Shown: one piece after another, positions 1 to 64,000 of the stretch
How positions within the stretch are numbered: position 1 is the first letter of the stretch
Layout of the letters: the number at the start of each line of letters is the position of its first letter
Origin: Nitrospirota bacterium
GTDB taxonomy: Bacteria; Nitrospirota; Nitrospiria; Nitrospirales; Nitrospiraceae
Direction: 5' to 3'
Length of the DNA stretch: 64,000 bases
Assembly (NCBI GenBank): GCA_963701855.1
Contig: CAVPBK010000009.1
Span: 320,001 to 384,000 of the forward strand
Notes under the pieces: model-generated
What the model saw: only the letters and a program-made list of their open reading frames with translations
Told to the model about the DNA's origin: nothing
Databases searched by the model: none
Translations under genes and position numbers: made by a program

Positions 1-1
1 C

Positions 2-178
2 GCGCTGATCAGCGACGCGCTACGAGAAGCGCTTACCAAGCGTCGCCACAAGCGGAAGAACGGGCGGGTGACTTTGACGACCTACGGAAAAAAAGGCCTT
101 CGCCCCGGTGTAGATCTCGACGACGGCGCTGCCTTGCTCGATCTGATGGAGCCACCGCATGGTTCTGGCCGACGTTAA
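2..178 (+). CDS. VapB-type antitoxin, 5' partial (runs off the window)
   Basis: Frame 2 reads ALISDALREALTKRR...GLRPGVDLDDGAALLDLME, a typical RHH/VapB C-terminus; it overlaps the start of the PIN gene. Confidence 0.75.
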   Translation, partial: ALISDALREALTKRRHKRKNGRVTLTTYGKKGLRPGVDLDDGAALLDLMEPPHGSGRR

Positions 179-596
179 TGTCCTGGTCTATGCACATCGT
201 GAGGATGCACCTCGTCACCGCGAATATCTGAATTGGGTCAATCGGGTGCTCAGCTCCGACGCAGCCTTTGGCGTTTCCGACCTGGTTCTGAGCGGTTTTC
301 TGAGAGTCGTGACCCATCCACGTGTGTTTCGCGATCCTACACCGCTCGACCGCGCGCTGAGATTCGCTGTCTCAATACGTGACCACCCCAACGCCGTGAC
401 GCTTGCTCCCGGCGAACGTCACTGGGATATCTTTCAGCGTCTATGCCACGAGGCCAACGCCAAGGGTAACCTCATTCCTGATGCCTATCTAGCCGCGCTT
501 GCCATTGAAAGTGGCGCGGAATGGATTACGACCGATCGAGACTATGCCCGTTTTCCCGGTCTTCGATGGCGACATCCCCTAAGTGCCGGCCAATAA
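159..596 (+). CDS. vapC: VapC PIN-domain toxin
   Basis: LADVNVLVYAHR, GNLIPDAYLAALAIE and TTDRDYARFPGL motifs. Confidence 0.92.
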   Translation: MVLADVNVLVYAHREDAPRHREYLNWVNRVLSSDAAFGVSDLVLSGFLRVVTHPRVFRDPTPLDRALRFAVSIRDHPNAVTLAPGERHWDIFQRLCHEANAKGNLIPDAYLAALAIESGAEWITTDRDYARFPGLRWRHPLSAGQ

Positions 597-699
597 CATC
601 TACCGGACGGTCAACGATGAATGACCGCCGGATAGGAGAGTTTCAACGACACTGTTTGCGCCGTTGTGCTTTGACATGTTCGCCACATGCAGACAGGCT

Positions 700-936
700 A
701 TGGCCGTGCCTAAGATGATTCAGCTTCGCCACGTACCGGATGACTTGCATCGAAAACTCAAGGCGCGCGCGGCCCTCGCCGGTTTGCCACTGTCTGACTA
801 TCTCCTTCAAGAAGTCCGTCGCGTCGCGGAGCGGCCGACAATCGGTGAATTGAGAAATCGTCTTGCCCACCGATCCTCTTTCACGCCCACGGTTTCTCCG
901 GCTAAGGCCGTCAGAGCGGAGCGAGACGATCGGTGA
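700..936 (+). CDS. FitA-like ribbon-helix-helix antitoxin
   Basis: IQLRHVPDDLHRKLKARAALAGLPLSDYLL; stop overlaps the next PIN start (GTGA); start could be 700 or 706. Confidence 0.85.
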   Translation: MAVPKMIQLRHVPDDLHRKLKARAALAGLPLSDYLLQEVRRVAERPTIGELRNRLAHRSSFTPTVSPAKAVRAERDDR

Positions 937-1325
937 TTGTTGTTGATGCCTCGGTTGTCATCGAGGTGTTGCTGAATACTCCTGCCGGAACTCAGATGGC
1001 CGAACGGTTTTTTGACCCAGACGAAACCATTCATGCGCCCCATCCCCTCGATGTCGAAGTCGCGCAAGCCCTGCGCCGGTATACGCGGACCGGTGAACTT
1101 AATCCTGTTCGGGGGCTCCAAGCGCTCGAGGATCTTGTCGATCTTCCGCTGACCCGATGCCCTCATGATCTCCTTCTGCTCAGGATCTGGGAACTTCGTC
1201 ATAATGTCACCGCGTACTACGCCGCGCACATCGCTCTCGCCGAAACACTTGGAGCACTGCTGTTGACTCGCGATACGGCGCTCGCATCGGCTCCGGAAAA
1301 TCGCGCGCGGATCGAACTCATTTGA
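933..1325 (+). CDS. vapC: VapC PIN-domain toxin (one catalytic Asp appears substituted)
   Basis: MIVVDASV, DVEVAQALRR and LLTRD; TAYYAAH where TAYDAAY is typical. Confidence 0.88.
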   Translation: MIVVDASVVIEVLLNTPAGTQMAERFFDPDETIHAPHPLDVEVAQALRRYTRTGELNPVRGLQALEDLVDLPLTRCPHDLLLLRIWELRHNVTAYYAAHIALAETLGALLLTRDTALASAPENRARIELI

Positions 1326-1497
1326 CCCGTCCGTTCTCCTCACGTCCCTTCGCTCGTCACCTTCTGGACCTGCCGGTCAAGTCCTAAGATGGAACGGCGC
1401 CTGAAGATCTTTTTCACCTTGCCCCTTCGAGATGACACAGGGCGCTCCCGCGATGCGAGGGCGCCCTGTGTCCTTCACCCGGGATCGATAGAATCGA

Positions 1498-3936
1498 TCA
1501 ATCCGTCAATCGCTTGCGCGCGTGAGCCTCGTGCACGGCCTGCTGCTCTGCCTCGGTGCTCGCCGATTTCATTTCTTTCAAGTCAATCGTGACGCTGTTG
1601 ATCTTGCCGGTGAATTTGTTGTTGCCTTCCTTGTAGTCCTCCGTCACCGGCGTCCCGTCGTCTGCCCCGACATCGGCGCCTTCATCGGCTGAGAAGATGC
1701 AACATTGCGTGTGCTCGATCCGCCCTTCGGCCACCTTCTGGCCGTTAACAAAGATCGTTCCGATCCCACCCTTGCCCATACCAGGGCCATCGGAGGCAAA
1801 CTCAAACCGAATGGTTGCCTTACCGGCCGGCAACGGTTGTGCCGCAGCCACGTTGAACCGCTGCAAGCCAAGGAAGTTGTAGGTGTATATCGGCTTCCCA
1901 TCTTTCATATAGAGACTCCAGCCACCGAACCTGCCGGCCTGGGCGAGGATCACACCGTTGGCGCCGCCCTGGGGGATCTCCACATCGGCGCTGATTGTAT
2001 GCGACTTGTTCTTCAGATTGATGAAGACGTGCTCCGACATCCCGATCATCCCCTCGTAAACCGTCAGAGAGGTGCGACTCCCCATAAGATCAGGCCGCCC
2101 GGCCATGGCAGGGATAAGGCGCTCAAAGATGCGGTCATCGATGGGCAGCACCCGGTTCTTGACCGCTTCCTTCATAAAGAGGTCTTGCAGCTCCTTGAGC
2201 TTGGGCAAATTCTTCGTGGCCAGATTGTTCACCAGGCTGAAATCATTACGCGTGTCGTAGAGCTCCCACTTGTCATCGGCAAGCGCTGTGCGTGGCTTCG
2301 GCTCCCACGGTGCCCGGTGCACAGTACCGGCCAACCAGCCATCGGAGTAGATGGCCCGGTTGCCCATGATCTCGAAGTACTGCACCAGGTGCCGGCTGTT
2401 CGCCATGGGCTTGGCAAACGTGTAGACCATGCTCACTCCTTCGATCGGCTCCTGTGGCGTGCCATTCACGACTTTCGGCTCGGGTAACTCCGCCGCTTCC
2501 AGGACTGTCGGCGCAATATCGATGACATGATGGAACTGCGCGCGCACCTCGCCTTTTGCCTTGATGCGCTTGGGCCAATGAACCACCATCCCGTTGCGTG
2601 TACCGCCGAAACTGGAGGCGATCTGCTTGGTCCATGTAAACGGCGTATCGCCCGCGACAGCCCACCCGGCGGCCATGTGGGGATAGGACATCGGGCCACC
2701 GAGCTCATCATAATGTTTCAGAATGTCCTGAACGGTTTCGCGCACACCGTTGAAGTAGGTCATCTCGTTGAACAGGCCATTCATGCCGCCTTCGGCACTC
2801 GTGCCATTGTCGCCGAGGATGTAAAAGATCAAGGTATTATCCATCTGGCCCGTCTGCTCGAGGGCCTGGATCAGCCGGCCAATCTCCGTGTCCGTGTGTT
2901 CGCCGAAGCCGGCAAATATCTCCATCTGACGAGTAAAGAGTTTCTTCTCCTCATCCGAGAGCTTGTCCCAATCCTTGATGGCTTCCGGCTTGGGTGCGAG
3001 CTTCGTCCCCTGCGGGACGACACCCAGCTTGATCTGACGGGCCAGGGTCTCTTCGCGGAAAGTGTCCCACCCGCCATCGAACTGGCCCTTGTACTTGGCG
3101 ATCCATTCCTTCGGGACATGATGGGGCGCATGAGTGGAACCGGGGGCGAAATACATGAAGAACGGCTTGTCTGGCGTGAGCGATTTCTGGTACTGCATCC
3201 AGTGGATCGCCTGGTTGGTCATGTCGGTCATGAAGTGATAGTTCGGATCTTTTGGCAACTCCACCTGCGTCAATCCGTCATAGACCAGCGGCGCCCATTG
3301 GTTGGTCTCGCCGCCGAGAAAGCCGTAGAACTTATCGAAGCCGGAGCGGGTTGGCCAGCGGTCCGTCGGGCCGGAGGGACTGAGTTCCCAGGCGGCAGTC
3401 TCATGCGACTTGCCGAAGGCAGCCGTGCTATAGCCGTTCAGCCGCAACACCTCGGCCAGCGGCGCGACATTGTTGGGTCGGCTCCCGGTATTGCCGAGGA
3501 ACGCAGTGGAAATCTCCGTGATCGCCCCCATGTTGTTCATGTGATGATTACGGCCACTCAGCAACGCAGCTCGAGTCGGCGAACAGAGCGCCGTTGTATG
3601 GAAATGGTTGTAGCGCAAGCCGTTGTCGGCGAGTCGCTCGACCGTCGGCATATGAATCGGGCCTCCGAACGCACTGGACATACCGAACCCCATGTCGTCG
3701 ATCAGCACGACAAGCACGTTCGGCGCGCCGGCCGGCGCCTTGACCTCAAAGCGCAGCGGGGCTGTGGCCTTGCGAGCGTCGATCTCCGTGATCGCTGGGC
3801 GCTTGGGTTCCGGAATCGGCAACACCGTCCGATCCAGCTTGTCCGCCGCGTGAGCTGGAATAGAAATAGTTGCCGTCACCGCAGACAACCCCATCAGCAT
3901 GATGGTGAGCGCAACCAACCTTGTCTTTTGCCGCAT
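1498..3936 (-). CDS. Arylsulfatase (Cys-type, exported) with C-terminal beta-sandwich extension
   Basis: Signal peptide, VLIDDMGFG, CSPTR formylglycine motif, FGKSH. Confidence 0.95.
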   Translation of the reverse strand: MRQKTRLVALTIMLMGLSAVTATISIPAHAADKLDRTVLPIPEPKRPAITEIDARKATAPLRFEVKAPAGAPNVLVVLIDDMGFGMSSAFGGPIHMPTVERLADNGLRYNHFHTTALCSPTRAALLSGRNHHMNNMGAITEISTAFLGNTGSRPNNVAPLAEVLRLNGYSTAAFGKSHETAAWELSPSGPTDRWPTRSGFDKFYGFLGGETNQWAPLVYDGLTQVELPKDPNYHFMTDMTNQAIHWMQYQKSLTPDKPFFMYFAPGSTHAPHHVPKEWIAKYKGQFDGGWDTFREETLARQIKLGVVPQGTKLAPKPEAIKDWDKLSDEEKKLFTRQMEIFAGFGEHTDTEIGRLIQALEQTGQMDNTLIFYILGDNGTSAEGGMNGLFNEMTYFNGVRETVQDILKHYDELGGPMSYPHMAAGWAVAGDTPFTWTKQIASSFGGTRNGMVVHWPKRIKAKGEVRAQFHHVIDIAPTVLEAAELPEPKVVNGTPQEPIEGVSMVYTFAKPMANSRHLVQYFEIMGNRAIYSDGWLAGTVHRAPWEPKPRTALADDKWELYDTRNDFSLVNNLATKNLPKLKELQDLFMKEAVKNRVLPIDDRIFERLIPAMAGRPDLMGSRTSLTVYEGMIGMSEHVFINLKNKSHTISADVEIPQGGANGVILAQAGRFGGWSLYMKDGKPIYTYNFLGLQRFNVAAAQPLPAGKATIRFEFASDGPGMGKGGIGTIFVNGQKVAEGRIEHTQCCIFSADEGADVGADDGTPVTEDYKEGNNKFTGKINSVTIDLKEMKSASTEAEQQAVHEAHARKRLTD

Positions 3937-4036
3937 CGTCTCTCTCCTCCTCTTTAAGATTCATCGTTGCGAAGCTCATCTGTCATTCATCAGGCCTGAC
4001 CCAATGACTCCTTGATGACTGAGATGGGAACAGGAA

Positions 4037-4747
4037 TTAATCGATCCAGCCCTGTTGCTGGAATTTCGGTTTGATCTTCTCCGCAATTTCCTTCGCAATC
4101 GCCTTCGCTCGGCCCTCAATCTTACTGCTGCCGCTGTACTCCCCATAGGCTTTGGCCCCGCCGCCGACGATGAGGCCCACGGGGTTACCGGTGGCAATCA
4201 AGGCGACAACCCCCAATGCACCCCCTGGAGTTTTAGCTCCAGTGGAATCTAGGGAGCCGGATCCGAGTTTTCGTAGTCCCTGAGCCGTCATCTGGAAGCC
4301 CTCGGCCGCTACCCTCAACTCGGATGCCCCGGAGCCAAATCCGAGGGCGACGCGTTTTGTCGCGTCGCCCTCGTCGACCGAGAGGAGATAGCCCCGAAAT
4401 ACAAGGTCATTGATTTGTGGCTTCGTACCACTCGAAGCCCGCGCTGCCGGCAGTCCCATGCCGCGGATCTCCTCGGCCAGCTGCGTCGCAATGGCTTCGC
4501 CCACCTTCCGGCCGGTCTCGATTTGCTCGGCGGTTTGGGGCGTAGGGTGCTCGGCATGCTTGCCGGCGAGTGCGGAATCGGCTGGAACCTCGGCGGACGT
4601 CGCGGCGAAGTCATACACCCAGATATGACCGGGGCGAGGGATCTTTCCCCCCATATATTCGTGCCGGTCACTTACCTCGGTTGAGGCGCACCCGGCAGCA
4701 ACCGCCATGGCCAACATACACAATCCGATGCGTGTAAAGGATTGCAT
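4037..4747 (-). CDS. DUF4410-like lipoprotein
   Basis: Lipobox AAGC; VDEGDATKRVALGFGSGAS motif. Confidence 0.75.
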   Translation of the reverse strand: MQSFTRIGLCMLAMAVAAGCASTEVSDRHEYMGGKIPRPGHIWVYDFAATSAEVPADSALAGKHAEHPTPQTAEQIETGRKVGEAIATQLAEEIRGMGLPAARASSGTKPQINDLVFRGYLLSVDEGDATKRVALGFGSGASELRVAAEGFQMTAQGLRKLGSGSLDSTGAKTPGGALGVVALIATGNPVGLIVGGGAKAYGEYSGSSKIEGRAKAIAKEIAEKIKPKFQQQGWID

Positions 4748-4902
4748 GGCAGACCTCCTAGGATGAGACGGATACTGATACCGCGCGTACTGTCTTCTAT
4801 TGAGACACTACGCGCAATGTTTAAAGCGTCGCAACAGCATCGAAGGAGCCCGTCAGTCCACAACGCCGTTCAGGATAGCCATTTGGCTGTGTCATAAGCC
4901 TA

Positions 4903-6084
4903 TCAGTGCGCATCGCGCACCAGCCGGAATCCGACATGGTTCGTGCCCGTATCTGGCTCGCCCTTGCCGCGACCGCCTGCGATGTAGCGCGCGCAATACT
5001 GATCGGTGCAGAGGAATGAGCCGCCCCTGTGAACTTTCTTTTTGACACCTGGCTCGCTGGGATCGAGACTGTCGACCGGCCCTTGTGGATTACGCGTGAA
5101 CGCTCCTTCCTCGGCTAGCGTCTGATAGTAATCATGCCGGTACCAATCGCTGGTCCATTCCCAGACGTTCCCGGCCATGTCGTATAGCCCGTAGGCATTG
5201 GGAGGGAACGACGCCACCGGCGCTGCGCGCTCGTGGCCGTCTTCTTTCGTATTCTTCTCAGGGAAGTGACCTTGAAATGTGTTGGCCATGAACTTGCCGC
5301 CCGGTTTCAACTCGTCGCCCCAGGCATAGGGTTTTCGCTCCAACCCGCCGCGCTGCGCGAATTCGAACTCGGCTTCCGTCGGCACACGCTTCCCTGCCCA
5401 TTTGGCATAGGCCAATGCATCCTGGTATGCGATGTGGGCGACTGGATAGTTCCCGCGATCCTTGATCGTGCTATTCGGTCCCTCCGGATGCCGCCAGTTG
5501 GCACCCTTCACATAGCTCCACCATTGGAAATGGTCGTTCAGTTTTACGGCATGATCAGGCGGCGAGAAGACAACCGACCCGGCCACGAGATTTTCCGGTG
5601 GCGCGCCGGGGAAATCCTCCGCGCGCGGCGCCTGCTCGGCAACCGTCACATACTTGGTTGCCTTCACGAATTTAGCGAACTGGTCGTTCGTGACTTCGGT
5701 CTTGTCCATCCAGAATCCATCCACAAAAACACGATGCCACGGTTGAGCGTCGGGAAACTCCTCCGCCCCCATCCAGAACTCGCCGCCGGGAATCCAGACC
5801 ATGCCTTCCGGCGCCGGACCAGGAGGAGGCGGAACTTTCGTGCGCGGTGAGTCCCCGGACAACTGGGCTGATTGGCTCGGGACTGGGCTCGGTTGCGGAG
5901 TGACGGCCGCGGCGCCGCGGCCGGCCTTCGCAGCGGAAATGCCCATGTCGCAAGTCATGCCGGACTTCGGCGCTGTTTCGACCGACGGAGAAGTGTTGCC
6001 GGAGCTATACCACCAAGCGGTCAGGACGATGCTTGAGCACAGAGGCAACCAAATCCTGATGAGAGATGTGCGTGTCATGTTCAT
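4903..6084 (-). CDS. Formylglycine-generating enzyme (SUMF1/FGE) family protein
   Basis: GLYDMAGNVWEW, RGGSFLCTDQYCARY and GFRLV motifs; next to a sulfatase. Confidence 0.93.
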   Translation of the reverse strand: MNMTRTSLIRIWLPLCSSIVLTAWWYSSGNTSPSVETAPKSGMTCDMGISAAKAGRGAAAVTPQPSPVPSQSAQLSGDSPRTKVPPPPGPAPEGMVWIPGGEFWMGAEEFPDAQPWHRVFVDGFWMDKTEVTNDQFAKFVKATKYVTVAEQAPRAEDFPGAPPENLVAGSVVFSPPDHAVKLNDHFQWWSYVKGANWRHPEGPNSTIKDRGNYPVAHIAYQDALAYAKWAGKRVPTEAEFEFAQRGGLERKPYAWGDELKPGGKFMANTFQGHFPEKNTKEDGHERAAPVASFPPNAYGLYDMAGNVWEWTSDWYRHDYYQTLAEEGAFTRNPQGPVDSLDPSEPGVKKKVHRGGSFLCTDQYCARYIAGGRGKGEPDTGTNHVGFRLVRDAH

Positions 6085-6244
6085 CGCGCCCTCCGGTCAA
6101 CTTCAGAATATCGATTTCGGCAACAACAGAATTCCCACAAAGCCGACAGGAGAGAATAGACTTCGCTTTATGAGCGGCTCTTTCGAGTACAAAAAGTTGG
6201 CCGCTGAACAGTGCTGTTCATTGTTGTGTTCTTTCAGTAGTGAC

Positions 6245-6349
6245 TGCTTGGTCTGTCTGGTTTGTTTGGTTTGTCTTATTTTTTGGTTTGGCAAAACTAA
6301 CCAGACAAACGAGATGAACCAGATAGACCAGACCAACCAGATAGACCAA
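6245..6349. repeat. 9-bp-unit inverted-repeat element (AACCAGAYA family), copy 1
   Basis: Left arm of TCTGGTTTG-like units and right arm of AACCAGATA-like units; abuts the stop codon at 6350. Confidence 0.85.
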
Positions 6350-7069
6350 CTAGGCTTTCGGTTCGACGCAATCCATCCCACTCCGCCATTGGCACAATCG
6401 GTAGCGGGCCTTCTCAGCCCAGAAGCGGTACGCCTCCTCCACATCATTCCAGGAGTAGGTCACGCCCTTTAGACTCTTGGTGCCGCCCCGGCGGTCCACC
6501 GCCTCAACAAGAATAGTTCCCATGACGCTGTCGGTCACCTTGATCTCAACCGCCGCACTGCCGGTGAATGCCGATACCCCGGTTGCGAGGCTCTTCATGC
6601 CCGAAAGCAGCCGCGTCTGCGGGATGACGCTCGTCACCGTATCCAGCACTGCATTGGATTCTCCCGCTTCGGTGATGGCGGCTTGAATCCGCAGCACATC
6701 CGGACCAGCTTGGCTCGTCATCTCGTAGTCCTTCTGGAGAGATGCGTCGAGCCTCAACCATAAGATAGTAGCCAGCCGCTGCCGATCTTCAATGGACACG
6801 TCCTTGAGTTGAGAGTCCGTCTGACTCATCCAGACCGTCACCGGATCCAACAACACTTTCCTATACTTGCGCCAATCGACGGCGGGGTTCCTGTAGATCA
6901 ATAAGGCTTGATCCTCAGCCGATTCCGAGATCGTGCTGCGCTGGCCCTCCCTCAGTAGGGAATAGTCGCTCAAGAACCCGGACTTTTCCACCGACTTCGC
7001 CTCTTGGGTCGCAGCGCAGCCAGTCACAACAAACATGAGTAACAGAATTGCTCCAACCATCTTATGCAT
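6350..7069 (-). CDS. DUF3313 lipoprotein
   Basis: Lipobox VTGC, SGFLSDYSLL, LRIQAAITEA, AVDRRGG. Confidence 0.88.
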   Translation of the reverse strand: MHKMVGAILLLMFVVTGCAATQEAKSVEKSGFLSDYSLLREGQRSTISESAEDQALLIYRNPAVDWRKYRKVLLDPVTVWMSQTDSQLKDVSIEDRQRLATILWLRLDASLQKDYEMTSQAGPDVLRIQAAITEAGESNAVLDTVTSVIPQTRLLSGMKSLATGVSAFTGSAAVEIKVTDSVMGTILVEAVDRRGGTKSLKGVTYSWNDVEEAYRFWAEKARYRLCQWRSGMDCVEPKA

Positions 7070-7316
7070 GCGCGTCTCCTGTTATGGTGAGCTGAACGCC
7101 GGTTTTTCTCCACAGAATGATTGAGGGGAACGCAGTACTGTGCAGGGGGATCATTGTGGTGGCAACGGCCCCTCTTACTCGTACTGTTTGAATTTTTGAG
7201 ATTCTATGAGAATGAGGCTTACTATTCAATGGACATCGACCCCATCACCTCAAAACAAAACTGCTTAGGTGTTCAGGCTGAAGGCTGAAGGTCGGGGTTC
7301 GAAGTTCTGATCACTT

Positions 7317-7796
7317 CTATTTGTCCGGGGGATAGTCTTTGAATGCCTTGGCGACTCCCTTGTTGACCATTTGAAAATTCTTTCCCAAGTCGTCCCCCAC
7401 AGTTTCCCTGATCACGGCCCGCCACACCAACTTCTTTTTCGACGACTCGGCCAGATTCACGACCAAGGTGGCTTCCTGATACTTATCGGCATCATTCACA
7501 CCGAATAACAGGTGTACCAGCAGGTCTGGACGGTCTTCCAAGCCGACTTGCCGGATCCCTTTGGCGGCGAGCTGTTCGTCGACCATCTCTTTCATCCGCA
7601 TCCTCAAGGGCGAATTGTCAGACGCCTCGATCTTTTGCCCTCTGTCCGTCATCCCCGAAAAGGCAAACGTATGAAACGCAGAGAACTCGGCGGACGGTTC
7701 GAATTCTGTTTGCACCGTGATCTCATACGGCCTCGTGCAGCCGCCGACAGCGAACAGCCCCAGCGCCAGCCACACGATCAGAAATCTGATGTTCAT
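7317..7796 (-). CDS. DUF4136 lipoprotein (shorter paralog)
   Basis: Lipobox VGGC, FSAFHTFAF, TLVVNL...KKLVWRA, KAFKDYPP. Confidence 0.85.
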   Translation of the reverse strand: MNIRFLIVWLALGLFAVGGCTRPYEITVQTEFEPSAEFSAFHTFAFSGMTDRGQKIEASDNSPLRMRMKEMVDEQLAAKGIRQVGLEDRPDLLVHLLFGVNDADKYQEATLVVNLAESSKKKLVWRAVIRETVGDDLGKNFQMVNKGVAKAFKDYPPDK

Positions 7797-7843
7797 TGCG
7801 CCTCCCTCCTGCTATGATTTCTTGTGCAGACAATGCAGGCGTC

Positions 7844-7977
7844 GCAGGCTGTTGCAAAGGCCGCCAGCCTGTCTTGTTCATTTGGTTTGTCTGGTTGTTT
7901 CGTTGAACGAAACTAACCAGATGAACCAAATCAACCAGATAAACCAAACAAACCAGACCAACCAGATAGACCAACTA
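7844..7977. repeat. 9-bp-unit inverted-repeat element with a CAGGCTGTTG-type end, copy 2
   Basis: GCAGGCTGTTGCAAAGGCCGCCAG followed by the 9-mer hairpin with core GTTGAACGAAACTAACCAGATGAACC. Confidence 0.85.
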
Positions 7978-7992
7978 GACAATCCGCTCACT

Positions 7993-8604
7993 TCATTTGG
8001 CCGGGGGATAGGATTTGAATGCCGTGGCGACTCCCTTATTGGCCACTTTAAAATTCTCCTCCAGACTGTCCCCCAAGACTGCCCTGATCACGGCCCGCCA
8101 CACCAAGTGTTTTTTCGACGACTCAGCCAGATCCACGATCAAGGTGCCTTCACGATCCTCATGGATAGTCGCGCGACTAGTATTGACGCGGTCCCACTCG
8201 CCTTCGTGATACTCATAGTTTTCTACGGGACGGCCATAATAGCCGGGGCCCCATCCGTACCCGCGACCATAGAGAGGTGGCCCCGTGGGAGCGCTTTCAA
8301 CACGTTGTTGACCCTTCACGCCAAAGAACAGGTGTACCAGCAGGTCGGGACGGTCTTCCAAGCTGACTTGCCGGATCCCTTTGGCGACGAGCTGTTCATC
8401 GATCATCTCTTTGATCCGCCCCCTCAAGGGCGAATTGTCGGACGCCCCGATCTCTTGCCCTCTATCCGTTATCCCCGAAAAGGCAAATGTGCGAAACGCA
8501 GAGAACTGGGTGGACGGGTCGAAGTCTGTGATGACTTTTGGCCCCTCAGCACAGCCTCCTACAGCGAGCAGCGCCAGCGACGCGATCAAAAATCTGATGT
8601 TCAT
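7993..8604 (-). CDS. DUF4136 lipoprotein
   Basis: Lipobox VGGC, Gly/Tyr-rich loop, EGTLIVDL...LVWRA. Confidence 0.88.
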   Translation of the reverse strand: MNIRFLIASLALLAVGGCAEGPKVITDFDPSTQFSAFRTFAFSGITDRGQEIGASDNSPLRGRIKEMIDEQLVAKGIRQVSLEDRPDLLVHLFFGVKGQQRVESAPTGPPLYGRGYGWGPGYYGRPVENYEYHEGEWDRVNTSRATIHEDREGTLIVDLAESSKKHLVWRAVIRAVLGDSLEENFKVANKGVATAFKSYPPAK

Positions 8605-8695
8605 CTTCTATCTCCCTTCTACCTATCTTTGAGGTCTCGTTCAGACAAAACAAGGCTCAGACCATATACTGAATTCCAATTTGAGTAAACCAGTC

Positions 8696-8952
8696 CTAGC
8701 AGCCTGCGGGAAAACTCAGTTTTACACAATACGCCGTTGGAGCCGTCCATATCGGCGTCGAAGTCAACAAAGCATCAGGATGCTCAAAAAGTCCGTCCTC
8801 GTTGAGCGTGGCTCGCCGGGTTGATCTGGTTCATCTGGTTTATCTGGTTTGTTTTGTTCATCGAGTTAGTCTTGTTTAACCAAACAAACCAGACAGACCG
8901 AACAGATCAAATAAACAAGATAGACTGGCGGACTTTTTCAGCATCCTGCTAG
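8696..8952. mobile_element. MITE-like element flanked by CTAG, containing a 9-mer hairpin (copy 3)
   Basis: CTAG at 8696-8699 and 8949-8952; imperfect terminal inverted repeats CAGCCTGCGGGAAAACTC / (revcomp) CAGGATGCTGAAAAAGTC; an internal third end-like copy near 8776. Confidence 0.7.
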
Positions 8953-8996
8953 AAGTCTGTGGTTAAAGGGTGGCTAGTCCTGCCTTATGAGGCCAG

Positions 8997-9034
8997 AAAA
9001 AAAAGGGCCAGCCCCCATTCGAGGACTGGCCCTG
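8997..9034 (-). terminator. Rho-independent terminator
   Basis: Minus strand AGGGCCAGTCC-loop-GGGCTGGCCCT followed by a T tract. Confidence 0.85.
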
Positions 9035-9101
9035 CTGAACCGGGAAGACCGAATACGACTTCCGTTACACTTGTCGCCCTGGATTCCAGGAAACGGAAAC
9101 C

Positions 9102-9117
9102 GGCATGATTCGTGCCG
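9102..9117 (-). promoter_or_regulatory. Sigma54 -24/-12-like motif or palindromic operator
   Basis: Minus strand CGGCACG-AATC-ATGC (GG-N10-GC); also palindromic GGCATG-N3-CGTGCC. Confidence 0.5.
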
Positions 9118-9163
9118 GTTGAACAGCCCCGGTTTCTATACGCCGGCGACGGCCTCAGGCCGA

Positions 9164-9643
9164 CTAACTGACCAGCGGAATCTGTGCGGCCAATTCGAAC
9201 TTCACGATCGCCCGGATTTTGTTTTCGATCTGCAGATACCGAGCGACCTTCGTAGCAGACAGCACCTTGCCCAATTTTGCCGCATAGGATTGCCGCAGCT
9301 TCACTTCCGATTCCTCGACCGCCAGCGCTTCGGCGAGCAGTTTCTTGGCCTGGTCATCGGAGATTTCGCCTTTGCCGGCGTTGAAGACATCGGCGTAACC
9401 CTTGAGCATGGTCAGCAGTCGTTGATTGATCTGATCCAATTCTTTTTGATAGCCGTCATACAGTGGCCAGAAGTTCTTGGCTTCCGCGTCGCTCAGATTC
9501 ATGTTGGACGCGACAACGAGCTTCTTATCCGCCTTGATCTTTTCTTTCAGAATCTCCATGTTCATTTGGTTGGCTTCCTGAGCCTGGACCGACCCAACGA
9601 ACAGGAACGACAGTAAAAGCACACCGATTTGCAGAATCATCAT
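9164..9643 (-). CDS. Exported helical hypothetical protein
   Basis: Signal peptide; LSDAEAKNFWPLYDGYQ motif; GAAGGGAG RBS. Confidence 0.8.
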   Translation of the reverse strand: MMILQIGVLLLSFLFVGSVQAQEANQMNMEILKEKIKADKKLVVASNMNLSDAEAKNFWPLYDGYQKELDQINQRLLTMLKGYADVFNAGKGEISDDQAKKLLAEALAVEESEVKLRQSYAAKLGKVLSATKVARYLQIENKIRAIVKFELAAQIPLVS

Positions 9644-9718
9644 AACGAAATCTCCCTTCTCTGTTGATTCACCACTGCTCATCATCCTCCCGTACCGGCA
9701 CCTTCATGGCACCATCAT

Positions 9719-10279
9719 TTACGGGTGAATCCTGGTAATCTTCGACCCTTGCAATCCCAAGCCGGCCATCAGCCCCTGCTGGTCGAAGATAAACGCGTAG
9801 ACGTCGCTCCGACCAGTTGTCGTCGTCAGGCTCTTCCCCATGCCTTTGTCCATCACGACGATGCTGGGACCGACACCGATCTCCCAGCCCTCGCTCTCAT
9901 CCAGATACGTCAAGGCCTTGTCGTTCATGAAGAACAAGACGTAGCCGAACGTCTGCACCCCGGCCTGCAGACCGTACGACGCGGCCAACGTACTGTAGTA
10001 GCCGGCCTTTTCTCCATGCTTCCGCAATGCGCCTTTCCCATAATGCGCTCCGAGAATAAACCCGCCCTTCACGATATTCGGAAACACGAGGATGCCTTTG
10101 GCCTCTTTCCGAAAGAGCTCCGCTTCCGGCGTGTCCTCGAGGAACTTCTTGAGCGAGGCGTCCACCTCACGATCGATCTGCACGGCTTCGGCCGACTCCC
10201 CTGCAATCGCTATCGAGGCCTGCATCGAAAGCCCAAGGATCATAGAAAGCACGACGGCAATCACCATCTCATACCTCAT
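9719..10279 (-). CDS. SYLF/Ysc84-like lipid-binding domain protein
   Basis: AKGILVFPNIVKGGF, SYGLQAG and GLMAGLGLQGSKIT motifs. Confidence 0.88.
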   Translation of the reverse strand: MRYEMVIAVVLSMILGLSMQASIAIAGESAEAVQIDREVDASLKKFLEDTPEAELFRKEAKGILVFPNIVKGGFILGAHYGKGALRKHGEKAGYYSTLAASYGLQAGVQTFGYVLFFMNDKALTYLDESEGWEIGVGPSIVVMDKGMGKSLTTTTGRSDVYAFIFDQQGLMAGLGLQGSKITRIHP

Positions 10280-10476
10280 TGATGCGGGTTTTCGACGGAC
10301 AAGGAAGGTAATCATACTTACTTTCAAGGATTTGTTCTAGCCCCAACTTATCCAGACGATTCGCGTGAAAGGGCGAGTAGCGCGCGGCGATCTGAAGACT
10401 GCAGTGTTCGGAACTTCGACTCCCGACCTTCAGCCTTCAGTCTTCTGATTTCGGCCTACGGACCTCGCTCGTCTCT

Positions 10477-11979
10477 CTATCGTTGCGGCTCTTTTGACTC
10501 ATACCGTTCCTCAACCGCCACTTTGATCACCTGTCCCTCGCGGAGCGGTGTAGCCGCGACAAGGCCATTGACGACCGCGACTTCATCCGTCTTCCAAGCC
10601 GAATGGGCGCGAGCAGCCAAAGACTCGATCGTCTCGTCCTTCCGGGCTGTGATTAACCTGACTCGCTTCTCCGTAATGCCGGCCCGCTCGTGACCTGTGA
10701 GTGGACGAAAACTTCCGGCCACCGCATCGAACACCGGCTGATACGTCTTCAATTGCTCGGTGGATGCAACGACAGCTAGTTGAAAAATCAACCCGCCATG
10801 AGCGATCCAGGTGATCTCGATATGTGCTTTGCCGTCAGCGGGAACCACCGTTCGCGCAGCCGGAAGACCGTTGATGGTAAGGGACTTGGCTTTTGTTGCC
10901 AGATCGATCTTTCTGGCCTTGCCAAGCACCCGCGCGCCCTCGAGCGGATCATCGCCTTTCGCGACGGCCTCGAGCACGACCGCTGCATCGTTGTCCGGGG
11001 CAACAGCCACAATTTTCTCCGGCGCATTCTCGTGCGGCCATTTTTCTGGAAACTTCACGAAGAAACCCAAGTCCGGATGCAGAAACGCCGTCTCTTGAAA
11101 GACGCCGTTCGCCGCGCGCTGGCCGACGACAACTCCGTTCAGCCTGGCCAAATAGGCTTCACTGGTTGGACTGATGGGATCCCGCTTAGCACGGGTCAAC
11201 GATTTCGCATGACGTACGGTATCGGCAACCCGGTCCGACGTCGCAGGATGCGAGTCGAAGAAACTCGGTTTCCGCGGTTCCTTTTCATGCAGAGTCACCT
11301 CACGTTCCAGGTTGGCGAGAAACGTAGACAGTTCGACGGGATCCCAGCCCGCTTCTGCGGCGATCTGCTGGCCCACTTCGTCGGCCTCAGATTCCTGTGA
11401 GCGGCTATAGGGTGAAAAGATCGCGCTCTGCGCAAGATTTCCGACGCCGCCGATCAGATCGCCGACGGTTGAACTGACCAGTCCGGTAATGCCGGAAGCA
11501 AGGCCGAATACCACCGCAAAGGGAGCCTGCTTCGAGATCCGCTGAACGGCATGTTTGCCTGCGACATGACCGATCTCATGCCCGACCACGCCGGCCAATT
11601 CTCCCTCGGTATTCGTCAGGGCCAGGAGGCCGCGCGACACGTAGATATACCCTCCCGGCAGCGCGAAGGCGTTCGGTTCCGCCATATCGACGATATGAAA
11701 TTGGAACGTGATGTTCTTGCGCGGAGAATGTTCGGCGAGACGTTGGCCGAGCTGATCGAGAAACGGAGTGAAGCCCGAATCGTCGGCAAAGCCCATGCCC
11801 GCTTCAATCTTCTTGGCTTCTTCATCGCCAAGTTCTTGCTCCATTTTTCCAGAGATGAGCGTGAGTTCAGGCCGTCCGCTGACTGGATTGATCGCGCAGC
11901 CGGCCCATACGCTCATGATGAGGCCACTCAGAATCAATAGACCGGTGGCGTAAATATTCCGTCTCCATGCGCTGTTCAT
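10477..11979 (-). CDS. M48-family metalloprotease lipoprotein with LysM-like C-terminus
   Basis: Lipobox WAGC, PNAFALPGG, HEIGH, YSRSQESEAD, SHP. Confidence 0.92.
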   Translation of the reverse strand: MNSAWRRNIYATGLLILSGLIMSVWAGCAINPVSGRPELTLISGKMEQELGDEEAKKIEAGMGFADDSGFTPFLDQLGQRLAEHSPRKNITFQFHIVDMAEPNAFALPGGYIYVSRGLLALTNTEGELAGVVGHEIGHVAGKHAVQRISKQAPFAVVFGLASGITGLVSSTVGDLIGGVGNLAQSAIFSPYSRSQESEADEVGQQIAAEAGWDPVELSTFLANLEREVTLHEKEPRKPSFFDSHPATSDRVADTVRHAKSLTRAKRDPISPTSEAYLARLNGVVVGQRAANGVFQETAFLHPDLGFFVKFPEKWPHENAPEKIVAVAPDNDAAVVLEAVAKGDDPLEGARVLGKARKIDLATKAKSLTINGLPAARTVVPADGKAHIEITWIAHGGLIFQLAVVASTEQLKTYQPVFDAVAGSFRPLTGHERAGITEKRVRLITARKDETIESLAARAHSAWKTDEVAVVNGLVAATPLREGQVIKVAVEERYESKEPQR

Positions 11980-12055
11980 TACGATGTCCTTTCGTTGATG
12001 GATTGCTGCAATCCTACCACCGCCCGATATCCGATGGCGCCCAGGACTCACCTGG

Positions 12056-13192
12056 TTAATTCGCCCTGATCGTCAGAATCGGCTGCTGGATTTTCTGGCC
12101 TGTTTCGCTCAACGTGAACAGGATCGTCAGAAACGTAAAGAGCCGCTTCGTCATGAAGTTCCGGTCGTCGATCCAGTACCAGTGGCCTCGATACTTGACC
12201 TGCGCAAACGAATCGCTTGGTCGTTCGGTGCCGCTTTGAATGACCACGGCCTCCGACAGCCCCGTTACGTTTTTCTCCGTCATGGGCACCAGGCCGTACG
12301 TCCGGTGATCCGCGACGTGTTCCGGAGGCACGGCCACCAGCCCAGAAAATTCAATCATAACCTGATACCCGGAACGGGTATGGAGGGCGATCTCCTGATC
12401 CCCTTGCGAGTCGGCCCCGTAGGTGATACGGATCTCCGATGCCTCAGGATTCAACCGCAACAGCCGCTTGACCTCCGCGACATCCTGCGCGATCTCCGGT
12501 GTCAAGCGGCGCGAATGAAACAGGAAGATGGTCGCGTCCTCTTTATCTTTCTCTCGTTGCAGCTTGACTCCCGCACCGCCTGCCGCTTGAATCCGTTTTA
12601 ACAGCCGGATCACCTCAAGGAACTCTGGATCTGCCGGATGGCCGTTCGGCCCGCCTCTGTGGTTTCGGAGGCCGTTGATCGCCTGGGCACTCACTTGCAA
12701 CAGAATATCCACGGGCCACCCAGCTTCAATGAGAAATATGATCGCACCCGGTGGAAACGGCGTCATCATCGTCTTGATGAAGTCCGGACCCGTGAGCGGC
12801 GAATAGGTGACCGTTGGCCGGTCAAGGTAGCGTCCGCCGGCGCCGAAACTCAGAAAATCTCCGAGGGCTCCGCCCGCGTTGCGCCAAGATTTATCGCCGA
12901 GGCCCCCGCCGGCCGAGATGGTGCTCTCGAGTTCATAGCTGCTGATAACCTGACCCACCTCCATAAATACCGGGACATCCGCATACCGGAGCCTGACGAT
13001 GTTCAAGAGCGTCTGCTGCTTCCAGGAGTCGCTGATCGCGGTGATGTAATCGAACCGGTCTCGATTGACGCTGCTCGGGCCGATGCTTCCGCAGCCGCTG
13101 ACGATCCACAGCACCATTGCGACCAACACAGCGCTCACAAACCGGACAGATGCCGTCGATTCTATTCGTCGCACGAATGTTCCTCCTTGCAT
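12056..13192 (-). CDS. Conserved hypothetical lipoprotein
   Basis: 378-aa ORF with lipobox VSGC; QTLLNIVRLRYADVPVF and DRPTVTYSPLTG. Confidence 0.8.
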   Translation of the reverse strand: MQGGTFVRRIESTASVRFVSAVLVAMVLWIVSGCGSIGPSSVNRDRFDYITAISDSWKQQTLLNIVRLRYADVPVFMEVGQVISSYELESTISAGGGLGDKSWRNAGGALGDFLSFGAGGRYLDRPTVTYSPLTGPDFIKTMMTPFPPGAIIFLIEAGWPVDILLQVSAQAINGLRNHRGGPNGHPADPEFLEVIRLLKRIQAAGGAGVKLQREKDKEDATIFLFHSRRLTPEIAQDVAEVKRLLRLNPEASEIRITYGADSQGDQEIALHTRSGYQVMIEFSGLVAVPPEHVADHRTYGLVPMTEKNVTGLSEAVVIQSGTERPSDSFAQVKYRGHWYWIDDRNFMTKRLFTFLTILFTLSETGQKIQQPILTIRAN

Positions 13193-13225
13193 CTGATCCT
13201 TCTCACCTGTGAATGCATCGGTGCC

Positions 13226-13927
13226 TCACCGGGCTTCACGCATGTACAGACTCATCAACCGGGCGATCATCACGGCGAGGTAGAACTGCCCGGCAATGGC
13301 TTCCACAATCGCAAGATTGCGAACCACGTCATTTCCCGGGACCATATCTCCATAGCCCACGGTCGCAAGTGTGATGAAGCTGAAGTAGACGCCTGCCATC
13401 GGGTGGAACGGGTCGGACGCCCCCGGACCGTTGACGATGATCGAGTTAGGCCACATCTGATCCAAGCTCCAGTACAGCACACCCATAAACACCCCGGCCA
13501 ACAGATACGCGCTCAGTGCGGCATAGAGATGCTCGGAAGCGATGATAGACGAGCGGAGAGCAAACCGCAGAGCAATGAACACCGCGTACAGGCCGATTAC
13601 CGTCCAGAGCCAGAGGCTTAGAGTTGAGAGCCCCGCATGGCCTGCCTGCAGAGACCCAATCCTCAGCACGATGGCGACCAGGACGATCGCCGGAAGAACC
13701 CACCGCCCCTTTCGACTTTCGAGTGGAACGGACGCGGCCAGTAAATTAAGGCCCAGAAAAAACTGCATGAAATTGGCGTGGATTCCGATCGCGTTCAGGA
13801 TCGGCGCAACGACGAGCGTCAGGATCAGCGAATAAAACAGGATGGCATAACGATGCCCAAGATAGGCTCGCCACCACCCTGAGAATCCATCCTGATGCAC
13901 CGAGCCGATTGAGGCTTGTTGCGTCAT
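13226..13927 (-). CDS. Potassium channel family (Ion_trans_2) membrane protein
   Basis: Several TM helices and the YFSFITLATVGYGD selectivity filter. Confidence 0.9.
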   Translation of the reverse strand: MTQQASIGSVHQDGFSGWWRAYLGHRYAILFYSLILTLVVAPILNAIGIHANFMQFFLGLNLLAASVPLESRKGRWVLPAIVLVAIVLRIGSLQAGHAGLSTLSLWLWTVIGLYAVFIALRFALRSSIIASEHLYAALSAYLLAGVFMGVLYWSLDQMWPNSIIVNGPGASDPFHPMAGVYFSFITLATVGYGDMVPGNDVVRNLAIVEAIAGQFYLAVMIARLMSLYMREAR

Positions 13928-13944
13928 CCCATCTGTGACCCTGG

Positions 13945-14211
13945 CTATTTGCCTTGTTTCTCCTCGGGCTTTACAGCGGCTTCGAATTCATCCTCGGAAA
14001 TCTCCTTGACCTCAGAGGATTGCAGTGTCACCATGCTGCCGCTCTTCTCATCCTTAAAGGTAATGGCGCCGGCCTTGGTTTTCTCGATGTCCGAGGTGTA
14101 GTAATGCCTGTCGCCGGCCGGATCGTTCACGCGATAATAATTCCCCCCGCAGCCGGCCAGAAGTCCGGCCATTCCACAAAGTATCCCAAGTGCCATAATT
14201 GTCGTCTTCAT
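13945..14211 (-). CDS. Small lipoprotein
   Basis: Lipobox LAGC; GAGGAGG RBS. Confidence 0.8.
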   Translation of the reverse strand: MKTTIMALGILCGMAGLLAGCGGNYYRVNDPAGDRHYYTSDIEKTKAGAITFKDEKSGSMVTLQSSEVKEISEDEFEAAVKPEEKQGK

Positions 14212-14225
14212 CTGGGTCCTCCTCT

Positions 14226-14340
14226 CTGGTTGATCTGGTTTGTTTTGTTATCTCGTTTGTTTGGTTTATTTGGTTGGAGCAGACTAACCGGATACACCAA
14301 ATGAACCAGATCAACCAAACAAACGAAATAAACCAAATAA
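14226..14340. repeat. 9-bp-unit inverted-repeat element, copy 4
   Basis: TCTGGTTGA/TCTGGTTTG left arm and AACCAAATG/AACCAGATC right arm. Confidence 0.85.
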
Positions 14341-14415
14341 CGATTTGGGGGCTTATACCACATCATATGCAGAGAAAACTAACTAGCGGTCGTCTCCACG
14401 ATCTCTTCCTAACGG

Positions 14416-14495
14416 CTAGGAGCCTACCCGGCATTGCCGGTCGTGACAAAGCGAAGGAGATGCGGCCAGATGAGCGGCGCAAGGCCCGAGGCTGA
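14416..14495 (+). mobile_element. Truncated copy of the 21661-21841 MITE
   Basis: CTAG-GAGCCTACCCGGCATTGCC...CAGATGAGCGGCGCAAGGC matches the left part of the MITE. Confidence 0.7.
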
Positions 14496-14503
14496 CGCTC
14501 GGT

Positions 14504-15577
14504 TCACGGTTCACGGTTCTTGGAAATTGCCCCACCCTGGTTGATCCATGCCGTGAACAGCGTATAGGCCACCGCGAGTATCACCGGACCGACAAAGAGC
14601 CCGATGATGCCGAAGGCGAGCATCCCCCCGAGCACACCGACAATGATCAGCAGCAGCGGGAGATCCGCCCCTTTCTTAATCAGAATGGGTCGTAGAATAT
14701 TATCCACAGGAGCGACGAGCAGGGTCCACACGAGCAGCACGGTTCCCCAAGTGGTGTCGCCGGTCCAATAGAGCCACCCAATCGCGCAGAGCAGCACGGG
14801 GACCACCCCGATCTGCACGACCGCTGAAATGAACATCACCACGGTCAACATCACGGCGAACGGCACACCGGCGACCGCCAGACCGATCCCTGCAAGCACG
14901 GCATGCACAAATGCCGTCAACACCACCCCCAGCGCCACTCCATAGATCGCCTGTCCGGCCAGACGGATGGCCTGCTCCCCCTGTTCCCCTGCCAGCCGAG
15001 CGCCGAACCGCAGGGCCATCCCACCGGCAGACTCTCCCGTGGCATAGAGCACGGCCGAGATGAGTACGGTCAGGATGATTTGGCCAAGCAACATCCCGAG
15101 ACCCCCGACCTGCTCTGCGACCCATCGCACGACGCCGCCCAGGTATGGTGACAGACGAGTCGCCAGGTCCTCACGGCTCAGCTCGGAGAGTTGTTGCCAG
15201 TTCGACGCCGCCTTCGCGCCAACCAGCGGGATCTTTCCCAGCCAGTCTGGAGGGGGAGGCAGTTTGAGAGTGGAGAGCGAGGTTGTCCACGTAGTAATCT
15301 CCTTGAAATTCTCTACGAAGGCGCCGATCGCGAAGGCGAGCGGCAGAAGGAAGATCGCCAGCAACAGGAGCGTCATCACCGTCACGGCGAGCCACCGCCG
15401 CCCCAGCAGCCAGCGTTGGAGCATTAAGAGCAGAGGCCAGGTGGCGACCACGATCATCGTCGCCCACACGACCGCGGTGAGAAACGGCAAGAGGATCCAG
15501 ACAGAGGACGCAATCAACGCAAATAAGAATACGACCGCGAGCGTGTCACGAGTAAGATCAGATTGTCGTTCTGCCAT
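14504..15577 (-). CDS. ydiK: AI-2E family transporter (YdiK-like)
   Basis: WATMIVVATWPLL, DNILRPILIKKGADLP, GLFVGPVILA. Confidence 0.9.
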   Translation of the reverse strand: MAERQSDLTRDTLAVVFLFALIASSVWILLPFLTAVVWATMIVVATWPLLLMLQRWLLGRRWLAVTVMTLLLLAIFLLPLAFAIGAFVENFKEITTWTTSLSTLKLPPPPDWLGKIPLVGAKAASNWQQLSELSREDLATRLSPYLGGVVRWVAEQVGGLGMLLGQIILTVLISAVLYATGESAGGMALRFGARLAGEQGEQAIRLAGQAIYGVALGVVLTAFVHAVLAGIGLAVAGVPFAVMLTVVMFISAVVQIGVVPVLLCAIGWLYWTGDTTWGTVLLVWTLLVAPVDNILRPILIKKGADLPLLLIIVGVLGGMLAFGIIGLFVGPVILAVAYTLFTAWINQGGAISKNREP

Positions 15578-15625
15578 AGCTGCTCCCTCCGCGCCCGTTT
15601 ACCGCTCTCCCGATGATGCACAACA

Positions 15626-15773
15626 CGAGATACGTGATTCGCGATGCGGGATATGCGATTCGTGGTTCGGGATGCGTGATCCGGGACTCAAAGCGCGCAT
15701 CTCGTATCCCGTACCCCGTTTCTGCATCCCGTATCCCGTTTCTCGTATCCCGCATCTCGTTTCTCCCATCTCG
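15626..15773. repeat. 7-bp-unit inverted-repeat hairpin
   Basis: About nine CGNGATN units followed by about nine complementary CGTATCC/CGCATCT units. Confidence 0.85.
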
Positions 15774-15893
15774 AAGCGCCTGATAGACCCGCGCCACCAC
15801 ACCAGAGAGAAAAAGAAGGACTGCTGACATCATCGAGAATTATTGATCAGACTAGTGGTGCAGTTCATTCGACCACGCCCAGTGCGAAACGAG

Positions 15894-15930
15894 AGGGCCG
15901 CACCCACCGGAGCGGCGGATGCGGCCCTGC
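15894..15930. repeat. REP-like palindrome (GGCCGCAYCC...GGATGCGGCC)
   Basis: Near-identical to copies at 19536 and 23517. Confidence 0.75.
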
Positions 15931-15994
15931 TCGCTCACTGCGCGTCATGCCGTCGCTCAAAAAAAGCAACGGCATGTACGCGAATCGAACGCAG

Positions 15995-16708
15995 CTACTC
16001 CTCCGGCATCTCGCACTTGGCGTCGCCCCGCATCATGCAGGCCCGCCAGGCAAACTTCTTGGCCCAATAGGTATAGGCCTCTTCGACATCGCCCCAGCGA
16101 TGAAATGACTTCCAGGCATATTTGCCTCCACCCCGGCGATCGACTGCAGCGGCCAGCAGTTCACCGGTCTGACTGTCGGTCGCTTCCACTTCAAGCGTCG
16201 ACTTGCCGACAAATGACTCGGTGCTGGCGATATATTTCTTCCCTTTTGACATGACCATGGCGGCCGGGTACGCGGCAGTGATATTATCCACCACCGGAAC
16301 GTTTTTGCCGGCTTCTGTAATGCCGACACGGAGGTGCAGCACGTCAGGCCCTGGCGACTGTGCCATCTGATAATTCTTGCGGATTTCTTCATCGAGCTTT
16401 GACCAGAGGAATTGGGACAGGTATTCGGCATCCTCCTTATCCAGATCCTTTGCATCAGACTTTTCCCCGCGCCAGACCTGCACCGGCTCCAGCCAGACCT
16501 TCGTATAGGATTTGAACTTGACCTTGTCCCCCGTGAAATACACCAGCGTCGCCTCGGTATCGTCCGCCGCCGGACGGAGCTTCGAATAGTCTTTCAGGAA
16601 CCCGGATGGTTCAGCCTTACCCCAATAACCGGTGGCATGCTCCGAATGCGCGCAGGCCGTAAGCAACATCGCACACACCCCACCTAACATCAGCCGTCGT
16701 ATGATCAT
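15995..16708 (-). CDS. DUF3313 lipoprotein
   Basis: Lipobox LTAC, SGFLKDYSKL, AAVDRRGG. Confidence 0.87.
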   Translation of the reverse strand: MIIRRLMLGGVCAMLLTACAHSEHATGYWGKAEPSGFLKDYSKLRPAADDTEATLVYFTGDKVKFKSYTKVWLEPVQVWRGEKSDAKDLDKEDAEYLSQFLWSKLDEEIRKNYQMAQSPGPDVLHLRVGITEAGKNVPVVDNITAAYPAAMVMSKGKKYIASTESFVGKSTLEVEATDSQTGELLAAAVDRRGGGKYAWKSFHRWGDVEEAYTYWAKKFAWRACMMRGDAKCEMPEE

Positions 16709-16796
16709 GATTGCTCTCCAATTAATGAACATTGATGCTTGCACGGGATCCAGCGAGACCCTCAAGCTGTCAAGCTACAGCGATAGAACTCGCTCG

Positions 16797-17519
16797 TTAT
16801 GCTTTCGGTTCAACACAATTCATCCCGCCGCGCCATTGGCATGCGCGGTATCGAGTCTTCTCGGCCCAAAAGCGGTACGATTCTTCCACGTCATGCCAGG
16901 AGGACCATGACCCGCCGATACTCTTCGTACCGCCACGGCGATCAACCGCCTCCAGAAGTACAGTTCCAGTAGCGCTGTCGGTCACCCTCATTTCTGCGCT
17001 CGCACTACCCGCAAACCCCGCCACGCCGGTGGCCAAACTCTTCCCGCCCGCAAGCACTTTCGCCGGCAAATAGATGCTCGTGACCATATCCAGCACGACA
17101 TTAGAGGATCCTGCTTCGGTGATAGCCACTTGGATGTGCATCACGTCCGGACCAGGTTGACTCGTCATCTCATAGTCGTTCCGGAGAGATTCGTCCAGCT
17201 TCGACCAGAGCAACGCCGCCATCCGCTGCCGATCTTCTGGTGACACGTCCTTGAGCTGCGAGTCTTTCTGACTCATCCAGACGGTCACTGGATCCAACTG
17301 AATCTTCTTATACTTGCGCCAATCGGCGGCAGGATTCTTGTAGATCAACAACGCCTCGCCCTCCGCCCCTTGCGAAAAGAAGCTGCCTCTTTGGCCTTCC
17401 TTCAGCCTGGAATAGTCACCAAGAAAGCCTGATTTTTCCACCGACTTGGCCTCTTGGGTGGCTGCGCAGCCAGTCACCACAAACATAAGTAGCAGAATCG
17501 CCCCCATCATCTTACGCAT
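16797..17519 (-). CDS. DUF3313 lipoprotein (close paralog of 6350-7069)
   Basis: Identical GAILLLMFVVTGCAATQEAKSVEKSGFL; GGAGG RBS. Confidence 0.88.
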   Translation of the reverse strand: MRKMMGAILLLMFVVTGCAATQEAKSVEKSGFLGDYSRLKEGQRGSFFSQGAEGEALLIYKNPAADWRKYKKIQLDPVTVWMSQKDSQLKDVSPEDRQRMAALLWSKLDESLRNDYEMTSQPGPDVMHIQVAITEAGSSNVVLDMVTSIYLPAKVLAGGKSLATGVAGFAGSASAEMRVTDSATGTVLLEAVDRRGGTKSIGGSWSSWHDVEESYRFWAEKTRYRACQWRGGMNCVEPKA

Positions 17520-17562
17520 ACTCGCCTCCCTATTTGTTATTTGTTTTCTCAGTGCCCAAGAT

Positions 17563-17690
17563 TGCAATTGATATCAGGCAGGCATCTTAGGTTTTTTGAA
17601 GAACCAATGCAAAGGATTTCTCCGCCAATCTCCACAGACCATCACCTTGAAAGATCGGCACTCGTTTCGTAGAATGCGCCCCCTGTGCAC
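17563..17690. promoter_or_regulatory. Divergent promoter region A; sigma70 TTGAAA(17647)-17-TAGAAT(17670) on +
   Basis: Consensus-like hexamers with 17-bp spacing; homologous to 26723-26861. Confidence 0.7.
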
Positions 17691-17773
17691 CGGTTTACGG
17701 TAATCGCAGCCGCACGTCTTCTGGTTATCAGACGTACCGCGGTGCTCTCCGCCATTCACCTCGTGAATATTGA

Positions 17774-18799
17774 TTGATGCGCCCACGTTTTCTCAAAATC
17801 TTTCTTGCTGTCTGCCTGCTCCTCACATTCCTCACGGCCACTCCCCTTCCGGTTCAGGCTGCCGTCGTCGTACTCAAGAACGGCGATCGGATTACCGGCC
17901 GGATCGTTAAAATGCAGGACAAGCGGCTCGAGATAGATGTGACGTTTGCTGACATCATCAAGATCAAATGGGAGGACGTCCAAAGCATTACGAGCGAACG
18001 GGCCATGTCCGTTAAGCTGTACGGAGAGGTCGACATTCCCGAGGACGCAGGAGAGCGGAGAGTCGACCGGCTCATCCTTTTTACGCTCGGAGAGGGTGGG
18101 CCGATCAAGCTTGAGGATGTGCGCGCAATCAATTTTGCCGAGAATGATTATCGTGGCTATATCAGCGCCGGCGGCAATCAAACCTCCGGCAACACAAAGA
18201 CCGAAGCGTTGAATATCTCCGGAAGTCTTATGTATCGGAGGCTCGAACATCGCTATAACCTGGACGGAAAATATAATCGCGCGCAAGCCGACGGAGAGGA
18301 TACGGCCAATAACTCTGCCTTCAACGTCAAATACGACTACTTTCTGACGCGTCGGGTATATGTGGGAGGGTTCGACCTCGCTGAAACGGACCAGTTCCAA
18401 AGTCTTACCGTGCGCAACACCGGCGGCCTCCTCCTGGGCTACGACATCCTCGACCGGGAACACCACAATCTCACCATAGCCGCCGGCCCAGCGGCCGTGT
18501 ATCAGGATTTCACGACGGACCCGGCGACTATCACACCCTCGGCGTCCGGAGTCCTGCGATATGAATTCATGTTCCGGGGCGATGATGTGGTGTTCTTCCA
18601 CAAAAGCCAAGCATTTAAGGACCTGGGGCATGGGTCGGCGACCCGCGTGAATGCCGACCAGGGCCTCCGGGTAAAGCTTACCAATAACTGGCGGATAAAC
18701 TTTGAATACGATATCCGCTACAACTCGCTGCCGGTCACCGGCAAACAGACGGTCGATACCAATATTATTTTTGGATTCAGCTACGACATTAAACCATGA
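17774..18799 (+). CDS. DUF481 (YdiY-like) outer-membrane beta-barrel
   Basis: Signal peptide, VVLKNGDRITG, SGNTKTE, amphipathic beta strands. Confidence 0.87.
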   Translation: MMRPRFLKIFLAVCLLLTFLTATPLPVQAAVVVLKNGDRITGRIVKMQDKRLEIDVTFADIIKIKWEDVQSITSERAMSVKLYGEVDIPEDAGERRVDRLILFTLGEGGPIKLEDVRAINFAENDYRGYISAGGNQTSGNTKTEALNISGSLMYRRLEHRYNLDGKYNRAQADGEDTANNSAFNVKYDYFLTRRVYVGGFDLAETDQFQSLTVRNTGGLLLGYDILDREHHNLTIAAGPAAVYQDFTTDPATITPSASGVLRYEFMFRGDDVVFFHKSQAFKDLGHGSATRVNADQGLRVKLTNNWRINFEYDIRYNSLPVTGKQTVDTNIIFGFSYDIKP

Positions 18800-19069
18800 G
18801 TTAGTCCCCTCTTCAGACTCACGTCGGCAACCGGATTTGGACCGCTTTCGCGAGGGCCTGCACAGACACCTGTCGATCTTCTTCCACATCAGTATCTTCG
18901 AGGGTGACTTCTATCCGGCAACAGCCAGCCAATCTGGAACCATAACGTCCCGTCTGGCCCAGGATCAGGCCGCACTGCATTGGCGTAATACCTCCATCTA
19001 GACGCGATTGGTTTGCCTCGCGTTTGCAAGGTGGATGAACTGCCAAGGGATTGTCGGTACCACTCGACA

Positions 19070-19355
19070 ACGGACCGGCACGCTCTCGGTGGACGGCAAG
19101 CAGGTTACTCAAGGTAAGATCGAGCGCACCATTCCCATCCGCTTCTCGCTCGACGAGACGCTGGACGTTGGCGAGGACGCCGGCACACCAGTGGTCGAGG
19201 GCTACGTGGCCAAGATGCCGTTCAAGTTCACCGGCGTTCTGAAGAAAGTCGTGATTGAACTCGGCAGAGTGGACTCACGGCCAGCGAAGACAAACAGCTC
19301 GAAGAAGTCAACGGGAAACTCGTGGCAGTGTGGGATTAAACCCTTGGTTGGATGA
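19070..19355 (+). pseudogene. Remnant of an arylsulfatase C-terminal domain
   Basis: TGTLSVDGKQVTQGKIERT...DETLDVGEDAGTPVVEGY...FTG resembles the C-terminus of 1498-3936; no catalytic domain. Confidence 0.75.
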
Positions 19356-19373
19356 GAGAGTGGGAATCGACAC

Positions 19374-19573
19374 GTAGGGCCGCATCCGCTCCAAACGAGA
19401 GACGCCAGAGTCAGTAGTACCAGGGCAGGACAGAACTCACGAATCTGCCCGAGCGTTCCTCTATTTTCCATCTTCACTTGAGAGGGTTTCAATGCGCCAG
19501 GCTTTCCAGTCCGTCATCATTTTGTACTGCCGCCTGTAGGCCGCACCCGCCGGTGCGGCGGATGCGGCCCTGC
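19374..19573. repeat. Pair of REP-like palindromes in inverted orientation
   Basis: GTAGGGCCGCATCCGC at 19374; GTAGGCCGCACCCGCCGGTGCGGCGGATGCGGCCCTGC at 19536-19573. Confidence 0.7.
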
Positions 19574-19604
19574 CGGAGTTGTTCCAGCATTTCATCGACC
19601 GGTG

Positions 19605-21197
19605 TTACTTGTCTCTCGCGCCTTTCGTCACCGCTTCCATCACTTTGTCGAGATTGAAGCTGCCGGGCTTCTGGCGCGGTGGGAATTCTCTGAAGCTCTG
19701 AAGCCACTGGGCGACATAACCACCCGCGGGTGCGAACGCGAACATGCGCTCGGCCCACCAGCGTTGGTAACCCATGCTCATTTCCTGCTCCGCCAGCTCA
19801 AACGGATCCATACGGAGATTGGTGAGCGAGGGGGCGCGCAGCTCCTCGAAGGGATGCGTCCAGACGCGCATGCCCCGTGCGTTCTGCCGCAAGAAGGTGA
19901 CCTTCCAGTTGTTGAAGCGCAACGCGGCGACACTGCCGTCGTCGGTCCAGTAGAGGAACTCGTGCCGGGGCCATGCCTCCTCGCCCTTGAGCGCCGGCAA
20001 GAGGTTATAGCCGTCGAGGTGGACCTTAAAGGTCGTGTCGCCGACTTTTCGGCCCTTTAGTAAGTCCTCTTTTACTGTCGTGTCGCCGGCGGCGGCGAGG
20101 AATGTCGTCAGCATGTCTTCATGGGCGCCGATGTCGTTGACAACGATCCCAGGCTTGATGACCCCGGGCCAACGAATGAGCGTCGGTACACGATAGCCAC
20201 CTTCCCAATTCGTGTTCTTCTCGCCACGGAACATCGTCGTGCCGCCATCGGGCCAGGTGAACACCTCCGCTCCGTTGTCAGTGGAGTACATCACAATCGT
20301 GTTGTCCTCGATCCCCAGCTCCTTGAGCTTATCGAGCAACTGACCCACCATTGCATCGTGCTCGACCATGCCGTCGGCATAGATGCCAAGCCCGGTCTTG
20401 CCGTCCGATGCAGGCTTGAGGTGCGTAAAAACGTGCATGCGGGTAGAGTTCCACCAGACGAAGAACGGCTTACCATCCTTGTGCGCCTTGTCCATGAAGT
20501 CCAGTGAGCCCTTGGTAATTTCCTCGTCGATCGTCTCCATGCGCTTCTTGGGAAGCGGACCCGTGTCCTCGCATTTTTGCTTCCCAACCTTGCCGAACCG
20601 CGGGTCCACGGTGGGGTCATCTTTGTCAGTGGCAAAGCAATGGTAGACGCCGCGCGGACCGAATCTGGCTTTGAATCCCGGGGCCTTCGGATAGTCCGGG
20701 TTCTCGGGCTCCTCCTCCGCGTTCAAGTGGTAGAAATTGCCGAAGAATTCGTCGAAACCGTGAACCGTCGGAAAAAATTCATTGCGGTCACCGAGGTGAT
20801 TCTTGCCGAACTGGCCGGTGGCATAACCCCGGGCCTTGAGTAAATCGGCAATCGTGGGATCCTCCTTCTGCAAACCCTCAGGCGCGCTCGGCAGGCCGAC
20901 CTTGGTGAGTCCGGTGCGAATGGGCGATTGCCCGGTGATGAAGGCCGCGCGACCGGCGGTGCAGCTCTGCTGCCCATACCAGTCGGTAAACAGCGCGCCT
21001 TCCTTCGCAATGCGATCGATGTTCGGCGTCTTGTAGCCCATCATGCCCTGGTTGTAGGCGCTGATGTTGAAGCCGCCGATGTCATCGCCCCAGATGACGA
21101 GGATGTTAGGCTTCTTGTCGGCGGCAACTGCGGGGAGCGCGCCGCCGAGCAGCGCGATCGTCCCTACGAGAACAAACCATTGAAGCAAACGTTTCAT
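19605..21197 (-). CDS. Arylsulfatase (Cys-type, exported)
   Basis: KPNILVIWGDDIG, SCTAGR, FGKNHLGD; GGAGG RBS supports a start near 21197-21200. Confidence 0.95.
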   Translation of the reverse strand: MKRLLQWFVLVGTIALLGGALPAVAADKKPNILVIWGDDIGGFNISAYNQGMMGYKTPNIDRIAKEGALFTDWYGQQSCTAGRAAFITGQSPIRTGLTKVGLPSAPEGLQKEDPTIADLLKARGYATGQFGKNHLGDRNEFFPTVHGFDEFFGNFYHLNAEEEPENPDYPKAPGFKARFGPRGVYHCFATDKDDPTVDPRFGKVGKQKCEDTGPLPKKRMETIDEEITKGSLDFMDKAHKDGKPFFVWWNSTRMHVFTHLKPASDGKTGLGIYADGMVEHDAMVGQLLDKLKELGIEDNTIVMYSTDNGAEVFTWPDGGTTMFRGEKNTNWEGGYRVPTLIRWPGVIKPGIVVNDIGAHEDMLTTFLAAAGDTTVKEDLLKGRKVGDTTFKVHLDGYNLLPALKGEEAWPRHEFLYWTDDGSVAALRFNNWKVTFLRQNARGMRVWTHPFEELRAPSLTNLRMDPFELAEQEMSMGYQRWWAERMFAFAPAGGYVAQWLQSFREFPPRQKPGSFNLDKVMEAVTKGARDK

Positions 21198-21660
21198 CAC
21201 TGCTCCTCCTTGTGTGTTGCGTATGCAGCTCTCAATCCAATGCATGTTCAACTATCAGGGCCTATCAATTCCATGAATCACGTGAGCCCTGCGGCTTTTC
21301 GCGCGTGACATCGTCTCGAAACGGCCGCCTCCCTCGCCGAGGAGAGAGGCGGCCCTGTGTGTGGCTCACCTCACGCAGCCGACATCAGCCCGCAGCCAAC
21401 GCATGCCGCAGATTCGCGGTTGTCGGCCGTTCCCCGTTCGGGTAGTTGATCGGTGCTGTCTTGCGCGGACACCGGCTGCATGAGGGTTGTCAGGGCCAGT
21501 GGTGCCAGGGCGAGACAGAGCCCACGAATCAATCTGAGCGCTCCTCGATTTTCTTCTTCCCTCGGATGGGCTTTATTTTGCCAGGCTCTTAAGGTTAAAC
21601 CCATGGTCAAAAGGCGCATGGTAGACGCATTCCACCTGTTGTCGAGATTCCCGTTCCTGG

Positions 21661-21841
21661 GAGCCTGTCCGACATTGCCTTCGTAACGAGGCGAATGAGG
21701 CGCGGGCAGATGAGCGGCGCAAGGCTCGAAAAAACCGGAGGCGTATTCGCTGGAATACGTTGAGGATTTTTTCGGGACGAGAACGACGCAGATGGTCGCG
21801 GATCGTTCGTCGCAGTAGAACGGTCAATGTCGGACAGGCTC
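21661..21841. mobile_element. MITE with perfect 17-bp terminal inverted repeats
   Basis: GAGCCTGTCCGACATTG ... CAATGTCGGACAGGCTC; flanks CTGG/CTAC resemble a degenerate CTAG; no ORF. Confidence 0.8.
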
Positions 21842-23482
21842 CTACGGTTCGAATGGAAACACGCGCTTCCAATCCTGCTTCATGTCCACAACGGTCCAGT
21901 TCTTCGTCCTGGCTTCGTCCCAGGCTGTATCGAGCCTTCCAATTGACGACGTGCGGTCGTAGGCCCACTCGCGCTCGGCATCGGTATGATGGACGATCAG
22001 CCCGAAGCGCGCGCCGCTCCCGGCGGTCGTCCACTCCAGCATCTGCTGGTCGCCGTCTGAGTTGCCGAAGGCAGCGATCGGACGCCTGCCGATGTGCTGA
22101 TGGATGCCGACGGGCTTGCCCACGTTGTCGTCAATGAAGTTCACCTCGGCCAATCGCATGAGCACGGGCTTGCCGTCGCGCAATTCGAATTTCGTTTTGA
22201 TGCTGCTGCCGACGACCTGCTCCGGCGGAATGCCGTAGACCTTCTCCACCCACGGCCGCATGAATTCGATGCCCCCGCCCGAGACAATGAAAGTCTTGAA
22301 ACCGTTCGCGCGCAAATAGGTCAGCACTTCGACCATCGGTTGATAGACCATCTCGGTATAGGCCCGCTTGGACGTGGGATGCTTCGCGGTGGCGACCCAA
22401 TCCTTCACGATTTGCTCAAACTCCGCCGTGGTCATACCCGCGTGCGTGGCCATGACAATCTCCAGCATCATTCGTTGGCCGCCTGCCAGCGCACCTTTTA
22501 TGTCACCCTTGAGCAGCGAGGCAAACGGTTCATTGGTCTTCCACTCGGGATGTTGCGGCGCGAGCGTCTTCACGCGGTCGAGGGCAAAGAGGAATTGAAA
22601 ATACATCGGCTGCTCGGCCCAGAGCGTGCCGTCGTTGTCGAACACGGCAATGCGTTCGGCGACCGGCACGAAGTCGGGCGAGCCTTCTTTCGTGACCTGT
22701 TCGACGAAGGCGATGATGGATTTCTTTGATGCCGTGTCGTTCCACGAAGCGAGCGGCTGACTTGCCTGGTTCTGCCAGAGCATCTTCGCGGCGGTCCCGA
22801 AGTCCCCGAGATGGTAGACACTCACGCCCGCGATCCTGAAGGTGAACGGAATGTAAGGCGCAGCCTTCATCTGCTTGAGGAAGTCCTCCTTGCCCAGCCC
22901 GATGGTGACGTGCGGGCTGTAGTCCTTCCCGATGTGCTGAGGGACAAATCCGTTGACGTAGGGCGCGACCGCCCCATTGATCGGTGTGCCGCCCACGTTT
23001 TGAACGAACGCCGCGTCAGTCCCCTCCTGCGCGCAATAGGGCGCGACGGCGTCCATGATTGCCTGCTGATACTTGAGCAGCTCCGGAGTCGGTGCAATGG
23101 TGATTCCAGCCAGCCCCAGCCCCTTGAAGGGGATGTAGTAGTAACCGGTTGTCTTCAACTCCATCCCAACTGGATTCTGGGCAACCCCTACTTCCTTCAC
23201 CGCGGCGAACACCTTGTCCAGGTCCTTGGTGAAGACGAAGCGCTGGAGAACGGAAATGTGCGGGGTGTGCGTTGCGTCCAAGGCGAACCCATGCGGGTAG
23301 TTCTCCCGGAGGCGAGCATTGTCCGCTTTGGCCTGGGTAAGCATGGCGCCGTCAGGGTCGAGCAGAATGTCGATGGCAGTGAGCGCCGAGTCCGCGGCGT
23401 GCGTCGGGACGACTGAGCCGCATAGCGCCAGCGCACACACGAGAACAAGGGCGATCAGTCGTCGCATGTAGAGACGTCTCAT
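21842..23482 (-). CDS. Exported 2H-phosphoesterase-like domain fused to a HAD phosphatase
   Basis: Signal peptide; PHIS and PHVT (two HxS/T motifs); FDNDGTLW, IVSGGG and FGNSDGD HAD motifs. Confidence 0.85.
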   Translation of the reverse strand: MRRLYMRRLIALVLVCALALCGSVVPTHAADSALTAIDILLDPDGAMLTQAKADNARLRENYPHGFALDATHTPHISVLQRFVFTKDLDKVFAAVKEVGVAQNPVGMELKTTGYYYIPFKGLGLAGITIAPTPELLKYQQAIMDAVAPYCAQEGTDAAFVQNVGGTPINGAVAPYVNGFVPQHIGKDYSPHVTIGLGKEDFLKQMKAAPYIPFTFRIAGVSVYHLGDFGTAAKMLWQNQASQPLASWNDTASKKSIIAFVEQVTKEGSPDFVPVAERIAVFDNDGTLWAEQPMYFQFLFALDRVKTLAPQHPEWKTNEPFASLLKGDIKGALAGGQRMMLEIVMATHAGMTTAEFEQIVKDWVATAKHPTSKRAYTEMVYQPMVEVLTYLRANGFKTFIVSGGGIEFMRPWVEKVYGIPPEQVVGSSIKTKFELRDGKPVLMRLAEVNFIDDNVGKPVGIHQHIGRRPIAAFGNSDGDQQMLEWTTAGSGARFGLIVHHTDAEREWAYDRTSSIGRLDTAWDEARTKNWTVVDMKQDWKRVFPFEP

Positions 23483-23516
23483 GATGGGCTCCTTTCGTCG
23501 AGTCGATGGCTTGTCT

Positions 23517-23546
23517 GGCCGCATCCCCTTGCGGCGGATGCGGCCC
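23517..23546. repeat. REP-like palindrome
   Basis: GGCCGCATCC-CCTTGCGGC-GGATGCGGCC. Confidence 0.7.
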
Positions 23547-23580
23547 GGTGCGTCGAGTCAGCGTGTCCCCGAGTAGGGTG

Positions 23581-25161
<1,581 letters not shown>

Positions 25162-25226
25162 GGCTCCTCCTTGTGTGCTGCGTATGCAGCTCTCAATCCA
25201 ATGCACGTTCAACATTGCCCCCTCCT

Positions 25227-26576
25227 TCATTGATTTAAAATATCTCGCATCTTCTTGTCGTTACGACGCCGAGCCGCCGGGCCGAAGGTCACCCCTTGCG
25301 AGCCCCAGTTCAGGGTAAAGGCAAAGAAATGCATCATCGCGTCTTTATAGGCGCCGGTCACCTGCCCGGCCAGCGGACCGCGATTTTGCGAGATCGACAG
25401 ATCGCCCATATAGGACACCTCATAGCTGAAGCCCAATTTGACCTTCTCGTTCATCAGCCAATTGGCGCCCAGGCCGAACTTGTACGTCGCACCAACCGGA
25501 AGGGCGATACTTCTGTTTGCGGACTGATACCATGGAAGAATCGTAGGCGAACCCGCTGTTGAGCAGCCACTCTGGGATTCAGCCGGTATTGGGTGCCGAC
25601 TCCCACATGGTAGGTATCGTTGTAATCGACGTTGGTGGTCAGCGACGGGTTGTTTTGACCACCCGTAACTGCGACGTCCACCTTGCCGAATTGGCTCCAA
25701 TTTTCCCACCCGAAGTCACCCATGATCGCCCACGCGTCACTGAGTTCATGATAGCCGCTGAGGATGACGTGCTGGGGCACCGTCACGCCTAGATCGAGAT
25801 TGCGGTTCAGGAGACCCCTATTTTGCAACGCGGAGCCGATGGTCCCCAGGTTCGAAAAGGTGGGGGTGGTCGAGAAATTCAATTTGATCGGCGAATAGTA
25901 GGTGACACCGACCGGGTGCCTTTTTTTGGCTCGACGAGAACACCGAACTGGCCGCCGACTCCCGCAGTCGTATCCGAGAGAGACAGCCGCCCATCCCCGG
26001 CGCCCGGCGGAAGCACGTTGTTAACATTCGACGTAAACTGGAGATAGGCTAGCATGACGTTGGGACCGCCTCCAATGGAAAGATATTCGTTCACCCGGTA
26101 ACTCGCCACCGGGGCAAAGGTGATCCCGGCTAACATGTCACTTGCTTCACATAATAGCGGCCGGCAAAGCCCTGGTTATTCTTCAATCCCAGGCCAAAGT
26201 TCGACAGGATGCCGAGCCCGACTTTGAAATCCTTGCCGAGGCTGTGCACATAGAAGCCGCTCGCGCCCGGCATCGCCCCGATTGGATTCCCGCCCCCATT
26301 CCCGCCATAGGGTGTGTTGGTGCCGCTGAATCCGCCGCTTTGGAAATACAAAGCCTGCAAGCCACCTTGGAATTGATTGCCTTCCAGACGGCTCATGCCG
26401 GCGGGATTCTTAAACAGGGTGGAGGCATCCTGCGTGCGCGCCGCCCAGCCTGCTCCTGCAAGCGCTACGTCTTCTGTTCCGATTTCCGTCAAGAACAATC
26501 CGCCGGCTTTGGACTCATATGCCAGAGCCACAATCATCACAACTGTCGCCAGTACCAAGGTCAACTTCCGGAACAT
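25227..26576 (-). pseudogene. FadL/OmpP1/TodX-family outer-membrane transporter with several frameshifts
   Basis: AGAGWAA...DASTLFKNPAGM N-terminal motif; coding sense continues across frame shifts near 26136, 25912, 25575 and 25525. Confidence 0.8.
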
Positions 26577-26607
26577 ACTTAATTCTCCTTTTTCTTTCGA
26601 TCGACGG

Positions 26608-26706
26608 CCTGTCTGGTTTATTTAGTTTGTCTCGTTTGTCTCGTTTTTTGGTTGAACGAAATTAACCAGATGAACCAAATCAACCAGACAAACGAGATGA
26701 ACCAGA
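26608..26706. repeat. 9-bp-unit inverted-repeat element, copy 5
   Basis: Core TTGGTTGAACGAAATTAACCAGATGAACCAAATCAACCAGAC. Confidence 0.85.
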
Positions 26707-26722
26707 AATGCCCTGGAATGCA

Positions 26723-26861
26723 TGCAATTTATTAAGACAGGCATCTTAGATTTTTTGAAATATCAATGCAACGGATTTTCCTGCCGTGTGTTTCTGCCGG
26801 CCTCTACAAACCTTACCTTGAAAGATCGGCATGCGTTCCGTAGAATGCGCGCCCTATGCAC
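26723..26861. promoter_or_regulatory. Divergent promoter region B; sigma70 TTGAAA(26818)-17-TAGAAT(26841) on +
   Basis: Homologous to 17563-17690. Confidence 0.7.
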
Positions 26862-26958
26862 GCGGGCTCTCATCCATAGGGCAGGCATGGCACATGCCGT
26901 AATTCCTTTTGCTTTCATGCAATAACTGTTTCTATCGCGGTGCGGTTACCTTTTATCT

Positions 26959-28506
26959 ATGCGTAACCACTTGCCGATGATACGCCGGCTTGTCGTGATG
27001 CTCTGCGCCGTCCTGTGGGCCTTCTGGTTCATTCCCCTCTCCTATGGAGGAAACGACGAGGCGCAGGACTCGCCACCCGAAGACCAATCACGTCTCAAAT
27101 CGGCCAGTGAGATAATTGCACGATCGAGCCAACTGATGCAGGACTCACCGAAACAGTTTAAGGACTACTTCCAGGAGAAAGTCGCGAAAATGGAAAAAGA
27201 ACCTTGGCGTGAAACCGCCGATGAAATCCTGATCGATTCTGGCCAAGTCCGGTGGCACCGCTATCTGCGGGCTCTCGCGGACACCCCGCAATGGCTGGAC
27301 ATCGGATTTTCACATCGCATGCGATATGAGAGCCTCACGAACAATTTTCGAAAGGGCGAGGACGAGGATGTCAATGGGCTCGCCCTGCGCACCCGCCTCA
27401 GGGTCGGCGTCGATTGGAATATGTTTCGAGTCCTCCTGGAAACCCAGAACTCGACCGATGTGCAAGAACAGGGTGCCACCGACGCCACACTCAACTCTTC
27501 ACTCTTGAGCCAAGACCGCCTGCTGCAAGGGTTCCTCGCGATGAAATTCGACAATGTGTTCGACACCGGACTACGGACCGATGTGCATCTCGGCAGGATG
27601 ACGATGGATTTTTGAAACCGGCGGCTCATCGCCCGGAACGACTTTCGGAATACGACGAACACGTTTGAAGGGGCTCACTGGAACCTGGCAGAAGAGCATG
27701 TCTGGCGGACTCGCACGTTCATCGTCAAACCGGTGGCCGAAACCTTTGGGGTCCTCCAGCCGGTTTCGGATAGGCTGTTCTGGGGCGTACGATATGAGGA
27801 CCGCCGCCAGCCCTGGCTTCTTCTCGATCTGTATTACTTCGGCATCAATGGAGGTGAGAGTCAAGGCCGGCAACGCACCCTTGGTACGTACGGCATTCGG
27901 CATTTTCGATCCGCGGAGGTCAGCCGGTTCGATTACGAGGGTGAGTCGGCCTTTCAGAAGGGCACGAGAGACGGCCTGGATCACTTCGCTCACTTGCAGC
28001 ACTTTCAAATCGGCTACACCTTCGATTTGCCAATGCAACCCCATGTCATCGTCCAGTATGACTATGCCAGCGGAACCAGTGATCCGAACAGCGGCAAGAG
28101 CGGAACGTTCGATACCCTCTTCGGAGCCCGGCGGTCCGAGTACACCCTCACCGGCACCTTCGGGCCATTTTTTCGATCGAATATCAGCTCTCCGGGTATT
28201 CGCCTGGAAACGCAAACCAAACGAGAAGTCGATCTGATCCTGAAGTGGCGCGCGTGGTATCTTGCCCAATCAAAAGACGCATGGGTCGGTTCCGGGTTAC
28301 AGGACCAGACCGGAGCAGCCGGCAACTTTCTCGGACAGGATGTGGAAATCCGCGCGCGCTGGAAGTGGGGCACCTACACGTCGTTCGATGTGGGCTATGA
28401 CCACTTCTTCAAGGGGTCGTACATCAGGAACTTGGCCCAAATCCAGGGGAACCCTTCGGGCAAGGATAGCGACTATTTCTATATCCAAAGCGAATTCCAG
28501 TTCTAA
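26959..28506 (+). pseudogene. Alginate-export (AlgE-like) family beta-barrel with an in-frame TGA at 27613-27615
   Basis: GRMTMDF*NRRLIARNDFRNTTNTFEG; ORFs 26959 and 27733 are in the same frame; C-terminal Phe. Confidence 0.82.
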
Positions 28507-28540
28507 TACTGGCCGACTGCCGCAGACTGTCTTGCTTCTC

Positions 28541-29521
28541 GTGGTGCTCGTCAGTCTCTTACTCGCGCCACGACCGGCTTCTTCGAAAGAGGGTTGGTCT
28601 CTCGAAGGCCGGGGAACTCTCTTCTATACCGATGACGTCGGTTTGTTTTCCGCCGCCCGACGTTTGAGCAGGGACAGCGATCCGACCCAGCCGGCCATCG
28701 ATTCGAAACTGACGGATCAGGGATCGGACATGGTGTTCGAGCCGGTGGCCAACGTCACGCGGTCTATGACGAACAACCTTGGACGGCTCGACCTCAATGT
28801 GCAAGGCCAGGGCTTCATCTTCACGGAGAATCCGGAGTTCAACCACGGCACGCTGAGGGTCCAGGCCATTCAGGACCTTTCCTCCAGCACCCGCGCGCAG
28901 GCGAGATTTTATTATGCCCCAAACCAGTTTCTCGGCAACAACGAAGAGCGTCAGTCAGGCCAGAAACAGCTGTCGGACGAACGATTCACCAGTTACATCT
29001 GGTCAACCCGCCTCATTCACGATGTGACTCCGGATCTCTCCCTCCAATTGCTCGGCCGGTACGGCCTGCGCCGTTATAACGAAGCCTTCTCGGAACGCAA
29101 CACAAACTTCTGGACGATCGGCCCGCACGTGGATTGGCGCGTCGCCCCGAAGCTTAAGCTCGGGCTGAGCTACCATTACGAACGCGGACTGGCTCAGGGG
29201 CGCAACCAGCCGCAGTTCGAGGACGATACGTCCTATATCAACCACTACCTGTCCGCAGACGTCGACATTGAACTGACCGAGCGGCTCTCGCTCCTCACCG
29301 CGTTTCACTTCGAACATAACATCTGGACCAGTAGTCTCGCCGGCGATGAACGGAACGGCGCCTATGAAAACATCTATCAAGGTGAAATGACTCTGACCTA
29401 TCGCCTGACAGAATCAATCCAAGGATTCGGAGGAGTTCAGCGTTCCAGCCGGAAGGAAAGTTTTGAGTCGAGTTCTATCAAGGACACCAATGTCGGCATC
29501 GGCCTCTCCGCGCAGTTCTGA
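28541..29521 (+). CDS. Outer-membrane beta-barrel protein (start uncertain)
   Basis: Hydrophobic leader, alternating beta strands, C-terminal GLSAQF. Confidence 0.75.
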   Translation: MVLVSLLLAPRPASSKEGWSLEGRGTLFYTDDVGLFSAARRLSRDSDPTQPAIDSKLTDQGSDMVFEPVANVTRSMTNNLGRLDLNVQGQGFIFTENPEFNHGTLRVQAIQDLSSSTRAQARFYYAPNQFLGNNEERQSGQKQLSDERFTSYIWSTRLIHDVTPDLSLQLLGRYGLRRYNEAFSERNTNFWTIGPHVDWRVAPKLKLGLSYHYERGLAQGRNQPQFEDDTSYINHYLSADVDIELTERLSLLTAFHFEHNIWTSSLAGDERNGAYENIYQGEMTLTYRLTESIQGFGGVQRSSRKESFESSSIKDTNVGIGLSAQF

Positions 29522-29553
29522 TCTGGCTGGTTGATCTGGTTAGTTTCGTTCAA
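29312..29553 (+). repeat. Direct repeat A (3' end of the barrel gene plus the start of a 9-mer element)
   Basis: Matches 30411-30652 with about a dozen mismatches by hand count. Confidence 0.92.
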
Positions 29554-29644
29554 CTAAATAAACAAGACAGGCTGACTGCCGATGTCTTTGCTGATGTATG
29601 GCTGATAGGTGCTGCTCCACTTCAAAGGCCCCTCTGCCGCGCAA

Positions 29645-30055
29645 TCACAAATCCCCGATCTGCACCCACGGAACTCTGGCAAAGTGTTTGCGGTCATAGG
29701 TGAGAATCTCTGTGAGTCCTTGCTCTTTCATATGGAAAGCGTTGTACGCGTCCACGAAATCGATGTTCGCATGGACATAGAGATCGAGGGCCATGAAGAG
29801 CAGCGGCGACTCGGAACAATCCAGATTGGGCGTATTCAGGATCTTCTCAACTTTCGCGGCGATATCCGGCTTCTCCAGTTTGTAAAAGGATTCCAGTGTC
29901 CAGATGATCTCGGCGATGACCAGCAGGCTCGTCGCCAATCTGATCTTGCCTCGCAGGGCATCGCGAAACAGCATCTCGGCTCGCTTGGCTTTCGCCGGGT
30001 CGTCGTTGGTCAGAAAACGGAGAAACACATTGGTATCCACGAAGACACTACCCAT
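29645..30055 (-). CDS. vapC: PIN-domain (VapC-like) toxin
   Basis: FVDTNVFLRFL, IAEIIWTL, DFVDAY, LTYD. Confidence 0.9.
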   Translation of the reverse strand: MGSVFVDTNVFLRFLTNDDPAKAKRAEMLFRDALRGKIRLATSLLVIAEIIWTLESFYKLEKPDIAAKVEKILNTPNLDCSESPLLFMALDLYVHANIDFVDAYNAFHMKEQGLTEILTYDRKHFARVPWVQIGDL

Positions 30056-30299
30056 GCCCGGCCACCTTCCTTGCTATAGTCCGCTTCACCGATTGACGAA
30101 TCTTTTCAAAATCTTCCGGATGCACAGACGGCCCAACCGACCCTCTGAGGTCAAGAATGGTTCCTTTGACAACCTTCAAGACCACCTCTTCGTCTCTCAT
30201 CACGAAGAGAACTTTCTCGCCTTCCTTCATTCCCAGGCGGTCACGAATCGCTTTAGGAATAGTGACCTGCCCCTTCCTGGTCATAGTAGATTCAAGCAT
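30048..30299 (-). CDS. AbrB/MazE/SpoVT-family antitoxin
   Basis: TRKGQVTIPKAIRDRLGMKEGEKV; overlaps the PIN gene. Confidence 0.92.
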   Translation of the reverse strand: MLESTMTRKGQVTIPKAIRDRLGMKEGEKVLFVMRDEEVVLKVVKGTILDLRGSVGPSVHPEDFEKIRQSVKRTIARKVAGHG

Positions 30300-30410
30300 T
30301 CATACCTCCATCAATTTGGTAGTACATCGTAATTTTAGTACTACTTTTCAAGCGAGTCAATACGCTGCAAAACTTCACGACATCGCGAATGGCCGGTCAA
30401 CCAACGGCAT

Positions 30411-30732
30411 GAACACAACATCTGGACCAGTGGTCTGGCAGGCGGTGAACGGAACGGCGCCCATGAAAACATCTACCAAGGTGAAATGACTGTGACCTAT
30501 CGCCTGACGGATTCCATCCAAGGATTCGGAGGAGTTCAGCGTTCCAACCGGAAGGAAAGTTTTGAGTCGAGTTCTATCAAGGACACCAATGTCGGCATCG
30601 GCCTCTCCGCGCAGTTCTGATCTGGCTGGTTGATCTGGTTAGTTTCGTTCAACCAAAAAACTAGACAAACCAGATAGACCAGACCAACCAAACAACCATC
30701 TTCTAACGCTGGCAGACTTTTTCAGCATCCTG
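30411..30732 (+). repeat. Direct repeat B plus a complete 9-mer element ending in the GACTTTTTCAGCATCCTG end motif
   Basis: Copy of 29312-29553, then AACCAGATAGACCAGACC units and CTGGCAGACTTTTTCAGCATCCTG as at 8925-8948. Confidence 0.9.
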
Positions 30733-30739
30733 CCATTGC

Positions 30740-31831
30740 TTACACAGTCCGTGGTACGAGATGCACCGCGCCGGCTTTGATCGCCGCCCCAACGACTAAG
30801 CCTGTTTTAAGACCAAGTTCTTCTCTAGCCCCTCTCGTAATCACCGCCCGCAGAGGAAAACCGCAATCAACCGTGACCGTCACTAACACACCCTGCGGCA
30901 GCATCTCGGTCACACGACCGGACAGATGATTACGCGCGCTGGTGACACCGCTCCCTGCCTGCTCGAGCAAGACATCTTCTGCGCGAATGCAAACGTAGAC
31001 GGCTGAACCGCTCACGTCCGCGCCTAAGCCCTTCAGCGCCGTCCCGTTCACCAACACGGTCGCCAACCCGTTGTCGTTCGCGACCACTTGCCCCTGCACG
31101 ACGGTCTCAATACCCACGATCTGCGCCACCTCCGCATTGGCCGGCCTAGAGAACACTTCTTGCGGCGAACCAGTTTGAAGGATCGTTCCTCCCTGCATCA
31201 CCGCAATGACATCCCCTAACGTCAAGGCCTCAGCCCAATCGTGCGTGACGACGACAGAAGGAATTTTCAACTGTGTCAACAGGGCTCGCAGTTCTCCACT
31301 CAAGCGACTGCGTGTCGGAACATCCAAAGCAGACAGGGGTTCATCGAGTAATAAGAGCTGCGGTCGCCTGGCAATCGCACGCGCAAGCGCCACACGTTGC
31401 TGTTGCCCACCCGACAACTGCGCCGTTTTGGCCTGTTCGAGCCCTTGAAGTTGCAGCAAGGCGATCAGCTCACGGACACGCTCCCGTCGTGCCACAGCCG
31501 GCAGATCGCTCAATCCATATTCAATATTGCCGGCCACCGTATGCGTGGGAAAGAGCGCATAATCCTGCGACATGTAGCCGACCCGTCGCGCTTGCGGCGA
31601 GAGCCGAATGTTGGACGCCGCATCGACCCAGGTTGTCGAACCGAATTGAATCCGTCCCTCTTCCGGCCATTCCAGCCCGGCAAGACAACGCAGCAGGGTC
31701 GTTTTCCCAGATCCTGATGGCCCGAAGAGAATCAACACGCTCGGAAGGTCGATCGGCAACGTGAGCCGTGCCGCAGCAGTAAACCGACCGAGAAAAGTCT
31801 TGCGGCAATCAACCGTCAACGCTGCGGCCAT
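30740..31831 (-). CDS. modC: Molybdate ABC transporter ATPase with TOBE domains
   Basis: GPSGSGKT, LSGGQQQR, LLLDEP, SARNHL. Confidence 0.9.
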   Translation of the reverse strand: MAAALTVDCRKTFLGRFTAAARLTLPIDLPSVLILFGPSGSGKTTLLRCLAGLEWPEEGRIQFGSTTWVDAASNIRLSPQARRVGYMSQDYALFPTHTVAGNIEYGLSDLPAVARRERVRELIALLQLQGLEQAKTAQLSGGQQQRVALARAIARRPQLLLLDEPLSALDVPTRSRLSGELRALLTQLKIPSVVVTHDWAEALTLGDVIAVMQGGTILQTGSPQEVFSRPANAEVAQIVGIETVVQGQVVANDNGLATVLVNGTALKGLGADVSGSAVYVCIRAEDVLLEQAGSGVTSARNHLSGRVTEMLPQGVLVTVTVDCGFPLRAVITRGAREELGLKTGLVVGAAIKAGAVHLVPRTV

Positions 31832-32490
31832 ACCGCCCACACCTTTCGATTCATCGCGTAGACCAGCAGCAGCACGCCATAGGAGACCGCCAGTAATAAC
31901 AGCGCCGTCTTGGCGGCCCCGGCATAGTTGAGCGCTTGCACTTCATCATAAATATCTATCGAGACCGTCCTCGTCTCCCCTTCAATGTTGCCGCCGACCA
32001 TGAGCACCACGCCAAACTCCCCGAGTGTATGGGCAAAGCTCAGCACTGCACCGGTCACGAGTCCCGCCGCCGACAGCGGAGCAATCAGACGGAAAAAGGT
32101 CTTGAGCTTCGACACTCCAAGCGTCCAGGAGGCTTCGATCAACCGGCGATCGACTTGTTCAAAGGCTGCGGTAAATGGTTGCACGGCAAACGGAAGGCTG
32201 TAGAGAATCGACGCGAGGAGTAGACCTTCGAAGGTAAACGGAAGCGGATGCCCGACCACGTCGGTGTAGAATCGACCGACCGGGCTGTGGGGACCGATCG
32301 CGACTAGAATATAAAACCCCAGCACCGTCGGAGGCAACACGAGCGGGAGCGCGACCACTGACTCGACGATAAACTTCCAGCGCCACTTTGAAAAAGTGAG
32401 CCAGTAGGCGATAGGCAGCCCGACGACCAGCAAGACACCGGCCGTCAGGCAAGCCAGTTTGAACGTGACCCAGATCGCCACCCAATTCAC
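31816..32490 (-). CDS. modB: Molybdate ABC transporter permease
   Basis: LPLVLPPTVLGFY, FAHTLGEFGVVLMVGGNI. Confidence 0.95.
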   Translation of the reverse strand: MNWVAIWVTFKLACLTAGVLLVVGLPIAYWLTFSKWRWKFIVESVVALPLVLPPTVLGFYILVAIGPHSPVGRFYTDVVGHPLPFTFEGLLLASILYSLPFAVQPFTAAFEQVDRRLIEASWTLGVSKLKTFFRLIAPLSAAGLVTGAVLSFAHTLGEFGVVLMVGGNIEGETRTVSIDIYDEVQALNYAGAAKTALLLLAVSYGVLLLVYAMNRKVWAVWPQR

Positions 32491-32567
32491 AGTTCCGCCT
32501 TTGTCACGGTCTGTCCTACCGAAACCGGCGCAATGGTAGGAAGCCGCGATCTGGAAGTCAACGCACG

Positions 32568-32771
32568 CTACTTGCCGATCATGACTTCCGTGGCCTTCAC
32601 GGCAACCAGCACAGAGTCATTGACCTTCAATCCCATGCTCTTGACCGACCCTTCCGTAATCGCCGCCACAAATTCAAGCGTGCCAACCTTCACCGTCACC
32701 TCCGCCATGGCCTGTCCCTCAGTGATTTTGGTGACTGTGCCTTGGAACTGATTCCGCGCGCTAAGTTTCAT
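32568..32771 (-). CDS. mop: Molybdenum-pterin-binding (Mop/TOBE) protein
   Basis: MKLSARNQFQG...AAIT..SV..MGL...KATEV. Confidence 0.93.
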   Translation of the reverse strand: MKLSARNQFQGTVTKITEGQAMAEVTVKVGTLEFVAAITEGSVKSMGLKVNDSVLVAVKATEVMIGK

Positions 32772-32838
32772 GGTGCCCTCCTTAATAAAATGGCTGAATG
32801 ATTCCAACCATCGGTTTCGAACAGCTTCCATTCAATCT

Positions 32839-33423
32839 CTACTTGGATTGATCGAAGCCGATCATGAATCCTTCCGGACCGGCGACCTCCAGCCGTATCA
32901 CCCGACGATCTCCTCGCATCACGTCCGGCTTCAACCGAAAACGCACAATCTTTGCACGATCCTCTTCGCTCGATTGATAGACGGACGATGCCCGATATGC
33001 CTGTTCTAGTTCGCCCTGTAACGCGGCGACGTCCGAAACCATAAAATTGATTTGCACCCAGCCGGTCGGACGCGGCGTTCGCAAATCCTGCCGAACCACG
33101 ATTAAGACGCCTCGGTAACAATAGCCACGGAGACTGTCCACTTGGGGATGATCCAGGCTCTGGACAACCGGCGCGTGCAAAAAGGCTTCAAAGAATTGCT
33201 CGTGACGCTTGATATCGGACGTTTCAACCTGCACGCTTTCAAGTCCCTCATGTGAACGCGGGCCCTGAATCGCCGCTGTGCACGGTCGGTCTTGAGAAGC
33301 CGCGGCCTGAGGATGCTGAGTCTGCGGCACGTCTTGAGCCGACGCAGCCGTTACCCCAATCAGGAGCGCGCTCGCACTCATTAGATATGCAAGTCTGTGC
33401 ACACTTCTTCCTGCTACTTGCAT
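32839..33423 (-). CDS. Exported protein with a possible VOC/glyoxalase fold
   Basis: Signal peptide; VETSDIKRHEQFF, INFMVSDV and GPEGFMIGF resemble VOC elements. Confidence 0.6.
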   Translation of the reverse strand: MQVAGRSVHRLAYLMSASALLIGVTAASAQDVPQTQHPQAAASQDRPCTAAIQGPRSHEGLESVQVETSDIKRHEQFFEAFLHAPVVQSLDHPQVDSLRGYCYRGVLIVVRQDLRTPRPTGWVQINFMVSDVAALQGELEQAYRASSVYQSSEEDRAKIVRFRLKPDVMRGDRRVIRLEVAGPEGFMIGFDQSK

Positions 33424-33743
33424 CGGAACTCGATTCCCCAGCGTCGTCCGCTGACTTCCCCTTCCGCTCCTCCCACGGTGGATATACTACTGTATCCCTC
33501 CACTTCCCCGTCTCTGAGAACTATGTAGCCAGAGGGACACTTTCTCTCTATGAGCTTCAACGCGTCCCTGCGATGTGGTGATCCCATTGGGCCGCCCCGG
33601 TCTTCCTTGAACAGGTAGGTCACTACGCCTGACTGCTCCGTTTCGTGGGTCAGCAGGACCGCTTGGGAACAGCCAACGCTGATGGCGAACGCGGCCAAGC
33701 CTATCACCTTCGTCCATTGCTTAACTAGGCAGCGTGAATCCAT
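33414..33743 (-). CDS. Small lipoprotein
   Basis: Lipobox SVGC; KCPSGY and WGIEFRCK; start uncertain. Confidence 0.7.
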   Translation of the reverse strand: MDSRCLVKQWTKVIGLAAFAISVGCSQAVLLTHETEQSGVVTYLFKEDRGGPMGSPHRRDALKLIERKCPSGYIVLRDGEVEGYSSISTVGGAEGEVSGRRWGIEFRCK

Positions 33744-34527
33744 AGCGCTTCATGATCTCCTGTCCTTGGGGGCCTTTGATGAATTCAAGAAACTGTCTCG
33801 CGGCTTCTGGATTTTTGGACTGCTTCAAGATCACAACTCCCTGTTCCAGAGGCAAGTGTGCAATCGCCGGAATCTCCCAGTACTGCCCGGCGGCCTTCAT
33901 CGCTGGTGCTGTCGCCAAGGACAACGCAACGATTCCAATGTCGCAGGCGCCGGATTCAATGAATTGCGCCGTTTGCGAAATATTCTCCCCCAAAATGAGC
34001 TTGTCTTTGACCTGGTCATAGACCTTGAAGTATTCCATCGAGGCCACTGCCGCCCTGCCATAGGGAGCATGTTTGGGATTGGCGATGGCGATCTTCTTGA
34101 TCGTCGGTTCACGCAAAATCTCCAGCCCCTTGGAGAGATCGAGGTGCGAATCATTGCCGGTCCACAAAACAATCCGCCCGACGGCATAGGGATAGAGCGA
34201 TCCAGGCACGACTAGGCCGGCCTCTTCCAGTTTCTTGGGGTAGCCAATGTCGGCTGAAAAGTAGAGGTCAAACGGCGCGCCATTTTGAATTTGCGAGAAG
34301 AAATTGCCCGAGGATCCCAACGTGAGTTTCACATGCTCTCCGGTTTGCTGTTCGAACGTTGGGATCAACTCCTTGAATGCAAAGCTGAGATCGGAGGCAG
34401 CGGCTACCGTCAACTCTCCCGCCTGCCCTGACGGGGCCATGGAAAAGCCCATGATCATGAACAGGGCACACAGTACAGGCACTATGAGTACCCTCATTCT
34501 CCACATGTAACCCTCGTTGACTCCCAT
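33721..34527 (-). CDS. modA: Molybdate ABC transporter substrate-binding protein (canonical)
   Basis: AAASDL, GSSG, GAPFDLYFSA, ANPKHAPYG, GENISQ. Confidence 0.95.
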   Translation of the reverse strand: MGVNEGYMWRMRVLIVPVLCALFMIMGFSMAPSGQAGELTVAAASDLSFAFKELIPTFEQQTGEHVKLTLGSSGNFFSQIQNGAPFDLYFSADIGYPKKLEEAGLVVPGSLYPYAVGRIVLWTGNDSHLDLSKGLEILREPTIKKIAIANPKHAPYGRAAVASMEYFKVYDQVKDKLILGENISQTAQFIESGACDIGIVALSLATAPAMKAAGQYWEIPAIAHLPLEQGVVILKQSKNPEAARQFLEFIKGPQGQEIMKRYGFTLPS

Positions 34528-34687
34528 CTCAGTACCTCCTCGTTTCCACCGCCATTATCGGTCTTCATTTATCAAACACTCAATGGCCCTCCAACCCCAA
34601 CGCTGCGAACCGGTCGCTTGGGCCGCAATTCCATGACATCCGGGCTTGAGAAACAAAGACGAACCAACTCAGGGTCAATTACGATAT

Positions 34688-35047
34688 TCACTGTCTCCCA
34701 CGCTCATGGAAGACGATCCGATCGATCCAGCGATTCCACCGCTGTTTGCTCCGACGAAATATCCCAGCTTCTAAACAAACTGCCTCAGCAGCAATCGTGG
34801 CCACCACTCGTTGTTCAAGGAGAACACACCGCTCATCATCGATCGACCACTTCACACGCAAATCCATTCGCTCCAAGATTTTGATTCGGACACCGGCTCG
34901 GACAAGCCACATATGCTGAGATTGAATGACCCCCATTATCCGATTGATCCCGGTGCCTTCCGCACATGCATAGGCCATTTCGATCATGTGGTCTCTTTTC
35001 ACATTGCTACAGAAGTCTGGAACCCACCGCATTCCACCTTCCATCAT
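34688..35047 (-). CDS. Hypothetical protein
   Basis: ORF co-oriented within the operon; no recognisable motif. Confidence 0.35.
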   Translation of the reverse strand: MMEGGMRWVPDFCSNVKRDHMIEMAYACAEGTGINRIMGVIQSQHMWLVRAGVRIKILERMDLRVKWSIDDERCVLLEQRVVATIAAEAVCLEAGIFRRSKQRWNRWIDRIVFHERGRQ

Positions 35048-35064
35048 GGGTCAGCCCCATTGCG

Positions 35065-36885
35065 TTAGAAGAAGATTTGATACTGGACACGGATCATATT
35101 TTCAATCAGCGTCCCTGCATTGACATCTAATGGAACCTTACCGGATGGGAAGTTGGTACCGACAGCCGGCAACGGAGCGCTTCGGCCGATCGCGAACCCG
35201 CCTTGCCCCATGGCTATATTGCTATAGGTAAGCATGATCTGGTGGTCATAGGTTCCGCTCAGAAACCAGTTGAGAGACACGTCCACTTCCTTGATCAGAT
35301 CACTGGCTGAATGGGTATCAGGATCCCAGTAGGCGTACCGTGCCGCCACCTCCAATTGTCTCGGAATCAAATAGTAGCCTGATTGCACCGACCAGCCAGT
35401 TGAATTACCAAACTGCCCTGGAGCAAATGCGGTACAAGGCCCCCCTTGTACCGCCGTCTGTAAACATGGAAGCCCCTTCTCATGCCGGGTTATATTCCTG
35501 AACCAATATTCGGCTTGCAGGGAAAAGCCCCGATATTTGAAGACATAATCCAATGTTTCGGTGGAAAAGTCGACGACTCCCTGCCCAAGAATTCTCCCAT
35601 TTCCAGTTAGGGCCAGCGATCGCCTGAGATTTAGATTTGCCAGATCGATGCCGACAAAACTGTTATCCGTGCTGGTGTTAAGCCCGGGATTATAGGCATA
35701 GCCTCCCCCGATCACCATTTGAGGAGCCTCCGAGTAGGCAATATCACCTTCGCCATAGCCCGCCCGGCCCAAGATATTCCACTGCAACCGCGCCGTATAC
35801 ATGAGCTGGTTGATGCTGGTACGGACATTGGCGTTGAGATTCCGGTTATTCGCCGGGCAGCCTGCCGGAGAGGGAAACGGATTTCCTGAGGTTTGACCTC
35901 CCGGGCACCCCACCGTGGGCTCTTCGCTGCCGAATTGAGCAAACCGGTTCACGAGAGGACCTTCGCCATTGAAGACGCCGAAATAATAATTAACCGGGTA
36001 CACCTCTTCATCATTCATGATCGTGATGCCGACGTCTCGGCGGTTCAGCCCGTTGGCCGTAAACGCATCCATCGCAAGGGCGCGAGCGGCAAACTGCATC
36101 GCCGCCGTCGAATTAATCTGCGACCGATTGAAGTAAACCTTGTACTGGCCAAGTTGCACATTCAACCATGGGATATGAGTGCTCATCACGGTCGCATCAA
36201 GCATCGTCAAGGCGCCCGGAGCCTGCGCATTTTCTGCCGTCTCACCCGCGATTTGAAATAAGTATTTTAGTTCCGGGCTGAAGAGATGGCCCATGAAGTA
36301 GAGCCGCGCGGTCCTCAAATTGAACGTTGAGGCTTCATCGATAGTGCGATTGGCCCGGTAATCACCGAAGACGCCCAGCAGTTCCGGAAAATCTTTGGAG
36401 TCTCCTGTCGTACGCCAGGCATCATTTCTCGATCGCTGCGTATAGCGGGTTGCAAAGCGACCGCGGATTTTTAACAAGAAGGCGTTATCATTCATGGAAA
36501 AGTTGAAGCCACGATCATACCAGGCCTTAAAACTCGGCTGGAGCAAATAGGTTCGCTCCTGCGACGCTCTGACGACCGCATCGTATTCTTCCTGCGTGAT
36601 GGACCCCTGTTTGACAGCTCGCTCCAGGAGCAGTTTGGTCGCCGGATCCATACTCTCAACAAAGACATACTTCCCGTCCTTCTCCACCAATTTTCCCGCA
36701 TCAGCGGCGAGAGCCAGTTGTGGACCGAGCCATACCGCACAGGCCAAGCACAGAGCGAATCCAATATTCTTGTTCCACTGCGGGACAGCAATTGGAATGA
36801 CGGATAATATCCGAATGAACCTGAATGCCTTCCACCTGCCACGACCCTTCATAAATCCATCTCTACAAATATGCTCTGGAATCAA
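35065..36885 (-). CDS. OprO/OprP-like anion-selective porin (start uncertain)
   Basis: FNLRTARLYFMG, GQYKVYF, RRDVG, LEVAARY, C-terminal YQIFF. Confidence 0.8.
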   Translation of the reverse strand: MIPEHICRDGFMKGRGRWKAFRFIRILSVIPIAVPQWNKNIGFALCLACAVWLGPQLALAADAGKLVEKDGKYVFVESMDPATKLLLERAVKQGSITQEEYDAVVRASQERTYLLQPSFKAWYDRGFNFSMNDNAFLLKIRGRFATRYTQRSRNDAWRTTGDSKDFPELLGVFGDYRANRTIDEASTFNLRTARLYFMGHLFSPELKYLFQIAGETAENAQAPGALTMLDATVMSTHIPWLNVQLGQYKVYFNRSQINSTAAMQFAARALAMDAFTANGLNRRDVGITIMNDEEVYPVNYYFGVFNGEGPLVNRFAQFGSEEPTVGCPGGQTSGNPFPSPAGCPANNRNLNANVRTSINQLMYTARLQWNILGRAGYGEGDIAYSEAPQMVIGGGYAYNPGLNTSTDNSFVGIDLANLNLRRSLALTGNGRILGQGVVDFSTETLDYVFKYRGFSLQAEYWFRNITRHEKGLPCLQTAVQGGPCTAFAPGQFGNSTGWSVQSGYYLIPRQLEVAARYAYWDPDTHSASDLIKEVDVSLNWFLSGTYDHQIMLTYSNIAMGQGGFAIGRSAPLPAVGTNFPSGKVPLDVNAGTLIENMIRVQYQIFF

Positions 36886-37572
36886 AAATGAATGCCGGGA
36901 AGAGACGCTGATTCGAATGGCTGCTTAGGGCGACGGGGCTGTTTTGAGAAACTTTCAGATAGTCGACGCCTCGCCAGTCGGTCTTAGGGTCATCCAGATA
37001 AAATCGACCCGGCTCGAAATATAGGAGGTAGGTCTTCGCAGGGGTCCAGGGCGTTGGATAGTTGTAATCGTAGGGATCGGATGTTCTGACCGGCTGCTGA
37101 ACATGAAAGTAATCGATGGTCAGATGGAGTAGTTGATCGTGCACCGCCACCCACCCGCCTGTGACATCGCGTCGGAACCGCGGGTTCATACCGGGAGCGA
37201 AGAGTTCGAAATAGACTCGTGCCTCAGGCCCCACCTTCTGCAGCGCATCGGCAAGTTGCGGAGCCAGTACCTGTAATTCGTCTTCGCGGAAGATCTTCTT
37301 CGGGGGAGTTTCTTCGGCATACCACCGAAGCGGCAGGCGCTGTTGCTCGCGCAGCGAAAAGCCGCGGAGTATTGCCGCCACCTGTTCGGTGTAATCTGAA
37401 CAGGATGCGTATAGCTGGCCGGCGTGATTTCCCGTTGCAGCATGACGGACAGCCGTTGGTCCTCATGCACCACCGTCGTCGTATAGGGAATCCGGGCACA
37501 TCCCAGACCAATCAACACGAGAACGGCAGCCAACAGAGTTGCTGGCTTTCTCATAACGTTCATCTGGGGCAT
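36863..37572 (-). pseudogene. Lipoprotein (paralog of 43832-44554) with a 1-nt frameshift near 37388
   Basis: Lipobox GLGC...HPVQIT, shift, then VAAILRG...RVYF...TGGW; may be a sequencing error. Confidence 0.7.
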
Positions 37573-37614
37573 GGTGAACCTCCTTCTAGTTTTCCTTACT
37601 CCATCATACATATA

Positions 37615-38496
37615 CTAATGACTGGTATAATTGACATATTGGGTAAAAAAATATTCCGGCTCGTCACTTGCTTGCCCAGGCAGTCCATAGCCCAATCCCT
37701 TTAGGATACTTTGGGCTTCTGGAGATTGGGAAAACGTCAGAAACTCTTCACAGAGCGGGCGATTGGGGCAGAACCGTTCCATTGCCAGAGAATGGGTGAT
37801 TGGACGGACAGCCTGCGCCGGTGCGACGGCTACGACGCGAACTCTCTCCCGTTTATCATAGGCGTCCGGCCCGAAGATGATGCCGACGTCCGCTTGTCCG
37901 TTGAGCAGGCGATCCAAGACACCGCGCGCATCCATTGCCACATCTAACCGTCCTTTCAGTGCCCCTGTGATCCCCAAGGCCTTGAAGAGTTCGCTCGTCT
38001 GCTGCCCGACCACAGTCAGCCCAGGATCTGCGACAGCTACTCGTAGCCGAGCATCCTGGGCAAGCGCCTCAAACGATGACGGCGCATCGACGAGCGATTC
38101 AGGCACGACCAACACTAAGGAGACAGTGGCATACGGCCGGCGCGTCTGTGGGAGCACATAATACTTCTGTTCCAAGCGAGTGATCAGCTCATCGCCGCCC
38201 GGTGCAATGATGTGGATGGGGCCCGAGCCGATGAAGTATTGTCCCGAGGAATGATTCTCCATCGCTGCGACCGTGCGACGCAGATCAAAATCTGAGTCGA
38301 AATAGAGACGTACCTTCACATCCGGGTGGGTCGTCTCAAATGCGCGACCCAAGGCTTCCAGGGGAATGGCCAAGCTGGGTGACCCCGCGATCACCAGCAG
38401 CTCGCTCGCTGAGGCTGAACCGATTCTTCCGGCTATCAGAGCAACGACGATCAACACGGTCATTTTTACGAAATTTTGCATGGATGTCCTGAGCAC
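37615..38496 (-). CDS. Atypical ModA-like substrate-binding protein
   Basis: ModA-fold pattern (VAVADP, GQADVGII), but GSPSL/DSDF replace AAS/GSSG. Confidence 0.8.
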   Translation of the reverse strand: MLRTSMQNFVKMTVLIVVALIAGRIGSASASELLVIAGSPSLAIPLEALGRAFETTHPDVKVRLYFDSDFDLRRTVAAMENHSSGQYFIGSGPIHIIAPGGDELITRLEQKYYVLPQTRRPYATVSLVLVVPESLVDAPSSFEALAQDARLRVAVADPGLTVVGQQTSELFKALGITGALKGRLDVAMDARGVLDRLLNGQADVGIIFGPDAYDKRERVRVVAVAPAQAVRPITHSLAMERFCPNRPLCEEFLTFSQSPEAQSILKGLGYGLPGQASDEPEYFFTQYVNYTSH

Positions 38497-38520
38497 GAAC
38501 CTCTGTCACTCTCGGCTCAT

Positions 38521-39690
38521 CTACAATGTTTGCAGCTTGCCGGTGTCCCTCGTGTCGTAACCCCCGAGCGCCTTGATCTCTGCGCGAAACGAGCGGCTGA
38601 CGATAGTGTCAAACAGGTTGGCCAGCGTTGGATGGGACTTCAGATAGGCTTTGGGAACCACGAGGTCATATCGAGCGGCTTGAAGCGGCACAAAATCGAG
38701 GCCAAAGAGTTGTGCTGCAGACCGGATCCCAATCCCGACATCAGCTTGATGATTTGTGATGGTCCTAGCCACTTCGAAATGAGACGACACGGTTCTCTCG
38801 TACCCTCGTACTTGATTCGGATCGATCCTCGCCGCACGCAACCGCTGATCCAGCAACAGCCTGGCCCCAGCTCCCTCTTCTCGATTCACAAGTGTGATGT
38901 TAGGATCGGCTACATCGCTGACTGCACGGATAGACTTGGGATTACCTGCTCGAACGAGCAAGCCCTCTTCCCAGGTCGCAAACGTGACGACTTCATAGTT
39001 TGAACCTTTCAGCGCACGTCGGAGGAACGGCAGGTTTGATTCCCCGGTCGTCGGGTCAAAAAGATGCAGGCCTGCGACATGAACCTCGCCCTGCTGCAAA
39101 GCCCGAAGCGCCGCCGTGCTCCCCATTGTCCAGCCCACGATGGAGGTCTGATCCTTCCGCTGATGCAAATGCGCGCCGACGAGAAAGATCGCGGGATCAC
39201 AACCAGCGACAGAAATTTCCTGTTCAATCGCCTGACAATCGCGCGAGAGGTTTACTCGCACCATGGCACCCGATGCCTGACCATGGACATCCGTCGCGTA
39301 GCCATCGGCAGCCACCGTATACGAAAGCGCCTCACCCAATTCTGAGACGGGTCGCACGATCATACGGGTCCCTACCCTGGCCACCTTCACACGAATCGTC
39401 GAGATCTTCTCATCGCGCTGAGGGAAACCCCCGATCAGTTTCCCTTCAATGGCATCATGCGCCTCTGCAAGACTGAAGAGATCTTCCACGCGACAGCCCA
39501 ACACAGCAGCCATTCGAAGCGCCACTGCGGTGGTGGGTAAGTAGAGGTGAGATTCGATTGCCGAGACGGCCTGCCTGGTGATTCCGGATTTTCCGGCAAG
39601 TTCACCCTGTGAAAGACCTTGAGTGACTCGAATTCGTTTTAGATGATTCTGGAAATGGTCCGTAGATTCCGCTCGGTGAGCCTGTCCCAT
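38521..39690 (-). CDS. XRE-HTH plus PBP-like (molybdate-binding) transcriptional regulator
   Basis: LSQGELAGKSGITRQAVSAIE; AGCDPA, GSTAAL, HVAGLH, NREEGAGAR. Confidence 0.88.
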   Translation of the reverse strand: MGQAHRAESTDHFQNHLKRIRVTQGLSQGELAGKSGITRQAVSAIESHLYLPTTAVALRMAAVLGCRVEDLFSLAEAHDAIEGKLIGGFPQRDEKISTIRVKVARVGTRMIVRPVSELGEALSYTVAADGYATDVHGQASGAMVRVNLSRDCQAIEQEISVAGCDPAIFLVGAHLHQRKDQTSIVGWTMGSTAALRALQQGEVHVAGLHLFDPTTGESNLPFLRRALKGSNYEVVTFATWEEGLLVRAGNPKSIRAVSDVADPNITLVNREEGAGARLLLDQRLRAARIDPNQVRGYERTVSSHFEVARTITNHQADVGIGIRSAAQLFGLDFVPLQAARYDLVVPKAYLKSHPTLANLFDTIVSRSFRAEIKALGGYDTRDTGKLQTL

Positions 39691-39712
39691 AGTGATGCAA
39701 TGGATAGCATGT

Positions 39713-39734
39713 ATACTTGCTACTTTGCAAGTAT
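39713..39734. promoter_or_regulatory. Perfect 8-bp inverted repeat, putative operator
   Basis: ATACTTGC-N6-GCAAGTAT about 22 bp upstream of the regulator start. Confidence 0.5.
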
Positions 39735-39843
39735 GCGGTCAGTGATTATTTAAGTTCTCGTGCATTTCAGGATTGAGGTCACCGATTAAGATCTCTCTAT
39801 TTATGCAATTATAATAAGCGAAAGCAATGGATAAATTTTATTG

Positions 39844-39872
39844 TTGACAATATAGATTGACTTAGTTATAAT
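39844..39872 (+). promoter_or_regulatory. Consensus sigma70 promoter
   Basis: TTGACA(39844)-17 bp-TATAAT(39867). Confidence 0.85.
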
Positions 39873-39887
39873 ATTAAATCATTAATC

Positions 39888-40964
39888 ATGACCGGAATAA
39901 TAGGAATTAAAATAGTGCTTACACTTATCCAGCGGTTTCACTATCAAAAGCTCTTCTTGAGCTCGCTTGTCGTCGTCCTCCTCCTGACAGCGACCACGGT
40001 TCCCTCTCCGTCCTCAGCACTGGATTGGGTGCCGACTGAGGAGGAGATCAAGAAGTATCGCAAGAGCTGGAATCCCCTGTCCCACGGCCCTGTTCTCCTC
40101 CAGGCAGTCGATGTACAACCGAAAGGGCAGCTTTCAATTCGAGAATTCCTTTTCTCACAAATCGGAGAGAGCAGCTTCGGCAATCACCTCAGCTTTGCGA
40201 CTGACAGCAAAAACGGCCCAGTTCATCTCTACCAGGTGTCGCCCTCCGTCAATGCTTCCTACGGACTGACCAATCATGTCGAATTAGGTGTCGCACTTTC
40301 GATGAATTCGTTCTGGGCCACCCAAAACGGACAGAGCACGAGTTCGACCGGCGTAGGCGACACCTCGCTCATCATGAAGTACCGGCCGATCATCCAGGAC
40401 CCTGAAAGCTGGCGCCCTTCCCTTACCCATTACACGCAAGTTGTACTACCCACCAGCCGTTGGGCCGATGCAGAGAAACCACCTGGGGGGTTCACGCCCC
40501 TCGGACGACTTCCCAGTACGCGATTTGGCGAATATGGGCTGACGCAAGGGCTTATGACGCGAAAGAACCTCGAGCCCATTCGCATCAGCGCAGCCGTGTT
40601 TTATACCTACGCCGCACCCGGAGAGAACGGCGGACAGAACACCTACACCGGCGACATAGTCAACACGCGCCTGATCTATGAGCACATACTCAATGACAAG
40701 AACGGGTTCGGGTACAACATCGAAGTCAGCACCTTGCACGGGCTTACCTGGCGGGCGGACGGACACGACATCAACGCAGGACAGAGAAACGGCTTTACGA
40801 TTATCGGTGTGGAGCCTGCGCTTCAATGGAACTTTTCTCAAAACTGGTTGGTCGCCGTCGGCTGTCTGTTTACTGTTGCAGGCCAGAATGCCACCAATTC
40901 CACCTATCCAAATCTGTCTGTCTTTTGGATGTGGGACAAGAGTGGAAAGATTACCATGCGATAG
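39888..40964 (+). CDS. Exported / outer-membrane beta-barrel-like protein (SphA/MetA-pathway-like); start may be GTG 39916 region or later
   Basis: Signal-like segment, YGLTNHVELG, TGVGDTSLIMKY. Confidence 0.65.
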   Translation: MTGIIGIKIVLTLIQRFHYQKLFLSSLVVVLLLTATTVPSPSSALDWVPTEEEIKKYRKSWNPLSHGPVLLQAVDVQPKGQLSIREFLFSQIGESSFGNHLSFATDSKNGPVHLYQVSPSVNASYGLTNHVELGVALSMNSFWATQNGQSTSSTGVGDTSLIMKYRPIIQDPESWRPSLTHYTQVVLPTSRWADAEKPPGGFTPLGRLPSTRFGEYGLTQGLMTRKNLEPIRISAAVFYTYAAPGENGGQNTYTGDIVNTRLIYEHILNDKNGFGYNIEVSTLHGLTWRADGHDINAGQRNGFTIIGVEPALQWNFSQNWLVAVGCLFTVAGQNATNSTYPNLSVFWMWDKSGKITMR

Positions 40965-40996
40965 CCCGTCACACGAGAGCGAGCAGGACCGTCATC

Positions 40997-41179
40997 ATGG
41001 GAAGTACAGAGCAATCAGATCGGCAGGACCATCAAACAATCGAGCACGCGATTCGACTCGCACTCAGAGGCATCCGCTTTGGATCCGTTGAAATCATCGT
41101 TCACGATTCCAAAGTCGTGCAGATTGAGCGCAAGGAGAAGACACGTTTTGACGGCGAAGGTTCTCCGTCCACGCGCTGA
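40997..41179 (+). CDS. YezD/OscA (DUF2292) small protein
   Basis: IRFGSVEIIVHDSKVVQIERKEKTRF. Confidence 0.9.
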   Translation: MGSTEQSDRQDHQTIEHAIRLALRGIRFGSVEIIVHDSKVVQIERKEKTRFDGEGSPSTR

Positions 41180-41228
41180 GGTCAGGATGATTCGTCACAG
41201 CTATTGTCGTTGCTAAAGGAGAACAACG

Positions 41229-41305
41229 GGCCGTCCAGATGACTGGAGGCCAAGACCGACTGTTTCAATCGTCAAATTGAGAACTGACCGGACCACCGGA
41301 GGTTC
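41229..41305 (+). ncRNA. Tandem hairpin, candidate cis-regulatory RNA
   Basis: GGCC-GT-CCAG-ATGA-CTGG-A-GGCC (41229-41251) and GAACT-GA-CCGG-ACCA-CCGG-A-GGTTC (41281-41305). Confidence 0.55.
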
Positions 41306-41326
41306 ACATGTCACGGAGGGAGCGAC

Positions 41327-42970
41327 ATGAGAATTTCCGGTGTGTGGTTTCTGGCAATTGCACTGCTCACGCTGCTGGCAGGCCTGCCGCTACAGGCTCG
41401 GGCGGTGGAAGAAGGCCAGCTTCAGAAGAAAGACGGCCGATGGGAGTATCTGCCGAGTGAAGACCCCGGCCTCAAGTATCTACTCCTCAAGGGAATCATT
41501 ACCCAAGATGAGTACGACAAGGGGCTTAAGACCTTGGAGACCAGAGAACGGATCGTGAAACCGAACTTCAACATCGACGTCAACAACGGCTTGAATATCC
41601 GCGTCGGCTCGAAATTCATGCTCAAAATGCGGCTGCTCACCCAGGTGCGCTACAGCTACAGTACCTTTAATAATGCCTGGGGGACTGTCGGAGACTCGAG
41701 GAACGAAGAAATTCTGGGAGGCCAGGTCGAATTTCGAGCTTTTAAACGCCAGAGTAATTCGAGTCAGTTTTCGGTTCCCCGGGCCCAACTCCAGTTCCTG
41801 GGGTTCGCCTTCGATCCCGACCTTCGCTACAACGTGTCTTTGCAGATGGATTCAACGACATATAACCAAGAAGGCGGTAATGGAAGAGCCACCCTCCAAG
41901 ATGCGTACATCTCTTCCTGGCATATCCCATGGGCAACCGCCCAGTTCGGCCAGCAACGGGTCTGGTTCAATCGCGCCTTGATCAGTTCTTCGGCCACGTC
42001 CACGTTCGCCGACAACATGATCGTGCAGAATGTGTTCGCCTCCAACCTTCAGAGCAGTCGTGATGTCGGGATCAACATCCTGAGCGATGAGGATCAATAC
42101 AAATTCAACTATGCCTTTGGCATTTGGGGAGGCGTCGGGGCGAATCTCGATCGGGACGGCACCGCTGTCAGCCAAAGGGTGCTGCCCCCTACCGGAACTC
42201 CAGGAGCGCCTAATTCTGGGACAACCAGAACTTACAACTACGACACCCGATTCATGAGCGGCGAATTAATGTATACGGCCCGGGTGCTGTACAAAATTGC
42301 CGGCAATCCGGGGTATGGGCAGGGCGACATCCTGAACTCCCGCACACTGCAATCTGCCATCGCCTTCGGGTACGCGTACGACCCAGGTCAGAACTATCTG
42401 AGTGCCACACGCTCCGATATTGTCGATCGCGCATACCGCCAGGCAGTGGCCAAAGCCATGAACGGCCGACTCCTTGGCGGAGGTATCTACGATTTTCAGA
42501 CCTATGAAACGGATTTCATTGCGAAGTACCAAGGCTGGTCGCTCCAAACAGAAGGGTACTACAGACACCAACGGGTACGGAACAAGGATGCCGGTACCCT
42601 AGCATTCGACAACGGAACGATCCCGACGAGCCCGCTCGCCGTAGGTCCCCCGGTGGATCTCGGCCAAGCCTGGGGCTGGTACGTGCAAGTCGGCAAGTAC
42701 ATCATTCCCAGGAAGCTCGAACTGGCCGTTCGGTATGGAGTACTGGATCCGTCCACCAAACAAAAAGACGATCTGACCAAAGAGTTCGGCGCCGCCATCA
42801 ACTATAGCTTTGACGGCACCTACAACAATCGGCTCATCATCGACTACTCCAACATCACTATGGGAAGCGGCGGGCGCGCACCGGACCGGTTCCCGTTCGA
42901 GAATCAACCGGGATTCGGTCGCGATCTCGTCGAAAACCGCATCAATGTGCAGTACCAGTTCTATTTCTAA
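41327..42970 (+). CDS. OprO/OprP-like anion-selective porin (paralog of 35065-36885)
   Basis: Signal peptide, KGIITQDEYD, GQQRVWFNR, SRDVG, C-terminal YQFYF. Confidence 0.82.
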   Translation: MRISGVWFLAIALLTLLAGLPLQARAVEEGQLQKKDGRWEYLPSEDPGLKYLLLKGIITQDEYDKGLKTLETRERIVKPNFNIDVNNGLNIRVGSKFMLKMRLLTQVRYSYSTFNNAWGTVGDSRNEEILGGQVEFRAFKRQSNSSQFSVPRAQLQFLGFAFDPDLRYNVSLQMDSTTYNQEGGNGRATLQDAYISSWHIPWATAQFGQQRVWFNRALISSSATSTFADNMIVQNVFASNLQSSRDVGINILSDEDQYKFNYAFGIWGGVGANLDRDGTAVSQRVLPPTGTPGAPNSGTTRTYNYDTRFMSGELMYTARVLYKIAGNPGYGQGDILNSRTLQSAIAFGYAYDPGQNYLSATRSDIVDRAYRQAVAKAMNGRLLGGGIYDFQTYETDFIAKYQGWSLQTEGYYRHQRVRNKDAGTLAFDNGTIPTSPLAVGPPVDLGQAWGWYVQVGKYIIPRKLELAVRYGVLDPSTKQKDDLTKEFGAAINYSFDGTYNNRLIIDYSNITMGSGGRAPDRFPFENQPGFGRDLVENRINVQYQFYF

Positions 42971-43010
42971 ACGCATGCTGAACGTTATCACGATGACCAG
43001 GAGGTTCTTT

Positions 43011-43832
43011 ATGACACGCCCAAGTGTTCTGTTGAGAAGTCTATTGTTCCTTAGTGTCTTGACCACAACCGTGTGGACCGCGCCGCCTGTGCAGGCGGCG
43101 CCTGAGACCGTCACGATCGCGGCTGCCAACAGCTTGAGGGAGGCCTTTCGACAAATACTCCCGCTCTTCGAAGCGCACAATAAGGACATCAATGTGCGAG
43201 TTATCTACGGGCCCTCTCAAACCCTCAGCAAGCAAATCGAAGAAGGCGCACCGATCGATGTGTTCCTGCCTTCGCAGGTTGAAGAAATCGACCAACTCGA
43301 GGAAAAAGGGCTCGTCATTCAAGGCACAAGACGTGTCTATGCCGGTACTTCGTTGGTCCTGATCGCCGGCACTGAGCTCCCGGCGCCAATCGCGTCGGTC
43401 CAGGATCTTCGCACAACTCTGATCCGGTACATTGCCATCGGCGACCCGAAAACCTCGTCGGTGGGAAAAGTAGCGGCTCAGTATCTCAAGTACAGCAAGC
43501 TCGACTCCCAACTCAAGTCGCAACTTGTCTATGGCGAGCATTCGCGAGCCGTCCTGGACCTGGTCGCCAAGGGCGAAGCCGATCTCGGCATCGTCTACCG
43601 CACAGACGCCGTATCGAATAAGAAGATCCGTATTCTCGACGAGGCCCCGGTGGACTCGCATTCACCAGTCCGCTACGGAGTCGCTGCAGTCTGGACCGCA
43701 AAGAACATCTCGGGCGCAGGAGATTTCATCAATTTTCTGGGGAGACCCCAGATCCAAACGCTCTTGCAAGACTACGGCTTCGATCGCATCGCCGAGTCGT
43801 CCGGCGTCGCTCAAAGACGGGAGGGACAATAA
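43011..43832 (+). CDS. ModA-like substrate-binding protein (non-canonical)
   Basis: AAANSL, GPSQTL, GAPIDVF, IAIGDP, GEADLGIVYRTDA; AGGAGG RBS. Confidence 0.85.
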   Translation: MTRPSVLLRSLLFLSVLTTTVWTAPPVQAAPETVTIAAANSLREAFRQILPLFEAHNKDINVRVIYGPSQTLSKQIEEGAPIDVFLPSQVEEIDQLEEKGLVIQGTRRVYAGTSLVLIAGTELPAPIASVQDLRTTLIRYIAIGDPKTSSVGKVAAQYLKYSKLDSQLKSQLVYGEHSRAVLDLVAKGEADLGIVYRTDAVSNKKIRILDEAPVDSHSPVRYGVAAVWTAKNISGAGDFINFLGRPQIQTLLQDYGFDRIAESSGVAQRREGQ

Positions 43833-44554
43833 TGAATCGCCACCAATACAATTTGACGCGTGGGTCGGCATGGCCCCTGCGCGCACTGTTCCTCATCGTC
43901 GGTCTCTCCATCGCCGCCGGTTGCGCGAGCCAACCTATCTCGCCATCGAGGACGGTCTACGAGGCTGGGTTGAATACGGTCCGGTTGGAGCAGGACCCTG
44001 ACTCCACGTCCAATGCGCATCCTGCCACGTTGACGGCAACTGAAGTCGGCACGTTGCTCCGGGGGGTCCGCGCATCGGAGCGGCGGAACATCGTTCACCG
44101 CCTCATTTTCGGCCAAGCTGATCAAACCAGGGCATTCCGGAAAGAAGAGATCGCCGTGCTGGCGTTGCCTCTTTCAACAGCGCTCTCTCTGGCTGAGCCG
44201 ACAGAACGTGTGTACTTCAACTTGAGTCATGCCACGGATCAGGGAGATCAGGAAACCACCACGGGCTGGATCTCCATCCAAGGGCCGATTCTGCACCTGA
44301 TCATCAGCGCCGTACACACCAGGCATAGCCCCGGTCCCGATATCAGCAAGTATGACCGTCAACTGCCGAACATTCCGGAGGCCTCGGCATTGTATGACGT
44401 GACGTTCGAGCCGGAGTATTATCTAGCCAAGGTGAGTTCGTCGCCCCGTTTCTGGGCGCCGGATCAGCGGGAAGAGTTGCAGATTCTATATCAGGATGCG
44501 CTTGCCGGGTTGACCGTTCAGCCCGCCCCAGAGCGCGAAGGAAAGAAGCCTTAG
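43832..44554 (+). CDS. Conserved lipoprotein
   Basis: Lipobox AAGC; NAHPATLT...LLRG, RVYF, TTGW; translationally coupled (TAATG). Confidence 0.82.
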   Translation: MNRHQYNLTRGSAWPLRALFLIVGLSIAAGCASQPISPSRTVYEAGLNTVRLEQDPDSTSNAHPATLTATEVGTLLRGVRASERRNIVHRLIFGQADQTRAFRKEEIAVLALPLSTALSLAEPTERVYFNLSHATDQGDQETTTGWISIQGPILHLIISAVHTRHSPGPDISKYDRQLPNIPEASALYDVTFEPEYYLAKVSSSPRFWAPDQREELQILYQDALAGLTVQPAPEREGKKP

Positions 44555-44582
44555 TCACAGCCGTGAGTGGTTGGCGCCGAGC

Positions 44583-44613
44583 GAATGGCGGCAGGAATGT
44601 CCTGCTGCCATTC
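44583..44613. other. Intergenic 13-bp stem-loop
   Basis: GAATGGCGGCAGG-AATGT-CCTGCTGCCATTC; no T tract. Confidence 0.55.
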
Positions 44614-44634
44614 ATCGAAGAGGCAAAGAGGTCA

Positions 44635-44949
44635 ATGAGTATCCTTGTTGTCGGTGGCGATTCAGCTGAGATGTTCCGGCAGCAGACCGGCGGCGGGCAT
44701 GGATACGTCGAGCATTGGAGCGGTCGTAAGAACCGCGACATGGCAAAGTCCATTCCCAAAGATACGGAAGCAGTGGTCGTCGTGCTGGATCGGGTGAGCC
44801 ATGGACTGGCTCGCAAGGTCCGAACCGAAGCGACACGTCGCGGCCTTCCCGTCTTCTTTCAAAAGCGAGCACGGCATGCGAGTCCGATGGATCATGACCC
44901 CATGGATTTGGCCCAATGGCTGAGCAAGACCTCGGAGATCAAGAAGTAA
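44635..44949 (+). CDS. DUF2325-family protein
   Basis: MSILVVGGD, HWSGR, VVLDRVSHGL, GLPVFF. Confidence 0.8.
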   Translation: MSILVVGGDSAEMFRQQTGGGHGYVEHWSGRKNRDMAKSIPKDTEAVVVVLDRVSHGLARKVRTEATRRGLPVFFQKRARHASPMDHDPMDLAQWLSKTSEIKK

Positions 44950-45039
44950 CTCTGTTCAATAAATGATCGGCCACGTAATCGATGGTCGAATGACAACACT
45001 TGATTGTAGAAGTCCATTACGAATAGAAAGGACCATCCC

Positions 45040-46062
45040 ATGATGTTGAAGCCGTTCGTTCTCACGCTTGCGCTCCTGACCGGAGCCTTGGGATTCACGT
45101 CGTCTATCCAGGCGGCAGGATCCGTTTCCATCCTGAACGTCTCATACGATCCGACACGCGAACTCTACCAGGAGTTCAATGTGGCGTTCGCCAAACACTG
45201 GTTGGCCAAGACGGGCCAGACCGTCAAAGTCTTGCAATCCCACGGAGGATCGAGCAAGCAGGCACGAGCTATCATCGATGGCTTGGAGGCCGACGTCGTG
45301 ACGCTGGCGCTGGCCTACGATATCGACGCCATCTCCGAAAAGGCCGGGCTGCTTCCAGCAAACTGGCAGAGTCGTCTTCCCAACAACAGCGCACCCTACA
45401 GCTCGACGATCACGTTCCTGGTCCGCAAGGGCAATCCCAAGGGCATCAAGGATTGGAACGACCTGGTCAAACCAGGAATCTCCGTCATCACCCCAAACCC
45501 CAAGACCTCCGGTGTCGCCCGCTGGAACTACTTGGCTGCATGGGGCTATGCTCTGAAACAATCCGGCGGCGATGAAGCCAAAGCGCAGGAATTTGTCCGG
45601 CAACTTTTTAAGAACGTGCCGGTGCTCGACTCGGGCGCCCGCGGCGCCACAACCACCTTCGTGGAGCGGGGCATCGGCGACGTTCTGATTAACTGGGAAA
45701 ACGAAATCTTGCTGAGCACCAAAGGCTCGGGCAAAGACAAGTTCGATATCGTCGTGCCGCCAATCAGCATCCTGGCAGAGCCGACGGTCAGCGTCGTAGA
45801 CAAGATCGTGGACAAGCGAGGCACCAGGCAAGTAGCTCAAGCCTATCTGGAATATCTCTACTCTGAAGAAGGCCAGGACATTGCCGGCAAAAACAACTAC
45901 CGCCCGCAGCTTCCATCAGTTGCCGCCAAATATGCTACGAATTTCCCGTCGGTGGAGCGGTTCACGCTACAAGAGGTCTTCGGCAACTGGCAGAAGGCGC
46001 ACAAGGCGCACTTTGCCGATGGCGCCAGCTTCGATCAAATCTATTTGCAGGGCGCAAAGTAG
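45040..46062 (+). CDS. sbp: Sulfate ABC transporter substrate-binding protein
   Basis: [31 protein letters not shown]. Confidence 0.96.
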
Positions 46063-46169
46063 CGGCGATGAGACACACTTCGCCGATGGTAAGACATGTG
46101 ATCAGCTGTACTGTTGACTCCCAACAGCCTGGATAATCGTTCCCTGCAATCGGAGGCGGTGAGAAATTC

Positions 46170-47006
46170 ATGGCTATGGTGTTGAAACAACCCAGTGTCC
46201 TTCCGGGATTCGGTCTGACTCTGGGATTTGCATTGTTCTATTTCAGCCTGATCGTCTTGATCCCCCTCAGCGGTCTCGTCGTCAAGACGACCACACTGAG
46301 CTGGGAACAATTCTGGCACACGGTGACGGAGCCGCGTGCGCTTGCCTCCTACCAGCTCACATTCGGCGCCTCATTTCTGGGGGCTTTGATCAACGGCTTC
46401 TTCGGATCGGTGGTGGCGTGGGTCCTTGTGCGATACCGCTTTCCCGGGCGCTCGATCGTGGACGCGCTCGTGGATCTGCCCTTTGCCCTGCCGACCGCCG
46501 TCGCCGGAATTGCCTTGACCGCCATCTATTCGTCGAATGGATGGATCGGACGCTATCTCGAACCGCTGGGTCTCAAAGTCGCCTTTACGCCCCTGGGTGT
46601 CCTGGTCGCACTGACCTTCATTGGATTGCCGTTCGTGGTGCGAACGGTGCAACCGGTGCTACAGGATCTGGACAGGGAGGTGGAGGAAGCCGCCACTACG
46701 CTGGGAGCCAATCGGTGGCAAACAATCAGGGCGGTGATTATGCCTGAACTGTGGCCTGCCTTGTTGACCGGCGTGGCAATGGCATTCGCCCGCTCCGTCG
46801 GAGAATATGGCTCGGTCATCTTCATCGCCGGCAATATGCCTCTCAAATCGGAGATCACTCCGCTGTTGATCATGACCAAACTCGAACAGTACGATTACGC
46901 CGGAGCCACGGCGCTGGGAGTCGTCATGCTCGTGGTGTCGTTTATCCTCGCCCTGATGATCAATCTCATACAATGGTGGAGCGGCAGACGCCACACCGCT
47001 CGTTAG
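46170..47006 (+). CDS. cysT: Sulfate ABC permease CysT
   Basis: DLPFALPTAVAGIAL, GEYGSVIFIAGN. Confidence 0.96.
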   Translation: MAMVLKQPSVLPGFGLTLGFALFYFSLIVLIPLSGLVVKTTTLSWEQFWHTVTEPRALASYQLTFGASFLGALINGFFGSVVAWVLVRYRFPGRSIVDALVDLPFALPTAVAGIALTAIYSSNGWIGRYLEPLGLKVAFTPLGVLVALTFIGLPFVVRTVQPVLQDLDREVEEAATTLGANRWQTIRAVIMPELWPALLTGVAMAFARSVGEYGSVIFIAGNMPLKSEITPLLIMTKLEQYDYAGATALGVVMLVVSFILALMINLIQWWSGRRHTAR

Positions 47007-47018
47007 AAAGAGAAGAGT

Positions 47019-47927
47019 ATGTCGACAGAGACCGTTGCCAGAGTAAGAAACGAAGAGTGGAACGCCTCATTGACCAGCGAAGGCGCCTTGGTTCGATGGG
47101 CACTGATTGTCGCGGCTCTCGGATACCTGACGCTCTTCCTGTTTATCCCCCTCGCAGCTGTGTTTACCGAAGCGCTGAAGAACGGACTTGAAGGCTACTT
47201 CGCCTCATTCACGGACCCGGATACCCTGTCGGCGATTCGCCTGACCTTCCTCGCCGCATCCCTGGCCGTTCCACTCAACCTCATGTTCGGCGTCTCTGCA
47301 GCCTGGGCCATCGCCAAATTCGAATTCGTCGGTAAACAGATTCTCATCACGCTCATCGACATCCCGTTGGCCGTGTCCCCCGTCATCTCGGGATTGATTT
47401 ACGTGCTGCTCTTCGGAGCGCAGGGCTGGGTGGGCCCCTGGCTGGCCGAACACGACATCAAGATCATCTTCGCCCTGCCGGGCATCGTGCTCGCCACCAC
47501 CTTTGTCACCGTTCCATTTATCGCGCGCGAGCTGATCCCATTGATGCAATCACAGGGACGAGAGGAAGAAGAGGCGGCGCTCACGCTGGGCGCGTCGGGA
47601 TGGCACACGTTTATTCGAGTCACTCTCCCGAATATCAAGTGGAGCCTGCTCTATGGGGTCATTCTCTGCAATGCACGGGCGATGGGAGAATTCGGAGCGG
47701 TCTCCGTCGTGTCAGGCCATATTCGGGGGCTCACCAATACGATGCCGCTTCATGTCGAGATCCTGTACAACGAGTATAACGCCGTCGGGGCCTTCGCGGT
47801 GGCCTCGCTCCTCACCTTGTTGGCCATTGTGACGCTTGTCGTCAAAACAGTCATCGAACGGAAATCCGCTTCATCACGATCGACTCATGATCCTGCATCA
47901 ACCACGCAGCCAGGGAGTCCATCGTGA
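47019..47927 (+). CDS. cysW: Sulfate ABC permease CysW
   Basis: [23 protein letters not shown]. Confidence 0.96.
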
Positions 47928-49006
47928 GTATCCAGGTCGATCACGTCACCAAACGATTCGGCAGCTTCACCGTCCTGAATGACGTGAGCCTTCACGTACA
48001 GACTGGAGAACTCGTGGCGCTCCTCGGTCCATCCGGTTGCGGCAAGACCACCCTGCTCAGAATTCTGGCTGGATTGGAGAGGCCCGACCAGGGACGAATT
48101 CTCTTGCATGGCGACGAGGTAACGGAACAGCGCATCACCGACCGGCGCGTGGGATTCGTGTTCCAGCATTACGCGTTGTTCCGGCATATGACCGTCGCAG
48201 AAAATGTCGCATTCGGACTGACCGTGCTTCCCCGCCCGCAACGGCCTTCTCCTGACCAGATCCAGAAGAAAGTCCATGACTTGCTGTCATTGGTCCAGCT
48301 GCAGGCGATGGCCGACCGCTATCCAAATCAGCTTTCCGGAGGGCAACGTCAACGCGTGGCCTTGGCCAGAGCGCTGGCCGTGGAACCGAAAATGCTTCTG
48401 CTTGATGAACCCTTTGGCGCACTGGACACCAAAGTCAGAAAGGAACTGAGACGCTGGCTCCGGCGACTCCATGACGAATTGCACATTACAAGTATCCTAG
48501 TCACGCATGACCAGGAAGAAGCCTTAGAAGCGGCAGACCGTATCGTGGTGTTGAACCAGGGGCATATCGAGCAGATCGGCACGCCGGAGGAAGTCTATGA
48601 ACACCCGGCAACACCGTTCGTGTACCGCTTCCTCGGCGATGTGAACGTGTTTCATGGCCGAATTGCCCACGACGAGACTGCGCACGAAGAGGCGGACGGG
48701 CAACCTCCTGCAGGGAGAGACCCTTCGAACGAACATGAGGTCACCTTTGTCCGTCCCCACGACCTGGAACTCAGCCGAAGCCGGACCACGACGACACAGC
48801 TCGAGGCGACCGTACGATTTGTCATCACAGCCGGATCGCGCGTCCGCCTCGAGCTGGTCTCGAAAAACTCTCCGCAAACCATTGAGGTTGAACTCACCAA
48901 AGAGCGTTATCGCGAGTTACGGCTTCAACAAGGCGATGTGGTCTTTGTGCACCCGAAACAACTACAAGTATTCAAAATGCCCGGCCCCTTATCTGGGAGG
49001 CCGTGA
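47924..49006 (+). CDS. cysA: Sulfate ABC ATPase CysA
   Basis: [34 protein letters not shown]. Confidence 0.96.
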
Positions 49007-49094
49007 TCCGTGTGAGTACGCATTTCACCGATGCGGGTGCCGGCCGACAGCAGCAATCCGCAACGAGGTAACTGCAACTCGTAGAGCTAAAGTC

Positions 49095-50171
49095 ATGAGT
49101 ATTGAAACACCTCTCCAGATCGTGACTGCGGACCCGCACACACTGGCCCTCTCTATCCGGGCCAGTTGCCTGGTCTTTGAAGACCCTGCGTCCAGAGCAC
49201 TACTGAAACGTGTGCAACGGATCGCTCCGAGCAATGCGACGGCCCTCATCATCGGCGAGACCGGCACCGGCAAGGAGCTGATCGCGCGCCACATCCACGA
49301 ACTGAGCGGTCGCCGATCCGGCCCGTTCGTGGCGTTCAATTGCGCCGCGATCAGCGAATCCTTGATGGAAAGCGAACTCTTCGGCCATGAGCGCGGCGCC
49401 TTTACCGGCGCCGTGGCCGCCAAGGCCGGCTGGTTCGAAACCGCGCAGGGGGGCTCGTTGTTCCTGGATGAGATCGGCGATCTCCCACTCGTGCTTCAGG
49501 CCAAACTGCTGCGGGTCATCCAAGAGCGGGAAGTCATCCGTGTCGGATCGCGCCAGTCCATCGCCATCGATGTACGATTGATTGCGGCGACAAACGTGAA
49601 CCTGGATGACGCAGTGGCGGCAGGGCGATTCCGCGAGGATCTCTACTACCGGCTTCATGTGGCGCCGGTACCGCTTCCTCCGCTGCGGGAGCGTCCCGGA
49701 GATATTCTGCCGCTGGTTCACCACTTTCTGAAGATCTACGGAACTCGTCTCGGATTCGCCAGTGCCGACCTCGCTCCCGACGCGGTGCAGCAATTGCTCG
49801 ATTATCCTTGGCCAGGCAACATTCGCGAGCTGGAAAACACCGTCCATCATGCGCTGCTCGTCTGCCCCGATCACACCGTGCGCCCCGAAGATCTGCGCCT
49901 CCCCGCTCCACGATCCCCACAACCGCCCGCACCGGCAGCGGGCTCGACGCAGTCATTGGAAGCGCTCCTTCGTACACTCTTCAACGGCGACAGATCCAAT
50001 CTCTATCGTCGAATCGATGAAACGGTGATTCGCACCGCATACGAGTATTGCGAACGGAACCAGCTGCGGACCGCCCGACTTCTGGGCATCAGCCGCAATA
50101 TCGTGCGCGATCGCCTGAAACAGTACGGACTGCTCAATGTAGAAAAGCAACGGTATTGCCATGATAGCTAA
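49095..50171 (+). CDS. Sigma54-dependent activator without a sensory domain (SfnR-like)
   Basis: Very short N-terminus, GETGTGKE, GAFTGA, WPGNIREL, C-terminal NQLRTARLLGISRN HTH. Confidence 0.88.
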   Translation: MSIETPLQIVTADPHTLALSIRASCLVFEDPASRALLKRVQRIAPSNATALIIGETGTGKELIARHIHELSGRRSGPFVAFNCAAISESLMESELFGHERGAFTGAVAAKAGWFETAQGGSLFLDEIGDLPLVLQAKLLRVIQEREVIRVGSRQSIAIDVRLIAATNVNLDDAVAAGRFREDLYYRLHVAPVPLPPLRERPGDILPLVHHFLKIYGTRLGFASADLAPDAVQQLLDYPWPGNIRELENTVHHALLVCPDHTVRPEDLRLPAPRSPQPPAPAAGSTQSLEALLRTLFNGDRSNLYRRIDETVIRTAYEYCERNQLRTARLLGISRNIVRDRLKQYGLLNVEKQRYCHDS

Positions 50172-50580
50172 ACCTTGTTTCGTGATTTTTGCCCACAACG
50201 CCAACTACGACAACCTCCATCAGGTCGGCACGCTGGGACTGACGGCGGCAGCGATGGGCAAGAATGTCACGGTGGTGCTGCTCTTCTGGACCATTCGCAA
50301 GCTGGCAGAGGGGCGAATCGACGAGGTGGACTTTTCACCGGAATATGACGGAGCGGCGGATCAAGTCCGCCGCCTGCTGAAGGAAAAGAAGGTGCCCCTC
50401 GTGTCCGAGATGTTCCAGGAAGCCAGGGCGGTCGGCGACTTCCAGCTGGTCGCGTGCAGTGCCGGACTCGAATATATGGGGGTGGAGGCAGATGCAATCA
50501 CAAAGCAAGTGGATTGCGTCATGGGACTGCCGGCCATCCTGGCACTGACAGCCAACGCCGAAACGACACTCTTTATTTAA
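50161..50580 (+). CDS. DsrE/DrsE2-like sulfur relay protein
   Basis: AAAMGKNVTV.LLFW and LVACSAG (conserved Cys). Confidence 0.78.
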   Translation: MIAKPCFVIFAHNANYDNLHQVGTLGLTAAAMGKNVTVVLLFWTIRKLAEGRIDEVDFSPEYDGAADQVRRLLKEKKVPLVSEMFQEARAVGDFQLVACSAGLEYMGVEADAITKQVDCVMGLPAILALTANAETTLFI

Positions 50581-50613
50581 AGACGCAGCGAAGCCAGCAG
50601 GAGAACCGAGTAT

Positions 50614-50814
50614 ATGGTGATCACGATCAACGGAAAACCCGAGGAGGTTCAGGTATCAGTCCTCCTGGACCTGCTGAAAGCGAAGAAGATCGAGCCACGA
50701 ATGGTCGCGGTGGAACTCAACGACACGATGATCGAGGGTGATCACCTGGCCTCAACCACGGTGAAGGAAGGTGATCGGGTGGAATTTCTGTTCTACATGG
50801 GGGGCGGTCGGTGA
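50614..50814 (+). CDS. thiS: ThiS-family sulfur carrier protein
   Basis: ITINGK, VAVELN, EGDRVEFL, C-terminal MGGGR. Confidence 0.9.
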   Translation: MVITINGKPEEVQVSVLLDLLKAKKIEPRMVAVELNDTMIEGDHLASTTVKEGDRVEFLFYMGGGR

Positions 50815-51740
50815 CACAGCACGTGCATCCGAACATCACAAAACAGATCGGCCACACACCCCTGGTTCGCCTGAACCGACTCTCTCCGGCAGGCGGCGCG
50901 ACCATCAATGCGAAGGTTGAATTCTCCAATCCCGGCGGGAGCGTCAAGGATCGGATCTGCCTGAACATGATCGATGAAGCGGAACGATCAGGCCGGCTCA
51001 AGCCAGGCGCCACTATCGTCGAACCGACCAGCGGCAACACAGGCATCGGCCTCTCGCTGGTCGCAGCCGTGCGAGGCTATCGAGTGGTTCTGGTCATGCC
51101 GGACAGCATGAGCGAAGAGCGAGTGAGTCTCCTGTCCTCGTATGGGGCGGAGTTGGTCCTGACCCCTGGGTGGGAAAGCATGAGGGGTTCCATCAAAGAA
51201 GCCGAACGCATCGTCGCCCAGCATCCCTCGTATTTCATGCCGGATCAATTCTCCAACCCGGCCAATCCTGACGCCCACCGGAAAACCACGGCCATCGAAA
51301 TCTGGGACGCATTGGGAGGGAAGTTCGACGCCTTCGTCGCGGGGGTCGGGACCGGAGGGACCATCACCGGCTGCGGAGAAGTCTTCAAGGTGCGCAATCC
51401 CACCATCCAGATCGTGGCCGTGGAACCGAGTGGATCCCCTGTCCTCTCGGGTGGAGACTCCGGTCCTCACAAGATCCAGGGCATCGGAGCGGGGTTCATC
51501 CCCGAAGTCTTGAATCGCAAGATTCTCGATCGCGTGATAGCCGTCACCGACGATGACGCGTATCAGACATCCAAACTCCTTGCGAAGCAGGAAGGACTGC
51601 TTGTCGGGATTTCGGCCGGGGCCAACGTGTGGGCGGCCCAACAGGTCGCCAGGGAACTCGGTCCCGGCAAGAGTGTGGTCACCGTGCTCTGCGATACGGG
51701 TGAGCGGTATATCAGTATGGAGAAGTATTTTAATATCTGA
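50811..51740 (+). CDS. cysK: Cysteine synthase
   Basis: NPGGSVKDR, EPTSGNTG, GTGGT, HKIQGIG. Confidence 0.95.
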   Translation: MTQHVHPNITKQIGHTPLVRLNRLSPAGGATINAKVEFSNPGGSVKDRICLNMIDEAERSGRLKPGATIVEPTSGNTGIGLSLVAAVRGYRVVLVMPDSMSEERVSLLSSYGAELVLTPGWESMRGSIKEAERIVAQHPSYFMPDQFSNPANPDAHRKTTAIEIWDALGGKFDAFVAGVGTGGTITGCGEVFKVRNPTIQIVAVEPSGSPVLSGGDSGPHKIQGIGAGFIPEVLNRKILDRVIAVTDDDAYQTSKLLAKQEGLLVGISAGANVWAAQQVARELGPGKSVVTVLCDTGERYISMEKYFNI

Positions 51741-51765
51741 CCCCTCATTAAACGGCTTCTATTCT

Positions 51766-52588
51766 ATGAACTTCACCGATGACCAAATCACCAGGTACAG
51801 CCGACATATCTTGCTTCCCGAAGTGGAGGGCAAGGGGCAGAAGAAACTCGCTCAGGCTCGTATTCTGATCGTTGGAGTCGGCGGTCTCGGCTCGCCGGCG
51901 GCGCTCTACCTGGCTGCGGCGGGCGTCGGCACCTTGGGCCTGATCGACAGCGACGTCGTGGACCTGTCGAATCTCCAACGACAGATCATCCATTACACAG
52001 CCGATGTGGGACGGTCCAAAGTGCTCTCCGCCAAGGAAAAAATCCAAGCGTTGAACCCAGAACGTCACGGCGGTACTGCATGAAGACCGTTTCATGGCCA
52101 GGAACGCTCTGGAACTGGTTCGCGACTATTCGGTGGTGATCGACGGAGTGGATAATTTCCCGGCGAAATTCCTCATCAACGACGCCTGCTATTTTTCCGG
52201 GATACCGCTCGTGCACGGCGGGATCCTACGCTTCGATGGACGTGTCTCTACCATCATCCCCAAGCACTCAGCCTGTTACCGGTGTGTGTTCACACAACCG
52301 CCACCGCCCGGTCTGGTGGCCAGTTGCCAGGAAGCCGGCGTGCTCGGAGTCTTGGCGGGCATCATAGGAACGATCCAAGCAACCGAAGCGTTGAAATTGA
52401 TCTTAGGCATCGGCCACCCCTTGACCGATCGGATGCTGGATGTTGATGCCCGACGCATGCGGTTCCGGGAAATCCCCGTCACACGCAATCCCCGGTGCCC
52501 GCTCTGCGGGGACCAGCCGACCATCACAGAACTGACCGATCACGAACCGGTAGTTTGTCAGGTGCGGCCTCCTGTTGCCATCGGGTGA
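51766..52588 (+). pseudogene. moeB: MoeB/ThiF/HesA adenylyltransferase with a +1 frameshift near 52062
   Basis: RYSRHILL, GVGGLG, SNLQRQ, shift (GAAC for GAC), then DGVDNF, CYRC, CPLC; may be a sequencing error. Confidence 0.85.
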
Positions 52589-52732
52589 GGAGTTGAGCAG
52601 AACATAACCATCGATTCTCATCAGACAATCCGAGAGTCTTGGAGGACACCATATGACGACATGAGCGATTGAAAAGAAGCGAGTTCATATACCTTAGGAG
52701 CCCAGGCTCCATCACACAGGAAGGATACGACC

Positions 52733-53704
52733 ATGAGTGAACGTACCAATGTTTCGGACCATCAGAGTCTCAGCGCCCAAGCGGCGCGCAATCTGGCGAC
52801 TGCCACGGTCACCGTCCCGCAGATGACGGAAATCACTCCGCGGTGGCTCCATAAACTGCTGCCATGGGTGGATGTGGACGGCGGCGTCTATCGTCTCAAC
52901 CGCGTGGCCAAGGCCGCGAAGGGGGAGCCGGCCAACGAATTCGGCGAAGCCACAGTCGATCTCTTGACCGTAGATAGCGGCGAGCCGAAACTGCCGACCA
53001 CCTTCGTCGATTACGAGTTGCACCCACGTGAGTATCACCTGAGCACGATCCAAACAGTGCTGCAGACGCATACACGCGTGACCGATCTGTACAGCAATCG
53101 TATCGACCAATTGCGTCAACAAGTACGCCTGACGGTGGAAGGTGTCAAGGAACGCGAGGAATGGGAGATCATTAATCACGCTCAGTTCGGTCTTTTAAGG
53201 GAGGTCGCGCCGGTACAGCGCATCAACACACGCAAAGGCACACCGACTCCTGACGATCTGGACGAACTCCTGAGTCTGGTCTGGAAAAAACCCGCCTTCT
53301 TCCTCGCGCATCCCAAAGCGATCGCCGCGTTCGGACGCGAAGCCACCAGGCGCGGTGTACCCCCGCCCACCGTACACCTGTTCGGCTCGCCCTTCATCAC
53401 CTGGCGTGGCATTCCGTTGATCCCGAGCAACAAACTGGAGGTCGATAAAGCAGGCAAGACCAGTATCCTCTTGTTGCGCGTCGGCGAGGCAGAACAAGGC
53501 GTCGTCGGCCTGCAAAAGGCGGGCGTGACAGGCGAGCTCGAAGCCGGCCTCTCCGTCAGATACATGAGCACCAATGAACACGGCATTGCGTCGCATCTGG
53601 TGACACGCTACTTCTCGACGGCAGTGCTGACCGAGGACGCGATCGCGCGCCTCGATAACGTGTCGATCAAGTTCTATCACGAATATGTTTATCCAAAGGG
53701 CTAA
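52733..53704 (+). CDS. Family 2A encapsulin shell protein (SrpI-like)
   Basis: SLSAQAARNLA, ITPRWL, GGVYRLNR, TFVDYE.HPREY, TRVTDLY, PTPDDLDELL; followed by a desulfurase. Confidence 0.93.
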   Translation: MSERTNVSDHQSLSAQAARNLATATVTVPQMTEITPRWLHKLLPWVDVDGGVYRLNRVAKAAKGEPANEFGEATVDLLTVDSGEPKLPTTFVDYELHPREYHLSTIQTVLQTHTRVTDLYSNRIDQLRQQVRLTVEGVKEREEWEIINHAQFGLLREVAPVQRINTRKGTPTPDDLDELLSLVWKKPAFFLAHPKAIAAFGREATRRGVPPPTVHLFGSPFITWRGIPLIPSNKLEVDKAGKTSILLLRVGEAEQGVVGLQKAGVTGELEAGLSVRYMSTNEHGIASHLVTRYFSTAVLTEDAIARLDNVSIKFYHEYVYPKG

Positions 53705-53707
53705 CCT

Positions 53708-55447
53708 ATGACACCGACAACACAAGACGTCACCGCTGGCAGGAATGATCCATTCGATACCACATTAATCGCGCAGCTGGCGAATGAGTTCTACTCTGAA
53801 TCAACCGGCAGCCCCTCGCTGCCGGCATGGATTCCGGCGCTCCCATTGGGCGCCCCTAACGGATCCGAACTCTCCGGAGGCTATCCGTCTGCCAGTTCCA
53901 CCACCCATCCTCCGGTCCATTCCGGACTGCAACCAGACACGGCACACCCGCCGGCAACGCCCGGCACGCTGTCCGGCGAACATGCTCCCGGCTCCGAGGA
54001 CACCTACCCCTTTGGCGAACCGCGCTGCAACGGGGACAGGTTCGGCCAGCGCCACCAAGCCACACCGTCAGCGAACATACCGCAGCGGAATGACTCTCCG
54101 AACATCGCAACCCCCCTCCCCGGCTACAAGGAAAATCTCTTTGCCCCGGATTATTATTTCCTGCGCCATGTCGACTCGGCCACCCAGTCATCCATCCCGA
54201 GTGCGCCGGTTTCCCGCTTCAGTCCGACCTTGTCCGTTCTGGATATTGAAGCCATCCGGCGGGATTTCCCCGCGCTGCATCAATCGGTCCATGGCAAGCC
54301 GCTCATCTGGCTGGATAACGCAGCCACCACGCAGAAACCACAGAGTGTGATCGACGCCATCGCCCAGTTCTACAGCCGGGATAACTCGAATATCCACCGG
54401 GCGGCACATACCTTGGCCTTCCGCGCCACGGAGTTGTACGAAGAAGGACGGAAGAAGGTGCAGCGCTTCCTTGGGGCGGCCGATCCCAAAGAGATCGTCT
54501 TTGTCCGTGGGACCACGGAAGCCGTCAACCTGGTGGCACAGACCTACGGTCGCACCCATGTCGGCCAAGGCGATGAAATACTTCTGACGACCATGGAGCA
54601 CCACGCGAACATCGTGCCCTGGCAGATGCTCGCCGAACAGACAGGAGCCGTGCTGCGCGTCGCGCCGATCAACGACGCCGGTGAATTGATCCTCGATCAA
54701 TTTGCCGCACTGCTGACCTCGCGCACGAAACTCGTGGCCGTCACGCAAGTCTCGAATGCCCTGGGTACGATCAATCCGGTCGAACAGCTCATTGCCATGG
54801 CTCATGCTCACGGCGTGCCGGTCCTCGTGGACGGCGCGCAATCGGCGCCGCACATACCGGTGAACGTCCAGGCGATGGATTGCGATTTTTTCGTGTTCTC
54901 CGGCCACAAAATCTTCGGGCCGACCGGGATCGGCGTGCTGTACGGCAAGGCGGCGCTGTTGGAAGAGATGCCGCCCTGGCAAGGCGGCGGCAATATGATT
55001 CAGGACGTGACCTTCGAAAAGACTACGTATCAAGGCATTCCGCAAAAATTCGAGGCGGGCACCCCGAACATCGCCGGGGTGGTCGGCTTAGGGGCTGCCA
55101 TCGATTATCTGAACCAGGTGGGCATACCAGCCATTGCGGCCTACGAGCATGAGCTGTTGTCCTATGCGACACACACCCTGTCCTTGGTTCGCGGCCTCCG
55201 CCCGATCGGGACCGCCGCCACCAAGGCCAGCGTCCTCTCGTTCGTCATGGACGGCATGTCCAACGAGTCGGTCGCTCGCCATCTGGATCAGCACGGTATC
55301 GCGGTTCGAGCCGGACACCACTGCGCACAACCGACTGTGCGCCGGTACGGGTTGACCGGAACGGTCCGTCCGTCTCTGGCGTTTTACAACACGCCGGATG
55401 AAATCGACACGTTGGTGAGCGCCTTAAGCCAGATCAGGAAGAACTGA
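53708..55447 (+). CDS. Encapsulin cargo cysteine desulfurase (SufS-type) with a disordered N-terminal targeting region
   Basis: IAQLANEFY motif, about 170 aa Pro/Ser-rich, LDNAATTQKP, SGHK, RAGHHCA. Confidence 0.93.
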   Translation: MTPTTQDVTAGRNDPFDTTLIAQLANEFYSESTGSPSLPAWIPALPLGAPNGSELSGGYPSASSTTHPPVHSGLQPDTAHPPATPGTLSGEHAPGSEDTYPFGEPRCNGDRFGQRHQATPSANIPQRNDSPNIATPLPGYKENLFAPDYYFLRHVDSATQSSIPSAPVSRFSPTLSVLDIEAIRRDFPALHQSVHGKPLIWLDNAATTQKPQSVIDAIAQFYSRDNSNIHRAAHTLAFRATELYEEGRKKVQRFLGAADPKEIVFVRGTTEAVNLVAQTYGRTHVGQGDEILLTTMEHHANIVPWQMLAEQTGAVLRVAPINDAGELILDQFAALLTSRTKLVAVTQVSNALGTINPVEQLIAMAHAHGVPVLVDGAQSAPHIPVNVQAMDCDFFVFSGHKIFGPTGIGVLYGKAALLEEMPPWQGGGNMIQDVTFEKTTYQGIPQKFEAGTPNIAGVVGLGAAIDYLNQVGIPAIAAYEHELLSYATHTLSLVRGLRPIGTAATKASVLSFVMDGMSNESVARHLDQHGIAVRAGHHCAQPTVRRYGLTGTVRPSLAFYNTPDEIDTLVSALSQIRKN

Positions 55448-55483
55448 ACCTGAGCGCCGAGCCGTTCGAACACATAGGTGACC

Positions 55484-56464
55484 ATGGCCATCAATCCGAT
55501 TCCACAATCAGACATCGCGTTAACCACATGGAATATCGACCGCGTAGTCGCTGAACTCCGGCAATCGCGTGAAGTCGCGCACAACGTGAGGCATCAGGGC
55601 CTCATCCGGGAGTTGCCGTCGCGGAAAGCCTTGCTCGGCGTCCTGGACGGGTTGTGTGCCGTCTTGTTTCCGACCCATTATGGCCGCTCGGACTTGAACG
55701 AGTCGAACATCGATTATTTTGTCGGCAATCAACTGAACCTGACATTGAACCTGTTACAAGATCAAGTTCGCCGAGGGCTGCTGTTTGTCTCTGACCAAGA
55801 CGAGCCAATGGACGCGGACGCAAATCGCGCCGCCAGCGAGATGACCACTAAGTTTGCGGCACAGTTGCCGTCCATTCGCGCACGACTCTTCACCGATTTG
55901 CAAGCCGCCTATCAAGGCGATCCGGCGGCTACCAGCGCGTCGGAGATTCTGCTCTGCTATCCCGGCATGACCGCGATCATCTACTATCGCCTGGCGCATG
56001 CGCTCTATGAGTTGGGAGCGCACCTGCCGGCGCGATTGATCTCGGAGATCGCCCATTCCACGACGGGGATCGACATTCATCCGGCCGCGAACATCGGTGG
56101 ATACTTTTTTATCGATCACGGTACCGGGGTGGTCATCGGGGAAACGACGATCATCGGCGAGCGGGTCCGGCTCTATCAAGCCGTCACCCTCGGCGCGAAA
56201 CGCTTCCCTGAAAATGAGCAGGGCGTGCTCATCAAAGGCGCCACCCGTCATCCCATCGTCGAAGACGACGTCGTCATCTACGCCGGCGCGACGATCTTGG
56301 GCCGCATCACGATCGGCAAAGGGGCGATCATCGGCGGTAATGTGTGGTTGACCCAGAGCGTGCCGCCCGGAAGCAATGTCATCCAGGCACAGATGCGCCA
56401 GAGCAGTACGTTGACGATCGAGCCCAAACAGGTGAGCCAGACAATCTGGCAACCCAGTATCTAA
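55484..56464 (+). CDS. cysE: Serine O-acetyltransferase (EpsC/SrpH type)
   Basis: GDPAA, TGIDIHP, FIDHGTGVVIGET, RHPIVED. Confidence 0.93.
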   Translation: MAINPIPQSDIALTTWNIDRVVAELRQSREVAHNVRHQGLIRELPSRKALLGVLDGLCAVLFPTHYGRSDLNESNIDYFVGNQLNLTLNLLQDQVRRGLLFVSDQDEPMDADANRAASEMTTKFAAQLPSIRARLFTDLQAAYQGDPAATSASEILLCYPGMTAIIYYRLAHALYELGAHLPARLISEIAHSTTGIDIHPAANIGGYFFIDHGTGVVIGETTIIGERVRLYQAVTLGAKRFPENEQGVLIKGATRHPIVEDDVVIYAGATILGRITIGKGAIIGGNVWLTQSVPPGSNVIQAQMRQSSTLTIEPKQVSQTIWQPSI

Positions 56465-56541
56465 TAACAGTCATTCCTGAAAAGTCCTCGCGACCAACAG
56501 GACCATCCCCTGCATTCGTCATTTGTGATTTTCCCGCGTCC

Positions 56542-57450
56542 TCAGCCTGGTACGCCGATTCGGTCCACCGCTGTCTCCCGCCCGAATGGGACCCTCCGAT
56601 CCTCCCTGCCCTGTGGCCCTCGATACACCAGCTCATCGGTATCGAGGTCGTACTCCGGTATCTCGCGGCTACCCCAGCGCTGCACAAAGTAGTGGTAGTA
56701 GAAGGTGTACAGACCGTGATCCTTCAGATTGTGTTGGAGCACATATTCCGGCATCGCCCTGACATTCAAATCGGGATGGTAATGCTGCAACCAGAGATAG
56801 TCTCCGAGAATGACCAATTTGACGAGCGGCGGCTCCGCATAGAGTTTAAGCCTGACGGATTTGCCGATCGCCCTGAGTCGCTTGAGCAGTTCGATGCTTC
56901 GCCACACCTCGTCTTGAAAGAGTCCCATCGTATAATCGGGGTCCGCGATCGCCTCGATTCGTGCCCGCGCTTCCAGGCTGTGCGGATTCACCAGCAGAAC
57001 CCTGGCTCCCATGCATCGTTCCAGGATTGAGGACAAGTCCCCCACTTGATCAGTCAATGTTCCGTACCCGCTCGACCCGATCGCCATGATCGTCCGCCCC
57101 GTGCTCTGCTTCTCCTTGAGTTGCTTGATTCGCCTCCTTGTACGCGGGTCATGGCTGGGATAAAACGAGGCCAAACCTGCGCCGACAGCCATCTTGGCGA
57201 GCGCTCTGTCGCGAATGATCAGACGGATTGCATTGGCCGAGATAATCAACAGGATCGCCACCACCACTTCCAACACCAGAAGAGACGTCTTGTCATCCGC
57301 TACCCTTGTCCAGTAAGCCAGAAAGCTCCTGGCCATCGCCGGCAGTGACAGGGCAATGCCGGCGCTCAGGCCAAGTACCACAATGTGATACCAAATCTGG
57401 GCAAAGTTTTTCATGGCAGTTCGGGCCTGTGCGAATATCGTCTCTACCAC
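56542..57450 (-). CDS. Hypothetical membrane protein (two TM helices plus a cytoplasmic alpha/beta domain); start uncertain
   Basis: Two hydrophobic helices, then RVLLVNP...KLVILGD.LWLQHY. Confidence 0.7.
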   Translation of the reverse strand: MVETIFAQARTAMKNFAQIWYHIVVLGLSAGIALSLPAMARSFLAYWTRVADDKTSLLVLEVVVAILLIISANAIRLIIRDRALAKMAVGAGLASFYPSHDPRTRRRIKQLKEKQSTGRTIMAIGSSGYGTLTDQVGDLSSILERCMGARVLLVNPHSLEARARIEAIADPDYTMGLFQDEVWRSIELLKRLRAIGKSVRLKLYAEPPLVKLVILGDYLWLQHYHPDLNVRAMPEYVLQHNLKDHGLYTFYYHYFVQRWGSREIPEYDLDTDELVYRGPQGREDRRVPFGRETAVDRIGVPG

Positions 57451-57564
57451 CGAACCCTCCGATCTTGATCTTCTGACACAGTCGGTTCACGCTTACTATG
57501 CCGGAACAACTATGAGCCAACCACGATCAAGGCCATCATGAATGGCGCATGTGCATGAACGGCA

Positions 57565-58032
57565 TCACACAAACGACGCAATCTCCTGATCTTGAAAGGC
57601 CTGAAGCAGTTCCCTGAGAGCCGCCATCCCTCGATCGTTGAGGCTGTGTATCAGATGAAATCGTAGGACTCCGTCGGGATCGATCAGAAACGTTCGTGCC
57701 CGCCCTGAAGAATAGGTGGTCGGACCACCATAGAGACGCTGCAACCGCCCCTGTGGATCTCCTACAATGGTGAAATGCACTCGTCCGATGCTATGCTTCC
57801 CTTCCTGGTAGAGCGCCTGCGGCTCTATCGGAACCACGAGCAGCACCGCTCCAAGCTCTTCCATGTCCTTTCCTTGCTCATCCCAACGCACCCTGTCGGA
57901 TTGCCCAAGGCTTGGCACAAAGCTGAGCACAACCCACTGCTCCAGAAATTCGTCTGGATCAATGTATGTCATCTCTCCAGCAACGACGACCGGAAGCCGA
58001 AACGTGAATGCTCGTTCTCCAATGCGTCTCAT
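57565..58032 (-). CDS. AhpC/peroxiredoxin-fold protein lacking cysteine
   Basis: IGERAFTF, WVVLSF, RTFLIDPDGVLR; no Cys. Confidence 0.7.
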   Translation of the reverse strand: MRRIGERAFTFRLPVVVAGEMTYIDPDEFLEQWVVLSFVPSLGQSDRVRWDEQGKDMEELGAVLLVVPIEPQALYQEGKHSIGRVHFTIVGDPQGRLQRLYGGPTTYSSGRARTFLIDPDGVLRFHLIHSLNDRGMAALRELLQAFQDQEIASFV

Positions 58033-58034
58033 GA

Positions 58035-58319
58035 CTACCTCCCTTTCGCGGGTATGACGGCCAGGTTTTCGAGATCCTTGCCTGGTGTCACCGAGACAAG
58101 ATAGTCACCATTCTTCGGAGGCCCGATTACGATTTTTCCTACCCGGCTCAGCCGGTCGATAGCGAGAAACACCGGTGCCCATCCCTCAGCAGATAATGCT
58201 TGGCTCAAGCGATCGAGCGATTGCGTTCCATCTGTCCGCAATGCGTCAAGAATCCATTCATCCATAGCCCGGCTTTCTACAGCAACACTCGACTTCTCTA
58301 TCACCGAAACAGTGGCCAT
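58035..58319 (-). CDS. Small hypothetical protein (winged-helix-like)
   Basis: AGGAGG RBS; WAPVFLAIDRLSRVG. Confidence 0.65.
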   Translation of the reverse strand: MATVSVIEKSSVAVESRAMDEWILDALRTDGTQSLDRLSQALSAEGWAPVFLAIDRLSRVGKIVIGPPKNGDYLVSVTPGKDLENLAVIPAKGR

Positions 58320-58543
58320 ATCGCACCTCCTTCTCGAAACGTTTGAACGGGTCGAAATTAATCAACGGCGCGACGAAACAGCCATGGGAAAGCTTTGCGA
58401 CGGTGCGACCGGTGCCGCGTTCAGCTTGAATCGCTCAGCACCATCTGCCAACCAGGCACGCTGAAGGTCAACAGACTCGAATGGAGAGCGGTGCTATGTT
58501 GGAAGGGGGATGGTGTGAGCTATACATACACAGTCCTCTCGTA

Positions 58544-58952
58544 CTACCGCTCGCCGACACCGGCCAACTGCCGTGATTCTATCAACACCGTGAACAATTG
58601 ATTGAAATCAGCCTCGGCGGCTTTGGCAAAGACCCCGCGGCCTCCGCCGACGACGATCGTGAGATCGCCGCCCGAATAGGCCCACCCTTGTTCCGACAAC
58701 AAGTTGAAACCGCTGGCCTGACCATGACCGGCAGCCAGCACACCCAGGAGGCCGCTGATCCGACCATGAATAGGGGTCAGAGCTCACAGGAGTTGACTGA
58801 CCGCAACAGCATTGATTCGTCAGGAGCGCCCCATCATCGGGGAGCAGCGTCCCCTTCAAACGGATGTCGAGGAGTTTGCCGTTCGGGGCAAACTCACCGG
58901 CAGCGATCACGCCCTTGAGCCGAAGGAGTTCATCCAAAGATTTCGCCATCAT
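58544..58952 (-). pseudogene. DUF2173-like protein, frameshifted
   Basis: LDELLRLKGVIAAGEF...; GWAYSGGDLT...GVF...ADFNQLF lies in a different frame. Confidence 0.6.
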
Positions 58953-59120
58953 GACTGCCCTTTTTTGTTGTGTCGTATGAGCATGATGGAGCATTTTCTT
59001 AAGAACCACGAGGGAGCAGCAATACCTCGACGTTTGATGCTTCCGTACTTCCCGAACAATCTGACTAGTAGCTTCACGAAACCTCCAAGCAAGAGTACAC
59101 GATTTTGTATCGTGGATAAT

Positions 59121-59135
59121 GCAGGACGCATGCCT
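59121..59135 (-). promoter_or_regulatory. Sigma54 -24/-12 promoter candidate
   Basis: Minus strand AGGCATG-CGTC-CTGC (GG-N10-GC), divergent from a sigma54 response regulator. Confidence 0.55.
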
Positions 59136-59574
59136 TCAATTTTTGGTCACTTTGAAGGGTCAAAACAATTCTCTGTAGATAAAGCAGCAGAAGTTGCAGG
59201 TGAACTGTTGCTGGATCAACAGTTCATACCCCTGTCACTCTGGTAGGAGAAGATCATGACACGTCTCTCGTTCCGAAGGCGCCCGCACCTTTCGACCTCC
59301 TCTGGTATATCCACCATGGCTGGTCTTCGAGGTTTGGCGTCTAATAAAATGGGCTATGGGGTTCTCACGGCTCCAGTCACCGTTCTCGCAACGTGGCTCA
59401 GCGATTTCGCGACGAACCTTATGAATAATGCCAGCTAGTTCATCGGACTGGCCGCCTTCATCGCTCTCTGCGCTACATGCTTCACATCATTCCAGTGGTC
59501 GGCGCCTGCGCGGCAGCCGGGCCGGCTCTCACCCCCTCCAAGACAGGCTGCACGGCTGACACATTCAGTGCGCT

Positions 59575-61167
59575 ATGCTAGGCTACGCCATGCCTGTCAG
59601 TTGGCTCAGTCGCCTCTCCATAGGCAAGAAGCTCACGCTTTCGTTCAGCGTGATCCTCATCCTGCTCATCGGAAGTCTCGGCGCATCGTTCTTCTATCTC
59701 TCCCGTGTGAATAGCTATGTCGAACGCCATCAGCGGATCACTATTCCCGCCGTCGTCACGGCGTCGGAGATGCTCCGCAACCTCTCCGACATGCAGACCC
59801 ACATGCACCATCTCCTCGATCATCAAAACAACGCAGAGCAGACCATCAGCCTGAAAGCCATCGCGGAAATCGAACAACGAACACTCACGACACTGGACAC
59901 GTATCAAGCCGTTCACGCTGTCCGTACACATCCCGTTTTGTACGGCATGTTGCAACAGCACGGGCAAGGCGACCTGGCCGATCAGGAGAGCCAAACGATC
60001 GTCGCCATCGCCGATGGAATGAGTGCCTTACGGGTTCAGCGGGAGGATCTCGAAGCCGCGACTCGTCAGAGCGAGAAAAATCTGTCGAACGCAGAGCCGG
60101 CGTACGAACAGACTGCAACCAAGACCGAAAATGCGATCGTTTCTCTTTTCGAACTTCACCGCAAGATTGATGTGGAGATGAAGATCGAGGGCGATCGCCT
60201 CGTCCAGCAGGCACGGATCATCGTCATCGGCCTCGTCGGCCTAGTTGGACTTCTAATCGTTTCGATCTATCTCATGATGAAACGGCTCGTGGCCACACCG
60301 CTTAAACAGCTTGCAGCCACAGCAGACCGTGTCGCCCGGCATGACCTCACGGCCGAGTTTGAACCCTGGCCTACACGAGACGAAGTCGGCATCCTGGCTG
60401 ATTCCCTGACGACGATGCTTGCAAATCTCCGCGAGCGAGACAACGCCCTCATGCGCAAGGCCAAGGAACTCGAATCCTTCACCTACTCCGTGGCACACGA
60501 CCTCAAAGGACCTCTTCGCGAAATCGAAGGCTTCTCGTCGCTTTTGGAAAAGCGATTTGAAGAAGCCGAAGACCCCCAAGTGCAACACCACATCGACATC
60601 ATCAGGAAGTCCTCGTTACGCCTCACACACATGATCGACGCCCTGCTCAAGTATTCACGCCTGGAACAGCAGAATCTCCCACGCACCCGCTTCAACGTGT
60701 TGGAGATGATCAGCAGCCTGGTCATCGACCGGCAAAGCGAGATCGCCGGCATCGCACCTCAGATCAAAATCAATCTCCCCTTCGCCGATCTGTATGGCGA
60801 GCCGGTCAGCATCCGTCAGTCCTTGGTTAATCTACTCGATAATGCCATCAAGTTCTCCCGCCATTCCCCGGTTCCGACTATCAACATCGGGGGACAGCAA
60901 ACCCCGACCGAACGTATACTCTGGGTACAGGACAACGGTATTGGCTTCGAGGCCGACCAGAAGGAGAAACTCTTCGGTCTCTTCGAGCGGTTGCACAATG
61001 CCCAGGAGTACGAAGGCACCGGCGTAGGCCTAGCTATCGTGAAGATGGTAGCGGAGAAACACGGGGGCCGTGTCTGGGCAGAATCGTCGCCCGGCAAAGG
61101 CAGCACGTTTTTTCTGGGATTCCCGGATGGCCAAGAAGCTGTCAGTCTTCACTCAGAGCAAAGCTGA
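59575..61167 (+). CDS. HAMP sensor histidine kinase
   Basis: Two TM helices, HAMP, SVAHDLKGP, NLLDNAIKF, DNGIG, GTGVGLA. Confidence 0.93.
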   Translation: MLGYAMPVSWLSRLSIGKKLTLSFSVILILLIGSLGASFFYLSRVNSYVERHQRITIPAVVTASEMLRNLSDMQTHMHHLLDHQNNAEQTISLKAIAEIEQRTLTTLDTYQAVHAVRTHPVLYGMLQQHGQGDLADQESQTIVAIADGMSALRVQREDLEAATRQSEKNLSNAEPAYEQTATKTENAIVSLFELHRKIDVEMKIEGDRLVQQARIIVIGLVGLVGLLIVSIYLMMKRLVATPLKQLAATADRVARHDLTAEFEPWPTRDEVGILADSLTTMLANLRERDNALMRKAKELESFTYSVAHDLKGPLREIEGFSSLLEKRFEEAEDPQVQHHIDIIRKSSLRLTHMIDALLKYSRLEQQNLPRTRFNVLEMISSLVIDRQSEIAGIAPQIKINLPFADLYGEPVSIRQSLVNLLDNAIKFSRHSPVPTINIGGQQTPTERILWVQDNGIGFEADQKEKLFGLFERLHNAQEYEGTGVGLAIVKMVAEKHGGRVWAESSPGKGSTFFLGFPDGQEAVSLHSEQS

Positions 61168-61189
61168 TGGCTAACTCCTGAAAGCCACT

Positions 61190-62536
61190 ATGATGCGCAC
61201 ACTCATCATCGACGACGAAGAATACGTTCGCTTGGTGTTGGAGCAGGCGCTCCGCGAGGAAGGCTGTGAGGTGACCGCCGTTACTCACGGGGCGGCGGGC
61301 ATCGAGGCCCTGCAGACCACATCGTTCGAATGCGTCATTACCGATCTCCGTATGCCGGGCCTCGACGGTCGAGCCGTCTTGAAGTGGGTCCGCGAGCATC
61401 AACCGGACGTGGACGTCCTGATGCTAACAGGCCATGGCGACGTCAAAGACGCGGTCGAGGCCATTAAGCAAGGCGCCTGGGACTTTCTGGTCAAGGATAC
61501 GCCTTTCGACGCCGCAGCAATCAAAGCCGCATTGGCCAGACTCACCACCGTGCGCGCCCTCCGCAAAGAGAACTTGGCGGCGCGGCATGGCGGCTTCACC
61601 CGCGATGTCATCATCGAAGGACCAAGTCAGGTTTGGCAAAAACTCAAGGCCCAGATCGCGCAGATCGCTCCCTCCAATGCGCCGGTCCTCATTCAGGGGA
61701 AAACCGGCTCGGGCAAAGAAATCGCAGCGCGGCTGCTTCATGACCTCAGCCGGCGATCCAGTGGACCATTTCTTGCCGTGAACTGCGGAGCCGTGAGCCG
61801 CGAACTCTTAGAGAGCGAACTCTTCGGCCATGAAAAGGGCGCGTTTACCGGCGCGACCGCCGCAAAGCCTGGACTCATCGCCGCCGCTGAAGGGGGCACG
61901 CTATTTCTGGATGAACTGGGCGAGATGTCGGGCCCGATGCAGGTGAGTCTGTTACGCTTCCTGGATCGAGGCGAATACCGCCCCGTCGGCAGCACGCGCA
62001 CGTTCCAGGCGAACGTCCGTGTTATCGGAGCCACGAATCAGGACATCCAAGAACTCGTGCACCAAGGTCGCTTCCGTGACGACCTGCTCTACCGAATCAA
62101 TACCGTCACCCTGCGCGTACCTCAGCTCCACGAGCGAAAAGAAGACCTTCCGAAACTTGCAGAACACATCCTCTCGACCCTGCGTCTCTCTGGAATTACG
62201 AAACGAACTATCTCACCTGAGGGCGTGCAGACGCTTAGCACCCACAGTTGGCCCGGCAACGTGCGTGAACTGCGGAATGTGCTTGAGGGAATTGTGCTGA
62301 TGAGCAATCGAACTGGCCCGATCGGTCCAGAAGAGGTTCTCGCGCTATTGCCGAAAACCCGGAGCTCGTCTCAGACGGGAGACCAGAGTCATCTTTCCCT
62401 GGAAGAGATTGAACGGCTGCATATCGAGCGCGTCCTCGATGCCAGCGGCGGCAACAAGACCCAGACGGCAAAAACGCTTGACATCGATTACAAAACACTC
62501 CTCACCAAACTGAAGAAATACGGACTCGCCACGTAA
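61190..62536 (+). CDS. NtrC-family sigma54 response regulator
   Basis: REC domain (IIDDE, TDLRMP), GAFTGA, Fis HTH. Confidence 0.94.
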   Translation: MMRTLIIDDEEYVRLVLEQALREEGCEVTAVTHGAAGIEALQTTSFECVITDLRMPGLDGRAVLKWVREHQPDVDVLMLTGHGDVKDAVEAIKQGAWDFLVKDTPFDAAAIKAALARLTTVRALRKENLAARHGGFTRDVIIEGPSQVWQKLKAQIAQIAPSNAPVLIQGKTGSGKEIAARLLHDLSRRSSGPFLAVNCGAVSRELLESELFGHEKGAFTGATAAKPGLIAAAEGGTLFLDELGEMSGPMQVSLLRFLDRGEYRPVGSTRTFQANVRVIGATNQDIQELVHQGRFRDDLLYRINTVTLRVPQLHERKEDLPKLAEHILSTLRLSGITKRTISPEGVQTLSTHSWPGNVRELRNVLEGIVLMSNRTGPIGPEEVLALLPKTRSSSQTGDQSHLSLEEIERLHIERVLDASGGNKTQTAKTLDIDYKTLLTKLKKYGLAT

Positions 62537-62618
62537 CCTAAGCCGGCCTCGTTAAACGTAAAAAGTAAAACGTACAACGTTTCGGCTTTCGGAGGTTTGA
62601 TCTGTCTGCAAGGGTGCG

Positions 62619-62942
62619 TTATGCGGCAGTGCGCTTGCGGGTCGTCCGTCTTGACCGCGAAGCGAGACTAGACTTTCGCTCGCGAAGACGGCCGGTCGCG
62701 AACTTGTGCAGGACGCTCGCCATGAGGGTCTGATACGGTATACCTTCCTCACTCGCTCGCGCCTGGATATCCGCTAGATCGACCGTGGACATGCGGATGT
62801 TCACACGACGGTTTTTGGTCAAGGTGGCACGTGCGTATTCTCGGTAGCGGCGCAGTGATACTTCCGTGGTCACAACCGATTTGAGCATGCCGCGCTCGTA
62901 TGCGGAGAGAATCTGCTTCTCGTATCGGTCAAGTCTCTTCAT
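62619..62942 (-). CDS. BrnA/CopG-like antitoxin
   Basis: KNRRVNIRM...EGIPYQTLMASVLHKF. Confidence 0.87.
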   Translation of the reverse strand: MKRLDRYEKQILSAYERGMLKSVVTTEVSLRRYREYARATLTKNRRVNIRMSTVDLADIQARASEEGIPYQTLMASVLHKFATGRLRERKSSLASRSRRTTRKRTAA

Positions 62943-63220
62943 GGCTTATCCTTTCTGCCATAGTCCCGCGTGGCTTTCCGGCTTGGGATAATGGTCTTGA
63001 GAAACAGATAGTCGGCCTCTTCCACGTGAGGAACGAGATAGACATACTCCATAACCGCCACAACAAGCACTTTTTGGTTCGGATACTGCCTTGGATTCGG
63101 GTGCATGAGAACATCAAGGAGCCCGTCTGATTCGAGCGCCAGAACAACATCTTCAAACGAAATACCCCGTGACTGCTTCAGTTGTTCATTCTTCTTCTCG
63201 CTCCAACGATATGTTCTCAC
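62939..63220 (-). CDS. BrnT-like toxin
   Basis: WSEKKNEQLKQSRGISFED, YVYLVP, FLKTIIPSRKAT; GTG start. Confidence 0.87.
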   Translation of the reverse strand: MRTYRWSEKKNEQLKQSRGISFEDVVLALESDGLLDVLMHPNPRQYPNQKVLVVAVMEYVYLVPHVEEADYLFLKTIIPSRKATRDYGRKDKP

Positions 63221-63344
63221 GTCGCTATGATAGCTCACAGGTGTGCCTTTTGTCATCACCTGATATGGTTACTGTTTCTGGCAACACGCACATCAAATAT
63301 ACACACGCATATCGTGAGGCGAGGAATTCAGCCGGTTGCTTTTC

Positions 63345-63390
63345 TTTGCTTGGTTGAATCAGACTATCCAGCTAAACCAGATAGACCGCA
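63345..63390. repeat. Degenerate 9-mer element
   Basis: TTGGTTGAATCAGACTATCCAGCTAAACCAGATAGACC. Confidence 0.55.
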
Positions 63391-63484
63391 AACGACGAGG
63401 ACCGAACTCGGTGGGCAACTGGCTGGACTGAATCATGTTCACACCTAAACTGCTCCTGATACCGATGTCTACCCATGATGATAT

Positions 63485-64000
63485 TCATGGCAACATTCGA
63501 AGTACTTCGGCAAAACGGTCGGCGATTCGGCTCCAGCCTCGCGGAGTCGGATGCAGTTCATTCGCCCACCAGTCTTTATAGTCTCGGCCAGTTGAGAGCG
63601 AGTTCCTTAAATCGATATAGTGAACATGCCGGTATTGCGAAAGAGCGGCAACTCCCGCGAGCATTGTGTTGAAGCGCTCAATCAACTCGTGTGCAATCTG
63701 AATGCAAGAAGGCAGATCGCCGAAACCCTTTTCGCGGAATCCTGGTTCCAGCCAAGGCCCTGGCAAAGGCCCCCAACCACCCATAAAGCCTCGGCCATCC
63801 GGGACAGGGTAATCGTACCCATGAACAAGAATCGGCAGGGGTTGTCCCGTTAATTCCCTGCTTACCTCGGTAACGGCGGTCAAGACCGTTACATACGCAA
63901 TTTCGATGCGTGTATTAATGACGCCCACTACAATGTTGCTGTTTAAGCCTGCGATTGACGAACGGGCATGATTCAGCAACATGCCAAACTCGTTACCAGC
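63485..64000 (-). CDS. SGNH/GDSL-like hydrolase, 5' partial
   Basis: HGYDYP and WANELHPT; runs off the window. Confidence 0.75.
   Translation of the reverse strand, partial: AGNEFGMLLNHARSSIAGLNSNIVVGVINTRIEIAYVTVLTAVTEVSRELTGQPLPILVHGYDYPVPDGRGFMGGWGPLPGPWLEPGFREKGFGDLPSCIQIAHELIERFNTMLAGVAALSQYRHVHYIDLRNSLSTGRDYKDWWANELHPTPRGWSRIADRFAEVLRMLP

Follow-up and report, generated by a model that had tools for sequence, protein, structure and literature searches.

Nitrite oxidation in Nitrospira depends on a molybdenum enzyme, and these bacteria often live in habitats poor in Mo, S and P. We know of no description of how trace oxyanions cross the outer membrane in Nitrospira. The DNA analysed here, a stretch of 64 000 nucleotides referred to as the window, raises this question at two places, where genes for a porin, a ModA-like binder and a lipoprotein stand together near the genes of a molybdate and of a sulfate ABC importer. 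Are these two trios copies of one uptake module? A repeated module of this kind would offer a testable model for oxyanion passage through the outer membrane, and would give a large lipoprotein family its first function. A literature search, judged by titles and abstract openings, found no paper on a module of porin, binder and lipoprotein, and the passages of PMC545781 on porins and ModE concern other genes and do not describe it.

Gene layout of the locus

A sequence-only reading of this DNA had placed two paralogous trios here, and all six ORFs were found at the coordinates that it gave (Table 1), with a canonical modA plus modB and modC on one flank and sbp, cysT, cysW and cysA on the other. 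It had also described the trios as mirror images pointing away from one AT-rich divergent promoter. The mirrored order was not borne out: as transcribed, the left trio runs binder, lipoprotein, porin and the right one porin, binder, lipoprotein. The AT-rich divergent spacer does exist and contains a sigma-70-like site (TTGACA-17-TATAAT at 39844-39872, 12/12 consensus matches), but the trios do not abut it, as a regulator gene lies between the spacer and the left trio, and an outer-membrane protein gene and a DUF2292 gene lie between the spacer and the right trio. The ORF of porL extends to 36885, with the ATG at 36852 as its likely start. Since the gaps from trio to importer in the window are ~485 bp (to sbp) and ~537 bp (to modA), co-transcription of the trios with the importers is not assured there. 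Rfam gave no matches on 28000-52000 at E <= 1, and therefore no Moco riboswitch was seen in this range.

Table 1. Features of the locus, in positions of the window
Feature	Position	Strand	Basis
modC-type ABC ATPase with TOBE domain	30740-31840	-	Pfam ABC_tran and TOBE; NCBIfam modC_ABC 254 bits, under its cut-off of 285
modB permease	31816-32490	-	TIGR02141 231.8 bits, cut-off 182.6
Secreted 194-aa protein, between modA and modB	32839-33423	-	No Pfam or NCBIfam match
Canonical modA	33721-34527	-	TIGR01256 208.8 bits, cut-off 62.5
Left porin porL	35065-36852	-	Partial Porin_O_P match; paralogue of porR
Left lipoprotein lipL	36863-37572	-	Two frames in assembly; 29% identical to lipR
Left divergent ModA-family binder mlL	37615-38496	-	TIGR01256 72.0 bits
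Regulator, HTH_3 and PBP_like (PF12727), first gene of left operon	38521-39690	-	Pfam
AT-rich divergent spacer	39691-39887		GC 0.43 in 39500-39999
358-aa outer-membrane protein candidate	39888-40964	+	No Pfam match
DUF2292 small protein, first gene of right unit	40997-41179	+	PF10055 E 1.3e-16
Right porin porR	41327-42970	+	Paralogue of porL; tied to Porin_O_P through paralogues
Right ModA-family binder mlR	43011-43832	+	TIGR01256 160.9 bits
Right lipoprotein lipR	43832-44554	+	Lipobox AAGC; no Pfam match
DUF2325 protein, between lipR and sbp	44563-44949	+	PF10087 E 2.5e-8
Sulfate ABC importer sbp, cysT, cysW, cysA	45040-49006	+	NCBIfam: NF008022 525 bits (sbp); TIGR02139 432, TIGR02140 414, TIGR00968 398 bits (cysT, cysW, cysA)

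Judging from gene context, molybdate or tungstate is the most likely substrate of the left set (regulator, binder, lipoprotein, porin, then modA-x-modBC). The link to molybdate drawn by the sequence-only reading agrees with an operon that is headed by a PBP_like regulator, 24 bp from mlL, and that adjoins modA, modB and modC. TunR-type regulators were reportedly described for Desulfovibrio by Kazakov and co-workers in J Bacteriol in 2013. By domain make-up the regulator of the window is a putative member of this type, joining an N-terminal HTH_3 domain (E 3e-11) to a C-terminal PBP_like domain (E 7.5e-63), and it too adjoins Mo/W transport genes. A passage of PMC11733289 describes a PBP_like domain fused to archaeal MoeA as a predicted Mo/W binder. 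Among the 28 Nitrospira loci compared, the secreted 194-aa protein was kept at the same position in 8, and in a further variant of the left arrangement (locus L004) an AlgE-type porin replaces the trio between regulator and modA.

For the right set (DUF2292, porin, binder, lipoprotein, then DUF2325-sbp-cysTWA) the most likely substrate is a sulfur oxyanion, again by context. DUF2292 was found upstream of porR in 21/28 loci, and both DUF2292 matches in a plasmid collection (2/2) adjoin sbp-cysTW(A); papers that mention DUF2292 gave no useful lead. Downstream of lipR, sbp was present in 20/28 loci, with a gap of only ~50-130 bp in eight of those, while the DUF2325 gene was present in 14/28; in locus L026 an SsuA/NMT1-type ABC system takes the place of sbp. 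The earlier assignment to sulfur is thus upheld by DUF2292 on one side and by sbp-cysTWA or an SsuA-like ABC system on the other.

Porins and ModA-family binders of the two sets

The proposed paralogy of the trios held for all three pairs, namely the porins (36% identity over 556 columns, E 5e-107), the ModA-type proteins (27% identity, E 3e-25) and the lipoproteins (E 4e-14). The motifs named for the porins, KDGK/KDGR...G(S/I)ITQ(E/D)EYD, and for the lipoproteins, HPxxxT...LRG, RVYF and GW, were likewise recovered in the translations.

Porin_O_P (PF07396) matched porL at 30.8 bits against a cut-off of 20.9, a partial match over residues 173-288, and did not match porR at E <= 1. Paralogues in loci L032 (E 2.7e-30), L045 and L046 (E 3.5e-15 and 8.2e-17) also carry this domain, and the porins of the last two match porL at 2.5e-26 and 1.5e-30. 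A profile of the porins gave 0 matches at E <= 1 against the sequences of solved chains. The porins share a conserved N-terminal segment, 'LL.K..G.IT.EEY'; residues 52-68 of porR bear a mere resemblance to SHOCT (PF09851; 14.0 bits, E 0.043, under the cut-off of 27).

OprP is a trimeric 16-stranded barrel with an arginine ladder, and in the Pho regulon of Pseudomonas OprP/OprO stand with PstS-PstCAB. As in that system, genes for predicted anion porins are grouped here with a binding protein and an ABC importer for one oxyanion, and porL and three paralogues match the same Pfam family, Porin_O_P. Unlike OprP/OprO, the porins here carry the N-terminal 'G.IT.EEY' segment, the set includes a lipoprotein of no known family, the binder is an extra one, and the arrangement occurs at molybdate- and sulfate-type loci besides phosphate.

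Both ModA-like proteins had been called atypical. Their motifs do deviate from the canonical ones, but by NCBIfam score both are members of the ModA family, exceeding the curated TIGR01256 cut-off of 62.5 bits (Table 1). SBP_bac_11 matched both (mlR E 1e-51, mlL E 2e-32), the closest solved relative of mlR is ModA 4kd5 (E 8.7e-36), those of mlL are also ModA (E 2.5e-10), and both proteins have signal peptides. The positions that contact the oxyanion we take, after E. coli ModA, to be the serines and the tyrosine in the motifs AAAS, SSG and GIVY. Aligned to ModA 8zj6 and 4kd5, mlR has AAANSL, GPSQTL and GIVYRTDA at these presumed positions, and mlL has AGSPSL, DSDFDL and GIIFGPDA. Unlike ModA, mlL thus has DSDF for GSSG and F for the GIVY tyrosine, and carries a 12-residue insert and a CPNRxLC motif. 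The canonical modA of the window itself reads GIVALSLA, without the GIVY tyrosine. With its ModA-type motifs, mlR could be a plain molybdate binder within a sulfur operon; it is nearer to the canonical modA (120 bits) than it is to mlL (77-89 bits).

Such a binder might act as a guard or sensor, in that mlR would bind molybdate or tungstate instead of a sulfur anion and either shield the sulfate route or scavenge Mo via a sulfur-regulated porin, with the binders perhaps signalling anion status to the regulators. Molybdate is a known competitor of sulfate in uptake and activation, mlR and its orthologues retain the ModA-type serine and tyrosine motifs, and in 18/28 loci the right unit has a TunR-like regulator gene upstream of it, in divergent orientation. 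However, the right set is flanked by DUF2292 and by sbp-cysTWA or SsuA-type genes, and it is present in loci L026 and L020 with no regulator nearby; we consider a guard or sensor role improbable.

The claim that each ABC system already has its own canonical binding protein was confirmed for modA and for sbp, which leaves the trio binders as additional ones. Compared with ModABC of E. coli, mlL and mlR belong to the ModA family by score and by closest solved structures and the left set adjoins modA, modB and modC; the differences are that a canonical modA is present besides the extra binders and that mlR sits in a sulfur-transport context. In E. coli, Sbp and CysP both serve CysTWA. Two binding proteins per one sulfate-type ABC importer are likewise encoded here, but, unlike in the Sbp/CysP case, the second is of the ModA family and its gene stands with those of a porin and a lipoprotein.

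Recurrence of the three-family set

The three families co-occur well beyond the window. Porin, binder and lipoprotein were found together in 26 of the 28 Nitrospira loci, the remaining two being cut by contig ends. In the genome of the window, all four porins of the porL/porR family (4/4) adjoin a lipoprotein-family gene and an oxyanion binder, and beyond the two ModA-type trios, two further sets rest on PstS-like phosphate binders. Locus L032 encodes a PstS-like binder, a lipoprotein and a Porin_O_P porin, and locus L035 a porin-like protein, a 152-aa protein, a lipoprotein, pstS and pstC. In the phosphate-type sets the extra PstS-like binder adjoins the Pst importer, and several phosphate-type loci encode a pair of PstS-like binders, of which one is joined to pstCAB.

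In a wider sample of 40 porin loci of ~15 kb each, which we picked from 32 related Nitrospirales genomes, a lipoprotein-family gene was present in 24 loci, a binder in 24 and both in 17, with 7 loci having a binder without a lipoprotein, 7 a lipoprotein without a binder and 9 neither. All nine loci of the last group are in family f3. The chance expectation for a lipoprotein gene near a porin was ~4%, as estimated from 11 paralogues in 4.3 Mb.

Conserved synteny by descent in one lineage, without shared function, might produce such counts, given that the evidence all comes from one class and that many of the genomes compared are closely related. Against this, a single genome has the three-family set at four sites that are not homologous, with binders of different families, and the set occurs in four families of the order Nitrospirales with varied gene orders; synteny alone is disfavoured and, in our estimate, highly improbable. 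That these sets recur next to importers for molybdate, sulfate and phosphate suggests that the uptake of nutrient anions includes an outer-membrane step not yet described.

The lipoprotein family and the proposed module

Both lipoproteins have lipoboxes, and a tree of ten paralogues places lipR and lipL in one group, with moderate support (81/90). In the assembly, lipL has 'HPVQIT' in one frame and 'LRG/RVYF/GW' in another. Near-identical public contigs have one more base behind 37384 (2/2 runs covering the position) and one base fewer at 36956 (3/3 runs), and the ORF is intact in five relatives, so the frame break is probably an assembly error caused by single-base indels. On the same evidence a true pseudogene was dropped as an explanation, and programmed frameshifting was dropped for want of support.

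No Pfam domain was found in the lipoprotein family. A first structure model (pLDDT 68) gave no clear fold match (best E 0.23 in Foldseek against pdb, best Z 3.9 in the wide VIA search), and neither did a second, confident model, that of lipR (pLDDT 87.9; Foldseek best E 0.21, VIA best Z 4.0 with an rmsd of 5.7 over 89 residues). As far as these models go, the family appears to have no clear solved relative, an absence of match that is no proof of a new fold. The family counts 1015 cluster representatives at 50% identity and turned up, in the searches made here, solely in the class to which Nitrospira belongs.

The sequence-only reading had tied the lipoprotein to oxyanion capture, a limit that did not hold. 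Among the ~11 paralogues in the genome, two adjoin an Amt/BBP2-porin pair and one lies in a tatC/BNR-propeller/PPIase cluster, all with no binder nearby, and the role of the lipoprotein is therefore broader than oxyanion capture. Across 80 metagenome loci from a distant subfamily, retrieved with a narrow lipoprotein alignment, the tatC-type context is the usual one; that scan returned the tatC-linked subfamily and no new porin-linked contexts, and five of its contigs had a ModA-type binder nearby, three of these also a porL-like porin. Class-level relatives with a single lipoprotein copy had neither a binder nor a porin of the porL/porR family nearby.

These paralogues bear on the view that the trios reflect ordinary redundancy, with the ModA-like proteins as second binders for ModBC and CysTWA, the porin as an ordinary specific channel and the lipoprotein as a general porin-biogenesis or envelope-anchoring factor outside transport. 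Lipoprotein copies beside a non-anion porin (BBP2 by Amt) and in the tatC cluster would fit this view, as would relatives with C-terminal coiled coils, a SHOCT tail (3/38) or a peptidoglycan-binding domain (1/38), and the ModA scores of mlL and mlR. However, the binder gene lies directly 5' of the lipoprotein gene, with the lipR start overlapping the mlR stop in the right set, and the order of binder before lipoprotein is found again with PstS-type binders, which are unrelated. Because of this adjacency and recurring order, a lipoprotein unrelated to the binder is hard to explain, and we regard redundancy as rather unlikely.

We favour, with a probability of roughly 55%, the reading that each trio is a copy of an uptake module that recurs in Nitrospirales, predicted from sequence to comprise an anion porin of the OprO/P superfamily, an additional soluble periplasmic binder and a lipoprotein of outer-membrane type from an uncharacterised family, with each copy adjoining an inner-membrane ABC importer with its own binding protein. 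The basis of this reading is paralogy, family membership, conserved co-location and linkage context. Under scarcity, the porin would let the anion through the outer membrane, and the extra binder would catch it on or close to its exit into the periplasm and pass it to the ABC importer; the lipoprotein may associate with the porin as a partner and anchor, assemble or organise the capture step. The module is a predicted lineage-specific variant of the scheme of specific porin, binding protein and ABC importer, with a new lipoprotein component.

A stricter form of the module, in which the lipoprotein acts as docking subunit within a complex of three parts and holds a dedicated binder at the periplasmic mouth of the porin, is speculative and in our judgement unlikely. 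A complex prediction of porR 26-547, as a monomer, with lipR 31-240 scored 0.02, which speaks neither for nor against binding. Were docking true, Nitrospirales would possess a high-affinity 'capture' apparatus of modular build, re-used for molybdate/tungstate, for sulfur oxyanions and for phosphate. It would parallel, on the basis of a porin, the SusCD systems with their lipoprotein cap.

As a separate observation, the 358-aa outer-membrane protein candidate next to the spacer has two paralogues elsewhere in the genome. Its neighbours in the Atlas bear the name 'putative transporter', and 21% of one cluster has PF13557, which we note as a lead only.

A duplicated porin, binder and lipoprotein unit

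The porin, binder and lipoprotein genes form a conserved unit that was duplicated, and we regard this unit as a genuine uptake system, conserved and specific to its lineage, in which one component has an unrecognised fold. The source genome (4.3 Mb, 97% complete), in which the window covers bases 320001-384000 of contig C9, has Nitrospira and other Nitrospiraceae MAGs as its closest relatives. As the sequence-only reading had proposed, the left trio (porL, mlL, lipL) and the right trio (porR, mlR, lipR) are paralogous, with identities of 36% for the porins (E = 5e-107), 27% for the ModA-family binders (E = 3e-25) and 29% for the lipoproteins (E = 4e-14). The porin and lipoprotein motifs quoted in that reading were found in the sequences, and lipR and lipL cluster together in a tree with support of 81/90.

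Features of the locus (window positions)
Feature	Position	Strand	Remark
Regulator, HTH_3 + PBP_like domains	38521-39690	-	first in transcription direction
mlL, divergent ModA-family binder	37615-38496	-	
lipL, lipoprotein	36863-37572	-	
porL, porin	35065 to about 36852	-	followed by 537-bp gap
modA		-	after the 537-bp gap
Secreted 194-aa protein	32839-33423	-	between modA and modB
modB, modC		-	in transcription order
358-aa outer-membrane protein candidate	39888-40964	+	
DUF2292 small gene	40997-41179	+	
porR, porin	41327-42970	+	
mlR, ModA-family binder	43011-43832	+	
lipR, lipoprotein	43832-44554	+	
DUF2325 gene	44563-44949	+	
sbp, cysT, cysW, cysA		+	downstream of DUF2325 gene

The trios had also been described as mirrored around one AT-rich divergent promoter. 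Their order is not mirrored (binder, lipoprotein, porin on the left; porin, binder, lipoprotein on the right). The spacer that separates the regulator gene from that of the 358-aa protein (197 bp) is AT-rich, and three further genes intervene between it and the trios. This spacer contains a perfect sigma-70 consensus match, TTGACA-17-TATAAT, which ends only ~16 bases upstream of the start of the 358-aa protein gene; such sites across the whole region are as many as in shuffles. The 358-aa protein has two paralogues in the genome and a homologue beyond modC in another sampled genome.

A lipoprotein gene does lie at the left position, but its reading is split over two frames in the assembly. It is intact in five relatives (L012, L023, L025, L027 and L015), reading ...HPVQITPQQVAAILRG..., and we compared window positions 36700-37700 with contigs from four public runs of one study. 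These contigs have one base more behind 37384 (both covering runs), one base less at 36956 (three of three runs) and one base more behind 37671 (two of two), and one of them is identical across 410 bases save one gap. Such indels without substitutions resemble consensus errors of assembly, and lipL is therefore treated as presumably intact in the organism. With three single-base indels inside 1 kb against near-identical public contigs, consensus indel errors are probable in this assembly, and further apparent frameshifts of the genome may likewise be artefacts.

The match of porL to Pfam Porin_O_P is partial and above threshold, the Pfam search gave no Porin_O_P match for porR, and paralogues connect both to this family. 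When 26 such porins were aligned, the most conserved non-barrel feature was the N-terminal 'L..LL.K..G.IT.EEY'; this segment is similar to SHOCT with a score under the SHOCT threshold.

Conservation and spread of the unit

Co-occurrence of the three families was checked in 28 Nitrospira loci retrieved using lipR, where the right-type porin, binder and lipoprotein were complete in 26 and the other two were truncated by contig ends. DUF2292 lay upstream of the porin in 21 of the 28, and the regulator was divergent and upstream of the right unit in 18. The lipoprotein gene was followed by sbp in 20 loci, with a gap of only ~50-130 bp in eight, and by another ABC system in four; in L026, one of these four, an NMT1/SsuA-type binder, an ATPase and a permease lie downstream. 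The gap is long in the window because the DUF2325 gene, found in 14/28 loci, sits there. The left trio was present in five loci, one copy being divergent. The 194-aa secreted protein, for which Pfam and NCBIfam gave no family match, occupies the same position in 8/28 loci.

The genome encodes four porins of the porL/porR family, and the remaining two each lie in a phosphate-type set. One (L032) comprises an OmpR-type regulator, a PstS-like binder, a lipoprotein and a convergent Porin_O_P gene, and the other (L035) a porin-like protein, a 152-aa protein, a lipoprotein, pstS and pstC. Two genomes from a second family have a lipoprotein gene convergent to a Porin_O_P porin gene in a Pst/PhoU/Ppx neighbourhood. 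The PstC-like permeases of L035 (8932-11220, +) and of another locus, L045 (248-2542, +), are ~765 aa long with a WD40/beta-propeller-like region before BPD_transp_1.

A wider sample comprised 40 hand-picked porin loci of ~15 kb from 32 genomes in four families of the order; it omits the four of the window's genome, two earlier-examined genomes, most close porR/porL orthologues and some genomes of one genus. Lipoprotein and binder were both present in 17 loci, the lipoprotein only in seven, the binder only in seven and neither in nine, figures that are descriptive and carry no statistical test, since the choice of loci was made by hand among related genomes. By chance, ~4% of ~15-kb stretches would contain a lipoprotein gene (estimated from 11 paralogues per 4.3 Mb). 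All nine loci with neither gene belong to one family (f3) of Nitrospirales. In six f3 loci (L159-L162, L164 and L166), the best-scoring porin adjoins a ~1050-1210-aa protein, with neither lipoprotein nor binder within the fetched stretch. Several phosphate-type loci encode two PstS-like binders, one joined to pstCAB and one adjoining the porin and lipoprotein, and repeat the window's extra-binder pattern. The data show units of the same build for three oxyanion classes.

Binders and candidate ligands

Both mlL and mlR score above the NCBIfam ModA cut-off, and their closest solved structures are ModA proteins. The motifs AAANSL, GPSQTL and GIVYRTDA are kept in mlR and its orthologues; mlL and its orthologues carry AGSPSL, D-S-(D/G)-(F/L)-D-L, a 12-residue insert, GIIFGPDA and CPNRxLC. 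With 120 bits against canonical modA and 77-89 bits against mlL, mlR is closer to modA, and the closest relative of mlL is mlR. Only four SBP_bac_11-type proteins occur in the genome, namely modA, mlL, mlR and sbp.

The left set points to molybdate or tungstate, because mlL is separated by a 24-bp gap from the PBP_like-domain regulator, which we take to be TunR-like, because modA-x-modBC is adjacent, and because of a replacement in L004. In this Nitrospira without the left trio, an AlgE-type porin (L004:4136-5704, -; PF13372, E = 2.9e-57) occupies the trio's place between regulator and modA, suggesting that the molybdate operon includes an outer-membrane channel whichever form it takes. According to PMC11733289, the PBP_like domain occurs as a fusion with archaeal MoeA, where it is predicted to bind Mo/W.

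The right set is flanked on both sides by genes linked to sulfur transport. Downstream are sbp-cysTWA or an SsuA-type system; DUF2292 is single-copy in the genome, and its only two matches in a plasmid collection (Novosphingobium and Paenibacillus replicons) are both directly after sbp-cysT-cysW(-cysA). Against a sulfur ligand for mlR stand its retained ModA-type motifs and the Mo-type regulator, which in most loci is encoded divergently beside it.

The lipoprotein family and the proposed working of the unit

We propose that the porin would admit the anion through the outer membrane, that the extra binder would capture it in the periplasm and hand it to the adjacent ABC importer, and that the lipoprotein may be a partner of the porin; that it additionally docks the binder seems unlikely. 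Sbp and CysP are two binders sharing one importer, and this sharing, together with OprP/OprO and PstS-PstCAB, is the nearest known scheme. Compared with it, the Nitrospira sets add the lipoprotein, the N-terminal segment of the porins and the ModA-family extra binders, and within a single lineage the scheme recurs for Mo, S and P. No description of the module was found in the literature as judged by titles and abstract openings, nor does PMC545781 describe it.

Domain searches assigned no Pfam or NCBIfam domain to the lipoprotein family. A profile search returned 1015 cluster representatives (E <= 1e-3), and members were found in 124 of 401 sampled genomes of the phylum, all of the window's own class and none among the searched genomes of other classes. 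A confident AlphaFold model from a 130-row alignment (pLDDT 87.9, pTM 0.80) had no clear PDB match, which is no proof of a new fold. Among the approximately 11 paralogues in the genome, some adjoin an Amt/BBP2-porin pair; a tatC/BNR-propeller/PPIase cluster, the usual context across 80 metagenome loci, also holds a member, and some members have SHOCT, coiled-coil or peptidoglycan-binding tails. These contexts and tails argue for a basic role that is envelope- or porin-related, not anion-specific.

Five phosphate-type sets (L138:8440-8970, L139:8272-8847, L145:8530-9060, L146:7470-8015 and L151:8327-8929) encode a second, conserved lipoprotein of ~180 aa between porin and lipoprotein, with 42-77% mutual identity; a 192-aa protein nearby in L035 has a weak Pfam Slp match. 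On contig C1 of the window's genome, a 517-aa protein (L037:7311-8861, -) combines a haem-type CNVCH motif close to the N-terminus with a barrel-like C-terminal part whose last residues are FAY. Its neighbours are an RND pump, a SHOCT protein and a lipoprotein paralogue with a SHOCT tail.

Follow-up and report, generated by a model that had tools for sequence, protein, structure and literature searches.

Two similar hairpins lie behind the small gene yezD in the window analyzed here (the whole stretch of DNA, 64,000 nucleotides long). Do they form a regulatory RNA, which gene would they control, and what would act on them? YezD/OscA, a widely distributed sulfur-starvation protein, still lacks an assigned function, and DUF2292 is scarcely covered in the literature searched. 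The gene oscA, termed a hypothetical small protein in PMC2996968, is required for the sulfur-starvation response of P. corrugata and forms one transcriptional unit with sbp (both from Viti et al. 2009 as quoted in PMC2996968). A conserved RNA partner would give YezD a role that can be tested at the bench, and bacterial sulfate uptake, for which transcription factors alone are usually credited, would gain a post-transcriptional layer.

The yezD gene (40997..41179, + strand) encodes a 60-aa protein of the DUF2292/YezD family. It matched PF10055 with 60.3 bits (cut-off 22; E = 1.3e-16; profile positions 3-37 of 37) and reached 62.8 bits against NCBIfam sulfur_OscA NF033785, below the cut-off of 85, so that it is a family member and not a callable OscA equivalog. 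A sigma-70-type promoter, TTGACA-17-TATAAT, was recognized by consensus match only (12 of 12 hexamer positions) at 39844..39872 on the + strand, ahead of the first same-strand ORF of the cluster, and is likely where the yezD- and hairpin-bearing transcript begins. Metatranscriptome contigs from RNA libraries of three studies span both hairpins (X1, 41072-41322; X2, 41152-41341; X4, 41210-41341), and X1 is the only one to extend past the yezD stop codon by more than 31 letters in both directions; a further run, X3, gave no coverage. Contigs of this kind are not proof of a transcript, because the libraries can contain DNA and the contigs show no ends.

According to the original prediction, the hairpins lie between yezD and the RBS of the first transporter gene. 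The position was correct, but the next gene does not encode a transporter subunit: the RBS GGAGGGAG (41315-41322, + strand) precedes the AUG at 41327 of a 547-aa exported protein (41327..42970, + strand), which is probably an anion-selective outer-membrane porin and is the candidate regulated gene. This protein had no Pfam or NCBIfam match. A language-model look-up pointed to Nitrospirota anion-selective porins of the Porin_O_P type, a lead and not an alignment; PF07396 is carried by 38% of the protein's own cluster and by 96% of the next cluster. The sulfate-uptake genes farther downstream (42810..49006, + strand) comprise, by Pfam, two SBP_bac_11 genes, an unknown ORF, DUF2325, two permeases and an ABC ATPase with TOBE, and may be on the same transcript as the porin gene. 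No terminator-like site was found on the + strand of the yezD-porin intergenic region, and a terminator or attenuator reading was dropped for that reason. A 50-aa frame begins with an ATG at 41308, 3' of the GGAGG in hairpin 2; since its frame and length differ among relatives (by eye, 8 codons or read-through in other frames), it was rejected as a conserved uORF.

Two hairpins with one architecture and with starts 52 nt apart had been described, and both are present on the + strand. Hairpin 1 (41229-41251) consists of an outer stem GGCC/GGCC, a bulged G, a U-A pair, an inner stem CCAG/CUGG and a loop AUGA; folded alone it has an energy of -15.1 kcal/mol, with pair probabilities of 0.98-1.0. 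Hairpin 2 (41281-41305; -12.4 kcal/mol alone) consists of an outer stem GAACU/GGUUC, an internal loop with GA opposite A, an inner stem CCGG/CCGG and a loop ACCA. The A-rich linker between them (41252..41280, + strand) is poorly kept between lineages; among 77 instances it is 17-37 nt long, and A accounts for 853 of 1899 letters. No complementarity between the two loops was seen by eye. The 171-nt leader folds better than its shuffles (z = -2.44; 2 of 200 shuffles were equally good). The core common to both hairpins, CCRGANNACYGGAGG, has two exact matches in the window, which are the hairpins themselves, and three in the 4.3-Mb genome versus one for the reversed control. Allowing up to two mismatches, the core pattern is roughly as frequent in the window as expected by chance (8 matches versus 6.4), and the signal is therefore the exact pair and its conservation, not the loose matches.

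The hairpin pair follows yezD in all nine same-genus loci. The two-hairpin pattern was detected in 32 of 401 genomes of the order, all from one family, compared with 3 matches for the reversed control; one of the 32 loci looks like a chance match inside a coding region. In species-representative genomes the pattern occurs at 47 loci, in Nitrospira, Nitrosomonas, Burkholderiales, Verrucomicrobiota and Omnitrophota; its carriers include major nitrifiers and soil Verrucomicrobia. A covariance model (R1) matched 58 of 151 Nitrosomonadaceae-family genomes and 21 of 151 Verrucomicrobiae genomes. Among the 80 yezD-bearing genomes of the Nitrosomonadaceae-family draw, the motif follows yezD in 50 (E <= 0.001), and 13 of 14 sampled 'negatives' gave a weaker match; across Pseudomonadota it follows yezD at 12 of 17 yezD loci drawn. 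Together with the same-genus loci, these counts bear out the expected enrichment 3' of DUF2292 genes. This distribution across genomes excludes a chance pair of inverted repeats. The genes 3' of the motif belong to differing families (Alginate_exp, Porin_O_P, DUF3034 or no Pfam) and are typically outer-membrane channels of non-homologous families; the element typically lies inside sulfur-starvation operons, just 3' of yezD/oscA and just 5' of such a channel gene.

Selection for structure, which had been read from differing outer stems and a compensatory pair change between the inner stems, is evident in an alignment of 77 instances. In this alignment (A3), which was fitted to the covariance model, so that pair counts lean towards structure, and whose sequences are mutually related, 84.7% of pairing cells can pair, versus 25-48% with partners slid, and 13 of 18 pairs show two-sided changes. 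Compensated cells number 119, compared with 36.5 +/- 4.9 in shuffles, none of 500 of which reached 119, and the covariation score is 0.274 versus at most 0.061 when slid. The outer stem of hairpin 1 covaries across phyla, and its inner stem is found as CCAA/UUGG, CCAU/AUGG, CCGG/CCGG and CCCG/CGGG among the model matches. In hairpin 2, column pair 118:125 is GC in 67 instances, AU in 8 and CG in 1, and column pair 110:132 is AU in 25, CG in 18 and GU in 14; column pair 112:129 is UA in 43 and UG in 27. The conserved letters are those of the internal loop (GA opposite A) and two C-G pairs, whereas the loops, mostly 4 nt of the form RNNA, come in about 20-30 kinds. Both hairpins carry an invariant GGA on their 3' side (columns 126-128: G77, G74 and A76 of 77; columns 58-60: G75, G76 and A72).

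Novelty relative to Rfam, on which the original prediction had also depended, was upheld: in Rfam 15, the region 41180-41326 had no match at E <= 10, including mini-ykkC, nadA, sul1 and SAM classes, and nine distant loci from five lineages had no relevant match at E <= 1. No description of an RNA element beside yezD/oscA was found in the literature searched. The sul1 motif, an orphan cis-regulatory RNA candidate of sulfate-transport and sulfur-metabolism genes, resembles this element in preceding sulfate-transport genes; however, it precedes sul1-type transporters, and the section on sul1 mentions no link to DUF2292 (Weinberg et al. 2017, PMC5737381). Given the lack of Rfam matches at both thresholds, sul1 is a different family. 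Judged by sequence, the hairpin pair is thus an uncatalogued structured RNA family that adjoins yezD in several bacterial phyla. Enrichment, covariation and the absence of an Rfam match make a cis-acting RNA selected for structure well supported, and we are highly confident that it is a real cis-regulatory element. Whatever its effector, it is well supported as a candidate new Rfam family.

How might such an element act on the porin gene? The 3' half of hairpin 2 and its flank (41296-41312) can instead pair with 41324-41340, an inverted repeat (I1) forming an alternative helix at 41296..41340 on the + strand. This helix places the RBS in its loop and the AUG at 41327 in its stem. It is present in both the MFE and the centroid fold of the leader and in the RNAalifold consensus of nine relatives, with four compensated pairs. 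The leader has an energy of -53.9 kcal/mol with the alternative helix and -45.6 kcal/mol with hairpin 2 enforced, a gap of 8.3; hairpin 2 has been kept by conservation although the competing fold is more stable. The default state looks OFF, because the start-burying fold is about 8 kcal/mol more stable. The duplex of the alternative helix has a z-score of -4.94 here, and it beats shuffles with z <= -3.1 in 12 of the 18 Nitrospiraceae sequences. In Verrucomicrobia that have CCAG/CUGG in hairpin 2, UCCAG replaces UCCGG in the coding region at the matching distance. RNAalifold returned hairpin 2 alone from a 44-sequence MAFFT alignment, on which the sequestor helix was not counted because indels misalign the start region. 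In 28 Nitrosomonadaceae sequences, pairing of the sides of hairpin 2 with the SD or AUG was no better than in shuffles (mean z of -0.12 and +0.42, none below -1.64), and pairing of CCUGA, 5' of hairpin 2, with the SD in this family, suggested by eye, was rejected on the same ground. Since the sequestering helix is lineage-specific, the ON/OFF logic of Nitrospira may fail elsewhere. The original prediction had the roughly 15-kb sulfur operon under the control of the hairpins; what these data support is regulation of the porin gene, the first one downstream, at translation initiation, and within Nitrospiraceae the alternative helix is likely to gate translation.

The next question is what would set this switch. 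The yezD gene lies directly upstream on the same strand, with its end within approximately 125 nt, in 65 of 77 instances. The gene is present in all 21 Verrucomicrobiae genomes that carry the motif and in 50 of the 58 such Nitrosomonadaceae-family genomes; the eight genomes in which it was not found are all 1.0-2.8 Mb in size, with completeness not given. Genomes with two motifs have two yezD genes, each adjoining its motif. Co-occurrence by itself does not separate binding by YezD from membership in a shared sulfur regulon, because parts of one operon would be expected to be linked in either case. The AlphaFold2 model of YezD (mean pLDDT 78.7) has a helix at residues 3-24 and a beta-hairpin at 29-36/39-47. 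A symmetric homodimer was predicted with an ipSAE of 0.45, compared with 0.00 for the best of three controls; this mark was reached by 20 of 30 one-chain-pair proteins and by 1 of 23 single-chain proteins with solved structures, counts that are only a rough calibration because a custom alignment was used. The dimer runs had at least 100% contact agreement and a partner pLDDT of at least 66, and in the predicted interface strand 25-38 pairs antiparallel with itself. Sequence searches found no solved relative of YezD, and its best Foldseek fold match was insignificant (E = 3.5), so that nothing marks it as an RNA binder. Basic residues are few among its invariant positions, which include three glutamates. 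Genetic linkage and the predicted homodimer are consistent with binding of the hairpins by YezD.

On this basis we tentatively favor, at a little short of even odds, a structured mRNA core not described before that serves in Nitrospira as a translational switch, with YezD as its likeliest effector. In the absence of effector, the 3' half of hairpin 2 would pair with the opening codons of the porin gene, so that the RBS and AUG would be buried (OFF). Once bound to the bulged hairpins, an effector would keep hairpin 2, the proposed anti-sequestor, closed, leaving the start site free (ON). The effector would most likely be YezD from the gene immediately upstream, whose homodimer could hold one hairpin per subunit. 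That the element switches translation of downstream uptake genes on and off is probable. The sequence data show the folded RNA with its conservation and covariation, the yezD linkage and the competing helix; the direction of the switch and the effector are what we infer, and YezD itself is plausible in this role without being a safe assignment. In a wider and still more tentative reading, YezD/OscA would be a new family of very small dimeric RNA-binding regulators, and the gene and its bulged-hairpin site a portable module placed before unrelated channel and sulfate-uptake genes in at least five phyla, setting their translation in sulfur starvation. Regulator-first operons with protein-binding RNA hairpins in leader or intercistronic regions are known from PyrR (Bacillus pyr operon) and HutP (hut). 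The present locus is similar in having a small early-gene candidate regulator, RNA sites behind its own gene and two competing folds. However, PyrR and HutP act on transcription terminators, whereas no terminator was seen here and the helix covers the RBS and AUG; YezD also has no detectable relation to either protein, and its RNA binding here is a hypothesis.

The main rival to a YezD-set switch is a small-molecule or ion riboswitch, which we consider rather unlikely. One or both hairpins would then be an aptamer for a sulfur-status signal (candidates are O-acetylserine or N-acetylserine, APS/PAPS, thiosulfate and sulfite), whose binding would close or open hairpin 2 and set uptake-gene translation, and yezD would merely be the usual first gene. 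A covarying conserved structure in an untranslated part of the mRNA is a generic riboswitch feature, its combination with a lineage-variable expression platform is the usual riboswitch layout, and transport-related genes of non-homologous families follow the motif. The occurrence of the motif apart from an intact yezD also fits: it is directly behind a promoter-like region with no adjacent yezD at two loci (L123 and L129), in some Verrucomicrobia yezD is 2.5-11.5 kb downstream or 3.5 kb upstream of it, and a Nitrospiraceae genome of 100% completeness (G387) retains the motif (69.5 bits) although the upstream yezD looks decayed, with no start codon, changed core residues and no PF10055 match. 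The decayed gene and the distant Verrucomicrobia loci also count against YezD as the effector, as do the eight genomes in which yezD was not found. Guanidine-II (mini-ykkC) and NAD+-I (nadA motif) riboswitches likewise have tandem small look-alike hairpins with a variable linker, the second of which touches the translation start. Neither Rfam model matches the yezD-linked element, however, and in guanidine-II the conserved letters are in the loops, not in an internal loop and two C-G pairs. Such a small conserved part, with variable RNNA loops, offers little for a selective pocket, and the near-constant yezD neighbor and its joint duplication with the motif would be unusual for a riboswitch. 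Pseudomonas-like oscA-sbp loci, moreover, keep one hairpin unit after oscA, 70-190 nt from the sbp start, with no platform seen.

Action of another cellular factor, or a role in processing or stability, is improbable. CsrA could act on the invariant GGA of the two hairpins, and the genome encodes a single CsrA and, elsewhere, a single ANTAR protein; alternatively, an RNase cut or protection site could make yezD mRNA levels independent of those of the downstream genes, as the element lies between two cistrons, where differential mRNA stability is often set. CsrA/Rsm sites expose GGA in a hairpin loop, whereas here it comprises the 3' end of the inner stem and the internal-loop A. The original prediction had drawn an analogy to ANTAR dual hairpins, which holds for two tandem hairpins as one regulatory unit but not for the loops, the terminator or an ANTAR gene at the locus: ANTAR target RNAs have hexaloops with fixed A and G, the loops here are 4-nt RNNA, and PF03861 was absent from the 21 cluster ORFs, the single copy in the genome being on contig C4. 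Both the CsrA and ANTAR genes are unlinked to the locus, whereas yezD is linked, and a pure stability hairpin would need neither sequence conservation across five phyla nor a helix competing for the start codon. We give very little credence to a DNA operator for a dimeric transcription factor, or to chance inverted repeats. The inner stems are short palindromes (CCAG-N4-CTGG and CCGG-N4-CCGG) nearly fixed in close relatives, and the genes of the cluster include those for a sigma-54 activator and an HTH regulator (Pfam). However, G-U pairs are frequent and swap with A-U and G-C, the outer stems covary freely, the conserved flanks (5' GA, 3' A-R-G and loop A...A) are not strand-symmetric, and the competing helix extends into the coding region.

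Within this genome, the hairpin pair is the sole significant match to the covariance model, the next best scoring 16.2 bits (E = 0.16). The third exact core match (C4:232918-232932) lacks flanking stems and lies within a 3-kb stretch without a long ORF; it was set aside. A looser one-hairpin pattern gave 8 matches versus 3 in the control, the six others being inside ORFs of at least 100 aa or beside none relevant. As these additional matches are insignificant, stemless, in ORFs or beside none relevant, no single-hairpin regulon is seen in this genome. In one genome (G480) the tandem motif and yezD are 1 Mb apart, and a weak single hairpin (12.7 bits, E = 0.0034) is retained with this yezD. An accessory hairpin with the loop CUAAAGGAGAA (41208..41228, + strand) is present in the MFE fold ahead of hairpin 1. 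It occurs in Nitrospira relatives only, outside the cross-phylum core, and its stem varies among them, by eye in the relatives' alignment, as GUUGU/ACAAC, UGUC/GACA and GUC/GAC.

The element lies in a plus-strand gene cluster of the 4.3-Mb genome (the window being positions 320001-384000 of contig C9). A sigma-70-type promoter with a perfect consensus match, TTGACA-17-TATAAT, was found at 39844-39872 (+), and for ~17 kb from this site every sizeable ORF is on the plus strand. The first cluster gene, a 358-aa ORF (39888-40964, +) without Pfam or NCBIfam family, is followed by yezD (40997-41179, +; DUF2292, 1.3e-16) and by a gene for a 547-aa exported protein without Pfam family (41327-42970, +). 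The 147-nt gap between yezD and the latter gene holds the two look-alike hairpins of the original prediction, which the sequence check found exactly as described: hairpin 1 at 41229-41251 (+) and hairpin 2 at 41281-41305 (+), with 4-bp inner stems CCAG/CUGG and CCGG/CCGG, respectively. Each consists of an outer stem, a one- or two-letter bulge, the inner stem, an A-N-N-A loop and an unpaired 3' A. The shared core had two exact matches in the window, both in this gap, and three in the whole genome versus one for a reversed control; leader folding also beat shuffles (z = -2.44). The real argument against chance, however, is comparative rather than based on these counts or the leader z.

Covariation, which had been suggested by a paired change between the two inner stems, was indeed found in both alignments used here: A2, the MAFFT alignment of 56 distinct sequences from which covariance model R1 was built, and A3, 77 instances aligned to R1. 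In A3, which is fitted to R1 and contains sequences akin to each other, standard pairs occupied 84.7% of cells versus 25-48% when partners were slid by 1-3 columns, two-sided changes were present in 13/18 pairs, compensated cells numbered 119 versus 36.5 +/- 4.9 in shuffles (0/500), and the covariation score was 0.274 (slid maximum, 0.061). The unfitted A2 pointed in the same direction (89.3% paired versus 24-49% slid); there, most of the covariation came from the outer stem of hairpin 1. Matches to R1 obtained without the pattern also had inner stems CCAA/UUGG, CCAU/AUGG, CCGG/CCGG and CCCG/CGGG in hairpin 1, and CCAG/CUGG, UCGG/CCGA and CCCG/CGGG in hairpin 2; thus, the seeming invariance of these stems is broken in a compensated way. 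The conserved letters comprised the two C-G pairs at the foot of each inner stem; on the 3' side (GGA-R-G), the A left unpaired together with the purine and G that come after it; on the 5' side of hairpin 2, GA; and the final A of each loop. Apart from that A, loop sequences varied (about 20 to 30 kinds), as did the A-rich linker. Judged by such comparisons, the element is a real, conserved and covarying structured RNA, and it is tightly tied to YezD, a protein of unknown function.

Among 41 related genomes, yezD was present in 10, and both hairpins, with varying loops, were kept in 9/9 loci with sequence behind yezD. Across the order, a two-hairpin pattern matched 32/401 genomes, which belong to a single family and to 6/54 genera (reversed control, 3 matches); by our reading, one of the 32 is a chance match in a coding region. 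With a stricter pattern and one genome per species, 47 loci were detected, mostly in Nitrospira, with further loci from Nitrosomonas (4, one of them N. halophila Nm1), Verrucomicrobiota (4), Burkholderiales (1) and Omnitrophota (1). A few of the 47, on short contigs of otherwise-labelled MAGs, may be mis-binned. Searching the genome of the window with R1 gave a single significant match (102.7 bits, the runner-up scoring 16.2), and a test for a wider regulon of the hairpin, run on this genome, was negative.

The expected enrichment behind DUF2292 genes was borne out beyond the nine related loci: a same-strand yezD, detected with the YezD HMM, ended at most about 125 nt from the motif, directly upstream, in 65/77 instances. 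Of 151 genomes sampled from Nitrosomonadaceae, the family to which the Nitrosomonas carrier belongs, R1 matched 58, and yezD occurred in 80 (both 50, motif only 8, yezD only 30, neither 63); two genomes with an unpublished flag contribute to these tallies, G492 to the motif and yezD counts and G500 to the yezD count. In 151 genomes from the class of the verrucomicrobial carrier (Verrucomicrobiae), the motif was found in 21 and yezD in 39 (both 21, motif only 0, yezD only 18, neither 112). Since kin are non-independent, both tallies are descriptive only. The eight motif-only genomes are 1.0-2.8 Mb in size, completeness not given, and in 13/14 sampled yezD-only genomes, turning the filters off revealed a weaker R1 match (11-22.7 bits) immediately after yezD. 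Three genomes with two motifs (G434, G458 and G514) had two yezD genes, each motif adjoining one. In a 401-genome Pseudomonadota draw, yezD occurred in 18 genomes; leaving out the query's locus, an R1 match lay directly downstream in 12/17 (5 full-length, 7 hairpin 2 only). Pseudomonas-like oscA-sbp loci carried a single unit, GA-CUGG-ACNA-CCRG-AG, a few letters after the oscA stop; no hairpin unit was found behind oscA in three such loci.

The downstream gene encoded an exported, channel-like protein in every case, although its family differed: Alginate_exp in Nitrosomonas (about 1e-100), Porin_O_P in Burkholderiales, Omnitrophota and one Nitrospira clade, and DUF3034 in Verrucomicrobiota. 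For the Pfam-less 547-aa type, the nearest atlas clusters were Nitrospirota Porin_O_P and anion-selective porins, which is a lead only.

Several exceptions to adjacency were observed. In Verrucomicrobiota, four loci had yezD on the motif's contig, about 3.5 kb upstream, three had it 2.5-11.5 kb downstream on the same strand, and one locus (L139, G579, Verrucomicrobiae) had the order motif-yezD-motif, with motif copies at 1501-1620 and 1910-2026. In G480, the tandem motif was 1 Mb away from yezD, which kept a weak single hairpin. G387, a complete (100%) Nitrospiraceae genome, kept the motif (L014, 69.5 bits) and had no match in a PF10055 search; about 120 nt upstream of the motif was a yezD remnant, ...GSIELIILDSTSAPIERKGTFH*, without an in-frame start and with core residues changed. 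Thus, yezD in this genome looks decayed. In addition, two Nitrosomonadaceae-family loci with yezD missing (L123 in G480 and L129 in G454) shared an AT-rich block, AAAATGGATAAG..GAAAT.ATAT, about 100-150 nt before the motif, which may be a promoter or regulator site. At L126 (G543, in which yezD was not found), hairpin 1 was interrupted and the upstream sequence unrelated, perhaps by insertion or rearrangement.

Regulator-first operons, for example pyr/PyrR and hut/HutP, are probably the closest known systems in logic, and tandem-hairpin riboswitches in shape. An analogy to ANTAR dual hairpins, part of the original prediction, fails, as ANTAR targets differ in loop size, terminator and neighbouring gene. 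Searches against Rfam 15 were negative both for the window (E <= 10) and for nine loci of five lineages (E <= 1). This sets the element apart from mini-ykkC, nadA, sul1 and all SAM classes, and it is in none of the catalogues searched. The sul1 motif, which is associated with sulfate transporters and has an unknown ligand, is nearest in theme, yet a different RNA (PMC5737381). Our search of openly accessible papers found no RNA described beside yezD/oscA.

Folding suggested how the element could act in this genome. The 3' half of hairpin 2 with its flank (41296-41312) is complementary to 41324-41340, forming a helix whose stem includes the AUG and whose loop carries the RBS. This sequestering helix is the MFE and centroid fold of the leader and the RNAalifold consensus of nine relatives, which also showed compensated pairs at non-coding positions just 5' of the AUG (UA 4 / CG 4 and CG 3 / AU 3). 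Duplex z was <= -3.1 versus dinucleotide shuffles of the start region in 12/18 Nitrospiraceae rows; of the six weaker rows, two have a Porin_O_P-type gene, and the start-codon pick is doubtful in at least two of the other four. Predicted leader energy was -53.9 kcal/mol with the sequestering helix versus -45.6 with hairpin 2 enforced, and the equilibrium pair probability of hairpin 2 in the leader was 0. That hairpin 2 is conserved across phyla yet disfavoured in its own mRNA is what a regulated switch arm would be expected to show. By default the switch would be OFF, with the start region buried, and translation would turn ON once something holds hairpin 2 closed; co-transcriptional folding could also favour hairpin 2, which is made first. 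Such a translational switch is plausible in this genome. The platform is not universal across lineages: pairing of either side of hairpin 2 with the SD/AUG region was no better than in shuffles for 28 Nitrosomonadaceae rows, and was better in only 18% of 22 verrucomicrobial rows. Three verrucomicrobial loci with hairpin 2 CCAG/CUGG had early coding UCCAG versus UCCGG in Nitrospira. An extra hairpin with an SD-like loop, CUAAAGGAGAA, lies directly 5' of hairpin 1 (41208-41228, +); its stem covaries by eye among Nitrospira relatives, and it is absent from other phyla.

With regard to the effector, YezD itself is our leading, if tentative, candidate, at somewhat under an even chance. Its linkage persists even where the downstream gene is a different one, there are two look-alike sites, and YezD is predicted to be a symmetric homodimer (ipSAE 0.45; best of 3 controls 0.00), with run agreement of at least 100% of contacts and partner pLDDT of at least 66; the ipSAE mark was reached by 20/30 solved same-chain pairs and 1/23 single chains, counts that apply only approximately, as our own alignment was used. 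The predicted fold is confident and small, a helix and beta-hairpin with a basic disordered tail. According to published work, the related gene oscA is needed for the sulfur-starvation response and oscA-sbp is one transcript (PMC2996968). However, sequence and fold look-ups revealed no similarity of YezD to any known RNA binder, its conserved residues include acidic ones, and G387 and other motifs without neighbouring yezD are difficult for this role.

These latter cases are better explained by a metabolite riboswitch, in which a small ligand is the effector and a conserved sensor is combined with a variable platform; this reading leaves the near-constant upstream neighbour unexplained, and we regard it as rather unlikely. 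Another factor, or a processing role for the hairpins, appears improbable. A DNA site or chance is very improbable: G-U pairs alternate with A-U and G-C, and the conserved letters are asymmetric between the strands, both of which favour RNA over a DNA operator.

Downstream of the 547-aa gene, the cluster encodes two sulfate-type binding proteins, two permeases and an ABC ATPase, followed by further plus-strand genes for a sigma-54 activator, a DsrE-like protein, a cysteine synthase and a ThiF-like protein. The sigma-54 activator ORF (48654-50171), as listed, overlaps the cysA-like ORF. The ThiF/MoeB-like gene is in two ORFs, 51553-52083 and 52094-52588 (+), covering PF00899 profile positions 1-89 and 102-237, which could reflect a frameshift, an in-frame stop or a true split. 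Later genes at 52733-56464 (+), 3' of the sulfate ABC genes, encode an SrpI-type (2A) encapsulin shell, a cysteine desulfurase that carries a long extension at its N-terminus, and a serine-acetyltransferase-like protein; together they resemble an encapsulin system for sulfur starvation that adjoins the uptake genes as part of one cluster. A divergent gene (38521-39690, -) with HTH_3 and PBP_like (oxyanion-binding type) domains is a candidate transcriptional sensor for the cluster. Elsewhere in the genome, a 3-kb stretch (L001, contig C4, 231418-234432) without ORF >=90 aa or Rfam hit contained a lone look-alike of the hairpin core.
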